Program-made: the position numbers and the translations under genes
Shown: piece after piece, positions 1-64,000 of the stretch
Numbering within the stretch: position 1 is the stretch's first letter
Layout: every line of letters starts with the position of its first letter
Notes under the pieces: model-generated
Seen by the model: only the letters and a program-made list of their open reading frames with translations
Told to the model about the DNA's origin: nothing
Database searches by the model: none
DNA from: an uncultured Clostridia bacterium
Lineage (GTDB): Bacteria > Bacillota > Clostridia > Christensenellales > DTU072
Direction: 5' to 3'
NCBI GenBank assembly: GCA_934274515.1
Contig: CAKQTC010000005.1
Coordinates: 77,193 to 141,192, forward strand
Length of the DNA stretch: 64,000 nt

Positions 1-1159
1 TGCTTACTTCGTAGTTGCTGTACCCTGCAAGCAATGCCATTATGTCGTCTTTCTTTATATCGAGTCCTAAACCCTTTACAAGATCGAGAACTTTATCGAG
101 CGAAAGGTTTTTAAGGTCGTTTTGCGTAAGTCCCATTTTGTTGAGCATATCGGTAACGAGTTTTTTGAGATCCTGGCCCAACAAATCAGTCGGAAGTTTG
201 TCGATAACTTTGTTGTCCACGATTTGTACGCCGAGAGCCTTTAATATTTCGCCGAGTCTGTATTCGGTGATCATATAACTGTCGGCTTTTCCTCCCGTAC
301 CGTATGCCGCTTTGTATTCGTCGGTTTTCGTATAGTCTGACCAAGCCTTGCTTTTTTTAGTTTCTTTAATCGCTTTTTCAAGCAACTTGTCCGCGTCTTT
401 CTTCTGAGCCGCGTACTGTTCTCTCGTTTTGTAATAGGTAATGAGAATTTCGTTTGCTACGGGTACGCTGAAAATATAACCGTCGGCATAAAGTCCGTTT
501 TCTTTATAGACGTTGCCTTTTTCGCCGAACCAGTATTCCGGATTTCCTTCCGCGTCCGTGATGGGCGTTTTGCCGTATTCGCTGCCGTCGGTGTTTACTT
601 TGCCTTTTACTTCGGATTGATAACCTATGTTATATACTCTGCAAAACTCGTCTACCATACCGTTAAAATCGCCGGTAAGCGAACTCTTGCTCGTCCACGG
701 AAGATAATGGTTTATTTGGTAGTTGTATTCTTTGATGTCGAGATTCGGGTAGTCTTTAAGGTCAACTTCCGCCTCGTCTGCCAACCCGTTAAGGTCGCGT
801 ACGTAGTTTATCCTCGCCGCGTCTACCTGTTTTTCCGCCCATATATCGAAGTATACGGGACCGCCGACCATAATTATAAGCGTAAATATAATTACGATAA
901 CGCCGCGAGCGGTGCAGTTTTTCGTAACGATAGCCGCTATAATTTGAACAAGCGTAATTACGAGCCACGCGGCAACGCAGACGATAACGCCGTAATACTT
1001 GACCAGTCCGTTAAATCCCGTACCGCTGATAAACGGTATGGAAAAAATGAACGTAACCAAAATCAACAGCGGAAAACCTGCGACGTACGAGAGAGCCCCT
1101 AACACGCGATTTCTGTCGCGCTTAGCGATGACTTTCTTTGCGTTGATTTTTGCATCCAT
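1..1159 (-). CDS. hypothetical multi-pass membrane protein; C-terminal end lies beyond the window edge
   Basis: Missing from the ORF track because the frame has no stop inside the window. ATG at 1159-1157 (minus) with AAGGAGA at 1171-1177. Hand translation MDAKINAKKVIAKRDRNRVLGALSYVAGFPLLILVTFIF... stays open down to base 2 (...DIKKDDIMALLAGYSNYEVS). Several hydrophobic helices in the first ~110 aa, then a hydrophilic domain. Confidence 0.7.
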   Translation of the reverse strand, partial: MDAKINAKKVIAKRDRNRVLGALSYVAGFPLLILVTFIFSIPFISGTGFNGLVKYYGVIVCVAAWLVITLVQIIAAIVTKNCTARGVIVIIFTLIIMVGGPVYFDIWAEKQVDAARINYVRDLNGLADEAEVDLKDYPNLDIKEYNYQINHYLPWTSKSSLTGDFNGMVDEFCRVYNIGYQSEVKGKVNTDGSEYGKTPITDAEGNPEYWFGEKGNVYKENGLYADGYIFSVPVANEILITYYKTREQYAAQKKDADKLLEKAIKETKKSKAWSDYTKTDEYKAAYGTGGKADSYMITEYRLGEILKALGVQIVDNKVIDKLPTDLLGQDLKKLVTDMLNKMGLTQNDLKNLSLDKVLDLVKGLGLDIKKDDIMALLAGYSNYEVS

Positions 1160-1231
1160 AGAAAATTTGTTCTCCTTTTCTTAATTTCTGCTATTATATA
1201 TATTTATATAATTTTAAGACTATCTTAATAG

Positions 1232-1261
1232 AGTATACTACACATACGCCATAAAAGTCAA
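1232..1261 (-). promoter_or_regulatory. candidate sigma-A type promoter for the 1-1159 gene
   Basis: On the minus strand, TTGACT (1261-1256), an 18-nt spacer, then TATACT (1237-1232), about 70 nt upstream of the ATG. Confidence 0.35.
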
Positions 1262-1320
1262 TACTTATAATTTAGAAAGAACGAAGCCTTTTTATTTCTT
1301 TTTCCGCATTATCGCTCCGT

Positions 1321-1337
1321 CGGGCGGGCGGGTGGGG
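1321..1337 (+). repeat. G-quadruplex-type 17-mer CGGGCGGGCGGGTGGGG, copy 1 of 2
   Basis: The exact 17-mer recurs at 44356-44372. Four G-runs separated by 1-nt loops. Lies in a divergent intergenic region. Confidence 0.5.
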
Positions 1338-1600
1338 CGACGCGGTACGTTTTACGGAATAAATATCAAAAAAACCGATTTTTCTTCTCGTTTATAACCA
1401 AAACTCTTGATTTTCGGCTCGCAAAAATTCTTTTACGCTCACAAAACAAATTCACGCGCTCTGCAGAATATTTACCGCTTGCTTCGCAATGTTGCTTTTA
1501 CATAGTTTAGGTGTCTTATTTGTCGCAAACGGGATATTATACTTGTATTTTTTGTTATGCTTTCGAGTAACGACGATGACGATGCCTTTATTTTTCCGCA

Positions 1601-1629
1601 TTGAAAAAAAATTGATTTCGTGTTACAAT
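1601..1629 (+). promoter_or_regulatory. candidate sigma-A type promoter upstream of the sigma-1 operon
   Basis: TTGAAA (1601-1606), a 17-nt spacer ending in TGT (extended -10), then TACAAT (1624-1629). Confidence 0.45.
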
Positions 1630-1651
1630 TTTCTCGAAAAAAATTTTTTTC

Positions 1652-1686
1652 GCAACAAAACGGCGACGTGCGCCGTTTAATAAGCG
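1652..1686 (+). promoter_or_regulatory. ECF-type promoter motif 1, copy A (GCAAC-N17-CGTTTAATAAGCG)
   Basis: GCAAC at 1652-1656 and CGTTTAA at 1674-1680, 17-nt spacing. 31 of 35 positions match copy B at 3586-3620. Fits the AAC-N16/17-CGT pattern of Bacillus ECF promoters. Lies 23 nt upstream of the sigma gene ATG. Confidence 0.55.
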
Positions 1687-1708
1687 GAAGAACGAATGAG
1701 ATGACGGT

Positions 1709-2218
1709 ATGAACGACAAGCAACTGGCGCGGCTACTGCAAGGCGTTGCCGAAGGCGACGGGAATTCTCTCGGCACGCTCTACGAAAAGACGAAGAGGGG
1801 CGTGTTTGCTTTCGTGTATCCTTATTTTAATTCTTTCGCCGACGCGGAAGACTGCGTCGAGGACGTTTTTCTTAAAATAACGAAATACGCCTACACGTTT
1901 AAGCCTACGGGAAGCGCGCGCGGATGGATATTGCAAATAGCAAAAAATACCGCTCTCGACCAAACGGAAAAGCGCAAAAGAACGGTTTATACCGATAAAA
2001 TCCCCGAACGGAGCGAACCTGAGAGAGATTTTACGGTTTTTGAAACGCTTAACACCGCCCTTGCCGAAGACGAACGTTACGTCGTGACGGCGCACGTCTT
2101 ATGGGGGTACAAACATAAAGAAATAGCCGAGTTGCTCGGTTGTCCCGTCGGTACGGTGACTTCCAAATATAAACGCGCGATAGCAAAACTGCAAATAGCG
2201 TTAAAGGAGAAAGAATGA
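1709..2218 (+). CDS. ECF-type (group IV) sigma-70 family RNA polymerase sigma factor, module 1
   Basis: 169 aa. Region 2 (DAEDCVEDVFLKITKY...ARGWILQIAKNTALD) and region 4 HTH (YKHKEIAELLGCPVGTVTSKYKRAIAKLQ) only. Stop overlaps the next start (ATGA at 2215-2218). Confidence 0.9.
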   Translation: MNDKQLARLLQGVAEGDGNSLGTLYEKTKRGVFAFVYPYFNSFADAEDCVEDVFLKITKYAYTFKPTGSARGWILQIAKNTALDQTEKRKRTVYTDKIPERSEPERDFTVFETLNTALAEDERYVVTAHVLWGYKHKEIAELLGCPVGTVTSKYKRAIAKLQIALKEKE

Positions 2219-3576
2219 AATCGTGGAAAAAAAGACTTTTTGACGAACTCGGCGAGATGACGCCGAAAGCGGACGAACGGTTTGCGACAAACGGTTCTCC
2301 TTCGCCGAAAAAAAGTTTCTCTCTCAATAAAAAACGTTTTGCGGCTGCGGTTGCGTCCCTTTCCGTCATCGCCGTAATAGCCGTCGTGCTTTGCGTGACG
2401 CTTATTTCGCCGAGCGGTTCCGGCGCTATTGCCGATAAATCGATTTTTCTTACCGTAGAAATAAACCCCGAAGCGGTTTTCTCCGTGAATAAAGACGGTC
2501 TTGTGGACGCCGTAATCGCGCTTAACGGCGACGCCGACGTCGTTCTCAATTCAAAAAATTCGCCCGTTCTTATAGGCAAACCCGTTTCCGACGCGTTAAA
2601 TTCTTTTCTTGAAGAAACCACTCGTTTAGGGTTTATCGACCCTTACGAGTTGTCCGCCATACGCGTTTCGGCAAGCGAGGACAAATCGCATTCCCTGCCT
2701 GCCATCACCGCGTCGGTAGAAAACTATTTTCGATTGAACGGCTCGAAAACTCTCGTTGCCGACAAGGTTATATCCCGTGACGAACTGTCGAAAAAATGCG
2801 GTTTGCCCGACGGTTCGGACTTAGCCGCCGGAATAAAAAGTCTCTCGCCGTCTTATGCCACGCGAGCGGCAGCCTCTCTCGATGAAAACGCACTCGAAAC
2901 TCTTTACAAAAACGAGTTCGTTCACGGACAAATTAAAACGATTTTATCCGAAAGCATATCTTCTCTTCCCGATAAACTCGCGAAAATCTCGGGTCTTTTA
3001 GACGATATAAAAAGAGGTAACGACAACATACGCGACCACCGCGACAATCCGCTTATTTTTGTCAAAGATTTTTGGTCGGTGAAAAATTCCGGTTACGAAT
3101 TAACAGGCGAGTTTGCCTCTCTCGTAAAAGAAACGGACGATAAATTAACCGAATATACACGTCTTACGGGCAAAAAAATAAATTCTTATTCCGAATTCGT
3201 GATTGCAAGCGAAACGTTTTCCGCCTTTTACGCAACGGTTCCCGTAGACCTTATTAAAAGGCTGTCCGTTTTTATGTCGGACGCGGACTTCGATTATTAC
3301 GTTGACAAATTGCTTGACCTGCTCGACAAGGCGGGAGATAAAACGGGGAAAATTATCGGAGAACTTCTGTCCGTGGACAAACTCGATTTCGATAAATTTT
3401 CTTCTTGCGTTTCAACGGTTTACGAACAAGCGAGAGAAACTCGGTTAATCGCGTTCGGCGAAAAGTTTTCCTTGGACAGGGCGGAAATAAGCGGCGAAGA
3501 ATACGGCTCGTTTATCAAAAAAGTCGTCGCCGAATACGGCTCGTTGGACGCATATTACGAATTTTTGAAAAAATAA
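2215..3576 (+). CDS. single-pass membrane protein, candidate anti-sigma factor of module 1
   Basis: 453 aa with a 4-nt overlap onto the sigma gene. About 40 aa cytoplasmic N-terminus, one TM (AAAVASLSVIAVIAVVLCVTLI), then a large outside domain starting SIFLTVEINPEAVFSVNKDGLVDAVIALNGDADVVL, reminiscent of RsgI-type anti-sigma middle domains. No HxxxCxxC zinc motif. The role is inferred from position and topology. Confidence 0.65.
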   Translation: MKSWKKRLFDELGEMTPKADERFATNGSPSPKKSFSLNKKRFAAAVASLSVIAVIAVVLCVTLISPSGSGAIADKSIFLTVEINPEAVFSVNKDGLVDAVIALNGDADVVLNSKNSPVLIGKPVSDALNSFLEETTRLGFIDPYELSAIRVSASEDKSHSLPAITASVENYFRLNGSKTLVADKVISRDELSKKCGLPDGSDLAAGIKSLSPSYATRAAASLDENALETLYKNEFVHGQIKTILSESISSLPDKLAKISGLLDDIKRGNDNIRDHRDNPLIFVKDFWSVKNSGYELTGEFASLVKETDDKLTEYTRLTGKKINSYSEFVIASETFSAFYATVPVDLIKRLSVFMSDADFDYYVDKLLDLLDKAGDKTGKIIGELLSVDKLDFDKFSSCVSTVYEQARETRLIAFGEKFSLDRAEISGEEYGSFIKKVVAEYGSLDAYYEFLKK

Positions 3577-3585
3577 TTTTTCTTT

Positions 3586-3620
3586 GCAACAAAACGCCGC
3601 GTTGCGCCGTTTAATAAGCG
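3586..3620 (+). promoter_or_regulatory. ECF-type promoter motif 1, copy B
   Basis: GCAAC at 3586-3590 and CGTTTAA at 3608-3614, with the same 17-nt spacing as copy A. Sits in the 73-nt gap between the anti-sigma stop and the lipoprotein ATG. Confidence 0.55.
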
Positions 3621-3649
3621 AAAAATCCATTACAAGGAGATTATTGAAA

Positions 3650-5182
3650 ATGAAAAGGAAACACTTAACGATTATCGTTGCGAGCGCGCTGCTCGCCTGT
3701 TTACTGCTCGTCGGGTTTGCCGGTTGTTCGGACAAGTCCGCGCGTAAATCCGATTCTTTCGTCCGTCTTGACGTCAACCCGTCGATAGAGTTGGTTGTGG
3801 ACGCAAACAATAAAATCGTATCCGTATACGGCGCGAACACCGACGGAACGGTTCTTTTGTACGGCGAAAAAGCAAATCTCGTCGGAAAAGATTTCGACGA
3901 AGTAATCGGAAAACTCACCGATATGGCGGTTAAACTCGGCTATTTGGACGAAAACAACAAAGTAGTTCAATACACCGTTTCTTCCCCCGACGGAGAAAAA
4001 GCGGAAAAAGCACTCTCCGCGTCCATTGACGCGAAAGTCACCGCTACCGCGAAAAGTCTCGGTCTTACCGTCAGCACCGATGCGTCGGGCGCGTACTCCC
4101 TTCTCCGTAGATTTAACGAGTTCAAACAAACTCACCCGGACAACAAAGCCGTACAAAAAATGAGCGTGGCGGAGTTCCGTCTTGCGTTAAGCGCGGCGGA
4201 AACCGGCGAAATCACTTTGGAAGCGGCGGTTGAACTCAACGATGAAGAACTTGTAAAAATCATTAAAAAAGCAAGCGAAGACCTTAAAGAATTCGCTACA
4301 AACGAGTATCAAGCGGCGGTTGCCATTGCCGAAAAAACCTACGAAGCGGCTGTGAGTGCGGCTCTTGACGGAATATACGCGACGTATTACTCCTCGCACT
4401 TTACATCGCACCCCTCGACTTGGTATTACGGATACGTTTACCAAATGTACGCGACTGCGGCGCACGGAACGAAAGCCCTCGAAGGAATGTTTATGCTCAA
4501 AGAAAAAATCTCCGCGATTACGCTCGGCGACGACGCGGTTAAGGCAGTACTTACCGCTCTCGGATTGACCGAAAAAGACGTGGACCTTATCAAAGACGCG
4601 GACGGCAACGTAACTCTCGAAAGCGTTTATGCGTACGCCGACAAGGTATTCAAAAACACAAAACCCGGAGCGGAGTTGGAACAACTTAAACTCAAACTCG
4701 ACGCTGCGCTTAAGAGTGCGGAAACTTATTTCGGAGAAGAAAAGGCGCGTATCTTAAAAGAATACGAACCTCAAATCACCGCGGTATACAACGCGGCAGT
4801 CGCCACCGCGAATGCGGTAAAAGCGTTAATCAATAACCCTACCGCCGCGCTTATCCCCGACAACGTAAAAGCGATAATCAACGAAATGATTGCCGCTTCG
4901 GAAGAACTTAAAAATACTTTGACGAAAGAAAACGTCTCCGCGCAAGACGTGAAAGCGCTTTCCGAAAAATACGCAAAGAAAGCGAACGAAGTACTCGAAC
5001 TTATTAAAAACGACTTAACCGACAGCGAAAAAGCGGAAGTCGAGCGCATAAGAGCGAAAGCGGAAGAAGGACTTGCCAAAGTAAAACAAACGTACGACGA
5101 CGCTATGGCAAAAGCGGAACAATTCGCTCGCGACACCATAGAAAAACTCAGAAAAGAACGTCTTATCGATAACGCTAAGTAA
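3650..5182 (+). CDS. lipoprotein paralogous to the ectodomain of the 2215-3576 protein, with a long helical C-terminal part
   Basis: I prefer ATG 3650 (AAGGAG 12 nt upstream) over the track start 3584. N-terminus MKRKHLTIIVASALLACLLLVGFAGC is a lipobox signal peptide. FVRLDVNPSIELVVDANNKIVSVYGANTDGTVLLYG...KLGYLDENN aligns with the anti-sigma candidate's IFLTVEINPEAVFSVNKDGLVDAVIALNGDADVVL...RLGFIDP. The C-terminal half is rich in A/E/K. Confidence 0.8.
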   Translation: MKRKHLTIIVASALLACLLLVGFAGCSDKSARKSDSFVRLDVNPSIELVVDANNKIVSVYGANTDGTVLLYGEKANLVGKDFDEVIGKLTDMAVKLGYLDENNKVVQYTVSSPDGEKAEKALSASIDAKVTATAKSLGLTVSTDASGAYSLLRRFNEFKQTHPDNKAVQKMSVAEFRLALSAAETGEITLEAAVELNDEELVKIIKKASEDLKEFATNEYQAAVAIAEKTYEAAVSAALDGIYATYYSSHFTSHPSTWYYGYVYQMYATAAHGTKALEGMFMLKEKISAITLGDDAVKAVLTALGLTEKDVDLIKDADGNVTLESVYAYADKVFKNTKPGAELEQLKLKLDAALKSAETYFGEEKARILKEYEPQITAVYNAAVATANAVKALINNPTAALIPDNVKAIINEMIAASEELKNTLTKENVSAQDVKALSEKYAKKANEVLELIKNDLTDSEKAEVERIRAKAEEGLAKVKQTYDDAMAKAEQFARDTIEKLRKERLIDNAK

Positions 5183-5204
5183 AAGTCTTTCTCAAAAATA
5201 CACG

Positions 5205-5233
5205 GACCGCCGTTTTTTCGGCGGTCTTTTTTT
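5205..5233 (+). terminator. intrinsic terminator after the module 1 lipoprotein gene
   Basis: GACCGCCG-TTTTTT-CGGCGGTC stem-loop followed by T7. Confidence 0.8.
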
Positions 5234-5296
5234 GCGGTAAAAACGCTTTTTCGTTGCGTGCGGCACGGCTGCTTTATCTCGGTCAAATTTAAGGTA

Positions 5297-5325
5297 TTGA
5301 CACTTTTCTCGTGTAATATTATAAT
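5297..5325 (+). promoter_or_regulatory. consensus sigma-A type promoter for the 5384 gene
   Basis: TTGACA (5297-5302), a 17-nt spacer, then TATAAT (5320-5325). Confidence 0.6.
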
Positions 5326-5383
5326 AGTTAGTATAATAATAATATAAAATTATGCAAATTTCGGCATAAAAAGAAGGTTAATT

Positions 5384-6427
5384 ATGAAACAGACGGAAAT
5401 TACAAAAATTCAAAAATTGCTCGATAAAGACGGCAATATCGCGCAGGCGGGTTTTGCGAAAAAACTGCTTTGGGAATACAATCGCGGAAACATAACCGCG
5501 AGAAAATCGCTTATTAAGGAATGGGATTACTATTATATCGGCAACGAAAAATGCGCGATATGTCTTACCATTGCGGATATGGGCTATATCGGCGCGCTTA
5601 GCGCAACGGTTATGGACTTCGAAGGAATATGGCAGATTACCAAAAGTTCGGTTATTCTCTTCCCGATGGGCAAAATTAAACTTCCGCGCACTTCCGTCGC
5701 AGGCGACAGCAAATATAAAAACGGCGAAGTCGAAATGACGTTCCTTAACGACGGTACAAAACGCAGAATTTACGGCAAATATCCGAAATTCGGCAAAAAA
5801 GGCGAACCGCTCGTATTCGACGTTACCCTTACCGACGTCCCGGAAGAAAGTATGGTCATCGCCACCCCGTTCGCAAAAAACGGCAGGTTTTATTATAACC
5901 AAAAAATAAACTGTATGACTGCAAACGGTTCTTTCTCTCTCGGTGAAAAAGAATATGTTTTAAGCAAAGATAACGGCGCAATGGCGACGCTCGACTGGGG
6001 TCGCGGCGTATGGACGTACGACAACACTTGGTACTGGGGAAGTTTGCAAACCGCCCTCGAAGACGGCTCGACTTTCGGGTTTAACATCGGTTACGGATTC
6101 GGAAACAACACCGAAGCCACCGAAAATATGCTTTTCTACAACGGGAAAAGCCACAAACTCGACGAAGTGACGTTTAACATTCCGAAGAAACCCGACGGCA
6201 GCGACGACTTTATGTCGCCTTGGACTTTCACTTCCAACGACGGACGGTTCTTTATGGACTTCACTCCGATAATCGACCGTTACGCACCCGTGGATATTAA
6301 GATTTTCTGTATGATTCCGCACCAAGTATTCGGTAAATTTACGGGAAAAGCCGTTTTAGACGACGGAACCGTTATCGAAATCAAAGACAAACTCGGATTT
6401 GCGGAAAAAGTACATAATAAATGGTAA
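5384..6427 (+). CDS. conserved hypothetical protein, possibly DUF2804 family
   Basis: 347-aa ORF with AGAAGG upstream. Soluble, with no signal peptide. Motifs KEWDYYYI and LDWGRGVWTYDNTWYWGS match my recollection of DUF2804. The family call is tentative. Confidence 0.75.
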   Translation: MKQTEITKIQKLLDKDGNIAQAGFAKKLLWEYNRGNITARKSLIKEWDYYYIGNEKCAICLTIADMGYIGALSATVMDFEGIWQITKSSVILFPMGKIKLPRTSVAGDSKYKNGEVEMTFLNDGTKRRIYGKYPKFGKKGEPLVFDVTLTDVPEESMVIATPFAKNGRFYYNQKINCMTANGSFSLGEKEYVLSKDNGAMATLDWGRGVWTYDNTWYWGSLQTALEDGSTFGFNIGYGFGNNTEATENMLFYNGKSHKLDEVTFNIPKKPDGSDDFMSPWTFTSNDGRFFMDFTPIIDRYAPVDIKIFCMIPHQVFGKFTGKAVLDDGTVIEIKDKLGFAEKVHNKW

Positions 6428-6611
6428 CGTTCGCCACCCGCTCGAAAGCCGCCGCCTTTTCTGCAACTTACTCCGCTTGGTATGTCGAGCGCAGTCGAAA
6501 CTTCTTGGCGATAGCCGCAATACAACGCAAAGCGTTGCCGCCGTGCCGACAGAGAAAGCATTTTTCCGCGATATACTTTGCTCGATTACAGGATGCCTCG
6601 TCACGTTGCCG

Positions 6612-6638
6612 ACAGCCTTCCCGTTGCGGGAAGGCTGT
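6612..6638. terminator. 11-bp GC-rich hairpin between convergent genes; weak terminator candidate
   Basis: ACAGCCTTCCC-GTTGC-GGGAAGGCTGT. Only TT follows on the plus strand and no T-run follows on the minus strand. Confidence 0.3.
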
Positions 6639-6664
6639 TTGATGAAAGACGCTGTGCCGAAATA

Positions 6665-7216
6665 TTAGCCGTTATTTTGTTTAAGTTGTTCGAGAATTTG
6701 TTTTAATAATTCTTCCGTGCTTTCGTTTGTTTGGGTTTCCGTAGCGGTTTGTTCGGGTTCCGCAACAGGCGTTTCTACGTGTTTTTCTTCAACGGGTTGT
6801 TCTTCTTTCGTTTCTTGCGGTTCTTCTTTTTTGATGACTTGTTTCAGCGCGCTTTCGGCTTTGTCTTTTGCCTTGTTTCCGGTTTCTTTAAGTTTATTAA
6901 ACAGTTTAATCAACAAGAAAAGCACGATTGCGGTGCAGAGAAAGGTTATTATAGCGGATATTACCGCGCCCCAGTCGAGTATAAGTGCCTCGGTGATTAC
7001 GTTGCCTGCTTCGTCGGTAACCGCCGGGCGAAGAACCGTTTGCAACGCGCCCGTGCCGTCCGCGCCGGGAATCCAGTTGATTAACGGGGTAAGAATTCCC
7101 TTGACGAGAGAATTTACAATTGCGGTGAACGCAGACCCGATAATCATACCTACGGCAAGGTCGAGCACACTACCGCGGTTGATGAATTCTTTGAATTCTT
7201 TGAGTAATTTTTTCAT
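6665..7216 (-). CDS. mscL: large-conductance mechanosensitive channel MscL with an extended acidic C-terminal tail
   Basis: Start moved to ATG 7216 (GGAG upstream). MKKLLKEFKEFINRGSVLDLAVGMIIGSAFTAIVNSLVKGILTPLI is the canonical MscL N-terminus and TM1. 183 aa. Confidence 0.9.
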   Translation of the reverse strand: MKKLLKEFKEFINRGSVLDLAVGMIIGSAFTAIVNSLVKGILTPLINWIPGADGTGALQTVLRPAVTDEAGNVITEALILDWGAVISAIITFLCTAIVLFLLIKLFNKLKETGNKAKDKAESALKQVIKKEEPQETKEEQPVEEKHVETPVAEPEQTATETQTNESTEELLKQILEQLKQNNG

Positions 7217-7268
7217 ATTATCGCTCCGTATGACAGAATTAATCGGACTTTTCGTCCAACCGTGTACA

Positions 7269-7297
7269 ATTATAATACTTTCTATGTCTTTCGGCAA
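7269..7297 (-). promoter_or_regulatory. candidate sigma-A type promoter for mscL
   Basis: On the minus strand, TTGCCG (7297-7292), a 17-nt spacer, then TATAAT (7274-7269). Confidence 0.45.
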
Positions 7298-7390
7298 GAA
7301 AATTTATTTTTTTTGTTACAACCCTAATTTCTACCGTACGAAAAATCGCAAATATGTTATACTTAATAAAAAAAGGAAAATCGTGCAAAA

Positions 7391-7588
7391 ATGAAAATCG
7401 TTTTTAACCCCGACGAAAAAATCGTCGCCGTCGTAAAAGAAGGGCTTCGCCGTACGGGCGGTTACTGTCCGTGCAAGCGCGAGCGCACCGAAGAAAACAA
7501 GTGTATGTGCAAGGAATTTCGCGAACAAGTCGCGGACCCGAACTTCGAAGGGTTTTGCCACTGTATGCTTTACTACAAGTATAAATAA
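7391..7588 (+). CDS. small ferredoxin-thioredoxin reductase catalytic-subunit-like protein
   Basis: 65 aa with three CxC motifs: CPC (26-28), CMC (38-40) and CHC (56-58). This is the signature arrangement of the FTR beta-chain family. AAAGGAAAA lies upstream. Confidence 0.7.
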   Translation: MKIVFNPDEKIVAVVKEGLRRTGGYCPCKRERTEENKCMCKEFREQVADPNFEGFCHCMLYYKYK

Positions 7589-7669
7589 CCGCGTCCGTCG
7601 TTTTCCGTTGCTATACCGCTCGTCCCGTCCTATGCTATCGATGGGGCTTTTATCTGTGCCAAACAAAAA

Positions 7670-7703
7670 ATGCCGTTAAGAACCAAAATTTTCTTAACGG
7701 CAT
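7670..7703 (-). terminator. intrinsic terminator after giant gene 1 (bidirectional hairpin)
   Basis: Perfect 13-bp stem ATGCCGTTAAGAA/TTCTTAACGGCAT. On the minus strand it is followed by TTTTTTG. On the plus strand it also lies downstream of the 7391-7588 gene. Confidence 0.8.
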
Positions 7704-7734
7704 ATTTCATATAATCGGTTTATACTATAAGCGG

Positions 7735-10700
7735 TTATTCGTATAGGGCGTCGTCGCCGTTGTTTTCGTAAACGTTGGCGTTGTTGATGTCCGTTCTTAT
7801 CGGCGTTCCTACGGGCAGGTCAAGCGAAATTCCGTTATACTCGAACCGACATTTTCTTATCGTCAGGTCACCCGTCACGCTTGTTATCGCCGTACCTATA
7901 TTGTTGCCGAATTTAGTTTCGGAGATATTGACGTTGTTTCCGCTCGTCGAAATCACGATACCGTTATAGTTTCTTTCTATCGTGCTTTCTCTTACTTCGA
8001 GCGCGCCGCCGGCAAAGTTTATCGCCATACTCACGTTGTCTATCGTCGTTTTTTCAACGTATACGCTACCCTTGTAATTAATCGAGGTTTCCACTCCCGT
8101 AACGTTGTCCGTTTTGTTCCCCGATTTGGTAATTCTGCAATTATACATACTTACCGCGCCCGCTTCGTCGCCTATAAACAACGCGGAGTTGCCCGACGTG
8201 TCGCTTTCTATCGAGATTATCCTTAGTTCGACTATACCTTTAAGCACGCGTATACCTTTAATCTTCGTTTCGATTTGCCTTACGTCTATTCCGCTTTCGC
8301 TTATGCCGCCGTTCTTCGTATAACCTACTATTTTAAGCCTTACCGCTTTATCGATAACTATCGGGTCGTACGCCGCGACGTTGCCTTCCGCGTCGATAAG
8401 CGACGACAGGTACACTATCTTATAATCACCGTCTTTAAGGTTGGCGATATATTCTTGCAGTTCCGCGTTGCTCGCTACTCCGTCCGAACCGTCTTCGCCT
8501 TCGACTTTGTATATGCCTGCCGCCTTAACGCCGTCGACAAACTCGTGCGTTCTCACAAAGATATTATAGTTCCCAAACAAGTCTATTACCGCCGCGTTTC
8601 CCTCCGCGTCTTTGTACAGGCTTCCTTCTTTGTCATAACTCTTCAACGCGAGTTTCGAGTAAATATACCCGTTAAACCCGTATTGCGCGCTGTCAAGTTC
8701 GGTATACGTCGTCGTCGCCGTCGATGAAGACGCAAGTCCGTCGATAAACGTATAATATGTTCCTACCTTGAAGTAACTGCCGAAAGTTATACCTTCCGCG
8801 TCCGCTGCCGACAGCCTAAGTATGCCTAAATCCGCAAGTTTATCTCCGCCGAGCAGTATGCCTTCTTCTTGTTCGTTTCCGTCTTCGTCGTAAACTTTAA
8901 CGTATTCCGATAAATTCGCGACGTCGGACAGATATTTCTTGTTGATATCCGCAATATCGATAAACACTTTTGCGGCGGATATTCCTATCGGTTGGTCGTT
9001 TATCTTTCCGTCGGGGTAGTTGTTCCCCCCGTCTATTTCGACCGAGCAGATATACGCGCCCGCGTTCTTTATTCCGCTCGTCGGGTTGGTAACGGAGGTG
9101 TTCGCGCTGTCTACGGTAATCTTGTTCACGACGTTACCCGATACGTCCTTAACACCCTCTACCACGACGACGAGAAGTTTTCCGTTTATAACGTACCTAT
9201 ACGTCACTTTAACGCCGAACGGAACCGTTCCGTCTTTGTGCAAATCGCTTATTTCCGGGTTCTGCACCCTGCCGTTGTAGACAAGATTTGCGGTAGCAAA
9301 CGCGTACCTTATGTTTTCGTCGCGTTCTATCCTTAAAGTAACGTTCTTGCTCTTTTCTCCCTCGACGTAGTTCGCGTTGTCTTTATCGAGATTAACCTTA
9401 ACGGTGTAGTTTCCGCAATCGGTAGGAACGTAATCGAGTTGCTCCGTTCCGTAATAATACGTAAACCGAACTTGAATTTCCACAAGCGTTATTCCGGCGT
9501 CCATCTTGCTGTCGTATATCCACGCCTTAATCTTTATGTCTTGCTCTCTGCCGACTCTGTCGTAACCGAACGTCGCCTTGCCTTCTCTGTACCAGGCGTC
9601 GAGCGCGTCTTTCGTTCTGTCCGCCACCCTGTTGTAGATAACGCCGTAAACTTCCGCTTTCGCCTCTTCTTCCGTCATTCCGTCTTTGACGTAGTTGTTA
9701 TACAACCGCGACTTCTCGCCGGGCGCAAACCAACCTGCCGGCGTAAACGCAGGCAATCCTTCGGCTACCGTAAACACGTTCGACGCGCCGTAAACGACGT
9801 TAATCGCCCCGTTCGCGTCTTCTCCGACAAACTTAACTTTGGACATATCCACTACGTACGGCTTTATGGTAAGCGTAAACAGTTTGTCGTTGTCGTATTC
9901 GATATAAACGTTGTAATCGTCCGCTCTTAACCGTACTCTTATATAGTACGTCCCCGCGTCAAGCGGTAGTTGCTCGCTCGACCATGCGTCCGCGCCCTCT
10001 TTCATATACTCTACGACGTAGTTCTCCGCAGGTATAACCGCGTGCGTTCCGTCTTCTCTAAGGAACGCCATGTCGTCTGCTTCGGCGTTAAACGGAAGTT
10101 CGTAGTATTGCGCGTTATACTCTTTTTCGAGCGTCGTGCCTTCGTTTTTCGTTCCGTCCGCTTTGGTAAACCCGATTATATGGTCGGTTATGTTTATCTT
10201 TTCGATGTAAACGCGAAGTCTGACAGACTGCCATATACCGTTCTTTATCATATAATAACCGAGTATTTCCGCTCCGTCGTTCGTCGTAGCGTGGTTCGGC
10301 ACTTCCACGTTCGCCCTGTTGACGTTTAGTCCTGCCAAATCCCAGTCGAGTTTGATTTCCTTGCCCGTTATTCTATCCCTTATCGTCGGCAGGTCGCTTG
10401 CTTTCATCGGCGTGCCTATCTTCCAGTAAATCGCGTCTACGTAATCGGGCGAAGTTTTGCTCTTCGACGTCCACTTCCATTTCTTGCCGGTCGCGTCGGT
10501 GACGAACTCAACGTCGCTTACGTCGCTCCTTTCGTAACTTTCCATCGGCATCGTGAAGTACAGTCCGCGTTTTCTCGTTCCGTTTGCGTCGTAAGCAAGT
10601 TTCGCGTCCGCTTCCTTGTCTATTCCGTAAGTTGCGTAAACGGTAACCGTCGAACCGATAAAATCGTACTGCAACGCGTCGCTTTCCGCGTTAAACGCCG

Positions 10701-13700
10701 CTTTTTCGCCGTCGCTATCCACAAACAGGAACGTATCTCCCATCGCCGCCGGCGATTCTCCCGTACCCGTCGCTTTCTTGCTCCCGTCGCTCGGTATGCT
10801 GTAATAATCGTAGTAAACGAAGTTGTTGTATCCGCCGTCGTACTCGGCATAGTTTTTAAGGTCGATAAGCCTTAAATTAAACTTCACGTTCGCTTCGATA
10901 CCCGCAGTAACGGACGTGCTTCCGATGACCGCCTTGACTTGCTGTATTCCCGTTTCCGTTTTGCTTATCTTGTTTGCGTCTTTAAGCGCAACGGGAACTT
11001 TTTGCCAATTAGGTTTACCCTCTTCTTCTTTGGCAAAGTTAAAGTACATTTCGCCGTAGTTACGTTTGAACTGCGTTCCGTAATCGCCGCCGTCGCGCAT
11101 AAGATAAATCGTTCCGCCGTCAAGCATTTCGCCTATCGGTACGGTTATTTCCATCGCTTTGAACTTAACCTTTATCTCGTATCCGAGGTAATAGAAACTC
11201 GCGTCAAACTTGTAATCCGTGGCTGCGCCCCTTCGAATGTTGTTGAGTTTGGTCAAATCCGGCGCCCAGTCGCTTTGCGTAAGTTCTATGTTCTTACTGC
11301 CGTTCGCAAGCGTAAGTTGCAATTTTTCCGGATATTCGGGATAGTACGGGTTGATTTCCAACGAGTGAGAAGTTGCGTCCGCCGAACTCGACGACGTCGC
11401 TTCCGCTATCGTGTTGTTCGTGTCGCTGTCCGATATTCCCTGCAACGATTGATTTTCGATAACGAGAACGGTGTTCCAGTCAATCATATCGTCTTTGGAC
11501 AGTTCGTATTTGTCCTTCCTCTTCTCTTCGCCCGTATCCTTGTCGTAGGTAGTCATCGTAACCGAGAATTTAGCGTAATCGTACTCTATCTTACGCGTGT
11601 TGCCGTTACCGTCAACGTAACGGTATTCGAGTACTCTCATATCTATTCCCTTGTTATCCGTACCGCTAAGCCCGAATTTGACTTTGCTCATATCCCACAC
11701 TACGTCGGTGAATTCTATCTTTTCGCCTTCGCCGCACTTAACCGTCATCGCAGTCGGCATAGCATAACTCTTTTTCTCGCTAAGCACCAGGTTAACGTTC
11801 GTCGGGTCGACGTAAATAACGTTTTTACCGCTAGTCGCGTTACCCGTCGTTTCGTCGTATTGCGAATACTTATTGACAAACTCGCCGCTCGTTTCGGGTT
11901 TCGCTCTTCCTTTAATGTACGCGCCCGTTTCGAGATAAACTTTCTGTACGTTTCTGTCAAGATACCCTACTCTTATATCGCCCTGTTTTTGGTAAACCGT
12001 TCCGCGCGCTTCTCTTACTTTTATGACGTACGCGTCGTCCGTTTCTGCCTTGATACCTTTATAAACGAGTTTATTGAACTCCTGCGAATACTCCGTAATG
12101 TCCACCTTTCCGAGTTTTATTCCCGCCGCATAGTCGATTGCCGCGCCCGTCTTAACGTAACCTATCGCGTACGCCTTGTCGGGAAGTTCGGGCGCAAGCG
12201 CGTCCAACATAAGAAGATTCTTCTTCTCGTTCGTTTCCATTGCCTTTGCGTACTTCGTCATATCGGTATAATCTATTACCGTATCGCCTTTATCGTCCAC
12301 TCTCGTAGGCTCGTTGTACGGGTTGCTTTCGTCTGCGTCGAAGTATAAATCTATTTCCGTAAAGTCGGACAGCGTATATTTAAGCCCCGTCGCTTTTAGC
12401 GCGTTTGCGTACCCGTAACCGCCGCTTACGTCTACTATTCTGTAAGTTTTACCGTCGTTCGCGATAAACACGTTGCAGTTGTCGTAATACGGATTGTTCC
12501 CTTCTGACCCGGTCGGATTGTCTTCGTTCCATTTCAAACGGTCGAAGTAAACGACGTGCACGTATCCTTTTTCCGCGTGGTCTTCGCTTACAAAATCTCT
12601 TACTTCGACTATTCTCGTTTCCGTCATCAGTTCGAGCGCTAAGGAATAATCGCCATTCGCCTTTTCGAGATATTTGCCGAACGACAACATTCCGAACTCG
12701 TCTTCGCGTTCGAGATCGGTACGCGATATGCCGTAAAGGTTCTTGCCCGTTACTTTAACGTAAATCTTGTCCGCGTAATCGTGCAAAGGATTGCTTGCAA
12801 GTAAATCGTCGGAATGAGAATACTCTTCCGCACCGTAAACCGACGTGTATTCGACGTAATTAACCGCTTTTTCGAGATACCCTAGATAGAACTTTTCCCT
12901 TTCGGCTATCTCTTCTTCGGTAATTTCGCCCGTCTTTATCACGCCGCTTGCCTTGATAAGCACGTTTGCCATAACGTCAACGAGTTGCGACAGCGTCGTG
13001 CTTCCGACAACCGTTCCCGTTCCTGTATATTCGCATAACCGTTTCGCGTCGTTAAGCGCAAGTTCGGTGACGACGGTATTGAGCCTTGCCGCGGCAAGCG
13101 TAAGCGCGTGTCCTTTTTGGTTAAGCAAATCGCCGTCAAGCATAAGCCCGACGATAAACGCCTTATATTCGTCTTCGTTGCCCGCGCTGTAATAATCCGC
13201 AGGAACTTTGCTTTCCTCGTCGTCTTTATCTTGCAGGAACAAATAGATGCTAGTCGTCATCGTCGCGTAAGCGACTTCCGCGCTAAGCGCGCTCGTAAGC
13301 GCACCGCCGGCAAGCGCGTTCGCCTGATAATACGCCTGTCTGTAAATCTGCTCTATAAACGCGCGTTCTTCTTCTCCGAGAACACCGTAAATCGACGCCG
13401 CGGCGGTACCCGCTTTCCACCAATCGGCAAGACGGTTGACTATCCTGCGGGCTTCGCCCGTCGGGTCAACGGCTTGCCCCGCCGCGTACTCGTTCAACGT
13501 GTTTCCTATCATTCCGTCCGCACCGTTAAGGTTGGTTCCGAACAATTCCGCCGCCGCGTTGTCGCTCGTCGCGCCGTTATTGATAAACGCATAGAGTTTG
13601 TACGCAAATTCGCTCGCGGTAAGCGAGAATAACGTTATTTTGTCGTACGTCTTAGCATAAAGCGCGGTCTTAATCGCAAGATTTATCGCATTCTTCGCCG

Positions 13701-16700
13701 CAGACAACTTATCGCTTAACATCGCTTGCTCCGCTTCGTCGAACTTTCTTTTGTCAAACTCTTGCTTGCCCGAGCCTTCAGCCGCTTCTTTCGTCTTTGT
13801 CGCCATTATCTCTTCGAGCGTGGCCCTGTAAACGTAGTTTCCGCTTTCGGATTTAACTTCGCACATACGGTCGTATGCGTACGTCTTGGCGTCAGAATAA
13901 AGCGCGTTCTTTACGGTCGCGTTATATGCGGCGTTGTATTTGATACAATTATTTTCCGCGGTCGCGAGCATTTGCGCACGTATTTTTACCGTGGCGACTT
14001 CTTTTGCCGAATCGAGCGTTCCGCCTTCCAGCGGAGTTCCTTCCGCTTTGCCCGAAAGCACGTTCATCAACCCTGTAAGCCTTGAAATTTCGGCGTTAAA
14101 CGCCGCGTTCTTTTCAATTTGCGACGTTTGCGTCGATTGAATATTCTTCTTCGCCGCTCCGCGCGCCTCTTCGAGCCACTCCGCGTAGTATCTCTCTTTT
14201 ATTTTTTCGACTTCGCCTCTATCGAAATCGTCGCGTTCGTTAAGCGCGTCGTATATCTTAACTCCGAGTTCCGCACCGAGATTGTTTGTCGCCGCCAAAG
14301 CGATAAACTCCGTTTCCGCGTCGCCGCCGTTTATCCTGCGTCCGGTAAACGTCGCTACGACTTCTTCTATCGTCGCTCTGCTCGTCGCGTCCGCGCTCGC
14401 GCAATACTTCGCTATCGAGCGTAGCAACGTATCTTTCATATACGTTTCCGCTATCGCGTTCTTCGCCGTTTCTCCGTACGCAAGCCCTTTCTTTTCAAGT
14501 ATCTTGTCAAGTTCTTCTTTGAGATACGGCACGTCGTGATAATCGTCCGTATAATCGTTTATCGTAAGATACCCTTTCCCTTCGAAATACCCGGCGTAAT
14601 AGTTTTTCGAAATATAACCTATGCCGGTAACCGAAGAATCGCTTTGCTTCTTGCTCTCGTCGTAGTTGGCTTGAATTGCGTCGAGCAGTTCTTTCGATTT
14701 CTTATGTTCGTTTTCCGCGACGTATTCGTCAACGAACGTTTCGTACGCCTTACCGTCCGTCGTGCCGACTTCGATTGCCTTGTTTACGAGCGCACAGAAC
14801 GCAAAGTACGCCAAATTGTTTTGGTTTTGGTTTTCTTTGTCGTAGAAACTAACCAACGCGGCTGTTATCTCTTTGCCTTGCTCTCCGTTCTTTTCTAGCG
14901 CGGAGAACAACCTTTCCATCGCGTCGTTGCCGGCAACGTAACTCGATTCCTTTTCAAACACGGAATAGTAATTGTCCTTATCCTGTTGACTTGCTCTCGA
15001 ATAAAGCGTGTCGTAAAGTTTCATTCTCTTCATCGCGACGGTTATTTCTCTTTCCGTCATTCCGATTGCAGAACTCTTGCTCTTTATCGCGTCGAGATAA
15101 GTTTGGTTCGGCTCGGCATAATAAAGCAGACAGTTTACCGTCGGCAACCCGTTTTCTATCGTTTCTATGCTCGTCGCGGCATATCCGACGCCCGTCGGGT
15201 TCTTCATCATTACGTCGTACGGCGATGTTTTACCTTTTGCGTAACGCGTAAGGAAAGTAAAATACGTTTCCGCCGCTATGCGCAGTTCGGGGTTCTCGCT
15301 CTGTTTCGACAAATACGCGACTATCGCTTTCTTCTGCCGTTTGGTCGAGTGCCTGTCGCACAAATCCGTAAACGCTTCGTTGCTTTGTCCGAACGTCGCT
15401 TCGAGCAGGTCGTACATAACGTCGGTAACCGTAGCGGGATAGGAATACGAGAACAATACGGCGTATCCGACTTCCGGCTCATCGCTTCCCGCTTCGCTCG
15501 CCGCCGCGCGCGCCGCTTTTTTCATTCCTTCGTCCGCCGACGTGGTGACGAGCAACGTGTTTGCCAGCGTCGTCGCTCTCTTTTCTTTTTCCGTGTTTTC
15601 GTATACCTCTTCGAGTTTGCTTACGCTTACGTCGCTTTCTACGAGATACTCGGCTAGGTCGCGTACCGCCTTGTTTCTGCCTTTCTCTTCTTCGACGTCG
15701 TTGTTTTTCTCGATATACGCAAGTTTGTTAAGCGCGATTTCACGGAACGCTTCGAAACGGAACTTCGCTTTTACGGTCGTCCATATCTCTTCGGTGACTT
15801 CGTATTCGTGGTCAGTGGCGTAAATCGCGTTGAGTCCGAGTTTAACGTATGCGTCGCCTATCGTTATTTTAAGTCCGTCGGCGACAAAAGTCGCGAGATA
15901 CCTTACCGCTTGACGGCGGTCTGCCTGTTTCTCGAAATCGAACTTTCCTCTTACGTCCGCGATTTTTCCGTCCGCAATCGAAAGTATGCTCACTTCCTTA
16001 AACGCGTCGGTTATCGCTTTCCATTCGGGTACGGAAACCCCGAAAGTCGCGTCTTCTTTTATGTCGTCGTAACCTTTATTCGTCAACACGCTCACGTTTC
16101 TGACGATAATGCTTATTGCCGCGTCGCGGTAATGCTTGATAAGGGCGTTCCAGAAATTCCGATACTCGTCCTTGTCGTTGCCCTTTATCCACATATCGTA
16201 ATCAAACGCTTTTCCGCCTTTGTTTTTTAACCCGTCGATTATATAATAGTTCCCGTCTTTGTCCGTTTTCTTCGGCGCAATCGCGTTTACTCTGTCTTTA
16301 ATCGCCTGAATTTCGTATTCACCGAGAACTTCGCTCTTCTTCTCTTCTCTGTAAGACGAACGAACCGCCTCTTCCGCTTCTTCGAGCATTCTCTTGTAAA
16401 TTTCGTCGTAACTGAGTTCAAACCGTACGGTAAACGTCTTGTCTATACTTTGGAAGTTAAACTTGTTAAACCTTATCGTCGTGCCGCCGCCCGTCACTTC
16501 TATGCTCGAATATTTGATTACGGGTATGCTTACGTCCGCTTCCGCTCTTTCCCCTTTCGTTCCTATATCGCTCAAAGAAGATACGTCCCTGCGGAAGAAA
16601 TCGCTCGCCATACTCTTACCGCTTCTTCCGTCGTCGTCCGTCGTTTGATACTCTTTTTCGTATCTACTCATCATCTCGCGTTCTACGGGGTTAGCCGCGA

Positions 16701-19700
16701 AATAAACTTCGTCCCAAAGCGCGGAATTCCTGTTGACGTAAAGCGACGCCATTATTGTCTTCTTCTTAGCGTCCAAAGCCGCTTTCTCCGCCGTGTTGAA
16801 CGCGCCTTCTTTGTTGTATATCTTTAAGAAATGCTCCGCTTTCGCTTTTTGGTTCGCGCTGATGTTTCCGCTGTTCTTAACGTCCGCCGCACGATACTCT
16901 TTTATGCACGCGGTCCACGCTTCGTATATGCGCACTCGTATGTCTTTGTCGCCGTTGGTTTCCGTCCACCGATCATAACTGTCCTTTGTCGCAAGATACG
17001 TCCTGTACGCAAGGTATTTCATATCTTCTTCCTTGTTTTTGTCGTACAGTTTTTGGTCTTCTTTATTGATAATCTGCAATATCGCGTCAATAACGGTCGT
17101 CGTCAACGCATATTTATCGTCTTCGCTAAGCGCGCTGCCCGCCGCTATCTCGTCGCTCGTGCCGGTCTTGTTGACCACTATCTTATACGTCGCGAAAATA
17201 ACTTCTTTTTCGAGTTCCGCCGCTTCGTTTTGTATTGCTCGTCTCGCAGCGTCGCTGTACGCGCTCGATATGCTCCCGTTCGCCAAGAACAATTCGTCCC
17301 ATAAAAGCGCGCTCGCAAGCCGTCCGTATTCGGCGTCTTTTTTGAGTTCGTAATACTTAAACAACGCCTTTATTCCCGTGTCGTGACTGTATAAATTACC
17401 GTCTATCGTGCCGACAAACCCTTTGTCCACAAGTTGCTCGAACAGCGTGTCCGGAACTCCGTCGCCGTCCGTGTCGTATTCGCTCGACCATAACATTTCG
17501 GGAACTATCGCGTGGTTCGTCGCAACGCCGTTTTCGTCCTTTCTGCTAAACTCGCCGCCCTCTTCGAGTACGAAGTCGTACGTTCCTTCGCCATACGTCC
17601 TTCTTCCTCCCGCGGAAAACTTCGCCGTGTACCTATCGTAATCGACGAACGCGTTTTCCCCGAAAAGTTGCGGTATGTCTTTGAGCATCGCCGCTATCGG
17701 GTCGATGAAATCGTAATTTACTTTGTACTCGTCTTTAAGTATCGCGCTCGTCCGCAAAGAACGGTTAAGCACTACCATAACGACGTCGAAATATTGCCGC
17801 TCGTCCCCTACGCTTACATATCCGCGTAAAGCGTACGTCTGCCCTTTGTAACTGTCCGTAGACGGGTTGAAATACGACCGCTTGTTCGTGTTGTTATCGT
17901 CAACCGCCGTATAGAACCGCGTAAACGAACTCGGCTTTTTGCCTTCCTTAAACTCTTCGAAATCTTCGTACGCCGATTTGCTGTAATTGTAATACTGCCA
18001 ACCGCTTATGCCGTACTCGACGTACACGCCCGCTTCGGTAGACGCAAACTCGAACGACGCTTTCGTCGGCAACGCAAACGTGGCGGAATTATACGGATCG
18101 ACGAAATAAACCGGCATTCTGCCTTCTTCGTTAAATCCGCTTCCCGAAAACGCGTACTTCGCATATGAATTGTAAGTCTTCTTTAACGGTCGGTTTTCAT
18201 TATAAATTATATTGCCGTTCGCGTCCCTTTCATAGTCGAAAGAACCGTCCGATAGGTATACCGAATTCGGTATTCGGGTGTCCGTAATATTACGTTTAAG
18301 GAATTTAATATTAATCCTTATCCCGTTGTTTTTGCCCATTTCTTCGGAATAACCTCTTACGTAAACTCTTAGATTAAGCCACGTCGGGTCGGGCGTATAG
18401 GCTAGGTCGAGTTTATGTCCGTTCTCGTTATACCCGATAGTGCGAATGTCTTTTTGATACGTCCCTTGGGCATTGAGCAAGCCGTACGAAACGTTGGAGA
18501 ACTTGAATTTTTGTCCTGCGTTAAACGATAGGGTGAGCGTCGAAGGCAGGGTCAACGTACCGTTATTGCCCATCGTGTTGTTGTACGGGTCGATGACAAT
18601 GGTGTTCAGAAGTTCGTCCTCGCCTTCGTTTTGATGCGCGATAACGGTGAAGTTTTCGTCCGCAATCGCGTAAAAACGCATAGGCGCAAGCACCAAACGC
18701 AGTTCGAGCGTTTGCGTAACCTTTTTCCTCGACGAATCGTAGTAACTGTCGAACGAGTAGGTTGCGATAAGCACGCCGTTTTCGTCCGTACCCTGTCGGA
18801 ATATTTTTTCGTCGAACGCCGTTCTCGAATTTCCTTCTTCGTCAAGGAAGTTCCATTTCACGGTGTAAATATCGGACCCGCCCGCTTGATAATTCTGCAC
18901 GTCCGCTATCATTTTTACAACGGTCGGTATCGCGGACAGATTGACGACGTATCTCTTTTCGTCCGTTGCCGCCGGGTCGTACGACAGGAACGTGTAGGTG
19001 TTGTCTACGTTGATTTTGCCTTCTTTTATGTCATAGGTAGAAGTTTGTCCCGAACCGTCAAAGAAAATCGAACGCACGTTCTTTTTGCGGAACTTCACGT
19101 TGTAATAGAACGTATTGTACGTTGCGTTTGCCCCTTCCATATCGGGCAAGACGTAACTAAACGTATAGTCTACGCCGTCTATTATGTTGATATATTCCGC
19201 CGGAATACTCGTCTTTGCCGCTCTGTCGTCCGAGAAATAGTCGCGATACGGCGTCCATTCTTTTACGGCATACGTCGAATTGTACGTCGAACCGTCTTCT
19301 TTTCTGAACCCTACGGTCACTTTTCCCGGCAGGTTATACCTTTCGGGATAAAGTTCGTTAAGGTCCTCGCCGAGCGCGTCTATATAATCTTCTCTTTGTT
19401 TGTCGTCCACCGTGGACTTGTCCGCCGCTACGATGACGAGAGTACGGTCGAGCGCCGAGCCTTCGCTGAACCGTTCGAGTATGATAAACCCGTAACCGAG
19501 AGTTCTTCCCGTTTCGTAATAAACGTCGCCGAATCCGAGAACGTTCTTATTAAAGTAAGCCGCGTCTTTCCCGCCGTAATTTATCGACGCGGACGCGTTT
19601 GCCACTATTGTTTTTCCGCTTGTAAATCTAAGTCTTACCGCACGGAACAGGTATTCGAAATAGTCGGACGGAGCCGCGTAAACGCCGCTCGATTCCCTGC

Positions 19701-22700
19701 TTAGTCTAAACACTTCGCTTACGTCGAAGAACAATACGTTTTCGAACGTGTTGTACTCGAATTTCTTGTCAGGTCCGAAGTAAGCGTCGTATATATCCGC
19801 GCGATAGTATGCCGCGTTGGTTAGTTGTTTGCCTTCTCCTCCGTCAACGACCGTAATCTTGCCGTTGTCGTCTTCGTCGTTTTTAATCTCGTACACGCCT
19901 TTCGACGTCATGGTTTCGCCGGAAACGAGTTCTATCTCCGTTACCGTCGAAGTAACTTCGTCTATGCTTACAAGCACGCTTATCGCGGTTTCGTTAATCG
20001 TGTCGCTGTTTATCGTCCCCGTGAGCGCGAACGACGTCGTTTTTATTTTTTTCGTAAGTCCGCGTTCGATTTCACGCAGTTTTCCTAAGTCCCAACGAAC
20101 TTCTTTCGCGTACAAAACCTTAGGGTCGTCTATCTGTATGAACGAAAAGCCCGCTACTCCCACGCCGCCGTCTTCGATAAGTCGGGCTATTCTGGCGTGT
20201 AACGCCGCGCTGTACTGCGTGTAATAACTTATTTCCGGATACCCTGCCGTAGTCGCGCCGGTATACACCTCGCCGTCCGCTTTCCCCGTGGCGAAGATGT
20301 CTATGTAATCGCTTATCTTGACGTCGCCGTCACGTTCGGATTTTATCGTACGAGAAGCGACGTTTACCGTAACGTATATATCGTTTTTAACCGCGCCCGA
20401 CGCAACGGTCATTTTAAGTTCTGCCTGTCCGCCCCTGCGGTCAAACAGATAATACCCGTCTTTGCCGTAGTATTTGTCGTAACGCGCGTCTTTGTAGTCC
20501 GCTCCGTATTCGGAGTTTCTGTAAACGGGGAATTCGCCGTAGTACCATTCGGTTTCGCCCGATACCGTTTCTCCGCTGCCCAGTTTAGCCTCGAACCGCG
20601 ACGGAAGCACGTCTTCATAACTTAAATACGGGTCGATGGATACCGCCTCGTCCTTGTCCTGCGCTCCGCCGTTTTTCAAATACAATACATATTCTTTTAC
20701 GTTACTTTCCATATTAAGCAACGCCGTCGATATGATTATTTGGCGTTTCGAGTCTTCCGAATTGCCGACGACACCGTAAACTATAAGTTTGGTTTCGTCC
20801 GTTCTCGGGTGCGCAAGCACGAAGTTTCCGTCGTCGTTTTTCTTTATAATGTTAAGTTCTTTTCCCGATACGTCCGTGGTAAGCCACCGCACGGGATATT
20901 CGACCCATTCTTTCGGGCTTTTCTCGCCGCCGTCGTAACCTGCCGGCAAATACAACCATATTCTGTCGGGAAGTCGCGCCGTCTTGTTGTACGGGTTTAT
21001 ACTGAAATAATCTATTTCCGTGATTTTGTCTTTCCCTTCCGGCTCGGTAAACTTAACCATATTCAAGTTTGCGGGCGTCGGAATCGCAGGTTCTCCGCTT
21101 GCGCTCATACTCTTTACGAGCGTGCAATCCATCTCGTCTACCCTATCGGGGGTTCTTCTGGGTGCGAGTACGCTAAGTCTAACCGTCTGAACGCTCATTC
21201 CGAGTTCTTTCCCGAACGTCGCCGTCGTCGTGTTCGTCGTCTGCGAGCCTTCTTCGCCGAACAAACCGATTACGCCGTTCAAATTCAGCCTGTTTTTCGC
21301 TTTTTCCCTTCCTGCCCATTCGAGCGAGCCGTAAACGTACTCGGTGCAGTATCTTTCCGTACTTATGCCTGCCGGTCTGGACAGCGAAACTATCCTCGTC
21401 GTTTCTCGGTCGTCGTTAAATTTAATTTTAACCGTATGCTCCGTAGAAGTGACCGTCGGTATATCGTACGTTTCCGTTTTCAACACGTCCATAACGTAGG
21501 TGTTTTCTTTATCGTCGATAATCACGCTCTTTACTTCCATTTGTTTAACCGTGATTTTTATCGCTATCTTCACGCCGCTGCCGTTTTTCTCGTCGCCGTA
21601 TGTCGCCACGGCATAACGCGTTTCTCCGCCGTAGTAAAAATAATCGTCGGTCAACTCGTTTGCGTTTATAAACTCCCATTCGAGTCCGAGTTCGGTCAAG
21701 AACATATAATTGTACCCTTCTCTGTTATAATAAAGCGGTCTTTTCTTAATTCCTTCGCCGTCGTCGTAACTCTCGTATCCGTACAAACTCTCGAAGTCGA
21801 GCATAACGTTTTGCAAAACGATGTTTTCCGCAAGGTAATCGTATTCCTTGCCTTCCTCGTTCTTTCTTATTCTCTTCATCATCGCGTGCGTGTACGGGTC
21901 GGCGACAAACTGCGCCACAACGGGTATCTGTTCTTCCCCGTTTACAAGCCTGAGTTCGTTCCCGTTGTTGTCCGTAACGGGTTTAACCGTACGATTGACC
22001 ACGCCGACGTAAATTTCTTTCTCTATGCTCGCTATGCTGTCTTTGCCGATTACGAGTTTATATTTCTTTATTCCGTCGGTTTTCTCCGCGAAAAGCGCAA
22101 GATTATACCCGTCGTGCGTCACGTTCGCGTCTTCGAATCCTTCTATTTCGCAATCGAGCGAACCGTATTCTCCTCCTTCGAACATAACGCGTATGGTCTT
22201 CGGCACTCCCGAATAAAACGCCGGGTCTATCATCAAAAACGGCGTCCTGTTCTTGTCCGCGTCGATTATTTCTCTGTCGATAATAACGTTCTTTACGCTG
22301 TAAGTTCCCGTCGTGCTGACTATTTGCAACGCGTACCCGAACTCTTTCCCGAACAACTTAGATACCGGGTTGTACTCCGTCTTTCCCGTAACGATTTTTA
22401 TGCTTTCGGGGTCGTAAGTAACGCGCATATTTATTCTCTTGTCGGAAACGGTAACGGCTACCGTTTCTTTCCACTTACTGCCGTTGGAATAAATGCTCGT
22501 CGCGGACGCGTCGTCGGGCGTATGCACCACGGGCGTGGTGTACTTCTCTTTCTCTACGCCGCTTAAATCCAACGGGTCAAACCCTATTTTGCACTTAACG
22601 CGCGCGTTCGTGTTCTTTATTCCTACGAGTTCGTTTACGGGGTCCTTCTTTTCGGTAACCATAAGGTCAACGCAGAAAAATCCGTCCGTCGTGTACGTCT

Positions 22701-24879
22701 TGGCGTTCTTCTCCGCCGCGTTGTAAATCGCAAGAAACGCGCTTAATCCCGTCTTGCCCGCAAAAATACTGTTCTCGGACAAAGTTTCGAGATTCCGCGC
22801 CACTTCGCTCTTGTCCATAACGTACGCTATGCCGCGCTCGTTCTTACTGTCGCCTACCGGCGTGTACAGTTCGATAAATACTTTGGACAAATCGTCCGAG
22901 TCGGACACTATCGACATAAACTTCGTCGTCGTCTTTTTCCCTTTGTCTTCAAGGAAAAATTCCATATCGAGCGAAGTAACCGCTTTCTTCTTCCCGTCGG
23001 CTCCGACAACGTACCGCTCGCTCATCTTGCCTTTCGCCACGACGTAATGCCCTTCGCTTATTATGTACGGCGTGTTCTTCCCCGTCGCGTCGCCGATAAA
23101 CGAACCTACGAACTCCGACAAACTCACGTTGCGCGCGCCGTACGGATTAAGTTCGATTTCGTATTCCACAGTGACAAGTTCGGGTTCTCTAAACTCGGTA
23201 TAGTTGAGTTCGTTAAGGTCGTCGGGGAATATTACTCCGACGTTTTCGACGGTATGCAAGTCTGTCGATATGACGAGTTTCGTTCCGTCGTATACGTCCA
23301 CTTTTACTATCTTCGTGCCGAAGTTATAGGTTATTACCACGCGCATATTGCGGAAGAAGTCGTCGCCGAGATACTGCCGCAGCAATTCTTCGTCTATACC
23401 GGTTTGTTCCGACATTATTGTAAGCAGACCTTTATCCTCGCCGCGAAGTTCCTTAACGAGGTCTTCGGTGACGGTGACTTTGATTTCCTTTTTCTCGACG
23501 TTGCTTTCCACCGCGTTTATTATCGATTCAAACGCTTTGCTTCCGAGATTGATTTTTCCGCCTATGGTCATTTTGTCCGCGGCTCGCAGTAGGTCGGTAT
23601 ACACTACGGCGAGGAATCCCGATAAATCGAAGTTTTTGAGATAAACCTTAGGCAGTCTGAGCGCGCCGAGAGCGACTGTCGTGCCGATAAAGTCGTACGC
23701 GCCTTTGGTGTTTATGTAAGTGAGCGCGTCCTTATAATAAACGCTTATGATTTCGTTTATATCGTCATATTTTTTTACGCCGACGTTTCCGCTGCTCACG
23801 GACAGGTCGTCGTAAACTCTCATCGTAACTTTGTTTTTCTTGTTGTCCGACGGAACTACGTCGTAGTCGAGCGCGAAGTCGAAGTCGCTTTCTCTCAATT
23901 CGGGTATAGTAGTTTTGCCTTTAAGCGAACCTTTGCCCGGCGACACTTTTTCGTAAACGTACGCGTCGGGTAAGCCCTTTGCCGCGGCGATTTCGTCTAC
24001 GACGACGTCGTGCGCGTATTCCCCTTTAATCATATACTTGCTTTCGTCTATCGTGCCGCGAATATCTATTAATTCCGAATGCACGTCGCCGTTGGTAAGG
24101 TTAAACGACGCTTCTTTTACGCTACAAGATTTGAGTTTGAACATAAGCATTCTGCTTAATCTGAACCCTAAATAATTGTCGGTTATCGCGTCGAACGTCG
24201 TGCCTATCATTGCGTTAAGCGCGGCAAAACGGTCGTTAAACCGTCCCATAATGACTTCCAGGTTTACTCCCGAAGCGGTAATTCTTTCACCTTTTTCCCC
24301 GACTTTTGCATAACTCATATTTTTAACGCCCATAACGGCGGACAAGACGGTATCCGGGGAGAATATATCCTGCATTTCCGTGCCGTAGGCATAGTTGCCC
24401 ATATCCAAAACGTCGATAGCCGACGCAAACGTTTCAAACAAAAGAAGGGTGCTGAAATTATTGATTACGTAGTGCCTTTCGCCTGCGGTAACGTACAAAT
24501 CCGCGGCGTCGTAGTACATTGTAAGTCTGTCTATTCCGTTCTCGTTGTCGAACAACTTTATATAATAATAGTTGCCGTCACGTTTGTTCGTTTTATAAAC
24601 GGCCTCGTACGTGAGCGTGAGGTTTTCTTCTCTCGTCATCAAGGTATATTCGCTCTTGACGTGATAGTCTTTGAGCGCGGCAAGATTTGCCTGTCCGTTT
24701 TTAATGCCTGCGTTCAATTTTTCCATATATTGAACGAAAGTCATTTTTTGGTCGGGCGGCGGAGTCGGGTCATCCTGTTCTTCCGAAGGCTTTTTCTCGC
24801 ACGCTATCATGGCAATCATGGCTACGACTACCATTATCGTAAGCAGCAAAATCAATAATCTTGTACGTTTATTTCGCAT
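7735..24879 (-). CDS. giant surface lipoprotein 1 (5714 aa)
   Basis: One uninterrupted 17,145-nt ORF with GGAGG 5 nt upstream of the ATG. N-terminus MRNKRTRLLILLLTIMVVVAMIAMIAC is a lipobox signal peptide. Many degenerate LP..v.v.f..G....y.V.W modules (Big_4-like Ig). A helical region of about 1,500 aa rich in A/E/K/Y (nt ~12750-17385). MBG-like aGtY.v.v....NY modules (nt ~8740-9960). A C-terminal PbH1-like parallel beta-helix block (nt ~7738-8270). Confidence 0.9.
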   Translation of the reverse strand: MRNKRTRLLILLLTIMVVVAMIAMIACEKKPSEEQDDPTPPPDQKMTFVQYMEKLNAGIKNGQANLAALKDYHVKSEYTLMTREENLTLTYEAVYKTNKRDGNYYYIKLFDNENGIDRLTMYYDAADLYVTAGERHYVINNFSTLLLFETFASAIDVLDMGNYAYGTEMQDIFSPDTVLSAVMGVKNMSYAKVGEKGERITASGVNLEVIMGRFNDRFAALNAMIGTTFDAITDNYLGFRLSRMLMFKLKSCSVKEASFNLTNGDVHSELIDIRGTIDESKYMIKGEYAHDVVVDEIAAAKGLPDAYVYEKVSPGKGSLKGKTTIPELRESDFDFALDYDVVPSDNKKNKVTMRVYDDLSVSSGNVGVKKYDDINEIISVYYKDALTYINTKGAYDFIGTTVALGALRLPKVYLKNFDLSGFLAVVYTDLLRAADKMTIGGKINLGSKAFESIINAVESNVEKKEIKVTVTEDLVKELRGEDKGLLTIMSEQTGIDEELLRQYLGDDFFRNMRVVITYNFGTKIVKVDVYDGTKLVISTDLHTVENVGVIFPDDLNELNYTEFREPELVTVEYEIELNPYGARNVSLSEFVGSFIGDATGKNTPYIISEGHYVVAKGKMSERYVVGADGKKKAVTSLDMEFFLEDKGKKTTTKFMSIVSDSDDLSKVFIELYTPVGDSKNERGIAYVMDKSEVARNLETLSENSIFAGKTGLSAFLAIYNAAEKNAKTYTTDGFFCVDLMVTEKKDPVNELVGIKNTNARVKCKIGFDPLDLSGVEKEKYTTPVVHTPDDASATSIYSNGSKWKETVAVTVSDKRINMRVTYDPESIKIVTGKTEYNPVSKLFGKEFGYALQIVSTTGTYSVKNVIIDREIIDADKNRTPFLMIDPAFYSGVPKTIRVMFEGGEYGSLDCEIEGFEDANVTHDGYNLALFAEKTDGIKKYKLVIGKDSIASIEKEIYVGVVNRTVKPVTDNNGNELRLVNGEEQIPVVAQFVADPYTHAMMKRIRKNEEGKEYDYLAENIVLQNVMLDFESLYGYESYDDGEGIKKRPLYYNREGYNYMFLTELGLEWEFINANELTDDYFYYGGETRYAVATYGDEKNGSGVKIAIKITVKQMEVKSVIIDDKENTYVMDVLKTETYDIPTVTSTEHTVKIKFNDDRETTRIVSLSRPAGISTERYCTEYVYGSLEWAGREKAKNRLNLNGVIGLFGEEGSQTTNTTTATFGKELGMSVQTVRLSVLAPRRTPDRVDEMDCTLVKSMSASGEPAIPTPANLNMVKFTEPEGKDKITEIDYFSINPYNKTARLPDRIWLYLPAGYDGGEKSPKEWVEYPVRWLTTDVSGKELNIIKKNDDGNFVLAHPRTDETKLIVYGVVGNSEDSKRQIIISTALLNMESNVKEYVLYLKNGGAQDKDEAVSIDPYLSYEDVLPSRFEAKLGSGETVSGETEWYYGEFPVYRNSEYGADYKDARYDKYYGKDGYYLFDRRGGQAELKMTVASGAVKNDIYVTVNVASRTIKSERDGDVKISDYIDIFATGKADGEVYTGATTAGYPEISYYTQYSAALHARIARLIEDGGVGVAGFSFIQIDDPKVLYAKEVRWDLGKLREIERGLTKKIKTTSFALTGTINSDTINETAISVLVSIDEVTSTVTEIELVSGETMTSKGVYEIKNDEDDNGKITVVDGGEGKQLTNAAYYRADIYDAYFGPDKKFEYNTFENVLFFDVSEVFRLSRESSGVYAAPSDYFEYLFRAVRLRFTSGKTIVANASASINYGGKDAAYFNKNVLGFGDVYYETGRTLGYGFIILERFSEGSALDRTLVIVAADKSTVDDKQREDYIDALGEDLNELYPERYNLPGKVTVGFRKEDGSTYNSTYAVKEWTPYRDYFSDDRAAKTSIPAEYINIIDGVDYTFSYVLPDMEGANATYNTFYYNVKFRKKNVRSIFFDGSGQTSTYDIKEGKINVDNTYTFLSYDPAATDEKRYVVNLSAIPTVVKMIADVQNYQAGGSDIYTVKWNFLDEEGNSRTAFDEKIFRQGTDENGVLIATYSFDSYYDSSRKKVTQTLELRLVLAPMRFYAIADENFTVIAHQNEGEDELLNTIVIDPYNNTMGNNGTLTLPSTLTLSFNAGQKFKFSNVSYGLLNAQGTYQKDIRTIGYNENGHKLDLAYTPDPTWLNLRVYVRGYSEEMGKNNGIRINIKFLKRNITDTRIPNSVYLSDGSFDYERDANGNIIYNENRPLKKTYNSYAKYAFSGSGFNEEGRMPVYFVDPYNSATFALPTKASFEFASTEAGVYVEYGISGWQYYNYSKSAYEDFEEFKEGKKPSSFTRFYTAVDDNNTNKRSYFNPSTDSYKGQTYALRGYVSVGDERQYFDVVMVVLNRSLRTSAILKDEYKVNYDFIDPIAAMLKDIPQLFGENAFVDYDRYTAKFSAGGRRTYGEGTYDFVLEEGGEFSRKDENGVATNHAIVPEMLWSSEYDTDGDGVPDTLFEQLVDKGFVGTIDGNLYSHDTGIKALFKYYELKKDAEYGRLASALLWDELFLANGSISSAYSDAARRAIQNEAAELEKEVIFATYKIVVNKTGTSDEIAAGSALSEDDKYALTTTVIDAILQIINKEDQKLYDKNKEEDMKYLAYRTYLATKDSYDRWTETNGDKDIRVRIYEAWTACIKEYRAADVKNSGNISANQKAKAEHFLKIYNKEGAFNTAEKAALDAKKKTIMASLYVNRNSALWDEVYFAANPVEREMMSRYEKEYQTTDDDGRSGKSMASDFFRRDVSSLSDIGTKGERAEADVSIPVIKYSSIEVTGGGTTIRFNKFNFQSIDKTFTVRFELSYDEIYKRMLEEAEEAVRSSYREEKKSEVLGEYEIQAIKDRVNAIAPKKTDKDGNYYIIDGLKNKGGKAFDYDMWIKGNDKDEYRNFWNALIKHYRDAAISIIVRNVSVLTNKGYDDIKEDATFGVSVPEWKAITDAFKEVSILSIADGKIADVRGKFDFEKQADRRQAVRYLATFVADGLKITIGDAYVKLGLNAIYATDHEYEVTEEIWTTVKAKFRFEAFREIALNKLAYIEKNNDVEEEKGRNKAVRDLAEYLVESDVSVSKLEEVYENTEKEKRATTLANTLLVTTSADEGMKKAARAAASEAGSDEPEVGYAVLFSYSYPATVTDVMYDLLEATFGQSNEAFTDLCDRHSTKRQKKAIVAYLSKQSENPELRIAAETYFTFLTRYAKGKTSPYDVMMKNPTGVGYAATSIETIENGLPTVNCLLYYAEPNQTYLDAIKSKSSAIGMTEREITVAMKRMKLYDTLYSRASQQDKDNYYSVFEKESSYVAGNDAMERLFSALEKNGEQGKEITAALVSFYDKENQNQNNLAYFAFCALVNKAIEVGTTDGKAYETFVDEYVAENEHKKSKELLDAIQANYDESKKQSDSSVTGIGYISKNYYAGYFEGKGYLTINDYTDDYHDVPYLKEELDKILEKKGLAYGETAKNAIAETYMKDTLLRSIAKYCASADATSRATIEEVVATFTGRRINGGDAETEFIALAATNNLGAELGVKIYDALNERDDFDRGEVEKIKERYYAEWLEEARGAAKKNIQSTQTSQIEKNAAFNAEISRLTGLMNVLSGKAEGTPLEGGTLDSAKEVATVKIRAQMLATAENNCIKYNAAYNATVKNALYSDAKTYAYDRMCEVKSESGNYVYRATLEEIMATKTKEAAEGSGKQEFDKRKFDEAEQAMLSDKLSAAKNAINLAIKTALYAKTYDKITLFSLTASEFAYKLYAFINNGATSDNAAAELFGTNLNGADGMIGNTLNEYAAGQAVDPTGEARRIVNRLADWWKAGTAAASIYGVLGEEERAFIEQIYRQAYYQANALAGGALTSALSAEVAYATMTTSIYLFLQDKDDEESKVPADYYSAGNEDEYKAFIVGLMLDGDLLNQKGHALTLAAARLNTVVTELALNDAKRLCEYTGTGTVVGSTTLSQLVDVMANVLIKASGVIKTGEITEEEIAEREKFYLGYLEKAVNYVEYTSVYGAEEYSHSDDLLASNPLHDYADKIYVKVTGKNLYGISRTDLEREDEFGMLSFGKYLEKANGDYSLALELMTETRIVEVRDFVSEDHAEKGYVHVVYFDRLKWNEDNPTGSEGNNPYYDNCNVFIANDGKTYRIVDVSGGYGYANALKATGLKYTLSDFTEIDLYFDADESNPYNEPTRVDDKGDTVIDYTDMTKYAKAMETNEKKNLLMLDALAPELPDKAYAIGYVKTGAAIDYAAGIKLGKVDITEYSQEFNKLVYKGIKAETDDAYVIKVREARGTVYQKQGDIRVGYLDRNVQKVYLETGAYIKGRAKPETSGEFVNKYSQYDETTGNATSGKNVIYVDPTNVNLVLSEKKSYAMPTAMTVKCGEGEKIEFTDVVWDMSKVKFGLSGTDNKGIDMRVLEYRYVDGNGNTRKIEYDYAKFSVTMTTYDKDTGEEKRKDKYELSKDDMIDWNTVLVIENQSLQGISDSDTNNTIAEATSSSSADATSHSLEINPYYPEYPEKLQLTLANGSKNIELTQSDWAPDLTKLNNIRRGAATDYKFDASFYYLGYEIKVKFKAMEITVPIGEMLDGGTIYLMRDGGDYGTQFKRNYGEMYFNFAKEEEGKPNWQKVPVALKDANKISKTETGIQQVKAVIGSTSVTAGIEANVKFNLRLIDLKNYAEYDGGYNNFVYYDYYSIPSDGSKKATGTGESPAAMGDTFLFVDSDGEKAAFNAESDALQYDFIGSTVTVYATYGIDKEADAKLAYDANGTRKRGLYFTMPMESYERSDVSDVEFVTDATGKKWKWTSKSKTSPDYVDAIYWKIGTPMKASDLPTIRDRITGKEIKLDWDLAGLNVNRANVEVPNHATTNDGAEILGYYMIKNGIWQSVRLRVYIEKINITDHIIGFTKADGTKNEGTTLEKEYNAQYYELPFNAEADDMAFLREDGTHAVIPAENYVVEYMKEGADAWSSEQLPLDAGTYYIRVRLRADDYNVYIEYDNDKLFTLTIKPYVVDMSKVKFVGEDANGAINVVYGASNVFTVAEGLPAFTPAGWFAPGEKSRLYNNYVKDGMTEEEAKAEVYGVIYNRVADRTKDALDAWYREGKATFGYDRVGREQDIKIKAWIYDSKMDAGITLVEIQVRFTYYYGTEQLDYVPTDCGNYTVKVNLDKDNANYVEGEKSKNVTLRIERDENIRYAFATANLVYNGRVQNPEISDLHKDGTVPFGVKVTYRYVINGKLLVVVVEGVKDVSGNVVNKITVDSANTSVTNPTSGIKNAGAYICSVEIDGGNNYPDGKINDQPIGISAAKVFIDIADINKKYLSDVANLSEYVKVYDEDGNEQEEGILLGGDKLADLGILRLSAADAEGITFGSYFKVGTYYTFIDGLASSSTATTTYTELDSAQYGFNGYIYSKLALKSYDKEGSLYKDAEGNAAVIDLFGNYNIFVRTHEFVDGVKAAGIYKVEGEDGSDGVASNAELQEYIANLKDGDYKIVYLSSLIDAEGNVAAYDPIVIDKAVRLKIVGYTKNGGISESGIDVRQIETKIKGIRVLKGIVELRIISIESDTSGNSALFIGDEAGAVSMYNCRITKSGNKTDNVTGVETSINYKGSVYVEKTTIDNVSMAINFAGGALEVRESTIERNYNGIVISTSGNNVNISETKFGNNIGTAITSVTGDLTIRKCRFEYNGISLDLPVGTPIRTDINNANVYENNGDDALYE

Positions 24880-24918
24880 TTCTTCCTCCGCTTTTGAAAG
24901 CGTTATTTTTTTGTTTCC

Positions 24919-24939
24919 GCCGCGACTGTCCGTCGCGGC
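24919..24939 (-). promoter_or_regulatory. GC-rich hairpin in the 68-nt gap between giant genes 2 and 1
   Basis: GCCGCGAC-5 nt-GTCGCGGC. The T-run is on the plus-strand side only, so in the minus-sense RNA it is a hairpin without a U-tract. Function unknown (processing, stability or attenuation). Confidence 0.4.
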
Positions 24940-24947
24940 TCGTTTTT

Positions 24948-27900
24948 TTATTTCAACACAAGTATTAACAAGTTATACTCGTGCGACGTTCCGTCGAGGA
25001 CAAACTTCTTAGACGATAACCTGCTCGTTCCTTCATCGTACACCCACTCTATGTCGGTTATCTTAACGAGTAACTGTTCGTTTCCGTCGCCGCCCGTTAT
25101 TACGTCGTACTTAACTCCGTATTTCCCGCGCGCGGTTCTCTCCGCGTGGATTTGCAGCAGTTTATACATATTCGCGCCGATATCGTCGTACGGAGCCGTC
25201 TTCTCGTCCGTTTCGTAACGCGACTCGTTCTTGTTCTCGTTCCAGTACTCTTTTCTTACCGAAACGTAAATTTCGGGATAGAACGGTCTGCCGCGTTCTA
25301 TCGCTTTCAAGTACTCGGCTTTGCTGAGTGCCGCCACAGGCTCGTACCCGGTACCTTTCTTTTCGTAATACCCGAGCGGACTGTAATCCGCGAAAAGCAC
25401 CTTGACGGGGGTCTGTTTCATATAAATTTCCGACGAGCCTTCCACTCCGACAAGCACGGTTACTTGAACGCTGTTGTTACCGCCGCCTCTAAGTCTTTCC
25501 TTTTCTTTGGCGTAGTCGTACCGTTCGTTTATAGCGAGTAGCGCGTACGCGTCGCGGACGCACATTTCTTCGGTATAAGCGTCGCCGCGATAGTCGTTAA
25601 GCGCGCGTTGATATTTCTTGGCGTTTTCGATTATCTCTAATCTTTCGTTTTCGCTAATGATATCCCACGTCATAAGCAAGTTCTTCGCGTACGTTTTTAC
25701 CGACGCGTCTTCCACGTCGGGATACGCGTATCTTACGAACGCCGAGATACCGTTGATCACCGCGTCGTAGCCGTTGTTCCACAAATACCTTACTCTCAAC
25801 TCTTCCTTGCGGTAAGCGACGTTGATTTCTTTTAGTTTTACCTTGCCCGTCGTCGGGAAATATCCGTCCGGAGACACCACTACGGGCGCTTGTTTTAATT
25901 GTCCCATAATCGCGTCGCCTACTTCTTCAAACAGTTTGCACGCGCGATTTTCGCACTTAACGGTCGCGATTTCTCCGTTTACTTCTACCGTCAGTTTAAC
26001 TTCGCGTCCCGAGCAATTTTCGGTTTTACACACGAGCGACCACTTGTTCGCGCCGAACACCGTCGCGGAGTGCTTTCCTTCACATTCCGAACAGGTAAAC
26101 TCGCCCGTCGCTACGTCGAGATCGTACCTAACGCCCGACTCTTCACAGGTAATCGTCACTACGTTATCCTTAATTTCCGCCGTATGCGCGCCTGCCTCGA
26201 TGAACGACATCTTTTCTATCGACATTCTTTCGCAACTGTACGTCGCCTTCGTCGGAGCGGCAATATCCCCGTATTCTTTCAACCCGTCGAGCGAAGGACG
26301 TCCCACTTCGGAGTTGCCGAGATAAATAAGACAGTTGTTGTCGGTCGTCTGTTCGCTTATTACGCGATTTCTTTTCGGCGCGTCCCAGTAAATTACGTAT
26401 CTCTTTCTCGCGTTTACCGTTTCCATCGACTCGTCGTCAAGTCCGTATTCGAGCAATCTGCTGTCTTCGGGATAGAACAGTTTTCTTATAAATCCGTCGT
26501 TTTTGTCGCGAATTACGACGTCAACGACTTCTCCTTTCTGCTCGAACACTATTCTTCTCACCGCTTTTTCGCCGCTTGCGTCGGGCATATAAATCTTAAC
26601 GCCGAACGTCACCAAATAGTAGTCTTCCGCCGAGTACGCGCTGTACGCCGAGAAATACACGTTAAGCGCGCCCATATAAACGAACCTTTCGGTCGCCGCG
26701 CCTACGACGAACTCTATTCCCGCCTCGGTTTCCGTTTTGCGGTACATTCCGGCGTAGTTCCACTGCGCGACGTATAGGTTCATTTCCACGGTCTGTCCCG
26801 CTTCGCTTCCTATCTTGCCCGTAACCGTCGCTTTCCCGCCGTCTGAGACAGCCGCCACGTTCCCCGTCGGTTGAATACTGAGTTTGCTCCATTTTATTTT
26901 CATTGCGTCGCCGCCGACCATCATCGTCGAAGGCATGTCTTCTTCCGCGCGGAACTCGAACGGGTTATACACGTACATCGACTGCGCGCCGACGTTACCG
27001 TCGTAGTCGTACTCGTTTACCAACGAGTAAATTATCGTACTCGTCGCGTCGTAACCCGAGAACTTATCGATTTTCTTTACGCCGTTTCTTACCGAGTACA
27101 CGAGCGTGTATCGTACCGCGCCGAGAACCGTCTTTCCGCTTTCGTCGTATTCGTACTCGTAGAAGAATATCGTGTTCGCGTTCGCTCCGCCGCCTTCTTT
27201 CATAAGATACTTCTTATCCGACGTCGCCTCTTCTTCGCCCGATTCCTTTCTCGCATACGCTATCGCGTCTTCCGCGTAAACGGTAGTAACGATTTTGTCT
27301 TTGTCCGCAAGCAATCTTTCTCTTGCCGCAACCGCGATATATACCGCTTTCGAGTCGCCCGTAACGGGCGCGGTTATCGTTCCGGCAATCGTACCTTCTC
27401 TGCCTAGATAACTTACCGCTCCGCTTATCGTGTCCGTAGTCCACGTTATTCCCGTTTGATACGGTCTGCCGCTTTCGTCTTCGAGCGAATCGTCGCCTTC
27501 GAAGTACACGAGTATCTTGTGCGGAACCGCCCTGTACGCGTAATACGGCTCGATTAAGTATCTCGCGGTGTACTCGTCGATAAGATCGTTGAACTTCGCC
27601 GCGGAATACGTTCCGCCTTCGTATTTATTCAACGTGAATATCTGTCCGTTTATCGATTGAACGTCCTTAATCGCGTCCATATACTCCGCTTCGAGATAGA
27701 CGTTTCTCGAATAACTCTTTATCCCTGCCGCAATAAGGTTGCGCAATATCGACGTTACCGGCGTTCCGCTCATAAGACTTCTTCTTATCGAGTTAACCGT
27801 GGTAGCGTAGTTCGATATGTAGTTATACGAATACGCGATGACGTTCTCCTCCAACGAGGTAAACTCGTTCCAGGCAGCGCCGTCCGTTGCTATCGAATCG

Positions 27901-30900
27901 GTAAACGTCGCCGCTTCTCTCATCACGTTTACAAGGTACGTCCGCATCGCTTTCTTGGAATACAAGAACTTCTGCGCGCCGTCTTTCGTCGCGTAAGCCC
28001 ATACCGTCGCAAAATTGTTTATGGTATAAGTTTTGTTTTTCGCTCCGGAATAACTCTCTTCCGAGCCGCCTCTCGCCGCGCCTATATCCAAACGGTTTTC
28101 CAACAGTTTTATCACCGTTTCGCGGATTTTAAGGTAATTTTCGTCCTTAACCGCCATCAACCCGTCCGCATACTCGTACGCTTCGAACAACGCCTGTACG
28201 AACGCCGCGTAAGCGAGTTTTTCATAGGTGTATTTCTTCGTCGCGACCAGAGCGTTTCCGTCCGCGCCCTGTTTATACAGTTTTATCGACTTGCCGCGCC
28301 CGTAACTTACTCTCGCCGCTTTTTCTTCTTCTCTCAAACTGTCGTACCTTACTTTTCGTTTGTCTATCAGATAATCGACGTAAACCACTTCAAACCCGAA
28401 CCCGTCTTTTTCGGCAAGCGAAACGTCTATTTGTTTAGCCGCGAGTTCCACGTCCGTGTTCGCGTTTTTGAGAGAACGCAGTTTATACACGTCTTTAATC
28501 ACTTCGTCCGCGTTAAACCCTGCCTCTACCATATTCTTATAATAGATAGCGTCGTTGTAACGTTCGTCCGTAAGTCCTTTTATCTCTTCGCCGAGCAGTT
28601 TGGCGTATTCCCTTTCCACGAGCAACCGTATCGCCGAGTTATACCCGTTCTGCGTGAACGCGTCGAAGTACGAATTTACTCTTTCGTCTATTGCTTTTTG
28701 TTTTGCCGCTTTACTACCGCCGCCGTCTATGGTTTTCTTTATTGCGACTACGACTTCGCCCGCGTCTCCCGTCGTCGGGTCGTAATAAGCGAGCGTCGTC
28801 GCTTCCGCGATAAGATTTGCAAGAGCGTAATTATAACTTTGTTCTTGCGTAAACGCCTCGGTCTTCGGCAATAAGTTTTCGTTATAACTTCCCTTATAAT
28901 TTATCGTCTTTGTCCACGCGAGCAGTTTTTCGCTTATTTCCGCGCTCGTCGTGCCTGCGTTCGGCTCTATTCCGACGTTTGTCGCCGCCGAACGTATCGT
29001 GCTCTTTATTTCTTGCGCCGCCGATATCACCGCTCTAAGGTTGTTTTCTACCCTTATTGTGTTGACTTTTCCGAGCAGCGTCATCTGATACACCGTAAGG
29101 TCGCTTTCGTAATCCGCATAAATCGAGTTTCTTATCGTTTCGTCCGCAATGTCAACCACCGCGCTTACGTCGCTGTAAACTAATTTCGTTTCCAACGTGT
29201 ATATTCCGCCGTCGCGAACGAACTTATACAAACTCGTCCCTTTTATCTTCTCGTTCTTTTCTTCGGTCGTAAGTTTGTCGTACTCTTTACGCACCAAATT
29301 GCCGTTTACGTCGCGTTCGTAGTACTGTTCGCGATAATAAGTAACCGTCGCGACCATGGCAAACCCGTCTTTGTCTTCGATAAACGCCTTTACGTCGCTG
29401 TCCGCTATCGTAAGTTGCTTGTCTTCTTCGCTAAGCAGCGCGTACTTAATCGCGTTTCCGTCGTCGTCGGCATAACGAACGTAACTGACCAAAGGCGTGA
29501 CTTCTTTAACTCTCTTGTTAAAGAAACAGAACCGCACGTTGAGTTGTTGTCCCAACCCGAGGTCTATGGTAAGGTTAAGTCCGCGTTCGGAAAGCATCGA
29601 CGCGTCAACGGACGTAAGGTCGCCGTCTTCGCTCGTCATATACTCCACGTTCATTCCGCGATAGTCGAAATATATCTTGCTCACTTCTCGCGTTCCGCCG
29701 TAAAAATATTTTACTTTCGTAAATTCGAACACGTCTCCGCTCGAATATTGCGCCGGGATTGCCGTAGGCAGTTCCACAAACCACGGTTTTTCTTTCTTGC
29801 CCGTTTCGATGGTGTCGTCTCGACGAATAACGCCGCTTCGTACCGCGTCCGCGTCGTCGTATGCGTCCACGTACACGCGATAGGTAAGTTTTCCGCCGTC
29901 GTTAAGCGTTTCCGTGGCAAGCCCGTTGCCGTATTCTTCGCTTTCCCACGGCAATACCGTAACTTCTGCCGAATTGACTTTTATGTACGCGGAAATCTTC
30001 GTCGCGCCGTACTTGCCGCCGCTCCCGTCCGAACAACCGAGTATATCCGCCGTAGCCATTACGTATCCGCTGCCCGAAGTGCCTTTATAGGTTAATTTGC
30101 TGAGTATCGAGTCCTTCGCTCCGTACCATGCGGAATTGATTTTCCATTCTACGTTGCTTACGGTGACGAGTCTTCCGTTTACTACGACGGTAAGCGTCGT
30201 CGGCAGATAATCCGTTCCTCCGAGATACTCCGTTACGCCGGGGTTAACCAAATCGTACACGTTTTCCACCGTTATAAGCCCGTCTTTTATGGCAAACTTT
30301 TTCGTTTCCGTAAACGGCGCGTCGGGATTTCCTCCCGAGAAATTCCCGGTAAGCGCGCTCGCAAGTTCTTCAAACTCGACGTGTATCTTTACTCTGAACC
30401 CTTCGTTCGTAAGCGAACTGAGCGTTATTTGCCTTGCTTTGCCCGTCGAATATATCGCTTCCGCAGGTATGTTTTGTATAATATCCCCCGCGCCGACGCC
30501 CGTTATGTTCAACGGGTTCCCGTTAATCGTTTCGACGTACCATTTTTCCAGCCGCTCGTCCGTCGCGCTGTTGTTGTACCCGAATATCTTCGTGTTCCCG
30601 GTGCCGTCGTTGACGACGGCGGTAAGCGTCTTGGATATGTTGTTACCCAAAACGTACCCGTTTTCGTACGTCGCCTGTCCGCCCGACGTATAAACGTTTA
30701 CTTTTATCGTGGTAGTGCCTTTGCTGTCGCTCGTAAGGTAATAACCGCCCGCAAAACGCAAATTCGCTTTCATATCGTACGAACCCGCACCCGTTCCGAG
30801 AGAAACGACGTACTTCCCGTCGGGCGCGATTTCTCCCGAACCGACGAGCATATCGTTTACGTCCATTATCTTATACAGATTTTTTATCTCGATGCTCTTG

Positions 30901-33900
30901 CCGGAGATAATCTTCTCCGTTCCGCTCGCCACTCTCGTATAGCGATAATACCTTTCCATTCTGTAAGTAAGTTCTCTGTAAGAAAGAGTATAACTCTTTC
31001 CGTCCGAACTCCTTAGTTCTATCGTTCCGTTTTCCTTTAACCCGAGTTCTTCGTAATACGAGATTTTCTTCGTGTCGGAATTGTATCCGATAAACGCCGA
31101 CAAATTGTCGTTAAACGGTTCTCCCGATGTTCCCGTGCCTTTTCCGTTCACTTTAACAACGCGCATATCGCCGTACTTGACAGCCATATCCTCGCCGATA
31201 AGGTACGCGGCGAGTTCGGCGTAGGTTATCGTTCTCGACGCCGTTGCGGAACGTATCGTAAGCCTTCCGTCGTCGTCTGCGTCCGCAAAGAATTCTTCCC
31301 CTGCCTCGGTTTTGTATTTAAGCGTAACGGACATAACGTCGGAACCGTCCCTGTACGTATACGCTATTTTCGCCACTTTCGATAACGGATAGAACGCCGT
31401 CGAGCCTACCGCGGACTTCATTCTGAGCGACAACCCGTAAATCGACTCTTTTTGTCCGATTATAGACTGACTTCCGAAGTTCATCTCTTCTTTCGTGAGT
31501 TTAAGCGTCGCTCTCGAATACAACGTGGATATCAATTCGTACAATCCGACGCTCTTTTCGAGAATATACCGTCCGCTTTCTTCCCCTCTCGAATACAACG
31601 CGATTTCTCCGCCGTCAACGTCGTCGCTCGCCGCGCCGGTGCTTATATGAATGTACCAGCGTTGCGAGTCCTGTTTGTAATAGCCGAACTCCCTGTTCGA
31701 CACGTTAAACATCTCTCTTATTTGTACTTTTTCTTCTTTTATCGTTCCGCTTTCGTTTTCCACGGTAACGTAATAAAGCCCGAACTCATTGTTGACTTCC
31801 ACGTCCGCCAACTCGAAATTCTCTACGCAAACGACGAGATAAATATCGACGGTTACGCCGCCTTCCGTACCTATCGTGGTAACGAGCGTGACTATGGAAT
31901 CGGGTCTGAACGAGAAACTGCCGCCCGTTTTCGCCACTCTCCAAGAAGGAGCGTAATCTCTCGTATGCCCGACGAACGTCGCGGTAAGGCGCGACGGGAG
32001 TTTGAAGTTTTCAAACGTGTTGACGTAATAGGTATAATACGTCAATTTGGTAATCGACGTACCCGACGTAATCTCCGTCTTCGTCCCGGGCGTGTCGAGT
32101 TTGTTGTTCATATCGTCGTAAAAATCGACGTTTAACGGGTCTTTGCTCAATATCTTGACGGCAACGACGACTTCCCTGTATCCGCTGACCGCGTTGCCTA
32201 TCTTGAACATCGCGCGGAAAACGAGTTCTTCCGTTCTCGTCTTTACGTCTATCGCTACCTTGTATCTCTTCTTCCCGTTTTCGACGACTACGTCGATAAG
32301 GGGTTTCACAAGCCCGTCTTCTTTGTCCACGTAGGTATATACGGGATTGCCGTCCGCGTCGAAGTACGCGCACCATTCAAGTCCGCCGAACACATGCGAC
32401 GAAGTGAAATTTTGGTATTTGAAGAACACTCGCATACTGTCGGGCAAGTACATCGTTTCCGCGTTAAGCGGATCTACTCTGTAATACCCGTGCGCTCCGC
32501 CGCTTACCGTCGGATTAATCTCTTCCACTCTGCTCATCGCAAACGGATTACCCGTAAGTTCGTCGGTTTCTTCCGCTCCCGCGTCGTCCACTTCGAGTTG
32601 CGGACAGTCCGCCGTTATTCTAAGTTCTATCATCGAAAAATCCGTCGTTCCGATAGTTTGGTCGTCGAGTTTATCGGGTTCGATTATCGAGTTTGAAAGC
32701 GTGCTTATCGCGTAAAGTTCGTTGTCGAGCGAGAAGTACAGCCTGAACAAATAATATAAATCCAGTCCTGCCGTGGTCACTTTTTCGGTTATATCCGTGT
32801 TAAACCCGTATTTTGCGCGCATTTCGGGGTCGCCGGTAACGTACTTTTCGTATTCATACTCGTTGAGATAAACCGCTTTCGTCGGGTCTGTTCTGTCGTA
32901 GAAATAGTAGAACGGACGATTTATGAGTTCGGTTGCACCCTCTTCGTCGGTGTTTCTCAGCAACGCGTACCCTTTGCGGTCGGACGCGTATTTCGTCGAT
33001 TTTCCCGTGCCGTATTCGGTGTCGAACACTTTTCCGTCAAGCGCGGTTTCGGATAGTTTATAAACGGAAGTAAGTTCTTTGAACTTAACTTGCGAGCGTT
33101 TCATCGCTCTGCTCGTTACCGAATTCTTAATATACAGATTTTCTTCGGTTACTTCCGCCGTTCCTCCCGACAATCTTATCACTTTGACGAGTTTCGCCCT
33201 TTGCGCGTCGGTAAGCGATTCGTAACGCAATTCCAGTTCGGTAAACGAATCGTCGTAGAGATAGGAATATCCGTATTCGGCATAGCCGGAACCGTTGCTC
33301 GTAACGTTGGTAACGTACGGATTTCCCCAAGTAAGGGCGTACGAACTCTCCACACTGTACGCTCCGGAGTACGTTTCGTCGCTGTTCTTTATCAATCCGC
33401 GAACTATGCTCATATCGAACACGTATTCGTATTTAGACGCGCCGTCGGTAAAGACGAAAATCGGACGCCTGTTTATTTCATAAGTGCTTTCGTCGTAATA
33501 GTTGCCGCGGTAAAGTCCGTTTATCTTGACGTCTTCGTCGTCCGAATTGTAAGTATTCGGGTCAAAATCGTCGTTTTCGTAGAATTTAAGATGAGAAAAT
33601 TCACGCTTGCCGATATTCACTTTAAGCGCGATGAGTTGACCTTTGAACGTGGTGTGCAGGTACAGCGTTCCGCCCGTCGGTGATATGCCGAATTCCCTGT
33701 TTTCGCCGGGTTCGCAGTCAAACTTCCAGTCATATCTCGTTATTACCCCGTTGTCGTTGCTCGAATATTTCTTCGCGACGTATCTGTCGCCTACGTTGTT
33801 GACGTAAAGATAACTCTGCATCCATTTGAACGCGATATCGAACGCGTACTTATCTTGCGAGAAGTACTTGCTCGCAAATTTCGCTACCGCCGCCGCGTAC

Positions 33901-36900
33901 CCTTGTTCCATCGCCTCTCTGCTGTGCAAAACGGCGGGGTTGAAGTTCGTCGTGTCGGACAGGAACTCGTACTTCTTTATCGCGTAATCATACGGGTCAA
34001 CGTCGATTTCGTCCACTACGGGCGTGCTTGTGGACATTCCGTTTTCTTCCGTGTATACGGTAACGTAGTCGTTCGTTTCTATCTCGCGGTTGGTTACGAT
34101 AATCCTTACGGGGAACTTCGTTTCTCCCATCATTCCCGGTGCGATTACGACCTCGGTAACCGTCATATAACCTTTTTTGTCCGACGACGCCCTGTCCCAG
34201 TCGATGACGTATTGTGAGTTAAACGCTTTCAACTGCGTCGTGTTTCCTACCGTCAATACGTTTACTCTCGTCTTGTCGGCGAGCGGCTCGCACGGCTCCA
34301 TTACGTACAAAGATATAGGCGTCTTGGTACTCGATATAAGCACGCCGTCTTTGTCGTACACTTCCACGACGAACTCTTCGTCTTCCTTGCTGTAATATTG
34401 CGGATACCCCGTACTTGCGTCGTAGTAAAGCGTGTTCACTTTGCCGAGTTCGCCGTTGTCTTTACTTTCAAACACCGCAAAATAACGTCTTACCTGTCCC
34501 ATAAAACTTCCGTTCGTTCTCGGCGCGTACTGCGTCTTACACGCTTCGGTAACCGCCACCGAATCCGGGTCGTATTCAAACAGCAGATTTCTATCGGTTT
34601 TCTTCGATATATACGCGTGGTTTCCGTCTTTGTCTTCTATCGCGCGGTTTCTGTCGAAATAATAGAAATTCGCGCCGCTGTCGTGGAACAAAACTTCGTT
34701 TATTCCCAGCCAATAGATGTAAACCGTGCCGTCCGCGCCCGTTTCTATATACTCGCTCTTTACCTGCCGTTGTTTGCCGTAATACGTGCGATAATAGTAT
34801 TTGCCGTCCGATTCGTAAACAAGCATATTGTCTTTGACTTTGTCTTTGGACGGGTCAAGGATAAGTTCGTCCAAAACGAACTTCGTCCTGTAAATATCTT
34901 GGTTGTTGTCGTCTTCCTTGTTAAAGAACGAACTCGCGCCGTATTCTATCGCCTGTCGAGCGATCGACCTGCGCGCGCCGAGTTGATACAGGTAAATCGT
35001 GCCTGCGTAAATCGTGCCTGCGTCGTTGTCGAGAATTACGCTGTCCTTGTATACGAGGAAGTCGTATTTAAGCGGATCGTAGTCGTCCATATAGTCTTCG
35101 TAAAAGTATACGGGAAGTTTGTCGTGCAACGCCGTGTCGTACGGGCTGTTTCCTATGATGTTATCGAAAAACCCGACTTGATACATATAGTATTGAAGTC
35201 TTATGGATTCCAAACCTTTAACCCTGTAATCGAACCCTGCGTCTACTTTGATGTTACCGATAAGTCCGTTTACGCGGAATAGGTTTTGCAACGTTTCGTT
35301 GGAAGAAGTTATTTCGAGTTTGTCCGCCGCGGGAATAACGTACGCGTCTTTGCAAAGCGCGGCTATTATACTCGTAAGGGACAAGTTAAAATCGTTATCC
35401 GCAAAACTCATTACGTCGTCTTCTATCGACGTTTGATTGTTCATATACGCGTACATAGACGCCATAAAGACGTCTTCTCTTATTTTTACCTTAGGTATGA
35501 CCTGAGTTCCGTTTTTCGTAACGCACGCGATGTTTACCCAAACGTAGCCGAGTTCCGCTTCTCGCGCGGGCAAGTTTTTGTAGACTTCGTTGTCGAAACA
35601 TACGTCGTCCGACGCTAGCCCGATGATTATTTCGGTTTCGTTGCTGCCCGTAAGCCAAACGGTAAGTTCAAACGCGCTTCGTTTCGCCTTTTTAAGTCGC
35701 CCGTCCACGACCTGATCTTTGACAAACTGGTCGTAAATAAGATTAAACGTAAGCCCCGCGTTCGTCGCAAGGACGTACGGCGTGTTCAAACCCGAACTCT
35801 CGCCTATGGTGGCGGATAACAGTTTACTTAAATCTACCGTTTCCTGCGAACTGAATATAAACGTGCCGCGGAGCGTTCCCGAATAGGTGTATATCTCCCT
35901 AAGCGGCTTAAAGTTGCTGAAATCGACGCGTTTGATTTTAACCGCTTCGCCGAACTTGACGGGTATGAGTTCGAGCGAGAACAGCATATTGCTCGGTTCT
36001 CCCGCTTTAATGCCGACGTTTGTAAACATTTTTATCGTAAACTCTTGTTTGTCTACGTCCCAAGTAAGGGTAAAGTACGTCTTTTCGAGCATTATTTCCG
36101 CACTCGCTATGCCGAGCATTATCGCTATTTGGTCGAGCGTGTACGGCAACATCGAGTCGAGAATATTGATAATCTGTCGCGTCGAGAACGTTCCCACGCC
36201 CGTTTCTTCGAGCATTTGCTTGATAAGTTCTATATCGACTTGCAACGTTTCGCTGTTTATCGAGAAAATGTCGCCTGCAATTTTTTCGGTAAACGTCGTT
36301 TTTGCCATCAAATATTCCAAAACTTTGTTTTGTTTGTCGCTTGACGCCGGGTTCAAAATGGAATCGACGATTTTTACTATCATATCGTTACACATTCGGT
36401 AGAACTTCCCGAGTACATCGGCAAGATCGAGATGTTCGTCGTAAACCTGCGGAAAACCGAGCGCCTCCACGTCAACCCATCCGTACATATACGATAACCC
36501 GGATATGTCGAGCCACGACCGCTCTTCGCGGTAGTACAACCCCATCATAAGTTCGCCGTTGGCTATGTCGCGGAACTCCATCAACACGTTGTTTGTGCTG
36601 TTGTCGTGTTGCTGCATATCCGTCTTTATCTCCGCGTCGAACTGCGCGTCCCACGACGGAACGTACAGTAATCCGTCGAATTCGTATTTTCCGTATTCGA
36701 ACGGCGTGTAATATTTTGTATCCAAGTCGATGTTATCGGGATACGTCCACCCGTAGTCGAACCGTATTTTCGACGTATAGGTATACAACGTGTCGTAACT
36801 GTTTACCACTCCTCGGAAGTCGAACGCGGCGTTTGTGAGAACGTTGGTGACGCCGCTCTTGTCCGGCGACACGATTGCCTGCATGTCCGCGTCTATCGTC

Positions 36901-37853
36901 TGTACGAGCGCGTTTGCGACCGTGCTGAACTTAAACCCTAAGAATTTTTTTGTCATCGGGTCCCATTTTCTGCCGAACACGCCGAGCAGTTTGTCGATGA
37001 GGTCGTTCACGTTTTGCGCGATTGCGTCGAGAGTAACGGAATAGAAGAACAGGCTTATTTTGTCGTCGTTTACGACTCTCTTGTAGTTTTGTCCGATAAG
37101 GCTGACCATGGTCGAGTTTATCGCGCCCGTACCCGCGTCGCCTTGCAATCCGAGAGATTCCAAAAGTCCCTCTACCGACAGATTGACGAGAAGTCTTATC
37201 ATTTGTTGATACAATACCGTATCGCCGAATTCGGGGAAACTGCGTTTATATCCCTGTATGTTTGCGTAAAGGATATTACCAGGCGTTTCTTCGCTGCTGT
37301 TTACGCCGTCGAAGTAAAGCCCGATAAGAACTTCGTTCGTCGCGCCGTCTTTCCATTCGATGGTAAAGTCCGAACGCTTTATTGCCTCGTTGTGAATTTC
37401 CAAAGCGGACACGAGCGTACGCGTACCCGCTTCGTTGTTCTCGTCGTAGAACACGCCGTTTTCGTAATATTTGTAAATCGGATTGCCCTTTTCGTCTTCG
37501 TAGGGATAAGTATACAGATACGCTTTTACTCCGAGAGTGAAGTGTCCCGCGGTTTTGCCTTCCGGGTCGAGAATGTCGATGTCGAAATCGACGCCCATAT
37601 AATAACCGCTGTCTACGAACGATTCGCTGTCAAGGTATTTTCTTAGCGCGGTAATTGAATCGGTAAATTCGTTAACCGCCTCTTCTCCCGTGGTATGGTC
37701 TTTGTTGTAATAGTTCTCTTTGTTATCGAGCAACTTATACGCTTCGCCTTTCTCGGGGTCTTTAAGTTCGCACCCCGTAAAGACAAACGACAAAACCAAC
37801 GCGAATATCGCGCACAGGAATATTTTTTTGAAAACACCTTTCTTCGTACTCAT
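24948..37853 (-). CDS. giant surface lipoprotein 2 (4301 aa)
   Basis: Uninterrupted 12,906-nt ORF with GGGAGG 9 nt upstream. N-terminus MSTKKGVFKKIFLCAIFALVLSFVFTGC is a lipobox signal peptide. Big_4-like LP...v.W modules (e.g. YLPTTLTVVVNGRLVTVSNVEWKI). A helical region of about 500 aa (nt ~27650-29150). A Cys cluster near the C-terminus (nt ~25931-26160). Confidence 0.9.
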   Translation of the reverse strand: MSTKKGVFKKIFLCAIFALVLSFVFTGCELKDPEKGEAYKLLDNKENYYNKDHTTGEEAVNEFTDSITALRKYLDSESFVDSGYYMGVDFDIDILDPEGKTAGHFTLGVKAYLYTYPYEDEKGNPIYKYYENGVFYDENNEAGTRTLVSALEIHNEAIKRSDFTIEWKDGATNEVLIGLYFDGVNSSEETPGNILYANIQGYKRSFPEFGDTVLYQQMIRLLVNLSVEGLLESLGLQGDAGTGAINSTMVSLIGQNYKRVVNDDKISLFFYSVTLDAIAQNVNDLIDKLLGVFGRKWDPMTKKFLGFKFSTVANALVQTIDADMQAIVSPDKSGVTNVLTNAAFDFRGVVNSYDTLYTYTSKIRFDYGWTYPDNIDLDTKYYTPFEYGKYEFDGLLYVPSWDAQFDAEIKTDMQQHDNSTNNVLMEFRDIANGELMMGLYYREERSWLDISGLSYMYGWVDVEALGFPQVYDEHLDLADVLGKFYRMCNDMIVKIVDSILNPASSDKQNKVLEYLMAKTTFTEKIAGDIFSINSETLQVDIELIKQMLEETGVGTFSTRQIINILDSMLPYTLDQIAIMLGIASAEIMLEKTYFTLTWDVDKQEFTIKMFTNVGIKAGEPSNMLFSLELIPVKFGEAVKIKRVDFSNFKPLREIYTYSGTLRGTFIFSSQETVDLSKLLSATIGESSGLNTPYVLATNAGLTFNLIYDQFVKDQVVDGRLKKAKRSAFELTVWLTGSNETEIIIGLASDDVCFDNEVYKNLPAREAELGYVWVNIACVTKNGTQVIPKVKIREDVFMASMYAYMNNQTSIEDDVMSFADNDFNLSLTSIIAALCKDAYVIPAADKLEITSSNETLQNLFRVNGLIGNIKVDAGFDYRVKGLESIRLQYYMYQVGFFDNIIGNSPYDTALHDKLPVYFYEDYMDDYDPLKYDFLVYKDSVILDNDAGTIYAGTIYLYQLGARRSIARQAIEYGASSFFNKEDDNNQDIYRTKFVLDELILDPSKDKVKDNMLVYESDGKYYYRTYYGKQRQVKSEYIETGADGTVYIYWLGINEVLFHDSGANFYYFDRNRAIEDKDGNHAYISKKTDRNLLFEYDPDSVAVTEACKTQYAPRTNGSFMGQVRRYFAVFESKDNGELGKVNTLYYDASTGYPQYYSKEDEEFVVEVYDKDGVLISSTKTPISLYVMEPCEPLADKTRVNVLTVGNTTQLKAFNSQYVIDWDRASSDKKGYMTVTEVVIAPGMMGETKFPVRIIVTNREIETNDYVTVYTEENGMSTSTPVVDEIDVDPYDYAIKKYEFLSDTTNFNPAVLHSREAMEQGYAAAVAKFASKYFSQDKYAFDIAFKWMQSYLYVNNVGDRYVAKKYSSNDNGVITRYDWKFDCEPGENREFGISPTGGTLYLHTTFKGQLIALKVNIGKREFSHLKFYENDDFDPNTYNSDDEDVKINGLYRGNYYDESTYEINRRPIFVFTDGASKYEYVFDMSIVRGLIKNSDETYSGAYSVESSYALTWGNPYVTNVTSNGSGYAEYGYSYLYDDSFTELELRYESLTDAQRAKLVKVIRLSGGTAEVTEENLYIKNSVTSRAMKRSQVKFKELTSVYKLSETALDGKVFDTEYGTGKSTKYASDRKGYALLRNTDEEGATELINRPFYYFYDRTDPTKAVYLNEYEYEKYVTGDPEMRAKYGFNTDITEKVTTAGLDLYYLFRLYFSLDNELYAISTLSNSIIEPDKLDDQTIGTTDFSMIELRITADCPQLEVDDAGAEETDELTGNPFAMSRVEEINPTVSGGAHGYYRVDPLNAETMYLPDSMRVFFKYQNFTSSHVFGGLEWCAYFDADGNPVYTYVDKEDGLVKPLIDVVVENGKKRYKVAIDVKTRTEELVFRAMFKIGNAVSGYREVVVAVKILSKDPLNVDFYDDMNNKLDTPGTKTEITSGTSITKLTYYTYYVNTFENFKLPSRLTATFVGHTRDYAPSWRVAKTGGSFSFRPDSIVTLVTTIGTEGGVTVDIYLVVCVENFELADVEVNNEFGLYYVTVENESGTIKEEKVQIREMFNVSNREFGYYKQDSQRWYIHISTGAASDDVDGGEIALYSRGEESGRYILEKSVGLYELISTLYSRATLKLTKEEMNFGSQSIIGQKESIYGLSLRMKSAVGSTAFYPLSKVAKIAYTYRDGSDVMSVTLKYKTEAGEEFFADADDDGRLTIRSATASRTITYAELAAYLIGEDMAVKYGDMRVVKVNGKGTGTSGEPFNDNLSAFIGYNSDTKKISYYEELGLKENGTIELRSSDGKSYTLSYRELTYRMERYYRYTRVASGTEKIISGKSIEIKNLYKIMDVNDMLVGSGEIAPDGKYVVSLGTGAGSYDMKANLRFAGGYYLTSDSKGTTTIKVNVYTSGGQATYENGYVLGNNISKTLTAVVNDGTGNTKIFGYNNSATDERLEKWYVETINGNPLNITGVGAGDIIQNIPAEAIYSTGKARQITLSSLTNEGFRVKIHVEFEELASALTGNFSGGNPDAPFTETKKFAIKDGLITVENVYDLVNPGVTEYLGGTDYLPTTLTVVVNGRLVTVSNVEWKINSAWYGAKDSILSKLTYKGTSGSGYVMATADILGCSDGSGGKYGATKISAYIKVNSAEVTVLPWESEEYGNGLATETLNDGGKLTYRVYVDAYDDADAVRSGVIRRDDTIETGKKEKPWFVELPTAIPAQYSSGDVFEFTKVKYFYGGTREVSKIYFDYRGMNVEYMTSEDGDLTSVDASMLSERGLNLTIDLGLGQQLNVRFCFFNKRVKEVTPLVSYVRYADDDGNAIKYALLSEEDKQLTIADSDVKAFIEDKDGFAMVATVTYYREQYYERDVNGNLVRKEYDKLTTEEKNEKIKGTSLYKFVRDGGIYTLETKLVYSDVSAVVDIADETIRNSIYADYESDLTVYQMTLLGKVNTIRVENNLRAVISAAQEIKSTIRSAATNVGIEPNAGTTSAEISEKLLAWTKTINYKGSYNENLLPKTEAFTQEQSYNYALANLIAEATTLAYYDPTTGDAGEVVVAIKKTIDGGGSKAAKQKAIDERVNSYFDAFTQNGYNSAIRLLVEREYAKLLGEEIKGLTDERYNDAIYYKNMVEAGFNADEVIKDVYKLRSLKNANTDVELAAKQIDVSLAEKDGFGFEVVYVDYLIDKRKVRYDSLREEEKAARVSYGRGKSIKLYKQGADGNALVATKKYTYEKLAYAAFVQALFEAYEYADGLMAVKDENYLKIRETVIKLLENRLDIGAARGGSEESYSGAKNKTYTINNFATVWAYATKDGAQKFLYSKKAMRTYLVNVMREAATFTDSIATDGAAWNEFTSLEENVIAYSYNYISNYATTVNSIRRSLMSGTPVTSILRNLIAAGIKSYSRNVYLEAEYMDAIKDVQSINGQIFTLNKYEGGTYSAAKFNDLIDEYTARYLIEPYYAYRAVPHKILVYFEGDDSLEDESGRPYQTGITWTTDTISGAVSYLGREGTIAGTITAPVTGDSKAVYIAVAARERLLADKDKIVTTVYAEDAIAYARKESGEEEATSDKKYLMKEGGGANANTIFFYEYEYDESGKTVLGAVRYTLVYSVRNGVKKIDKFSGYDATSTIIYSLVNEYDYDGNVGAQSMYVYNPFEFRAEEDMPSTMMVGGDAMKIKWSKLSIQPTGNVAAVSDGGKATVTGKIGSEAGQTVEMNLYVAQWNYAGMYRKTETEAGIEFVVGAATERFVYMGALNVYFSAYSAYSAEDYYLVTFGVKIYMPDASGEKAVRRIVFEQKGEVVDVVIRDKNDGFIRKLFYPEDSRLLEYGLDDESMETVNARKRYVIYWDAPKRNRVISEQTTDNNCLIYLGNSEVGRPSLDGLKEYGDIAAPTKATYSCERMSIEKMSFIEAGAHTAEIKDNVVTITCEESGVRYDLDVATGEFTCSECEGKHSATVFGANKWSLVCKTENCSGREVKLTVEVNGEIATVKCENRACKLFEEVGDAIMGQLKQAPVVVSPDGYFPTTGKVKLKEINVAYRKEELRVRYLWNNGYDAVINGISAFVRYAYPDVEDASVKTYAKNLLMTWDIISENERLEIIENAKKYQRALNDYRGDAYTEEMCVRDAYALLAINERYDYAKEKERLRGGGNNSVQVTVLVGVEGSSEIYMKQTPVKVLFADYSPLGYYEKKGTGYEPVAALSKAEYLKAIERGRPFYPEIYVSVRKEYWNENKNESRYETDEKTAPYDDIGANMYKLLQIHAERTARGKYGVKYDVITGGDGNEQLLVKITDIEWVYDEGTSRLSSKKFVLDGTSHEYNLLILVLK

Positions 37854-37910
37854 CTAGAAGTACCTCCCGGGCAAAAAGAGCGTAGTATACCCCTTTTTGC
37901 TAATGTAATA

Positions 37911-37939
37911 ATTATATATACGAATACGCTTTCTGTCAA
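37911..37939 (-). promoter_or_regulatory. consensus sigma-A type promoter for giant gene 2 (and probably gene 1)
   Basis: On the minus strand, TTGACA (37939-37934), a 17-nt spacer, then TATAAT (37916-37911), about 55 nt upstream of ATG 37853. Confidence 0.65.
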
Positions 37940-38098
37940 GACGCGCAGGAAAGATAAATATTATTTTAATTATACGAAAAACAACGCCCGCGTTTTGCGC
38001 GCGATTAGCGCAATTCGCACGCGTTTTACGCACGCGTTCGTTCTCTCTCCCCCCGAATTAGTTGCTTTTTGAGCCGCAGTATGCTAGACTTAGGCAAT

Positions 38099-38929
38099 AT
38101 GTCGATTATCGAGATTAAAAATGTCGATTTTTCATACAAAACCGACGATATGCTCACTACGGGCGTAAAAAACGTTTCGCTTTCCGTCGAAGAAGGCGAG
38201 TTTTTCGTGTTGCTCGGACACAACGGCAGCGGCAAAAGCACGCTCGCCAAGTTAATCAACGGGTTTCTTTCCCCCGACAACGGCGAAATTATCGTAAACG
38301 GCGTAAACACCGCCGACGAAGAGCGAATTTTCGACCTGCGCTCCACCGTAGGTATGGTATTCCAGAACCCCGACAACCAAATGGTCGCGTCCGTCATCGA
38401 AGACGACGTCGCGTTCGGTTGCGAAAATTTAGGCGTTCCGCCGGACGAAATCCGTCGGCGCGTCGATTGGGCGTTACAAACGGTAGGTATGTTCGACCGC
38501 AAAGACGGCACCCCGTTCAAACTGAGCGGCGGACAAAAACAGCGCGTCGCCATCGCCGCCATCTTGGCAATGCTCCCGAAAGTCCTCATTCTCGACGAAA
38601 GCACCTCGATGCTGGACCCGGAAGGAAGAAGGGAAGTTCTCGATACCGTTTCCACCTTAAACAAACAACACGGCATGACCGTTATTTTAATAACTCACTA
38701 TATGGACGAAGCGATTTCCGCGGACAGAATAGGCGTTATGAACGGCGGAGAACTTGTCTATACGGGTACCCCTAACGCTGTTTTCGGGCAGCCCGAACTC
38801 TTAAATAAAGCAAAACTCGAATTGCCGTTTTCGGCGGCGGTTTCCTTGGAAATGCAGCGACGCGGCTATCCCGTGTCGGTTTGTCTTGACGACGAAACGC
38901 TTACGGAGGAACTATGCCGATTAAAGTAG
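38099..38929 (+). CDS. ecfA1: energy-coupling factor transporter ATPase EcfA1
   Basis: Walker A GHNGSGKST, signature LSGGQKQRVAIA, Walker B ILILDEST. Start chosen at MSIIEIKNVDFSYK. TTG 38069 and ATG 38081 are alternatives, and no start has a good SD. Confidence 0.85.
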   Translation: MSIIEIKNVDFSYKTDDMLTTGVKNVSLSVEEGEFFVLLGHNGSGKSTLAKLINGFLSPDNGEIIVNGVNTADEERIFDLRSTVGMVFQNPDNQMVASVIEDDVAFGCENLGVPPDEIRRRVDWALQTVGMFDRKDGTPFKLSGGQKQRVAIAAILAMLPKVLILDESTSMLDPEGRREVLDTVSTLNKQHGMTVILITHYMDEAISADRIGVMNGGELVYTGTPNAVFGQPELLNKAKLELPFSAAVSLEMQRRGYPVSVCLDDETLTEELCRLK

Positions 38930-39783
38930 AAGGTTTATCATACACTTACGGCAAAAAATCCCCGTTCGAGAAAAAGGCTCTCGACGACGTTTCTTTTACG
39001 ATTAACGACGGGGAGTTCGTGGGGATAGTCGGTTGCACGGGTAGCGGGAAAAGCACGCTCGTGCAGCATCTCAACGCGCTTATTCGCCTTACCGACGGCA
39101 AAATCGAAGTGGACGACGTGGATTTAACCAAACGCAAACCCGATTTGCAAAAACTTCGTAAAAAAATCGGTATGCTGTTTCAATACCCCGAGTATCAACT
39201 ATTTGCCGAAACCGTACTCGACGACGTCAAGTTCGGACCTAAAAACTTCGGAATGAAAGACGAAGAAGCCACCGACGCGGCAGCGGACGCGATAAGGCTC
39301 GTCGGGCTGGACTTCGACGAAATCAAAGACCGCTCGCCGATAGAAATAAGCGGCGGACAAAAACGTCGCGTCGCGGTAGCGGGCGTTATCGCGTACAAAC
39401 CCGACGTTCTTATTTTGGACGAACCGACCGCAGGGCTTGATCCGCTCGGAAAACGGGATATGCTCGACCTTCTTACCTATTTAAGAAATTCGGGCGCGGT
39501 AAAAACGGTAATAATGGTAAGTCACAATATGGACGAAATCGCAGAATACGCCGACCGCGTAATCGCTCTCGACCAAGGCAAAGTTATCGCCGACGGCTCG
39601 CCCGAAGAATTCTTTTATTCTTCGGTTTGCCCTCCCGCGCTCACGCCGCCGCACGCCGTGTCCATAACGAAAAAACTTGCGGAAAACGGCATCGTTCTTC
39701 CCTGCCGTCCGCTCACGAAAAAGCAACTTATTTCCGCTCTTCTCGATTACTTCGGCAAAGCGAAAGGAGGCGAAAATGGGTAA
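38914..39783 (+). CDS. ecfA2: energy-coupling factor transporter ATPase EcfA2
   Basis: Walker A GCTGSGKST, signature ISGGQKRRVAVA, Walker B VLILDEPTAGLD. Overlaps the end of ecfA1. Confidence 0.9.
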   Translation: MPIKVEGLSYTYGKKSPFEKKALDDVSFTINDGEFVGIVGCTGSGKSTLVQHLNALIRLTDGKIEVDDVDLTKRKPDLQKLRKKIGMLFQYPEYQLFAETVLDDVKFGPKNFGMKDEEATDAAADAIRLVGLDFDEIKDRSPIEISGGQKRRVAVAGVIAYKPDVLILDEPTAGLDPLGKRDMLDLLTYLRNSGAVKTVIMVSHNMDEIAEYADRVIALDQGKVIADGSPEEFFYSSVCPPALTPPHAVSITKKLAENGIVLPCRPLTKKQLISALLDYFGKAKGGENG

Positions 39784-40606
39784 AGACATCGTTTACGGTC
39801 AATACTACCCGGCGTCGTCGTTTATTCACAAACTCGACCCGCGTCTTAAACTTTTTGCCTCCGTAATCTTCATCGCCGCTATTTTCGTGTGCGACACTTT
39901 CTATTCGTACGCCGCGTGTTATGCGTTTCTTTTAATCGTAATTTTGGTATCCAAAGTTCCGCTTTTGAGTGTCCTAAAAACCGTAAAAGCGGTTTTATTT
40001 ATCGTCATTCTCACAGCGGTGATAAACGTATTTTTCTATAAGGACGGGACGGTTCTTGCAGAGTGGAAGATTTTTCGCATAACGGACGCAGGACTTATTT
40101 ACGCGGCGAAAATGGCGTTGCGGATACTTTTCCTTGTCATATCCACTTCGATGGTGAGTTTCACCAGCACGCCGATGGCTCTTACCGACGGAATGGAAAG
40201 TCTTATGAAACCGCTAAAACTCGTTCGTTTCCCCGTTCACGACGTGGCGGTAATAATGAGTACGGCGTTACGTTTTATCCCTACTCTTATGGAAGAAGTC
40301 AACAAGATAATAATGGCGCAAAAAGCGCGCGGCGCGCACTTTGACAACGGCGGTTTGCTTAAACGAGCGAAAGCGCTGTTGCCGGTGCTTATTCCACTAT
40401 TCGTATCCACTTTCCGACGGGCGGACGAACTCGCGATGGCTCTCGACGCAAGGTGTTACAACGCGACCCCGAACCGCACGAAAATGAAACCGTTGCGTTT
40501 TACCTATCGCGACCTTATCGCGCTTATTTTGCTTGCGATTTTTCTTACCGTTATCATCCTTCTCAAAGTCGGATTTTTCGGACTTATTCCGCAAGGCACG
40601 ATATGA
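39776..40606 (+). CDS. ecfT: energy-coupling factor transporter transmembrane protein EcfT
   Basis: Start moved to ATG 39776 (AAAGGAGG upstream), giving 276 aa. Multi-pass membrane protein with the two conserved Ala-Arg motifs (AQKARGA, ALDARCY). Confidence 0.85.
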   Translation: MGKDIVYGQYYPASSFIHKLDPRLKLFASVIFIAAIFVCDTFYSYAACYAFLLIVILVSKVPLLSVLKTVKAVLFIVILTAVINVFFYKDGTVLAEWKIFRITDAGLIYAAKMALRILFLVISTSMVSFTSTPMALTDGMESLMKPLKLVRFPVHDVAVIMSTALRFIPTLMEEVNKIIMAQKARGAHFDNGGLLKRAKALLPVLIPLFVSTFRRADELAMALDARCYNATPNRTKMKPLRFTYRDLIALILLAIFLTVIILLKVGFFGLIPQGTI

Positions 40607-41361
40607 AACGCATACTTCTCACGATAGAATACGACGGGACGAACTTTTCCGGGTGGCAAATTCAACCCGAAAAACGCACGGTACAAGGAGAACTGGAAAC
40701 GGTATTAACCGCTCTTTTCGGAGAGAAAATAACTCTTAAAGCGAGCGGTCGCACGGACGCCGGCGTTCACGCTCTCGCGCAAAAAGCGCATTTCGACGCG
40801 AATTTTTCCATTCCGACGGACAAACTTTGCTATGCCGTCAACGTTCGATTGCCGTCCGACGTGGCGGTTCGACGCGCGGAAGAAGTTCCTTCGGATTTCG
40901 AAGCGAGATTTTCCGCCAAAGAAAAAACTTACAAGTATACTTTTTATTTTGACAAAATAACCCGTCCTCTTATCGACAGATACGCGGCGAGAGTCGCTTA
41001 CGACGAAAATAAATTTAACGTGGAAAAAGCGAAAACCGCTTTGAAAAAAATTGTAGGAACGCACGACTTTTCCGCGTTCTCTTCCACCGGCAGACCCGTA
41101 TCGGACGCAACGCGCACTATTTATGCCGCGTCGCTCGAAAAAACCGACGAGGCTTTTTCCCTTACCGTCACGGGCAACGGGTTCCTTTACAATATGGTAC
41201 GCATAATCGCAGGCACGATTATCGAAGTCGGGCTCGGTCTTATCCCGGAAACCAACGTCGAACTCGCCCTGCGTTCTCCCGACCGAGCCTTGCTCGGCAA
41301 AACGTACCCTGCGCGCGGACTTTGCCTTACGTCGGTAATCTATCCGAACCGCCTCGAATAA
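40603..41361 (+). CDS. truA: tRNA pseudouridine(38-40) synthase TruA
   Basis: Start at ATG 40603 (ATGA overlap with the ecfT stop), giving 252 aa. MKRILLTIEYDGTNFSGWQIQ and the catalytic motif SGRTDAGVHA. Confidence 0.9.
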   Translation: MKRILLTIEYDGTNFSGWQIQPEKRTVQGELETVLTALFGEKITLKASGRTDAGVHALAQKAHFDANFSIPTDKLCYAVNVRLPSDVAVRRAEEVPSDFEARFSAKEKTYKYTFYFDKITRPLIDRYAARVAYDENKFNVEKAKTALKKIVGTHDFSAFSSTGRPVSDATRTIYAASLEKTDEAFSLTVTGNGFLYNMVRIIAGTIIEVGLGLIPETNVELALRSPDRALLGKTYPARGLCLTSVIYPNRLE

Positions 41362-41383
41362 CGTCCTCGACCGCTCCGCTCTC

Positions 41384-42235
41384 TCAGTACGTCGTTTTTA
41401 CCGCTTTGCGTTTTTCGACGTCTTTTTTTATGTCTTTCCACCCCCAAGTCAAGCCTATGACGTGTACGAGTATTTCGCCGTACACCATCAACGGGCAAAA
41501 CAACCACACCAAGGGCCAGTAAAAATCGCCCGTTCTGTACCCGAACCCGTGTTTCATAAAATCGGGAACGAGCGCAGTGACGAATTTCAATTTATCCGCC
41601 ATTTGCGGCGTAAGACCGAAAATATAGCAACTGTTTCTTTCCGTCGGGTCAAGCACCATGTCTTCGAGCGTTTGGTCGGTAAACCCGACCGCTCGCAACA
41701 CGAGTTCGTTAAGCGCGATTACCCCCAACACGACGAACAGGCTTATCGGTACTTTCCAGAACCGCTTATAATTCGGACGGTGCAGTCCGTACGCAAACGT
41801 GTACGCGCCTTGCATCAAAAGCAAAACGTGCGACAAATAAAATCTTATCGTTTCCGCTCGGAACGGTTTATACCCCCACGCGCCTGTCGGAACGAAAATC
41901 GCAGCAAGTCCTCCGATAACGCTCAAAAACACGACGTAGTCTTTTGCGCCGTTCGACTTGCTCGCCATAACGAACGGGTAAATAAGCACGCTCACCGCGC
42001 AAATGTTTTCAAACGTGCATTTTCGCCAACTCATCGGATAATCGCCGCGGTATTCCGGCAAAAGCATTTTCAAAAAATGCACCGCAAGGTTAACGAGCGA
42101 TAAAACCATAACAAACGCGTACTGCGTTTTCTTATTCGCCTTTCTCAACGGGAAATATCCCGCTACCGCTATCGCAAGGCAAATAACCATATATAAAAAA
42201 TACCAAACGTTTCCCAGTTCCAACGTGGACGGCAT
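41384..42235 (-). CDS. multi-pass integral membrane protein of unknown function (possibly YwaF/TMEM164-like)
   Basis: 283 aa with AGGAG upstream and about 7 hydrophobic helices. Last gene of the ABC-2 operon. The family guess has low confidence. Confidence 0.7.
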   Translation of the reverse strand: MPSTLELGNVWYFLYMVICLAIAVAGYFPLRKANKKTQYAFVMVLSLVNLAVHFLKMLLPEYRGDYPMSWRKCTFENICAVSVLIYPFVMASKSNGAKDYVVFLSVIGGLAAIFVPTGAWGYKPFRAETIRFYLSHVLLLMQGAYTFAYGLHRPNYKRFWKVPISLFVVLGVIALNELVLRAVGFTDQTLEDMVLDPTERNSCYIFGLTPQMADKLKFVTALVPDFMKHGFGYRTGDFYWPLVWLFCPLMVYGEILVHVIGLTWGWKDIKKDVEKRKAVKTTY

Positions 42236-42266
42236 AATTTAATCTTTTCTCCTTTTTTTGCGCGCA

Positions 42267-43295
42267 TCAATACACGTCGCGCTTGTTTGTCACGACAAAA
42301 GCCGCCACTATCGAAATTGCCCACCAGAACAACACGATTGCAAGCGATATGAAGAAATTGCCGTTCCGCGGCACTTCGTTTATCCCGAAATATACGGAAA
42401 AGTCAAGCGACGAAGACAGTAAAAACGCGCTTATTCCCGTTTGTCCGAGGAAGTTTCCCACGTTAAACATTATCACTATCGACGGAACGATTCCGGCAGT
42501 CAACGAGCGAGTTACGGTTGCCAAACCGAAAGATACGGTTGCCATAACAAGCACGTTTATAAAATTATTCATAATCATTCCGAACGTTATCGCGCCGAGA
42601 GTCGTCATCGAAGCGGTCGTTGCGTTAAAGGAAGAAATTATTTTGGTAGACGCTTTCGAGCCGAACGCTATGCCGCCGTAAGCGAACCCGATTAAAGCGG
42701 GTATAAAAAACATCGCGGCAAGCACGGCATACATCGAAAGCAGTTTTGCCGCGGTAACGCTCGTTTTCGTGACCGGACGCGTCATAACGAGTTTTATCGT
42801 GCCGCTTTTATACTCGTTGCAGTACATTGACGCACCTAAAATAACGCCGTAAATTAGTACGATTATAGTAACTATACTTACGTAAATTACGGTGAAGCCT
42901 TCCGCGCTCAAACTCATCGTGTCAAAATTAAATCCTGCTATTTTGACGGGTTTGTCGTAATATCCGTGTTCCAGCGCGTATTTCAGCGAGATAATTTGAC
43001 TTTTTACTTCAAACCGCGCCGAGTACACGTTTTCGCCTTTCTTTTCGCGTTCGTCCAGTTCGGTTAATTGTTTTTCGCCCGACGCTATATATTGCATAAT
43101 TTCTTCTTTGGTAAGCGGACTTTCTTCAGGTTTCACAGGTCCGTCCATTCCGCCTTGCAAACCTTGGAACAAGTCGCTAATCGAGTTGTACGCGATAGCG
43201 AACAGCACGAGCAACGCTATCATCGCCACGCCTATTCCGATAAGGGCGTTTTTCTTAACGTTTTTCTTTATTTCCCAAATAAATAAGTTTTTCAT
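42267..43295 (-). CDS. ABC-2 type transporter permease
   Basis: 342 aa. N-terminal TM, an outside loop of about 100 aa, then a cluster of 5 TMs. ATGA overlap with the upstream ATPase gene. Confidence 0.8.
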   Translation of the reverse strand: MKNLFIWEIKKNVKKNALIGIGVAMIALLVLFAIAYNSISDLFQGLQGGMDGPVKPEESPLTKEEIMQYIASGEKQLTELDEREKKGENVYSARFEVKSQIISLKYALEHGYYDKPVKIAGFNFDTMSLSAEGFTVIYVSIVTIIVLIYGVILGASMYCNEYKSGTIKLVMTRPVTKTSVTAAKLLSMYAVLAAMFFIPALIGFAYGGIAFGSKASTKIISSFNATTASMTTLGAITFGMIMNNFINVLVMATVSFGLATVTRSLTAGIVPSIVIMFNVGNFLGQTGISAFLLSSSLDFSVYFGINEVPRNGNFFISLAIVLFWWAISIVAAFVVTNKRDVY

Positions 43296-44269
43296 TCGTT
43301 TTTGCTCCCTTCTTCGCTTTTTTCGCTATGCGTTACGCTCATAAAGAATTCTTCGAGAGTGGTTTCTTTGCGAGTAATGCCAAGCACGCTTACTCCCCTT
43401 AAAATGAGGTCTTTTGCTATGTCGTTGACGGGTTTGTCGGTAGCAAATTCGATTTTGCCGTTTCCGAGTATCGTGCTGTCAAGACACATATCGTCTTTTA
43501 GCACGTCGCGCGCCTTGATTACGTCTTCCGTGGTAAGAATTATTTTCGTTTCTCCGCCGAGCGCGGCGATGTCAGAAGCGGTAAACACGCCCGTAACCCG
43601 ACCTTTGTCTATGATAACGTACTTGTCGCACATCGCCTGTATTTCGCTCAACAAGTGACTGCTCACAAGCACAGCCATTCCGTATTCTTTGCTTATTTTA
43701 CGCAAAATATCCCTTACTTCCATTATTCCGTTCGGGTCAAGTCCGTTCGTCGGCTCGTCAAGAACGAGCAAGTCCGGTCGCGCCAACAACGCCTGCGCTA
43801 TGCCGACGCGTTGCTTCATTCCGAGAGAATACTTCCTTATTTGGTCGTTCCGCCTGTCGTACACACCGACCATTTTAAGCAAATCCTCAGAGCGTTGTTT
43901 TACCGCGGCTTTCCTTTCCGCACCTTTACCGAACTCTTCGCAATGCGATATCGCCGCAAAATATTCGAGGTTTTTCATCGCGCTCCACTCGCGGTACAAA
44001 TCGGGGTTTTCTATAATGCACCCGACTTTTTCAAGTGCTTTTACGCGGTTTTTCCGTATGTCGTAACCGTTTATCCTGACCGAACCCGAAGTAGGCTCGG
44101 CAAGCCCGGTAACGATTTTGAGCGTAGTGCTTTTGCCTGCGCCGTTCTGTCCGATAAACCCGACGACTTCTCCCTTGTCCACGGTAAAACTAACGTCTTC
44201 CGCGGCGGTCACAGTTCGCCCTTTGCTTTTGTAAACTTTCGTTATGCCGTCTATTTCCAAAACAGCCAT
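43292..44269 (-). CDS. ABC transporter ATP-binding protein (ABC-2 exporter type)
   Basis: Walker A GQNGAGKST, signature YSLGMKQRVGIA, Walker B LLVLDEPTNGLD. GGAGG upstream. C-terminal extension of about 90 aa. Confidence 0.9.
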   Translation of the reverse strand: MAVLEIDGITKVYKSKGRTVTAAEDVSFTVDKGEVVGFIGQNGAGKSTTLKIVTGLAEPTSGSVRINGYDIRKNRVKALEKVGCIIENPDLYREWSAMKNLEYFAAISHCEEFGKGAERKAAVKQRSEDLLKMVGVYDRRNDQIRKYSLGMKQRVGIAQALLARPDLLVLDEPTNGLDPNGIMEVRDILRKISKEYGMAVLVSSHLLSEIQAMCDKYVIIDKGRVTGVFTASDIAALGGETKIILTTEDVIKARDVLKDDMCLDSTILGNGKIEFATDKPVNDIAKDLILRGVSVLGITRKETTLEEFFMSVTHSEKSEEGSKNE

Positions 44270-44323
44270 ATTGTCCTCCTTTTCCGCTTCCGGCGGAACA
44301 GTAAATTATTTTCGTAACGCGCG

Positions 44324-44359
44324 AAAAACCCGAATAAAACTTTTTCTTTTTTATTCGGG
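44324..44359 (-). terminator. intrinsic terminator after giant gene 3
   Basis: On the minus strand, CCCGAATAAAA-9 nt-TTTTATTCGGG followed by TTTTT. The stem is AT-rich, so read-through into the ABC operon is plausible. Confidence 0.6.
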
Positions 44360-44372
44360 CGGGCGGGTGGGG
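44356..44372 (+). repeat. G-quadruplex-type 17-mer CGGGCGGGCGGGTGGGG, copy 2 of 2
   Basis: Exact copy of 1321-1337. Overlaps the 5-prime arm of the terminator hairpin. Confidence 0.5.
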
Positions 44373-44392
44373 TCCGCTTTTCGTTAAATCGG

Positions 44393-47300
44393 TTATTTTT
44401 CGGGGTTCGTCCACAGGACTAGTATACGGAACGTTTTTGTAATGCTCTCGTTATTCCTTTCAAACGCCTTAACTTCCCACGCGTAATATTTTGCGTCAAC
44501 CAGCGGCACTGCCTCGTTGTTCCATTGAGCACCCTCCGCCGTTCCATCGTCCGTCGTCTTGCCCGTAGGACGATAGAACCGCATATCTTCTTCGCTCATA
44601 AGTTCGTCCTCTCCGTCTTGGAGCGGCCACGGTTTTACTATGCCGCCTATCCGATACTCCTTGCCGTCGAGCCTTAGGTAATACGTCTTTTTGCCCGTCG
44701 CGGAGTTTACCTCGCTGTTCGTGGCGTACGTTTCGATATATTTGTTAAGCGCGGTTTCGAGCGTTGCGTTTTTGCCCGTTACCGTCGCCACGTTTTCAAA
44801 TCCGTCGCCGCAAATAAGACACGACCTTTCCACTACCGTCAAATCTACTTCTTCGTAATTTTCTCCGAATACGCCTTTTACAAACGCATAACGATAAAGG
44901 TTTTCCTTCCTTCCTCCTATAACCTGCGTTTGCGGTTCGTGTTTCAATTCGAACTCGCTTTCAAACTTCCTGACTTCTCCCCAAACGAACAACGTGTCTT
45001 TGCACAGCAATTCGTTGGTGACCGAATTCGTCGAACAGTGGTATTCTTCGCTGTAATTAATCGCTTTTAACGCGACGGTAACGTCGTTTATCCATACGGA
45101 AGCAAGCCCGTCGGAACTCAAAATAAGGTACGTCAGCACGTCTGCGCCCGTTTCGTTCCTTACCGCGATAGGGAATACGAACGAGCCGTTGTCGGTGTAG
45201 AAGCAACCGTTATCGAGCGCTTCGTTCGTCGTTGCGCTCCCTGCGGCTATATTCGCTCTGTGCCGATTATACTCCGCCACCAAATCTTTCGCATAGTTCA
45301 TAAATTCTTCTTTGTCGCTAAATCCGTATAAATTCGCTATCGCCGCCTGTAAATCGACGGTTTCGGGAACGGTGTCCGCTTTTCTCGTTATGGCATACGG
45401 GTAATTCGCTCCTACCACCACGCTCTTGTTGTAATCGCCGCCTTCGGTGTCGAACGTCGCAACCGCCCCTTTATAAACGTCTATCGCTTTTTGATAAAGA
45501 TTGCTAAACGCGTTTAACGTCGAGAGAGAAACCGTTCCCGCGTATTCCGTTCCGTCCGTCGGTATCGTATGGTGCGACATAAACGTTGCGAACTGCGTGC
45601 TTAGCGTCTTTATTTTTCCGATCGTATCGGCAGACGGCGTCTTCGTCGTATGTTTGGTAAGGTTTTCGATATTTCCGAACTTTCCTGCTATCATTCCGAA
45701 GGGGTTGCAGTCGTCGTATTTGACGTAAACGTTCTCCCCGTTGTATCCCACTAGTTCGCTTTCGTACAGTTTGGAACAACGCCTGTTTCTGCACTGCTCC
45801 ACCGCGCAATAGTGTTCGGTCGCGGTTTCTTCGGTCGTGCCGCTGATAAACTCGCTGCAAACGTGTTTAACGAATATCTCCGCCATTATCTCGCTCCGTC
45901 CTTCCGTCGTCGCGAAACTTACGTAGAACACGTTGTAAAGCGTTCCGTCGTACCCTTCGGATAGGTCGTAGAACATTCCGTCGTCGTCCATCGTCACCAT
46001 TCCGTTATACGCTCTAAACATCGCGTCGTCGCGCCACGCTCTTCCTATATCGTTGGCAAATCTCGGCGTAACGGTGGCGTTGGATATAATTGTACCGTCA
46101 TATCCGACCATCTTTTCAAGCACCGCGTTAATCGCGGATACGTTTGCCCTCATCGCCGTTACCAAATTGTTTTTCGCTCTGTATCCCGTTTGTTCGCCCG
46201 TTCCGTAACTTTCGTATTCGATTTGTTGTTGCCCTAAATCGAACGTAACGGGAACTACCGTGTCGCAGTGTTTACACGGTCTGCCGAGCACCGTCCTTCC
46301 GAAATAATTCGCCACGACGTACGGTTTGGTTTCGTCCGCTTCGTGCGCGCCTATGTCCGCGATTTTTCCGCAAGAAGAACATCTGTGAATAATCGAGGTT
46401 CCGTTGTTATACGGTTGATAAGAATTACAAATATGGTTAATTTTCGCGGTGTACGAACCCGTTGTCGAAACGCTGAGCGTTTTGCCCGTTTCCGCGTCAA
46501 CGAGAACGACGTAGATAAGGTCGTACGCTACTTTGAGCGTTTCGTCGCCGTTAAGCACCCTTTCCGTTCTCTCTCGCAACTCGGTAAGGGGCGTCGTGAC
46601 ATCGCCTACGTTCGCTCTTGCAAAGTACGACTTACCGTCTATAAAGAACGCGTACCCTTTCAACGCCTCGTTCAAGTCTTCCGCCGTTCTCATATCCCCG
46701 ACGACGGTAAATTCTACCGACGGGGCGTCTTCTCTCGTGCAACGCGCGCACGCGTGGGTCAGCACTTTGTCTCCGCTGTCCACGTATCCGAAAGTATACC
46801 CCGGCAACCCGTCTTGTCCGAACGACGTCGCGTTTAGCGTCCCTCGTTCTTCGCAAGCGTGTTCGGGCGAATACGCCGCTTTGCAGCCGTCCGTAGCGCA
46901 AACGTATTTTCCGCTCGTTCCGTCGTAAACGTATGCGTTGTGGTTATGTTTTACGCCGATTATTATCTTATGTTCGGAGCCGACTCTCGTCGCCGCGACT
47001 CCGAAATATTCTATGCCGCCGAATACGAACATAAACAAGTAGTTATCTCCGACCGTTCCGCTCGTAGCGTCAATCGTCACGTTATATTGCGCGTTTATCT
47101 CGTTTTGCATACTTGCGATTTGCGTATCGCCGTCGTGCTGTCCGACGTTGAGTATTCCGTTGGAATCGCCGCAATTTTGACAAACGTACTCTATCGCGTA
47201 ATAATCCGTTCCCGCAAATCTGTCGATAAACGTTTCTTTCGTGCTATCGTATTCGTGGTTGGCTTGTTCTCCCTGCGCCTCTTCTCCGCAACCGATACAA

Positions 47301-50300
47301 ACGTGTTTACCGTTTTCACAGATATAATAGTGGTTTTCGTCCGTATGCTCGATAAGAATATAGTTGGTATCGGGCTCGCTGTCCACGTCTATCGGTATGG
47401 CGTAGTATTTTTTCGTTTTGTCTACGGTAAGGTCGTCTTTTTTAAGATAAACGAGTTTTCTTTCCGCGTATTTAATTAACGGTTCGTCTTTGTCGAACGC
47501 GAAGTTTACCTTGACGAACACCCTTTTGCGTTCTCCGTTGTCTAAAATTTCCACGCGGTGCAGATAATTCATCGCATTAAATTGTTTAATCGTAGTCGAA
47601 GCGTCCGCAATGGCTATTCCCTTGCTCGTTTTATACGCGCAGTAATCGCAACTCTCGCCGTAAACGCCCAGCGCGTTTTCATTTGCGTCGTCAACGAAAC
47701 ACGCGTTTCCGAGGCGGCTTAGGTTTTTCTTTTCGTAAGTGTGTTGTTCTTCCCAACCGCATACGCTGCAATAATGTCCGCTGCCGTCCGCCTTAGGAAT
47801 GAACGTGTGCAATCCCGTCGCCGGGGTGACGTTTTTCCTTTCGTGACGAATTTCAATCTTCGTGCCGTCTTCCAGCGTGCCGACGTACTCGTAAATACAT
47901 CTGTCGCCGCCTTCTTCTCCGCAAGTCGCCGAATGCGTCTTGTACGACGCGGCGGTGCAGTTGCTTACCACAAAACCGCTCGTTTTGCCGAAAATCTCGT
48001 ACTCGTATTTTACGGTTTTTATATCTTCCGACTTAACTTTGCCGGTATTTGTGCCGTTGTCGTACCCGATAAAACTGTTTCCTTCGAGTTCGTCCGCGCT
48101 ACCGACGAACATCCAACCGCGATTGTCGATAAACACGCCGCTTACGGCAAGGTTCGTTCCCATCTCAAAAGAAACTTTATGCACGGTAAGCGTTCCGAAA
48201 TAATGTTCCGCGCCGCCGCCGTTCATAAGATAAAACTCTTCCGCGTGTACGTCCGCACCGTTTTGAAGAACAATCCTGCCTTCTCTTACGTCGTCGCCGG
48301 TTATAACCAACTGCCCGTACTTGCTTGCTTCCGCGTTGTTTATCTTAACTTCGATTTTCGCGCGGACTTTTATCTTCCCGTATACGAACATAGCGTTGCT
48401 CTTTTTCGTAAAGAACTTCGTATCGCCGTTAATATCCGCGTCGTATCTCGTTGTTCCCTCTATGCTTATCTCGTTGCCTGCGCCCGACAACGTAAGCGTC
48501 TTAGGCTGTCTTTCGTCGCTAAGCGCAACCGAACCGTTTATCACGACTTTCTCGGTAAATTCCGTGTTTGCGCCTAACAAAAGTTTCTCGTTTATCGTAA
48601 ACTTTCCGCCAAGAGCGACGTCGTTACCGTACACGGAAACGATTCTCGTCGTAATCTCGGTCTCTTTCGGGTTCACCGTCGTCGCATTGCCGTTTTTCCT
48701 TATTTCCACGGTTGCGTCAGTAAGCGTCAACTCGCTTATATAAGCGTCTTCGTATAGAATAATCTTTCCTCCGAACACTTCTACCTTGCCCGACAACGAC
48801 GAATACTCTATATCGGCTTCGTCCTGATCGTAAACGTCGTTCCCTATCGATATCGTGCCGTAGTTTTCGATAACGCCTTTTTCCGACAACGCTAAACGTC
48901 TGAAAAAGTTCGCGCTTGCGCTCTCGTTGATCGTCATTCCCGAAGTAAGATCGATCGTACCGTAGTTTCCTTCGGCGGTCTTCGTCACACTAAACGCTCC
49001 GCCGACGATAAGTTCTTTTCCTTCTAAGGCGGATTTAGCCCCGATTATTCTTCCGCTTGCGGACACGTTTCCGCTTGCTGTCACCGCTCCTCCGACTATG
49101 CCGAGCGTTCCCGATACGTTTCCGTTACTCCACACCAAGTCTTGAGCAACCACCAGCGTTTTCTCTTTTTCGACGTCGCCGCCGTAAGTAAGTCCGCCGC
49201 CGATTACTCTTACGTAGTTCGAAAAATTCAGCGCTTCCGCTACGTCGGTATGCTCCGTTACGTAACGAACGGTACTTAACGTTCCCGTCGCGACTTCGAG
49301 GGAAAGAACCGAGCAGTTTTGGAAAATTCTCGTCCTGCTGCCGTTATACTCGTACACGCCGTCGCCCGCGCCGAACTCCGCCGCGTTTTTATAAAGTACA
49401 ATTTCGTCCCCGACAAGCGAATACTGTTCTGCGTCGTCGCTTGCTCCGCTCTTTACGTCAAACGTCTGTACGAGGGCGGCTTTTCTTCCGATAATCGTTG
49501 CCGTACTTAATTCGAGGGTTTTTCTCGCCGTTCCGTCGTTAAGCACTTCTTCTCTGTCGTACCCGACGTACAATATCGCGTCGCCGTTTTCGTTTTTCGC
49601 CGTAGCGGTCGCGGTCAATTCCGCGCTTACGTTGTTGCCTGCCTGCCCTTTGTCTTTTTCGACGATGACTATCGCGCCTTTATACAGCCCGTTGTTTTCC
49701 GCATTAACTCCCCTCTCGGCGGTCGCGGTTACCTCTCCTTTAAGCAGGTACTTCCCTGCTCCGACGAGTATCGCGCCTGCGTCCGTTCCCGCGATAACGC
49801 TGCCCGCTTCCGCGACCAACGCCGCGTCGGAATCGGACGGTTCTCCCGTTTCGCTTATGTATAGCGCGGTTTTACCCGTTATCGAACCCGTTCCTAAAAG
49901 TTTGACTTCCAACGCCCGCCCGACTATCTTGACGGCAGTTCCGCCAACGGATTCCACGACGCCGCCTATTTCCGCTTTCGCGCCGATTGCGCTGCTTTCC
50001 ATAAGCAATCCGTACGTCTTGCCTCTTACCGCGCCGTTTATCGTCGCTTTGTCGCACATAAGAGCAACGCCTTCTTCGCTTATTATCTCCGCGCCGCTCT
50101 CGACGGTAACGTGTAATTTGGCGTCTATCGCGTTGTTCTTCGCTTTAATCGTTCCGCTTTCCACGAAAAGATAGCCCGTATCCGCTTGCCCTCTTATTAT
50201 CGCTCCGCCGTTTTCGGTCGCCTTAAAGTCGGCGTTTTGTATCCTTAAATTGCCGAAAAGGGTCATTCCGCCGTTTTTAATCGATAAAGTATACCCGTTA

Positions 50301-53300
50301 AAATCGAGCGTCGTGTCCGCTTTGGGCGTTTGTACGTTGAACTCGTCGTACGTCGCGCTCCTTTCCAAAACAATCGTTCTCTTCTCGTTCGCCGAATCGT
50401 TAAACCCTTTTTCAAGCGACCCGAAATAACTCTTTACGTTGTTTCCGAGAGCGGACACCGCCGCCGATACCGTCCACTTAACGCCGCTTGCCGCGCCGCC
50501 GTACTCTTTCAATCTCAGCACCGCGTCGTCCTCTATCGCAAGGAACGAACCGCTTTCCGCCGTATACGTAGAAAGCGTCGCGGTAAAGTCTACCGCAAGC
50601 GTCGCGTCTTTTTTTACGCCTATCCCGTAACTCGAATCCTGCGTGTAGTCTTTGTTAATTCTCAATTCGCCCGTGACTACGGTATAAGTAAACCGCGATC
50701 CGTTGGAATACAACTCGGTCGTTCCGCTCGTTACTCTCAAACCGCTGTCGGTCGCGCTAAGGTCTACGCCGTCGTTGAAAAATTTCTTTCCGTCTACCGT
50801 AACCGCCGCGTTTTCCGTTACGCGAATTCTGCCTACGAGTCTACCTTTCGCGTTAAGCGTTTTTCCGCTCATCGTACAAGACGAGCCCGTTTCCGTAACC
50901 ACTTTGAACGTGTTTACCGACAATTCGTAACTGTCGCCGCTAAACGTTACTTTCGCTCCCTCGTTTATCGTAAACTCTTCGCCGTTTACGACAAGATTTT
51001 CCGTAAAGTCCATATCCGCCGCGATTACCCTGTGCGTGTATTCGGCGTACGCGTTTTTCTCGCCGAAATCGTCTTTGGTAAACGCAATCGCCCTGAATAC
51101 GACGTTTTCGTCTTTCTTCTCGACGTTCGAGCCGGTTTCGGGCGTAAACTTACCCTTTATCGTGGTTTCCGCGGCGATATTGAGTTTCGCTCCCGTCGCC
51201 ACGACGAGTTCGTCTTCCTTTTCCACTGTAACGGAGCCGTTCGTCTTCATCGCGCCGTTTATCGTCGCCTTTATCCCGGTTCCCGTCTTGACCGCGTTTA
51301 CCGCGCCGTCTTCGTTTTCCGCGACAAACCACACCCCGTTCATGCTTTTCCCGAACGCTCTTATCGTGTTTATCTTTCCTTTTATCGAACTAAACGCATA
51401 CGCATCGACGGAAATTTCGCTCACGTCCTCGTTTATGGCGACGCTGTTTATCGACGCTCCGCGGAACGCGTATTTACCTACCGAAAGAGATTGTCTTACG
51501 GGAATATTTACCGTGGTGACGCCCGTTTCCGCAAACGCGCTCGCTCCGATAACAAGCGGCTTGACCGCGTCCGCCGCGATTACAAACCTTGTAAGTCTTT
51601 CGGTTTTTGAAAACGCGTTTTCTTTTATTTTCGTTACGTTATTGCCGAATCTGACCGTCATTCCGCTTTCCGCGCCCGACCCGTAGAACGGGTTTGCCGT
51701 GCTGCTCATTTCATAATCGTCGCCGTTAATTTCAAAATCGATTTCACTAAGCGCGTTCATATGCGCAAACGCGTACGCACCGATACTCGCGACGTTGGAC
51801 GGAACGGCAATTTTCTTTACCGACCCGACGTTGTAAAACATTCTTGCAGGAACGCGTTTCACGTTCGCGCCTATCGTAATCGCGACGTCTCCGATACTTT
51901 GCATATTCATAAACGGCGAAGAATCGGTTGAACTTACGTCGCCGCCGTTTTCCACGTCGTACGTTATGTTTTTAATTCCGCGCGCGCCTTCGAACACGCT
52001 AACGCCTATATATGCTTTTTTACCGCCTAAATAAACGGTTTTTACGCCTACCGCGCCGTAAAACGCCTGTTTCCCCAACGTTACCGTGTTCGGAAGTTTT
52101 ATTTCGTCCGCAGGGGTTTCTTTATCGCGCTCGGTAATCGAAGTAAAGCGTCTTAACGCGCTTATTGCGCTCGTCGCGCTTCCGCCGCCTGCGGCGAACG
52201 CCCTTTCTTCTATTGCGGTTATACCGTTTTCTCCGCGATAATACACCGACTCCAAGTCCATGCAGTTTGAAAATGCGGCTACGCCTATCGACGTTATTTC
52301 TTCGGACAGTATGACGGTTTTTAATTTGCTGTTCGCGAATGAGGACGCGTCAACCGCTGTAAGTCCGCTTCCTTCGAAGTCGAACTCGGTAAAGTTTTTA
52401 CATCCTTCGAACGCGCTCGATTTTATGCTTTTCAGTCTGCCGTTCGGTTCGAGCGTTCTCATTCCCGAATATGCAAAAGCCCCTTCCCCTATCGTAACGG
52501 ATTTCTCTTTTCCTTGCTCGAAAACGACGGAAAAAAGGTATTTCGCGCTTTTTTCGTTCGACCCGCCGAACAATCCCTTGGGGACGACCGTAACCGCCGA
52601 CCCGATCGTAAGCGTAATTCCGCTCGTGTTCTCTCCGGCGTCGTCGAATACGTTTATTCCGATAGAATGATTTACCGTCTGTACGGAATTGTAGAAAATG
52701 TTCGTTAAGTTACTCGTTTTCTCGAACGCTTTCGCGCCTATGTTATTCACGTTTTTTCCGAGATAAACTTCGCTAATCGCGCTACACCCGGAATACGCTC
52801 TTCCGCCTATTTCGACAACCGCGTCGGTAATTCCCGTTTCGGCAAGGGATATGCACCCTTCGAACGCGCTTGCTCCTATGGTTTTTATCGTGTTCGGAAG
52901 AGTAACTTTCACCAGGCTTCTCATCCCCTTAAACGCTTCGTTCGCTATCGTAACGACTTCTTTTCCGTCCGAGCCTTTTTCGGGTACGGTTATCTCGTTG
53001 TAATGCATACGGAAATATTGAGAATAGTTAGGCGTGTCTTTTATCGTTCCGTTAAGTTTGCCTTCGCCCTCGTACGTTTTTACGAGCCTTATAAGATAGC
53101 ACGACAAATAAACGTGCGACGGGGCTTTGTTCGATTTTTTCTCGTGCGTGTATTTCCACGTGCCGTCCGGATTCGCCCCGTTCTCTTTGAACCCTTCTCC
53201 TTCGGCATCCGTCGAAAGAAGCGCGTTTTTATCGTACCAACCGCTAAACATAGCGCCTTCGTATTCGAGCCCTTCCGCGGCGGCGATTTGTTTCACTCTT

Positions 53301-56300
53301 TCCTCGGTTGCCAACGAAACGGTTTGTTTGAGTTTTACCGTGTAATACGCTCCGTCGTTGTCTTGACAAGTCGTAACGAAACGGTTGTTTAGCGATTTTA
53401 GCGAATCCGACGCCGTATAAACGGTATAATAAATTCGATAATCTATGTCTTCTTTTTCCGTTACTACTTCCACGGAATTCGTATATTGTTTCGTTCTTCC
53501 GCGCGCTTCGGGGCTTGTTTCCGTGCCGTAGGGATAAGAAAGCGTTTCTTCGTCAAACCCCGTCGGTATGGTTTCTTTCTCCGCCGTCGCGTCGGACGCG
53601 TCGGAAATAACGAAAGCGGTTACTTTCCTGCCCGACATCATCATATCTCGGCAGGAATATTTTATTTTTAACGCGCTGCCGTACTCGAAAGATATAGCCG
53701 TAGCGTACTCTTCGCTGCCGTCAACGGCTATTTGCGTTTCGTCTTTCGACGTCGCCGTAAACGTTTTTACGGAAAATCCCGCTTTTATTTTGCAGTCGTC
53801 GGTAAGGAACAGCGTAATCGTGTCGTCGTCGTTTACCCTGTATTTGAACGTGTATCTACCCGAATACGCGGTTGCCGATAAAATCTTGCCTACTTCCGCG
53901 CCCGTTACGGTAAACTCCGCGTAATCGTTGATGTTCGACCCGGCGGTTATGCGCCATCTCGTGAAGTCGTAACCCGTGGGGGAATGTCTTTTTATCGTGT
54001 ATTCCGAAAAATACAACCGTTTACTCACCGTGTACTCTCCGTCGTCGTAGTTCGTTTCCGAACCCCCTTCGACTATTTTTTTAACTTCCGCGGTGTTGAT
54101 TGCCGTCCCCGCGTTCCCGTCGAAACGGAAAGTGTCCTTTTCCAACGTTACGCTGTATTTTCTCAGGTTAAGCGTGCCGTACGCCCATAAATCGCCGTCG
54201 GGCATGGTTGCGCCTGAATACGGCTTGTCGTCAAACATTCTCGACCAGCCGCCGAAATCGTACCGTGCCTTAGTCGCGTTGATAAGCGCGTCCGCCACCG
54301 AATCGTTATAAACAAGACCCGTTATCGTAGCGTCGCGCAGATACTCGTCCTGCCCGACCAAAAGTTTGTTAAGTTTATAATATTTTTCTCCGTCTACGAG
54401 TTTGTACTCGTTTTTGTCGATTTCCGCACACGCGCTGAGCGGATTTTCCTCGTCGTTCTGCTCGTAGTCCGTTCTGACATAGTATGTAATCGTAAACTCG
54501 TTTTGTTTGGACGAAAACGAATAAACGACATTGTCCGCGTCGGATACGAGGGCAAACGTCGCTTCCCCTTTGTACCTGTCGTCAGAGTTTTCGACGTATG
54601 AATACCCTTCTTCCGCGTCAAGAGTTTTGCCGTTTGCCTGTACGCCGTCTATCGAGCGACCCCTTTCGAGCGACACCGAAAAGACGAACTTCGCTCCGTA
54701 AGGAACGATATAACTGTCTGCGCCGTATTTGTATTTTTCGGGCGAATTGCCGTTTATCGTCTTTATTTCGGGCTTTATTCCTTCTTTAAGGGAAATCGTG
54801 ACGTTATGGCTCTTTATCGTACAGACCGAACGTACTACGACGTCTTTTTTCGGCATACTGAACTCGCCGCTTACGTCCAACCCCTCGCCGTCGGCGACCC
54901 AGTCGCTTACCGTCCAGTGCTTCGCTTCGAATTTAAGCGCAAGGTCGTACGCCGCGTTCTCCCCGCCTTTAATCGTATATTTATCGTCAAGGGTAACCTT
55001 TTCGCCGTACTTTTTCGACACAACTCTTACCGCATAACCTTCTTTGTACGTACCGGGCATAAAAAACGTTTCGTCGTTCGTTACGTCCGTTCCGTCGTAA
55101 ATCATTTTGAAAATATAAGTTATGGTATATCTCCTGTTTTGGAAAACGCAGGTAAATTTTTCGTTGCCTTTAACCGTGTAAAAGAAAGAATACGTTATTC
55201 TTTCTCCTTTTACGGGTTCTTCTTTGCTCTCGATTCTGTCGCTCGCATCTTTTTCTTCCGTGTCTTTCCACTGCAAAAATTCGTACCCTTCAAACGCAAC
55301 GACGTAGAATTCGATAATGCTGCCGTAGGCATAGGAACCGCTCTTTACTCCGTTCGAACCGCCTATTCTCGCTTCGCCGTACTCGGACATAACGCCCGAT
55401 AAATCGACAAGGTATCTTCTCGCGGAAAACGAACCGGTAACTTGCACGTTTCTGTTCGGCATATTCGACGGCGTCTTTCCCTCTCCGACGCTTTGCCATT
55501 GTCCGAATTCGTAATGCTCCATCTCCGGCACTTTCGCAAGCATAATCCCGTCGTTGTAGTTATAATGCTCTTCTTTGACGAAAATTCCGTTTTCGCGCTT
55601 CTCGAACCCTGCGCCGATAATCGCTTTTTCCATATCTTCGTCAAGAAAATATTTGCCGTTTATGTTACAGTTAAGCGTATAGGTAAGTAAATAATCCTTG
55701 TCTTCGAACCTGCCGCGTATGAGCGTGTTCGACCCGCCCGCAATCTTTACGCCGAGTTTTTCGAGTTCGGCAAGCGTAAACGAACCGCTTTCGGGTATGC
55801 TCGTAGCCGATACGTCGGCAGCCGCAACGGTAACGACGGTTTTTTCTTTTTCGGAATAATAAACCGCTTTCTTTTCTCCGCCGTCTTCTTCGTAAACGAG
55901 ACAGAACGAGCCGTCGCCGGTACGCGCAAGCACCGCCGTTTTTCCTCCGTAAGCAATCGTCCAATCAAGAAAATTCTTACCCGTAGGCACCGCGCCGATT
56001 AACACGATGTCTTCGTTTTTTCCGTACGAACCGCTGCCTCCGCCGCTTACGACGGTAACTTTATACGCTTCGCGGTACTTCGCCGAAAACGTGTACGTCT
56101 TATTCGCTTTTACAAATTCCTGATTTAAGTCAAAATAGAAACTCGATACGGTCGCTATGCTCTGTTTTATCTCTTTTTCCGTCCCGTTTTCGATTTCCGT
56201 ATAAGATAATTCCCAGCCGAAACACGCCATATCCGTTATTTCGTCCGCTTTTATTTCCACCGAACCGTCTTCGACGTAGGCTTTGAATTTGCGCTGTTCT

Positions 56301-57097
56301 TCGCCGGTGCCGCCGTTTTTGATGACGACGTAAACGTACGGGTTCTCTTCGTAAACGGCGACGAAAAGCGTGCTTGTTCCGTCATACGGTTCGAGCGAAA
56401 CGCCGTTTTTGTCGGTAACCTTTTTGCCGTTTGCTTCCCAACAAACGAATTTATGCCTGTCTTTGACGGGAACGGGCAAAGAATAGTCGTATCCGCTAAG
56501 CAACGCGCCGTCGTACGACGCCGTCGAGCCGAACGCCGTTACCGTTACGTTCTGATTGTCCGCTTTCCCTCCGTTGTAAGACAAAGTAATCTTCTTATCG
56601 CTCGCGTAAACGGCACGCACCACCGCGTCTTCCGTTACGACGTATTCCGCGTTCCGCTCGTACGACAACGGTTTGTCGTTTGCCACCCAACAAACGAATT
56701 TCATATCCGCGACCAAATCGGCGGAAAGAGCGATTTTCGTCCCGTATGCGTACGCTCTCGACCGGTTATTCTCTCCGCTTATTATCTGCACGGTTCTCAC
56801 CGCGTCGGAAAACACCCCTCGAATAGTGACGTCGGTCGTAACTTTGTAGACCAAACTCTTTTCCGTCGAATAACGCTCCCCGTTTACTTCCCAGTACTCG
56901 AACTCCTGTCCTTGCGCAACGTTCGGGGTAAGGGTAATCGTCGCTCCGACGTCGTACTCCTTGGTTTCGGTAAACGAACCGTTGACAATCGTAACAGTCT
57001 TCTTCCCCGATAAATCCTGCTCGGAACAAGCCGTAATCCCGAAAGCGAAAATTATCGCCGCGATAATTACGAAAACGACCGTCAATTTGCGTTTCAT
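44393..57097 (-). CDS. giant surface lipoprotein 3 (4234 aa) with Listeria-Bacteroides repeats, BspA-type LRRs, beta-helix-like repeats and Cys/His-rich modules
   Basis: Start moved to ATG 57097 (GGAGG 7 nt upstream). MKRKLTVVFVIIAAIIFAFGITAC is a lipobox signal peptide. Flg_new-type repeats with F.GW/F..W motifs (nt ~53100-57000). LRR_5-type repeats such as TLPNTIKTIGASAFEGC and IKSSAFEGCKNF (nt ~51355-52990). G/T/A/V-rich beta repeats (nt ~48000-51350). CxxC/His modules (nt ~44800-47950). Confidence 0.9.
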   Translation of the reverse strand: MKRKLTVVFVIIAAIIFAFGITACSEQDLSGKKTVTIVNGSFTETKEYDVGATITLTPNVAQGQEFEYWEVNGERYSTEKSLVYKVTTDVTIRGVFSDAVRTVQIISGENNRSRAYAYGTKIALSADLVADMKFVCWVANDKPLSYERNAEYVVTEDAVVRAVYASDKKITLSYNGGKADNQNVTVTAFGSTASYDGALLSGYDYSLPVPVKDRHKFVCWEANGKKVTDKNGVSLEPYDGTSTLFVAVYEENPYVYVVIKNGGTGEEQRKFKAYVEDGSVEIKADEITDMACFGWELSYTEIENGTEKEIKQSIATVSSFYFDLNQEFVKANKTYTFSAKYREAYKVTVVSGGGSGSYGKNEDIVLIGAVPTGKNFLDWTIAYGGKTAVLARTGDGSFCLVYEEDGGEKKAVYYSEKEKTVVTVAAADVSATSIPESGSFTLAELEKLGVKIAGGSNTLIRGRFEDKDYLLTYTLNCNINGKYFLDEDMEKAIIGAGFEKRENGIFVKEEHYNYNDGIMLAKVPEMEHYEFGQWQSVGEGKTPSNMPNRNVQVTGSFSARRYLVDLSGVMSEYGEARIGGSNGVKSGSYAYGSIIEFYVVAFEGYEFLQWKDTEEKDASDRIESKEEPVKGERITYSFFYTVKGNEKFTCVFQNRRYTITYIFKMIYDGTDVTNDETFFMPGTYKEGYAVRVVSKKYGEKVTLDDKYTIKGGENAAYDLALKFEAKHWTVSDWVADGEGLDVSGEFSMPKKDVVVRSVCTIKSHNVTISLKEGIKPEIKTINGNSPEKYKYGADSYIVPYGAKFVFSVSLERGRSIDGVQANGKTLDAEEGYSYVENSDDRYKGEATFALVSDADNVVYSFSSKQNEFTITYYVRTDYEQNDEENPLSACAEIDKNEYKLVDGEKYYKLNKLLVGQDEYLRDATITGLVYNDSVADALINATKARYDFGGWSRMFDDKPYSGATMPDGDLWAYGTLNLRKYSVTLEKDTFRFDGNAGTAINTAEVKKIVEGGSETNYDDGEYTVSKRLYFSEYTIKRHSPTGYDFTRWRITAGSNINDYAEFTVTGAEVGKILSATAYSGRYTFKYRVNDDDTITLFLTDDCKIKAGFSVKTFTATSKDETQIAVDGSEEYATAISFEYGSALKIKYSCRDMMMSGRKVTAFVISDASDATAEKETIPTGFDEETLSYPYGTETSPEARGRTKQYTNSVEVVTEKEDIDYRIYYTVYTASDSLKSLNNRFVTTCQDNDGAYYTVKLKQTVSLATEERVKQIAAAEGLEYEGAMFSGWYDKNALLSTDAEGEGFKENGANPDGTWKYTHEKKSNKAPSHVYLSCYLIRLVKTYEGEGKLNGTIKDTPNYSQYFRMHYNEITVPEKGSDGKEVVTIANEAFKGMRSLVKVTLPNTIKTIGASAFEGCISLAETGITDAVVEIGGRAYSGCSAISEVYLGKNVNNIGAKAFEKTSNLTNIFYNSVQTVNHSIGINVFDDAGENTSGITLTIGSAVTVVPKGLFGGSNEKSAKYLFSVVFEQGKEKSVTIGEGAFAYSGMRTLEPNGRLKSIKSSAFEGCKNFTEFDFEGSGLTAVDASSFANSKLKTVILSEEITSIGVAAFSNCMDLESVYYRGENGITAIEERAFAAGGGSATSAISALRRFTSITERDKETPADEIKLPNTVTLGKQAFYGAVGVKTVYLGGKKAYIGVSVFEGARGIKNITYDVENGGDVSSTDSSPFMNMQSIGDVAITIGANVKRVPARMFYNVGSVKKIAVPSNVASIGAYAFAHMNALSEIDFEINGDDYEMSSTANPFYGSGAESGMTVRFGNNVTKIKENAFSKTERLTRFVIAADAVKPLVIGASAFAETGVTTVNIPVRQSLSVGKYAFRGASINSVAINEDVSEISVDAYAFSSIKGKINTIRAFGKSMNGVWFVAENEDGAVNAVKTGTGIKATINGAMKTNGSVTVEKEDELVVATGAKLNIAAETTIKGKFTPETGSNVEKKDENVVFRAIAFTKDDFGEKNAYAEYTHRVIAADMDFTENLVVNGEEFTINEGAKVTFSGDSYELSVNTFKVVTETGSSCTMSGKTLNAKGRLVGRIRVTENAAVTVDGKKFFNDGVDLSATDSGLRVTSGTTELYSNGSRFTYTVVTGELRINKDYTQDSSYGIGVKKDATLAVDFTATLSTYTAESGSFLAIEDDAVLRLKEYGGAASGVKWTVSAAVSALGNNVKSYFGSLEKGFNDSANEKRTIVLERSATYDEFNVQTPKADTTLDFNGYTLSIKNGGMTLFGNLRIQNADFKATENGGAIIRGQADTGYLFVESGTIKAKNNAIDAKLHVTVESGAEIISEEGVALMCDKATINGAVRGKTYGLLMESSAIGAKAEIGGVVESVGGTAVKIVGRALEVKLLGTGSITGKTALYISETGEPSDSDAALVAEAGSVIAGTDAGAILVGAGKYLLKGEVTATAERGVNAENNGLYKGAIVIVEKDKGQAGNNVSAELTATATAKNENGDAILYVGYDREEVLNDGTARKTLELSTATIIGRKAALVQTFDVKSGASDDAEQYSLVGDEIVLYKNAAEFGAGDGVYEYNGSRTRIFQNCSVLSLEVATGTLSTVRYVTEHTDVAEALNFSNYVRVIGGGLTYGGDVEKEKTLVVAQDLVWSNGNVSGTLGIVGGAVTASGNVSASGRIIGAKSALEGKELIVGGAFSVTKTAEGNYGTIDLTSGMTINESASANFFRRLALSEKGVIENYGTISIGNDVYDQDEADIEYSSLSGKVEVFGGKIILYEDAYISELTLTDATVEIRKNGNATTVNPKETEITTRIVSVYGNDVALGGKFTINEKLLLGANTEFTEKVVINGSVALSDERQPKTLTLSGAGNEISIEGTTRYDADINGDTKFFTKKSNAMFVYGKIKVRAKIEVKINNAEASKYGQLVITGDDVREGRIVLQNGADVHAEEFYLMNGGGAEHYFGTLTVHKVSFEMGTNLAVSGVFIDNRGWMFVGSADELEGNSFIGYDNGTNTGKVKSEDIKTVKYEYEIFGKTSGFVVSNCTAASYKTHSATCGEEGGDRCIYEYVGTLEDGTKIEIRHERKNVTPATGLHTFIPKADGSGHYCSVCGWEEQHTYEKKNLSRLGNACFVDDANENALGVYGESCDYCAYKTSKGIAIADASTTIKQFNAMNYLHRVEILDNGERKRVFVKVNFAFDKDEPLIKYAERKLVYLKKDDLTVDKTKKYYAIPIDVDSEPDTNYILIEHTDENHYYICENGKHVCIGCGEEAQGEQANHEYDSTKETFIDRFAGTDYYAIEYVCQNCGDSNGILNVGQHDGDTQIASMQNEINAQYNVTIDATSGTVGDNYLFMFVFGGIEYFGVAATRVGSEHKIIIGVKHNHNAYVYDGTSGKYVCATDGCKAAYSPEHACEERGTLNATSFGQDGLPGYTFGYVDSGDKVLTHACARCTREDAPSVEFTVVGDMRTAEDLNEALKGYAFFIDGKSYFARANVGDVTTPLTELRERTERVLNGDETLKVAYDLIYVVLVDAETGKTLSVSTTGSYTAKINHICNSYQPYNNGTSIIHRCSSCGKIADIGAHEADETKPYVVANYFGRTVLGRPCKHCDTVVPVTFDLGQQQIEYESYGTGEQTGYRAKNNLVTAMRANVSAINAVLEKMVGYDGTIISNATVTPRFANDIGRAWRDDAMFRAYNGMVTMDDDGMFYDLSEGYDGTLYNVFYVSFATTEGRSEIMAEIFVKHVCSEFISGTTEETATEHYCAVEQCRNRRCSKLYESELVGYNGENVYVKYDDCNPFGMIAGKFGNIENLTKHTTKTPSADTIGKIKTLSTQFATFMSHHTIPTDGTEYAGTVSLSTLNAFSNLYQKAIDVYKGAVATFDTEGGDYNKSVVVGANYPYAITRKADTVPETVDLQAAIANLYGFSDKEEFMNYAKDLVAEYNRHRANIAAGSATTNEALDNGCFYTDNGSFVFPIAVRNETGADVLTYLILSSDGLASVWINDVTVALKAINYSEEYHCSTNSVTNELLCKDTLFVWGEVRKFESEFELKHEPQTQVIGGRKENLYRYAFVKGVFGENYEEVDLTVVERSCLICGDGFENVATVTGKNATLETALNKYIETYATNSEVNSATGKKTYYLRLDGKEYRIGGIVKPWPLQDGEDELMSEEDMRFYRPTGKTTDDGTAEGAQWNNEAVPLVDAKYYAWEVKAFERNNESITKTFRILVLWTNPEK

Positions 57098-57170
57098 AGT
57101 AAAACCTCCGTGTCGGGGCGTTCCCCGCATACGCGCGCGTCTTGCGCTCGCGAAAATAGTCTAATTTAAT

Positions 57171-57198
57171 ATTATAATATAAACCTTAAAAAAGTCAA
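57171..57198 (-). promoter_or_regulatory. near-consensus sigma-A type promoter for giant gene 3
   Basis: On the minus strand, TTGACT (57198-57193), a 16-nt spacer, then TATAAT (57176-57171), about 70 nt upstream of ATG 57097. Confidence 0.55.
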
Positions 57199-57281
57199 TA
57201 GCCCCGCCCCATCCTTTCACGCGTCGAAAATCGTCGTTATTCCGCTTAAATTTCATCGATTTTTCCTCCGCTTGCGAATTC

Positions 57282-57310
57282 TTGACTTCCTCTTACTTTT
57301 TTTATATGAT
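57282..57310 (+). promoter_or_regulatory. candidate sigma-A type promoter upstream of the sigma-2 operon
   Basis: TTGACT (57282-57287), a 17-nt spacer, then TATGAT (57305-57310). Confidence 0.45.
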
Positions 57311-57368
57311 GTAGGCGTAGGTAAACGGTATTGCTTTATTATATCCGAAAAAATAAACTAAAAATTGT

Positions 57369-57400
57369 CCAACAATTCGACCTTTTACTATTGTTAATAT
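57369..57400 (+). promoter_or_regulatory. ECF-type promoter motif 2, copy A (CCAACAATTCG-N-TTGTTA)
   Basis: CCAAC at 57369-57373 and TTGTTA at 57391-57396, 17-nt spacing. The same 12-mer TCCAACAATTCG and the same spacing recur at 59286-59314. Confidence 0.5.
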
Positions 57401-57411
57401 TTTGATGAATC

Positions 57412-57939
57412 ATGATTCACGACAAACTTGAAAAAAAAGTCATAAAATTGAAAAACGGCGACACCTCTGCGTTCGACTATATTTACGAACGCACCAACCG
57501 TTCTGTCTATTTTACGATTTTTCGCATAGTTAAAGACAAGATGTCTGCCGAAGACGTGCTGCAAGACACCTATATGCGCGCGATTTCCGCCATTGAGCAA
57601 TATAGAGAAGGAACCAACTTTATCGGTTGGTTATGTTCTATCGGAAAATCTCTTGCCTTAAACCGCCTTAAAAAATACAGGCGCGAAATCTCTACCGATT
57701 TTGAAGCGCAAGCCTACAAATACGGTACAGAAGAACCCGAACTCCCTTATATTTTCGATATAGCGTCGAAAATTCTATCGGAGGACGAATACAAAATCGT
57801 TATGCTCTGTCACGTTTCGGGGTATAAACGTCGCGAAGTTTCGGATATGCTCGGTCTTCCCGTCGGAACGGTTACTTGGAAAAACAACGAAGCATTGAAA
57901 AAACTCAAATCCTATCTTGAAAAGGAGGACCGCTTATGA
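57412..57939 (+). CDS. ECF-type (group IV) sigma-70 family RNA polymerase sigma factor, module 2
   Basis: 175 aa. Region 2 (AEDVLQDTYMRAISAIEQY...FIGWLCSIGKSLALNRL) and region 4 (YKRREVSDMLGLPVGTVTWKNNEALKKLK). ATGA overlap with the next gene. Confidence 0.9.
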   Translation: MIHDKLEKKVIKLKNGDTSAFDYIYERTNRSVYFTIFRIVKDKMSAEDVLQDTYMRAISAIEQYREGTNFIGWLCSIGKSLALNRLKKYRREISTDFEAQAYKYGTEEPELPYIFDIASKILSEDEYKIVMLCHVSGYKRREVSDMLGLPVGTVTWKNNEALKKLKSYLEKEDRL

Positions 57940-59156
57940 AAAACGTAAAAAAACTCTTGGCGCGATACAAGTCGGAAATTTTACCCGACGAAAAAATAAA
58001 AGATAACATAAAACGCGAACTCGGTTTTGACGACAAGGAACGTTCCCTTGTTTATGCAAACGGCGGAGAACGGGTAGCGGACTCGCACCGCCGCAATAAA
58101 ATCATTACGGTTTGCGCCTCCGCTCTGATCGTTATACTGGTTCTCGGAATACTTATTCCCGTTTTGCTAAACAAACATCGAGATACGGAGTTTCCCTCTA
58201 TCGTAAATAAGTTTACTCAAATAACTGACGCCGATTCTTTCTACGCCTACGGCGCGGTTTCCGTCGGAACCATACTCTCTTCTTCGGTTTCGCAATCCGT
58301 TTCTCCGTCCGCACGGTCGGTTTGCAAAATCGTAAGTGCGTCCGTTCCCGAAAAAACAAACTCGGCAAAACTTTCCGCCGCCGCCGACAACGACCCCGAA
58401 CAACTGGCAAACGTCAATCGCTATATGCCCTTGGTCGAAAGTTTGTTGAGCGAAAAGAAAATCGAGGCGTCCTCTATCTCCGGCGAATACGGGTATAACT
58501 ACGGTATGACGGCAACCTACACGGATTTACGCGGAATTTCCGTATCTTACCGATTATTCTACGACAAGTTCCCGGTCAAAACGGATTCGGATGACGATAA
58601 ATCGAAAAAAAACTATTCTATATCGGGTATTCTCCTAATCGGAACCGCCGAATATCCGGCGGAAGGATTATACAAAACGGAAACGGATGACGACGAAACG
58701 GAAAGCGACCTTTACTTTAAGGCTTTTACGAATGCCGACAAAACTTCTTATATCGAAGCGCGCCATAAATACGAAACCGAAAAAGAAAAGGACAAAACCG
58801 AAATCGAACAGGAATTCGTTTACTCCGTCTACAAAAACAATAAATTAATCGAACGAACGGTAGTCGAATACGAATCGGAAAAAGACGAACTCGAATTAAA
58901 AATGTCTATTTCGAAAGACGGAAAAACGGATACCCTTAAATTCAAAGGAAAAATTGAAAACGGCAAAAATATCCTTATTGCCGAAGGCATTATAAACGGT
59001 CAATCTCTACGTTTTCGCGTCCTTATGCAACAGGACGGCTATCGTTACGTCTTCGACGACGGCTCGTTCTCGGATTTAGATCGCGACGACATCGACGACG
59101 ATGACGACGATAGTTCCGACGATGACGGCTCCGACGACGATGACGACGACGATTGA
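57936..59156 (+). CDS. single-pass membrane protein, candidate anti-sigma factor of module 2, with a poly-Asp C-terminus
   Basis: 406 aa, translationally coupled to the sigma gene. About 55 aa cytoplasmic N-terminus, one TM (IITVCASALIVILVLGILIPVLL), an outside domain, and a tail DRDDIDDDDDDSSDDDGSDDDDDDD. No zinc anti-sigma motif. The role is inferred. Confidence 0.65.
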   Translation: MKNVKKLLARYKSEILPDEKIKDNIKRELGFDDKERSLVYANGGERVADSHRRNKIITVCASALIVILVLGILIPVLLNKHRDTEFPSIVNKFTQITDADSFYAYGAVSVGTILSSSVSQSVSPSARSVCKIVSASVPEKTNSAKLSAAADNDPEQLANVNRYMPLVESLLSEKKIEASSISGEYGYNYGMTATYTDLRGISVSYRLFYDKFPVKTDSDDDKSKKNYSISGILLIGTAEYPAEGLYKTETDDDETESDLYFKAFTNADKTSYIEARHKYETEKEKDKTEIEQEFVYSVYKNNKLIERTVVEYESEKDELELKMSISKDGKTDTLKFKGKIENGKNILIAEGIINGQSLRFRVLMQQDGYRYVFDDGSFSDLDRDDIDDDDDDSSDDDGSDDDDDDD

Positions 59157-59175
59157 CAAACCGTATTTTAATCAT

Positions 59176-59202
59176 AAAAACCGCCGAAAAACGGCGGTTT
59201 TT
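59176..59202 (+). terminator. intrinsic terminator after the sigma-2 operon
   Basis: AAAAACCGCCG-AAAAA-CGGCGGTTTTT, with further Ts downstream. Confidence 0.7.
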
Positions 59203-59286
59203 CTCGCTTTTTTATGAACGCTACTCTCTGCGTTCCGTCCGTTTTTTCTTCTCGGATAAACTTTTTGGAATTTTTTTATTTTTTTT

Positions 59287-59318
59287 CCAACAATTCGGCG
59301 TTGCCGCTTTGTTATATA
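59287..59318 (+). promoter_or_regulatory. ECF-type promoter motif 2, copy B
   Basis: CCAAC at 59287-59291 and TTGTTA at 59309-59314, 17-nt spacing. About 60 nt upstream of the lipoprotein ATG 59377. Confidence 0.5.
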
Positions 59319-59376
59319 GATGAATGCGGAAAAATTCCGGAGTTTCCGTCTTAAAAAACAAAAAGGAGTTTTCGTT

Positions 59377-60408
59377 ATGAAAAAATTATTTATGATTATA
59401 TCACTATCGTTGGTGCTTGTGCTCGCATTCGGGCTTGTCGCTTGCAAAGTCACTCTTCCCGACGGTCCCGACGACAAAAACGACAAAGGAAAATTTACAA
59501 ATCTGACAACCGCCGAATCCGTATTCGGGTTCAGCGCCGCTTCGGCAGGAATGATTGTTTCTTCTATGTCCGACGGAGCCGCCGTCAATCTTTCTTCGGA
59601 AAATCTCTCGACGACGAGCAATCCGTCGGCAACGACTCTTTCCGTCGCGATATCCGACAACGCTTCGCTCGGAAAAACATCCGACGTATCCGATGTTCCC
59701 GACGCCGAAAAAACTCCCGATTTCGACGGTATCGAAACGACGGAACTCGATAGATACATGGCTTTGGTGGAAAGTTTGCTGAGCGACGGCGGCTTCAACA
59801 TCGATTCTCAGCCTTCGGAAAGAGAAGGTTTTTCCGAAAAAACGGTCGTTTCTTACAAAGATATGAAAGGTAATTCTTTACAATACGTAATGTACTACAA
59901 TCAAATTCTTAAAGGAACCGAAACGGATGACGACGGCGAAATCGAAGAAAATTATTCCATCGAGGGCGTTATGGTCATCGACGGAAAAGATTATGAAATT
60001 CGCGGAGAAAAAACCAACGAAACCGAACTTGACGAAAGCGAAACCGAAACCGAATTCGTGGTTAAACTCAGCGATACGCGCTATATCCGCGTCGAACAAA
60101 GCGTCGAAACGGAAAACGGCGAATCCGAGCAAGAATACAGTTATTCCGTATATGACAACGGTCGCCTTATCGAGCGCAGTACGTTCTCTTACGAAACCGA
60201 GCAGAACGAAACCGAATTAAAAATGACTTCTTTCAAAGACGGAAAAACACAAGTTTTCTATTTTGAAAAAGAACTCAAAAAAGGCGAGGAAGTCATTGAA
60301 ATACATATCGGCAACGGAAAAAGCGGCAAAGGGTACATAGTGCGCATAGAAACCGACGAAAACGGCAACAATCGCTACGTATACGAACCTACGAAATTCG
60401 ACGACTGA
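59377..60408 (+). CDS. lipoprotein, collinear paralog of the ectodomain of the 57936-59156 protein
   Basis: Start moved to ATG 59377 (AAAGGAG upstream). MKKLFMIISLSLVLVLAFGLVAC is a lipobox signal peptide. Matching blocks, this protein first: ESVFGFSAASAGMIVSS/DSFYAYGAVSVGTILSS, DRYMALVESLLS/NRYMPLVESLLS, ENYSIEGVMVIDG/KNYSISGILLIGT, EQEYSYSVYDNGRLIERSTFSYETEQNETELKMTSFKDGKT/EQEFVYSVYKNNKLIERTVVEYESEKDELELKMSISKDGKT. Confidence 0.85.
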   Translation: MKKLFMIISLSLVLVLAFGLVACKVTLPDGPDDKNDKGKFTNLTTAESVFGFSAASAGMIVSSMSDGAAVNLSSENLSTTSNPSATTLSVAISDNASLGKTSDVSDVPDAEKTPDFDGIETTELDRYMALVESLLSDGGFNIDSQPSEREGFSEKTVVSYKDMKGNSLQYVMYYNQILKGTETDDDGEIEENYSIEGVMVIDGKDYEIRGEKTNETELDESETETEFVVKLSDTRYIRVEQSVETENGESEQEYSYSVYDNGRLIERSTFSYETEQNETELKMTSFKDGKTQVFYFEKELKKGEEVIEIHIGNGKSGKGYIVRIETDENGNNRYVYEPTKFDD

Positions 60409-60443
60409 TCACCGCAGAACCGCTCTAAAAACCTTAACGAACT

Positions 60444-60474
60444 CGCTCCGTAAAATCATTGCGGAGCGTTTTTT
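60444..60474 (+). terminator. intrinsic terminator after the module 2 lipoprotein gene
   Basis: CGCTCCG-11 nt-CGGAGCG followed by T6. Confidence 0.7.
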
Positions 60475-60671
60475 ACGATATCGGCTTTTTTCTCCGTCGC
60501 AAAACGCCGATTTTTTTCCTTTTCGCGTCGCTTTGTCAAAACTCTATAAAAACGTTTTACGTTTTCATCTCGTTTTTCCCCTGCCGCAATGTCTTTTCGG
60601 AGATTATTTTCGCAAAAAAATTTTGGCGGTTAAATTATGGTAAAACGCGTTTCGGCGATTCTCTCGCTTGC

Positions 60672-60700
60672 TTGACTTTATCCGGGCAAGTCACTAAACT
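60672..60700 (+). promoter_or_regulatory. candidate sigma-A type promoter for the MATE gene
   Basis: TTGACT (60672-60677), a 17-nt spacer, then TAAACT (60695-60700). Confidence 0.4.
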
Positions 60701-60727
60701 ACGGCTCGGGAAAAGGGTAAACTATTA

Positions 60728-62248
60728 ATGGAAAAAGCAATAAAAAAGCGCGGATTAGGCGAGTTAATAAAAAATATGTTCCGTCCGATAGATATGACGG
60801 AAGGGTCGATATGGAAAGTGATATCGCAATTTTCCGTCCCTATAATTTTGTCGTACGTTTTGCAACAACTTTACGTTTTGAGCGACGCGGCTATTTGCGG
60901 ACAGACGCTTTCGGCAAACGAAGTCGCCGGCGTAAACGACACGTCGCCCATAGTGTTTATCTTCATGCAGTTTGCGTTCGGTTGCACCGCGGGGTTCGGC
61001 GTTATCGTTTCCAACGCGGTCGGCTCGAAAGACGAAGCGGCTATACGCCGTTCGTTCGCCACGCAAATCGTTTTATGCTCTATAATCACGGTTTTGCTGA
61101 CGATTGTTTCCGTTTTTTGCATAAAACCGATGCTTGCCTGGGTAAACGTAACAGAGCAGAACCCCGAAGTTTATCGCGCGGCGTACACTTACTGTTTCGT
61201 TATTTTTCTCGGCGTCGGCGCGCAACTGTTTTTTAACTTTATTCTTTCTATTTTGCGAGGTATCGGCGACTCGGTCACTCCCCTGATGTTTTTGCTTGCG
61301 TCCGCCGTGCTCAACGTCGGGCTTGACATTTTGTTTATCAAGGCTTTTCGCTTCGGCGTCGCCGGCGCGGCGGGAGCAACCGTGCTTACCCAACTTCTTT
61401 GCACCGCGGCGTGTTTCGTCTACGCTCGGTTCCGATACAAAAATCTCGCTCTCAAAAAAGACGATTTTCGTTTTACCGAAAAAGACATAACCGAGCATCT
61501 AAAACAAGGAATTCCGCTCGGACTTCAATTTTCGATACTGTCCGTAGGTCTTATCGTAATGCTTGCGGAAACGGTAAAATTCGACCTGCTCCCCGACGGG
61601 TCTATGGTCGTCGGCAACCCTGCTCAAAACGGCATGGGCGCGGCAAACAAACTACTTTCGCTTGCGATGGCTCCTCTGTCCGCTCTCGGCACGGCTTTGG
61701 TAAGTTTCAACGCGCAAAATCTCGGCGCAAACAACCGCGAACGGATAAGAAAAGGCACGAACTGCGCCCTGCTTATTTCTTTGATTTTGTTCGTTTTCTG
61801 CGCGGGAACGGGTCTGCTTTTGACGATAAACGGCGCGTATCAAAGAATATTTTTAAGTCCGGACAAAATTTCCGCTCGCTCGCTGTATTTCGGCACGACT
61901 TATCTCGAAATCGACTTCGGATTGTTTGCCGTGCTCGGCGCGTTGTTCGTATTGCGCAACGCCGTCCAAGGCGTCGGCAAATCCGTTTGGACGCTCGCCG
62001 CAGGCGGCGGCGAACTCGTCGCGAGAGTTCTTATATGCTCGTTCCTTCCGTCGTTGTTTAACGGCGGCGCGGTAAACGCTCTCGCTTCGGAAAGCGCGTT
62101 CATCGCGCTGTGTTTCGGCGACCCCGGAGCCTGGTTCGTCGCGGTAGCGATTCTTATCGTGCCTTACATAAAATATATCGTTTTACCCGACCGTCGATTC
62201 CATAGACACACCCGCGATATTCGTAGATTTTACGCTCGCCAGCATTAA
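60728..62248 (+). CDS. MATE family efflux transporter
   Basis: 506 aa with about 12 TMs. The N-terminal pattern (IWKVISQFSVPIILSYVLQQLYVLSDAAICGQTLSANEVAGV) is typical of MATE/NorM-like proteins. Confidence 0.85.
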   Translation: MEKAIKKRGLGELIKNMFRPIDMTEGSIWKVISQFSVPIILSYVLQQLYVLSDAAICGQTLSANEVAGVNDTSPIVFIFMQFAFGCTAGFGVIVSNAVGSKDEAAIRRSFATQIVLCSIITVLLTIVSVFCIKPMLAWVNVTEQNPEVYRAAYTYCFVIFLGVGAQLFFNFILSILRGIGDSVTPLMFLLASAVLNVGLDILFIKAFRFGVAGAAGATVLTQLLCTAACFVYARFRYKNLALKKDDFRFTEKDITEHLKQGIPLGLQFSILSVGLIVMLAETVKFDLLPDGSMVVGNPAQNGMGAANKLLSLAMAPLSALGTALVSFNAQNLGANNRERIRKGTNCALLISLILFVFCAGTGLLLTINGAYQRIFLSPDKISARSLYFGTTYLEIDFGLFAVLGALFVLRNAVQGVGKSVWTLAAGGGELVARVLICSFLPSLFNGGAVNALASESAFIALCFGDPGAWFVAVAILIVPYIKYIVLPDRRFHRHTRDIRRFYARQH

Positions 62249-62362
62249 TCGCCGTTATATTCGTTCGTTTTGCGCGCGCCCTCTTGCTTTTACTCTCGTT
62301 TCGTATTATCATATTTACGACAATTTTTTTTAACGGGCAAAAAACCCGTTGCGAGGACGCAA

Positions 62363-63601
62363 ATGGAACTAAAAAACTTTTTATCTTCTTCCCTTACCTC
62401 TTATCACGCCGTTTCTCTATCCGCTCGTTTTCTCGAAGAAAACGGATTTGAAAAAATAACACTTGCGGACAAACGAACGCTCGAAATCGGCGGCAAGTAC
62501 TACGTCGAAAAAAACGATTCGTCATTAATCGCTTTCCGCATCGGGAAAAACTTTGCGTTTAACGTAGCGACAAGTCACACCGACTCCCCGTCCCTTCGCG
62601 TCAAAGGTCGCTCCTTATCTCCTTCACCTGCCGGAATGCGCCTGAACGTAGAAAAATACGGCGGTCTTATCCTGTACTCGATTATGGACTCTCCCCTTAA
62701 AATCGCCGGCAGGCTTATCGTCGAACGCAACGGAAAACTCGTAAAAAAACTCGTCGAAAGCCCCTACTTCGTCACGGTCCCGTCAGTGGCAATTCACCAC
62801 AACCCGACCGTAAACGACGGTTGTTTGCTCAACGTGCAGAGCGATATGTTGCCGCTTTTAGGCTCCGTAACAGATATTTACGGGAGCCTAACCGACGAAA
62901 AAGTTGTTGACGCAGACCTTTACGTCGTACCGGCGATCTCGCCGTACGAAAGCGGCGCAAAAAGCGAATTTTTATGCTCGCCGAGAATAGATAATCTTAC
63001 GAGCGTGTACTCTTCCTTGACCGCCTTAACGTTATGCTCGCCGCAATCGATAGCGGTTTGTTGTTGTTTCGACAACGAAGAAATCGGCAGCGAAACGAAA
63101 CAAGGCGCGAACTCGGTTTTCATCGAACGCGTTCTTAAAAAGATAACTTTTGGGTTGGGCAAAACCGACGAAGACTACTTTGCGGCGTGTGAAAACGGCT
63201 TCGTCGCGTCGGTAGACAACGCGCACGCGACGCACCCCGCTCACCCCGAAAAATCCGACCCGGAGAATAAAGTTTTGCTTAACAAAGGAATAGTCGTAAA
63301 ACACCACGTCAACTACTCCACGGACGGAGTGTCTTCCGCGATATTCAAGACTTTACTCGATAAAGCGGATGTCGAATATCAAGACTATTATAACCGCTCG
63401 GACCTGCGGTGCGGCGGCACCATCGGACTGACGTTAAGCACGAAATTAGGAATGGACGCGTGCGACATAGGTCTTGCGCAACTCGCGATGCATTCGGGCG
63501 TGGAAACCGTAGGAGCAAGCGACGTAGATAAAATGACAGCCGGACTAACCGCGTTTTTCAACGCGAAAATAACCCGAACAAACGACGAAATCGTCGTTTA
63601 A
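62363..63601 (+). CDS. M18 family aminopeptidase
   Basis: Start moved to ATG 62363 (GAGGA upstream), giving 412 aa. Motifs ATSHTDSPSLRVK, FDNEEIGSETKQGA and NAHATHPAHPEK match the M18 metal-binding blocks. Confidence 0.85.
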   Translation: MELKNFLSSSLTSYHAVSLSARFLEENGFEKITLADKRTLEIGGKYYVEKNDSSLIAFRIGKNFAFNVATSHTDSPSLRVKGRSLSPSPAGMRLNVEKYGGLILYSIMDSPLKIAGRLIVERNGKLVKKLVESPYFVTVPSVAIHHNPTVNDGCLLNVQSDMLPLLGSVTDIYGSLTDEKVVDADLYVVPAISPYESGAKSEFLCSPRIDNLTSVYSSLTALTLCSPQSIAVCCCFDNEEIGSETKQGANSVFIERVLKKITFGLGKTDEDYFAACENGFVASVDNAHATHPAHPEKSDPENKVLLNKGIVVKHHVNYSTDGVSSAIFKTLLDKADVEYQDYYNRSDLRCGGTIGLTLSTKLGMDACDIGLAQLAMHSGVETVGASDVDKMTAGLTAFFNAKITRTNDEIVV

Positions 63602-63644
63602 CCCGCGTTTTATATACGCGTTTTTTCTTAGTTATAACAAAAAA

Positions 63645-63672
63645 ACACACGTTTTTTTCGTGTGTTTTTTTG
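63645..63672. terminator. bidirectional intrinsic terminator
   Basis: ACACACG-TTTTTTT-CGTGTGT, flanked by an A-run upstream and T7 downstream. Sits between convergent genes. Confidence 0.75.
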
Positions 63673-63705
63673 AAAACATTACGTTTTTCTCGACTTATAA
63701 CCGTA

Positions 63706-64000
63706 TTAGAACCGCTCTTTTTTCGAGTTCTTTTTGCTCGCCAGTATTATCGTTGCCGAGATTAACAATATGAGAACCACGCTTAAAACAATAAATATGT
63801 TTTTGTATATGTTTGCGTTTTTCTCGCTTTCGGTTTGCAAAGCGTTAATTTTTTCTTCTAACTCGTTGTCCCTTTTCTCCAAATCACGTTTCGCCGCATC
63901 GAGATTTTCTTGCACCCGACGTATCCCTGCCAAAAGCGCGTCGTCCGCATTCGCATACGCTTTTTCTAACGCGACAATCTTTTTTTCAAGTTCCGCGTCT
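63706..64000 (-). CDS. coiled-coil protein with a C-terminal membrane anchor; N-terminus lies beyond the window edge
   Basis: The frame of track ORF 63706-63933 stays open upstream to the window end (DAELEKKIVALEKAYANADDALLAGIRRVQENLDAAKRDLEKRDNELEEKINALQ...). It ends in the hydrophobic IFIVLSVVLILLISATIILA followed by a basic tail. Confidence 0.6.
   Translation of the reverse strand, partial: DAELEKKIVALEKAYANADDALLAGIRRVQENLDAAKRDLEKRDNELEEKINALQTESEKNANIYKNIFIVLSVVLILLISATIILASKKNSKKERF

Follow-up and report, generated by a model that had tools for sequence, protein, structure and literature searches.

ECF sigma/anti-sigma pairs form the third major bacterial transmembrane signalling route and, to our knowledge, most of them have been assigned no signal and no logic. 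A gene trio termed Module 2 was analysed here together with a second trio (Module 1) located in the same window, i.e. the whole stretch of DNA under analysis, with a length of 64,000 nucleotides. In the SigI/RsgI system of Clostridium thermocellum, the anti-sigma factor is a single-pass protein whose extracellular modules (CBM3, GH10 and others) represent families of the sigma-induced products, and activation occurs by regulated intramembrane proteolysis (PMC10328401). Module 2 resembled SigI/RsgI, and also RsgI of B. subtilis, in having a Firmicute sigma factor putatively held by a single-pass anti-sigma factor with an extracellular module resembling the induced products, while Module 1 carries the RsgI_M/SEAL domain itself. 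However, the Module 2 sigma factor is a canonical ECF and not of the SigI type, its putatively induced paralog is a dedicated lipoprotein copying the whole ectodomain and not an enzyme with a single binding module in common with the sensor, and the domain shared by the two proteins falls in no described family. A Pfam search with the Module 2 proteins and 65 diverse family members gave no match to RsgI_N or RsgI_M, and judged by its sequence Module 2 is not RsgI-type, which is defined by RsgI_N and an RsgI_M/SEAL domain with an Asn-Pro site.

In RpoE-RseA-RseB of E. coli and in AlgU-MucA-MucB, a co-encoded extracytoplasmic protein controls cleavage of the anti-sigma ectodomain through binding to it. 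RseB belongs to the MucB_RseB family and is neither a paralog of the RseA periplasmic domain nor a lipoprotein. Module 2 is likewise a three-part ECF module, and these systems are the model for a sensor-lipoprotein complex that is weighed below. Unlike RseB, the Module 2 lipoprotein is a paralog of the sensor ectodomain. The Pfam search gave no MucB_RseB match for the Module 2 proteins and 65 family members, a Foldseek search against PDB gave no LolA- or RseB-like neighbour for either predicted structure, and Module 2 is not of the MucB/RseB type, for which the LolA-like MucB_RseB fold is diagnostic.

CpxP in the CpxP-CpxA system and the CseA lipoprotein with SigE/CseBC in Streptomyces are envelope proteins of the regulon which inhibit the sensor and are titrated by the stress signal. 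The Module 2 lipoprotein would similarly be a regulon envelope protein with a proposed negative feedback, whereas the CpxP-CpxA and CseA systems are two-component systems with a feedback protein unrelated in sequence to the sensor domain. In SigV-RsiV, likewise a Firmicute system, an external cationic protein (lysozyme) is the direct ligand of the ECF anti-sigma ectodomain, and its binding licenses site-1 cleavage; this served as the model for ligand-triggered proteolysis in Module 2. However, the RsiV domains DUF4163 and DUF3298 were not matched in Pfam by the Module 2 proteins or the 65 family members, so that by sequence the ectodomain is not RsiV-type, and the products of the SigV regulon, unlike the lipoprotein of Module 2, are enzymes and not RsiV paralogs. 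Sensor ectodomains paralogous to a protein handling the same ligand are known from BlaR1/MecR1 (BlaR1 and the PBP/OXA enzymes), and the eukaryotic decoys IL-1R2 and BAMBI are pathway-induced, signalling-dead receptor paralogs that compete for ligand; both groups differ from Module 2 in signalling machinery and involve different kingdoms. A literature search found no description of an anti-sigma factor with a paralogous lipoprotein and no bacterial sigma/anti-sigma example of either arrangement, in line with the original prediction, whose author knew of no description of the design. Module 2 is a new variation on ECF sigma/anti-sigma signalling.

Gene trio and promoter motifs

The three ORFs on which the original prediction was built were all found on the forward strand (57412-57939, 57936-59156 and 59377-60408), together with the ATGA overlap between sigma stop and membrane-protein start (57936-57939) and the putative terminator ahead of the third gene. 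The first gene encodes a product of 175 aa with matches to Sigma70_r2 in Pfam (E=2.8e-13), to Sigma70_r4_2 slightly under the cut-off (23 bits) and to TIGR02937 (sigma70-ECF) in NCBIfam with 69.4 bits (cut-off 42.9). ECF (group 4 sigma-70) factors are defined by having sigma-2 and sigma-4 regions only and ~170-200 aa, and by sequence the product is one of them. The second gene encodes a membrane protein of 406 aa. Its N-terminal part (aa 1-54) is basic and cytoplasmic, and a single transmembrane helix (aa ~55-78; 47-78 in the AlphaFold2 model) leads to the ectodomain (aa ~92-373), with poly-Asp at aa 381-406 as the tail. Overlap by 4 nt between an ECF sigma gene and the gene of a single-pass membrane protein with its N-terminus inside is the standard sigma/anti-sigma signature; the overlap was kept in 41 of 46 related loci. 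From gene coupling and topology, we infer an anti-sigma role for the membrane protein, which, cytoplasmic domain included, had no match in Pfam or NCBIfam and none to a known anti-sigma domain family.

An intrinsic-terminator-like hairpin with an 11-bp stem (59176-59202; six G-C pairs) followed by the T run CTCGCTTTTT separates the membrane-protein gene from the lipoprotein gene, the whole element spanning 59176-59212 on the forward strand. The lipoprotein gene is preceded by an AAGGAG ribosome-binding site and followed by another terminator-like hairpin (60444-60468, forward strand). Its product of 343 aa starts with MKKLFMIISLSLVLVLAFGLVAC and has a signal peptide ending in the lipobox LVAC with Cys23 (MKK...LAFGLVAC), in agreement with the consensus [LVI][ASTVI][GAS]C; a lipobox was present in 120/120 lipoprotein orthologs among the matches listed. 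The mature lipoprotein has a pI of 4.26 and a net charge of -37.

A 29-nt motif, CCAACAATTCG-N11-TTGTTA, was matched at just two sites in the window (chance expectation 0.09), one preceding the sigma gene and the other the lipoprotein gene. The first copy (TCCAACAATTCG-N11-TTGTTA; 57368-57396, forward strand) ends 16 nt before the sigma ATG, at which distance its core CCAAC-N19-GTT is placed; the second (59286-59314, forward strand) lies 63 nt upstream of the lipoprotein ATG. Among related loci, scanned over ~10 kb around each locus and by exact-pattern matches, the bipartite motif CCAACAA-N14-16-YGTT preceded 45/47 sigma genes, most often at 17 nt from the ATG, and 43/47 lipoprotein genes, where its consensus was TTTCCAACAAAACG-N10-YTGTTATATAGGT. 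The 972 kb of sequence (both strands) contained 113 matches, 88 of them at these sites, and the motif was retained on the lipoprotein gene even where this was unlinked from the sigma operon (L012 and L039). An exact-pattern scan of metagenome contigs gave 61 matches, of which 16 were in the family and all before a sigma or lipoprotein gene (13 of them the latter), 44 were unrelated chance matches, many within ORFs, and one (L082) was at a contig end. AAC-N18/19-GTT fits the ECF promoter pattern. The motif, with an AAC-containing -35 and a GT-containing -10, is by sequence a putative autoregulated promoter that would be read by the sigma factor of the trio. The lipoprotein gene is thus positioned behind the sigma operon's motif or, in some relatives, inside the operon, an arrangement that agrees with the proposed sensor/lipoprotein twin module at the level of the promoter. 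Co-regulation with the sigma operon is indicated, and the lipoprotein gene is most likely the direct and main sigma target; apart from the sigma factor's own operon, it is the only target that could be identified by the ~10 kb scans and exact-pattern matches, and further regulon members with weaker promoters may exist. The divergent giant gene at 44393-57130 was considered as a target and rejected, as it has no motif on its strand and is not found beside the trio elsewhere.

Module 1 has a corresponding layout on the forward strand, with an ECF sigma gene (1709-2218), an RsgI-like anti-sigma gene (2215-3576) and a lipoprotein gene (3650-5182; lipobox FAGC). Its motif, GCAACAAAACG-N11-CGTTTAATAAGCG, differs from that of Module 2 and had exactly two matches in the window with no mismatches (0.00 expected by chance), one upstream of the sigma gene with its ATG at 1709 (1652-1686) and one in the gap that separates the anti-sigma stop codon from the lipoprotein start (3586-3620). 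RsgI_M was matched in Pfam in both proteins with E-values of 3.1e-9 and 6.5e-19, at aa 79-175 of the anti-sigma factor and aa 36-141 of the lipoprotein, with Asn-Pro at aa 84-85 and 43-44, respectively, so that by sequence Module 1 has the RsgI_M part of an RsgI-type system in both proteins. The original prediction had assigned one design to both modules. This was upheld, with an unrelated domain in Module 1 and with duplication of the promoter motif as an additional shared feature. The paralogy detected between sensor and lipoprotein of Module 1 is not end-to-end and covers the ~107-residue RsgI_M/SEAL domain only (BLASTP E=9e-5). The link between the modules is stronger than had been foreseen because each lipoprotein gene carries the motif of its own sigma gene.

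A very improbable alternative is that these parts were misassigned, the motif being the operator of another regulator or the membrane protein not being an anti-sigma factor, and the trio only a co-regulated surface-protein cluster. The half-sites AACAA and TTGTT are mutual reverse complements, therefore the operator of a dimeric regulator is possible in principle, and the lack of a known anti-sigma domain in the cytoplasmic part would also agree with it. However, the polarity of the motif is fixed relative to the sigma and lipoprotein genes, its spacing from the sigma ATG is constant in most genomes and its AAC/GTT elements follow the ECF pattern. The distinct motif of Module 1 is duplicated likewise, which would follow if every sigma factor recognised a promoter of its own, and the gene overlap also speaks against misassignment.

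Paralogy and fold of the ectodomain and the lipoprotein

The original prediction had proposed that the lipoprotein is an end-to-end collinear paralog of the outer part of the membrane protein, and named an alignment, a comparison of predicted structures and a genome search as checks. BLASTP with composition-adjusted statistics aligned the two proteins with E=7e-43 and 112/350 identities (32%) from just past the membrane anchor to the C-terminus, with all the peptide pairs quoted in support of the proposal inside the alignment; the paralogous ectodomain (aa 92-373) is encoded at 58209-59054 on the forward strand. The Smith-Waterman score was 383, compared to 50.6 +/- 8.2 for shuffled sequences (z=40); when shuffling was confined to blocks of 20 residues, the score was 64.7 +/- 13.0 (z=24.6). 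Just 31/103 identities involved D, E or T, with many supplied by Y, G, S, I, L and F. A low-complexity artefact as the source of the alignment was ruled out by these results, and the proposed paralogy holds.

AlphaFold2 models of both proteins had an identical order of elements: a helix (aa 99-117 in the anti-sigma factor, 46-64 in the lipoprotein), a disordered loop (118-154 and 66-119), a second helix (154-171 and 119-135) and 14 antiparallel strands (177-373 and 141-338). The shared ectodomain is highly acidic and is predicted to consist of a 14-strand beta meander preceded by two helices with a disordered loop between them. Pfam searches with the window proteins and the 65 diverse family members gave no consistent ectodomain match, NCBIfam gave none, and the best hit in a PDB sequence profile search was 3o6u (E=0.05). 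Foldseek searches of both models against PDB returned nothing at E<=0.001 and TM-scores of <=0.37. The best E-values (0.14 and 0.063) were to unrelated barrels, and the weak top matches were assorted up-and-down barrels (porin-like proteins, VtrC, AimA and nitrobindin). The shared domain thus represents an unannotated extracytoplasmic domain family, and no binding function can be transferred to it because the fold lacks a significant structural neighbour.

Across 40 genomes, 47 alignment columns, including Glu ladders on the strands, were conserved at >=80% in both paralog classes, and the median identities of the classes (0.455 and 0.463) showed equal evolutionary rates. Both paralogs are therefore indicated, at the level of sequence, to retain the same biochemical activity. 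Class-specific conserved positions clustered in the membrane-proximal helix and the last strands. The outer part of the sensor is an ancient duplicate of the surface lipoprotein whose gene the sigma factor appears to switch on.

Proposed working of Module 2

The main reading, to which a probability of roughly 45% is given, is that Module 2 is an ECF sigma/transmembrane anti-sigma module in which the sensor ectodomain is a tethered proxy of the lipoprotein, shares its outside event and makes lipoprotein supply follow demand. At rest, the short cytoplasmic N-terminus of the membrane protein would hold the sigma factor. The ectodomain would stand outside the membrane, level with the lipid-anchored lipoprotein and folded like it, and could act as its proxy for that reason, so any outside event acting on the lipoprotein would also hit the copy in the sensor. 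As candidate events, a ligand may be bound, probably a cationic one in view of the net charges (-30 to -37), or the exposed disordered loop may be damaged or cleaved; the conserved loop at aa 118-154 of the modelled anti-sigma factor may be a cleavage region. No protease genes were linked to the trio. The event would lead to regulated proteolysis of the anti-sigma factor, and the freed sigma factor would transcribe its own operon as well as the lipoprotein gene, the latter from the other promoter copy. Supply of the lipoprotein would thus follow demand, and new lipoprotein would absorb the ligand or insult, shield the sensor and close a negative feedback loop. The scheme builds on the observed paralogy, conserved linkage and shared motif, on the common topology and fold model, and on the repeated pairing of the two domains; its conjectural steps are the anti-sigma function, the dependence of the motif on sigma, activation by proteolysis, the kind of signal and the feedback.

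A decoy or co-receptor action of the lipoprotein would be plausible. The results fit decoy and feedback models and, equally, a situation in which both proteins bind or suffer the same external agent. Comparative sequence gave an unusually complete circuit diagram, made up of a sensor and a switch, a pair of promoters and a single output twinned with the sensor. Should the twin act as a decoy or as a feedback partner, the design would offer a simple, portable means of matching the expression of a surface protein to demand, and would supply a rule for guessing the signal, i.e. the inducer is whatever binds the lipoprotein.

Pairing in two subfamilies

Gut Christensenellales are linked to host health and almost uncultured. 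The genome search for the three-part unit bore out its expected recurrence, with the trio linked in 41/47 species-level (GTDB) Christensenellales genomes among unrelated flanking genes and in three arrangements (collinear, divergent, or a single lipoprotein-sigma-anti-sigma operon). The two paralog classes paired separately in two subfamilies, with identity up to 62%. In subfamily 1, which includes the window, the classes were reciprocally monophyletic and ~32% identical with no conversion, and sensor-lipoprotein identity was 0.321 within genomes versus 0.315 across genomes; ongoing gene conversion was ruled out there by these values and the clean clades. Subfamily 2 pairs were 40-62% identical (57-62% in L115 and L118), and the motif was followed by an operon that began with the lipoprotein gene, arranged for co-transcription with the sigma and anti-sigma genes. 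The sigma factors of the subfamilies were 42-45% identical and the promoter motif was common to both, yet in the tree the anti-sigma factors and lipoproteins of one subfamily clustered together. It follows that the sensor-lipoprotein match was established or re-established at least twice, and the sequences point to two domains kept or re-made alike repeatedly.

This recurrence bears on a distinctly unlikely alternative, in which the lipoprotein is only a co-regulated stress product of the sigma factor, and the two ectodomains resemble each other because the sensor arose by fusing an anti-sigma anchor to a lipoprotein copy, with no present functional coupling. The old duplication in subfamily 1, with its clean, diverged classes, would agree with this, and the class-specific positions indicate some functional divergence. 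However, two subfamilies with a common sigma factor and promoter type acquired or regained the pairing independently, and such recurrence argues for selection on the sensor-lipoprotein match itself. The same 47 conserved columns, the equal rates in both classes and the occurrence of the same design with an unrelated domain in Module 1 also count against it.

Somewhat unlikely, by our estimate, is a direct heteromer, with the lipoprotein bound as pseudo-homodimer partner to the anti-sigma ectodomain and being either a feedback inhibitor or an obligatory co-receptor. As an inhibitor, by analogy with RseB for RseA and CpxP for CpxA, it would guard the ectodomain from site-1 cleavage. The signal would titrate the lipoprotein off the sensor or alter the complex. 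Both proteins share a fold and are anchored at an equivalent residue, making lateral pairing in the membrane geometrically easy; they are always co-regulated, and in subfamily 2 are encoded in one operon, as complex subunits often are. Paralogs as close as those of L115 and L118 are expected to cross-associate if their ancestor was homomeric, and the class-specific positions may form a specialised interface. Shared regulation within an operon and the 62% identity reached in subfamily 2 would be no less expected under this alternative. However, the shared conserved surface consists mostly of Glu ladders, unusual for a protein-protein interface, and the nearly equal same-genome and cross-genome identities give no sign of lineage-specific matching in subfamily 1.

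A broader reading is put forward tentatively and is itself rather doubtful: a general 'sensor-twin' design of bacteria in which an ECF anti-sigma factor would carry a tethered copy of the sigma-induced lipoprotein, matched by repeated duplication or conversion, and the lipoprotein would be the induced decoy or partner of its own sensor. It would have at least two independent origins with unrelated folds, namely SEAL (Module 1) and the new acidic beta-meander domain (Module 2), and would constitute a self-titrating homeostat comparable to the induced decoy receptors of animals. Module 1 indicates that SEAL-domain anti-sigma factors can have lipoprotein twins. The Module 2 domain family comprised >1000 clusters at 50% identity in gut Christensenellales, and a lipobox was present in 81/148 distant representatives.

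Module 2 proteins and their shared domain

The module 2 trio (an ECF sigma gene, a putative anti-sigma gene and a lipoprotein gene) is genuine and conserved. It represents a variant of ECF signalling that has so far not been described, and it is based on a domain family that lacks annotation. The three ORFs were found at the coordinates originally predicted, all on the + strand: the sigma gene (57412-57939), the membrane-protein gene encoding the putative anti-sigma factor (57936-59156), which overlaps the sigma gene by an ATGA visible in the sequence, and the lipoprotein gene (59377-60408). In place of the terminator expected between the membrane-protein and lipoprotein genes, a terminator-like hairpin with an 11-bp stem and a T run was identified (59176-59202), and another such hairpin followed the lipoprotein gene (60444-60468). 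The window sigma protein matched Sigma70_r2 (E = 2.8e-13) and scored 69.4 bits against the ECF superfamily model TIGR02937 (cut-off 42.9); none of the equivalog models scored at or above its cut-off. The membrane protein consists of a basic N-terminus of 54 residues (pI 9.6), one hydrophobic helix, an outside part of ~300 residues and a poly-Asp tail. The lipoprotein gene is preceded by an AAGGAG ribosome-binding site and its product starts with a classical signal peptide with LVAC as the last residues. The tail of the window anti-sigma factor (59076-59153) has 26 residues, nearly all Asp. Of 40 anti-sigma orthologs, 21 (about half) share an acidic C-terminal tail, which the lipoproteins lack.

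On sequence comparison, the paralogy of the sensor ectodomain and the lipoprotein is real. BLASTP with composition-adjusted statistics aligned both proteins collinearly from the anchor-proximal start to the C-terminus (E = 7e-43, 32% identity over 350 columns), which agrees with the end-to-end paralogy of the original prediction. The Smith-Waterman score was 40 standard deviations over global shuffles and 24.6 over shuffles that kept local composition, and D, E and T made up 31 of the 103 identities. Low-complexity matching as the sole source of the alignment was ruled out by the shuffles, the D/E/T share and the composition-adjusted BLASTP. The structural comparison that had been proposed showed the same order of elements in both AlphaFold2 models: the helix nearest the membrane is followed by a disordered loop (40-55 residues), another helix and 14 consecutive antiparallel strands, with pLDDT ~90 across the strand region.

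No Pfam or NCBIfam model fitted the shared domain in the window proteins or in 65 diverse members, a sequence search of the PDB produced no relative, and Foldseek against the PDB gave no match at E ≤ 0.001 with either model; its weak top matches were assorted up-and-down barrels. The domain is strongly acidic, with a pI of 4.26 and a net charge of -37 for the mature window lipoprotein and a median net charge of -38 in the family. The inter-helix loop is rich in A/S/T/P and variable in length. Over the family, its length and composition differ widely while the helices on either side are strongly conserved, and in one anti-sigma ortholog (locus L002, 6001-7377) the disordered loop carries LPTVRKLS(D/A)S three times in tandem.

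Distribution and evolution of the trio

The 90%-clustered collection contained 473 relatives of the membrane protein and 638 of the lipoprotein. Among the relatives listed, a lipobox was found in 120/120 lipoproteins and 0/120 membrane proteins, and 119/120 of the latter started with MKNVKK. When 1.84 billion representatives were searched with a profile, 1071 clusters passed E ≤ 0.001, of which 166 also passed E ≤ 1e-30, and the best 148 representatives included 81 of lipoprotein type and 54 of anti-sigma type. The linkage survey, with one genome per GTDB species, yielded 47 loci, all from Clostridia MAGs of human, chicken or mouse gut; named carriers (order Christensenellales) were Candidatus Borkfalkia, Scatosoma, Protoclostridium, Ornithoclostridium, Coproplasma and Christensenellaceae. 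In 41 of these loci the genes for sigma, anti-sigma factor and lipoprotein were linked, 10 being collinear like the window and 31 having the lipoprotein gene divergent from the sigma operon. The remaining six comprised two contigs ending right after the anti-sigma gene, two loci of one MAG with the trio split over different contigs (L012 and L048) and two lipoprotein genes alone (L035 and L039). The genes flanking the trio were wholly different from species to species, and the arrangement first noticed in the window was thus recovered in related genomes. The sigma and anti-sigma genes overlapped by 4 nt in 41/46 loci.

Comparison of 40 complete trios of subfamily 1, to which the window belongs, showed that the anti-sigma and lipoprotein classes are reciprocally monophyletic clades. 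Sensor/lipoprotein pairs from the same genome were not more alike than cross-genome pairs (identity 0.321 and 0.315), and both classes evolved at an equal rate (median identity 0.455 and 0.463, vs 0.651 for sigma). A total of 47 columns were ≥80% conserved with the identical residue in both classes, including Tyr, Gly and alternating Glu on the strands, while 9 were conserved but switched and 24 were class-specific, the class-specific ones being concentrated in the helix next to the membrane and in the final strands.

Both classes were also present in the more distant subfamily 2, with different helix motifs and a different type of cytoplasmic N-terminus. Here the operon order was motif-lipoprotein-sigma-anti-sigma (L115, 416-3048; L118, 3463-6116; L119, 3320-6182) and the ectodomain pairs of the three loci were 62%, 57% and 40% identical. 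The L115 pair contains a stretch of ~30 codons with 87-91% nucleotide identity, including a 33-nt identical run, which may be a gene-conversion tract. In the tree, anti-sigma clustered with lipoprotein inside each subfamily; median identity between the two classes was 0.386 in subfamily 2 and 0.328 in subfamily 1, compared with 0.289 for anti-sigma and 0.265 for lipoprotein between the subfamilies. This separate pairing indicates that matching of sensor and lipoprotein arose or was re-established on at least two occasions. That the resemblance of the two proteins is historical only was considered improbable. The subfamily 2 sigma factors were 42-45% identical to the window sigma and the promoter motif was unchanged, so the module as a whole is old.

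Promoter motif and proposed mechanism

The 29-nt motif TCCAACAATTCG-N11-TTGTTA had exactly two matches in the 64 kb, with 0.09 expected by chance: one before the sigma operon (57368-57396, 16 nt before the sigma ATG) and one before the lipoprotein gene, beyond the terminator (59286-59314, 63 nt before the ATG). Its core, AAC-N19-GTT, conforms to the ECF promoter pattern. The motif is read as the predicted promoter of the sigma factor itself, by which the sigma operon would be autoregulated and the lipoprotein gene would be a direct target. If both copies are promoters, transcription starts are expected 6-10 nt downstream of TTGTTATAT.

In 45/47 sigma genes the bipartite motif was present no more than 200 nt upstream, in most cases at exactly 17 nt from the ATG, and 43/47 lipoprotein genes had it in the same interval; of 113 matches in all (972 kb of both-strand sequence), 88 were at these sites. 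Unlinked lipoprotein genes (L012, L039) retained it. Scanning metagenome contigs for the exact pattern returned 61 matches (16 family, 44 unrelated chance and one other, L082); of the family matches, 13 precede a lipoprotein gene and the other 3 a sigma gene. Misassignment of the motif or of the anti-sigma role was rated very improbable.

The distance from the motif end to the sigma ATG is 17 nt in most of L001-L049 and 16 nt in the window (57368-57411), so that the sigma-operon mRNA leader must be a few nucleotides long; no obvious Shine-Dalgarno sequence was found in the window leader. The half-sites AACAA and TTGTT are mutual reverse complements at 57368-57396, 59286-59314 and in related loci, so the motif is pseudo-palindromic and also matches the opposite strand in several loci. 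The L082 copy (2773-2800), on a contig that stops short of the downstream gene, has an extended lipoprotein-type -10 element (TTGTTATATAAG), lies directly 3' of an ABC-transporter ATPase gene and adjoins a group II intron reverse transcriptase gene; it may mark a trio that is truncated or a further gene of the regulon.

At the level of sequence, co-regulation and repeated matching are what the data show; a shared ligand and direct contact fit them equally well. Direct contact would make the lipoprotein an RseB/CpxP-like inhibitor or co-receptor in a heteromer with the sensor, which we hold to be a credible if somewhat unlikely arrangement. The best reading, with a probability of about 0.45, is proxy sensing with demand-driven lipoprotein supply. 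Under proxy sensing, the sensor ectodomain would be a tethered copy of the lipoprotein exposed to the same external event, either binding of a ligand (perhaps cationic) or damage in the exposed loop. The event would lead to proteolysis of the anti-sigma factor, the freed sigma would produce more lipoprotein and more sigma, and the newly made lipoprotein would take up the signal.

The closest known counterpart of this design is the SigI/RsgI system of C. thermocellum, in which the sensor's outer module and modules found in the induced enzymes share their families (PMC10328401). Module 2 was negative in the RsgI membership tests. RseB, CpxP, RsiV and BlaR1 each have one aspect of the design in common with module 2. 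The original prediction knew of no description of the three-part design, and the literature search likewise found none of an anti-sigma factor with its whole ectodomain duplicated as a sigma-dependent lipoprotein.

Module 1 and neighbouring genes

Module 1, the first such unit in the window (sigma-1, an RsgI-like anti-sigma factor and a lipoprotein), has the same gene logic, as had been claimed, with an unrelated fold, and its own motif is duplicated before the lipoprotein gene, which extends the likeness to regulation. This motif, GCAACAAAACG-N11-CGTTTAATAAGCG, is distinct from that of module 2 and occurred exactly twice, before sigma-1 (1652-1686) and, in the 73 nt that separate the lipoprotein gene from the anti-sigma gene, at 3586-3620. 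RsgI_M domains, known as bacterial SEAL domains (PMC10556640), were identified in the products of the anti-sigma gene (2215-3576, E = 3.1e-9) and the lipoprotein gene (3650-5182, E = 6.5e-19), and direct BLAST similarity of the two was confined to ~107 residues (E = 9e-5). In both proteins an Asn-Pro pair lies where the domain begins (anti-sigma aa 84-85, EINPEA; lipoprotein aa 43-44, DVNPSI), the position of the self-cleavage site of RsgI (PMC10328401). A SEAL-domain protein that is lipid-anchored and controlled by an ECF sigma factor is not mentioned in the SEAL domain paper (PMC10556640).

Downstream of module 1, the stretch 5297-6427 comprises a DUF2804 gene (E = 1.6e-133) preceded by a perfect sigma-70 consensus promoter, TTGACA-17-TATAAT (5297-5325). 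Finally, three giant minus-strand ORFs (7735-24879, 5714 aa; 24948-37853, 4301 aa; 44393-57130, 4245 aa) jointly occupy ~42.8 kb of the 64-kb window. They start with lipoprotein-type signal peptides (MIAC, FTGC and ITAC), show no linkage to the trio in other species, and the 4245-aa protein contains LRR_5 repeats.
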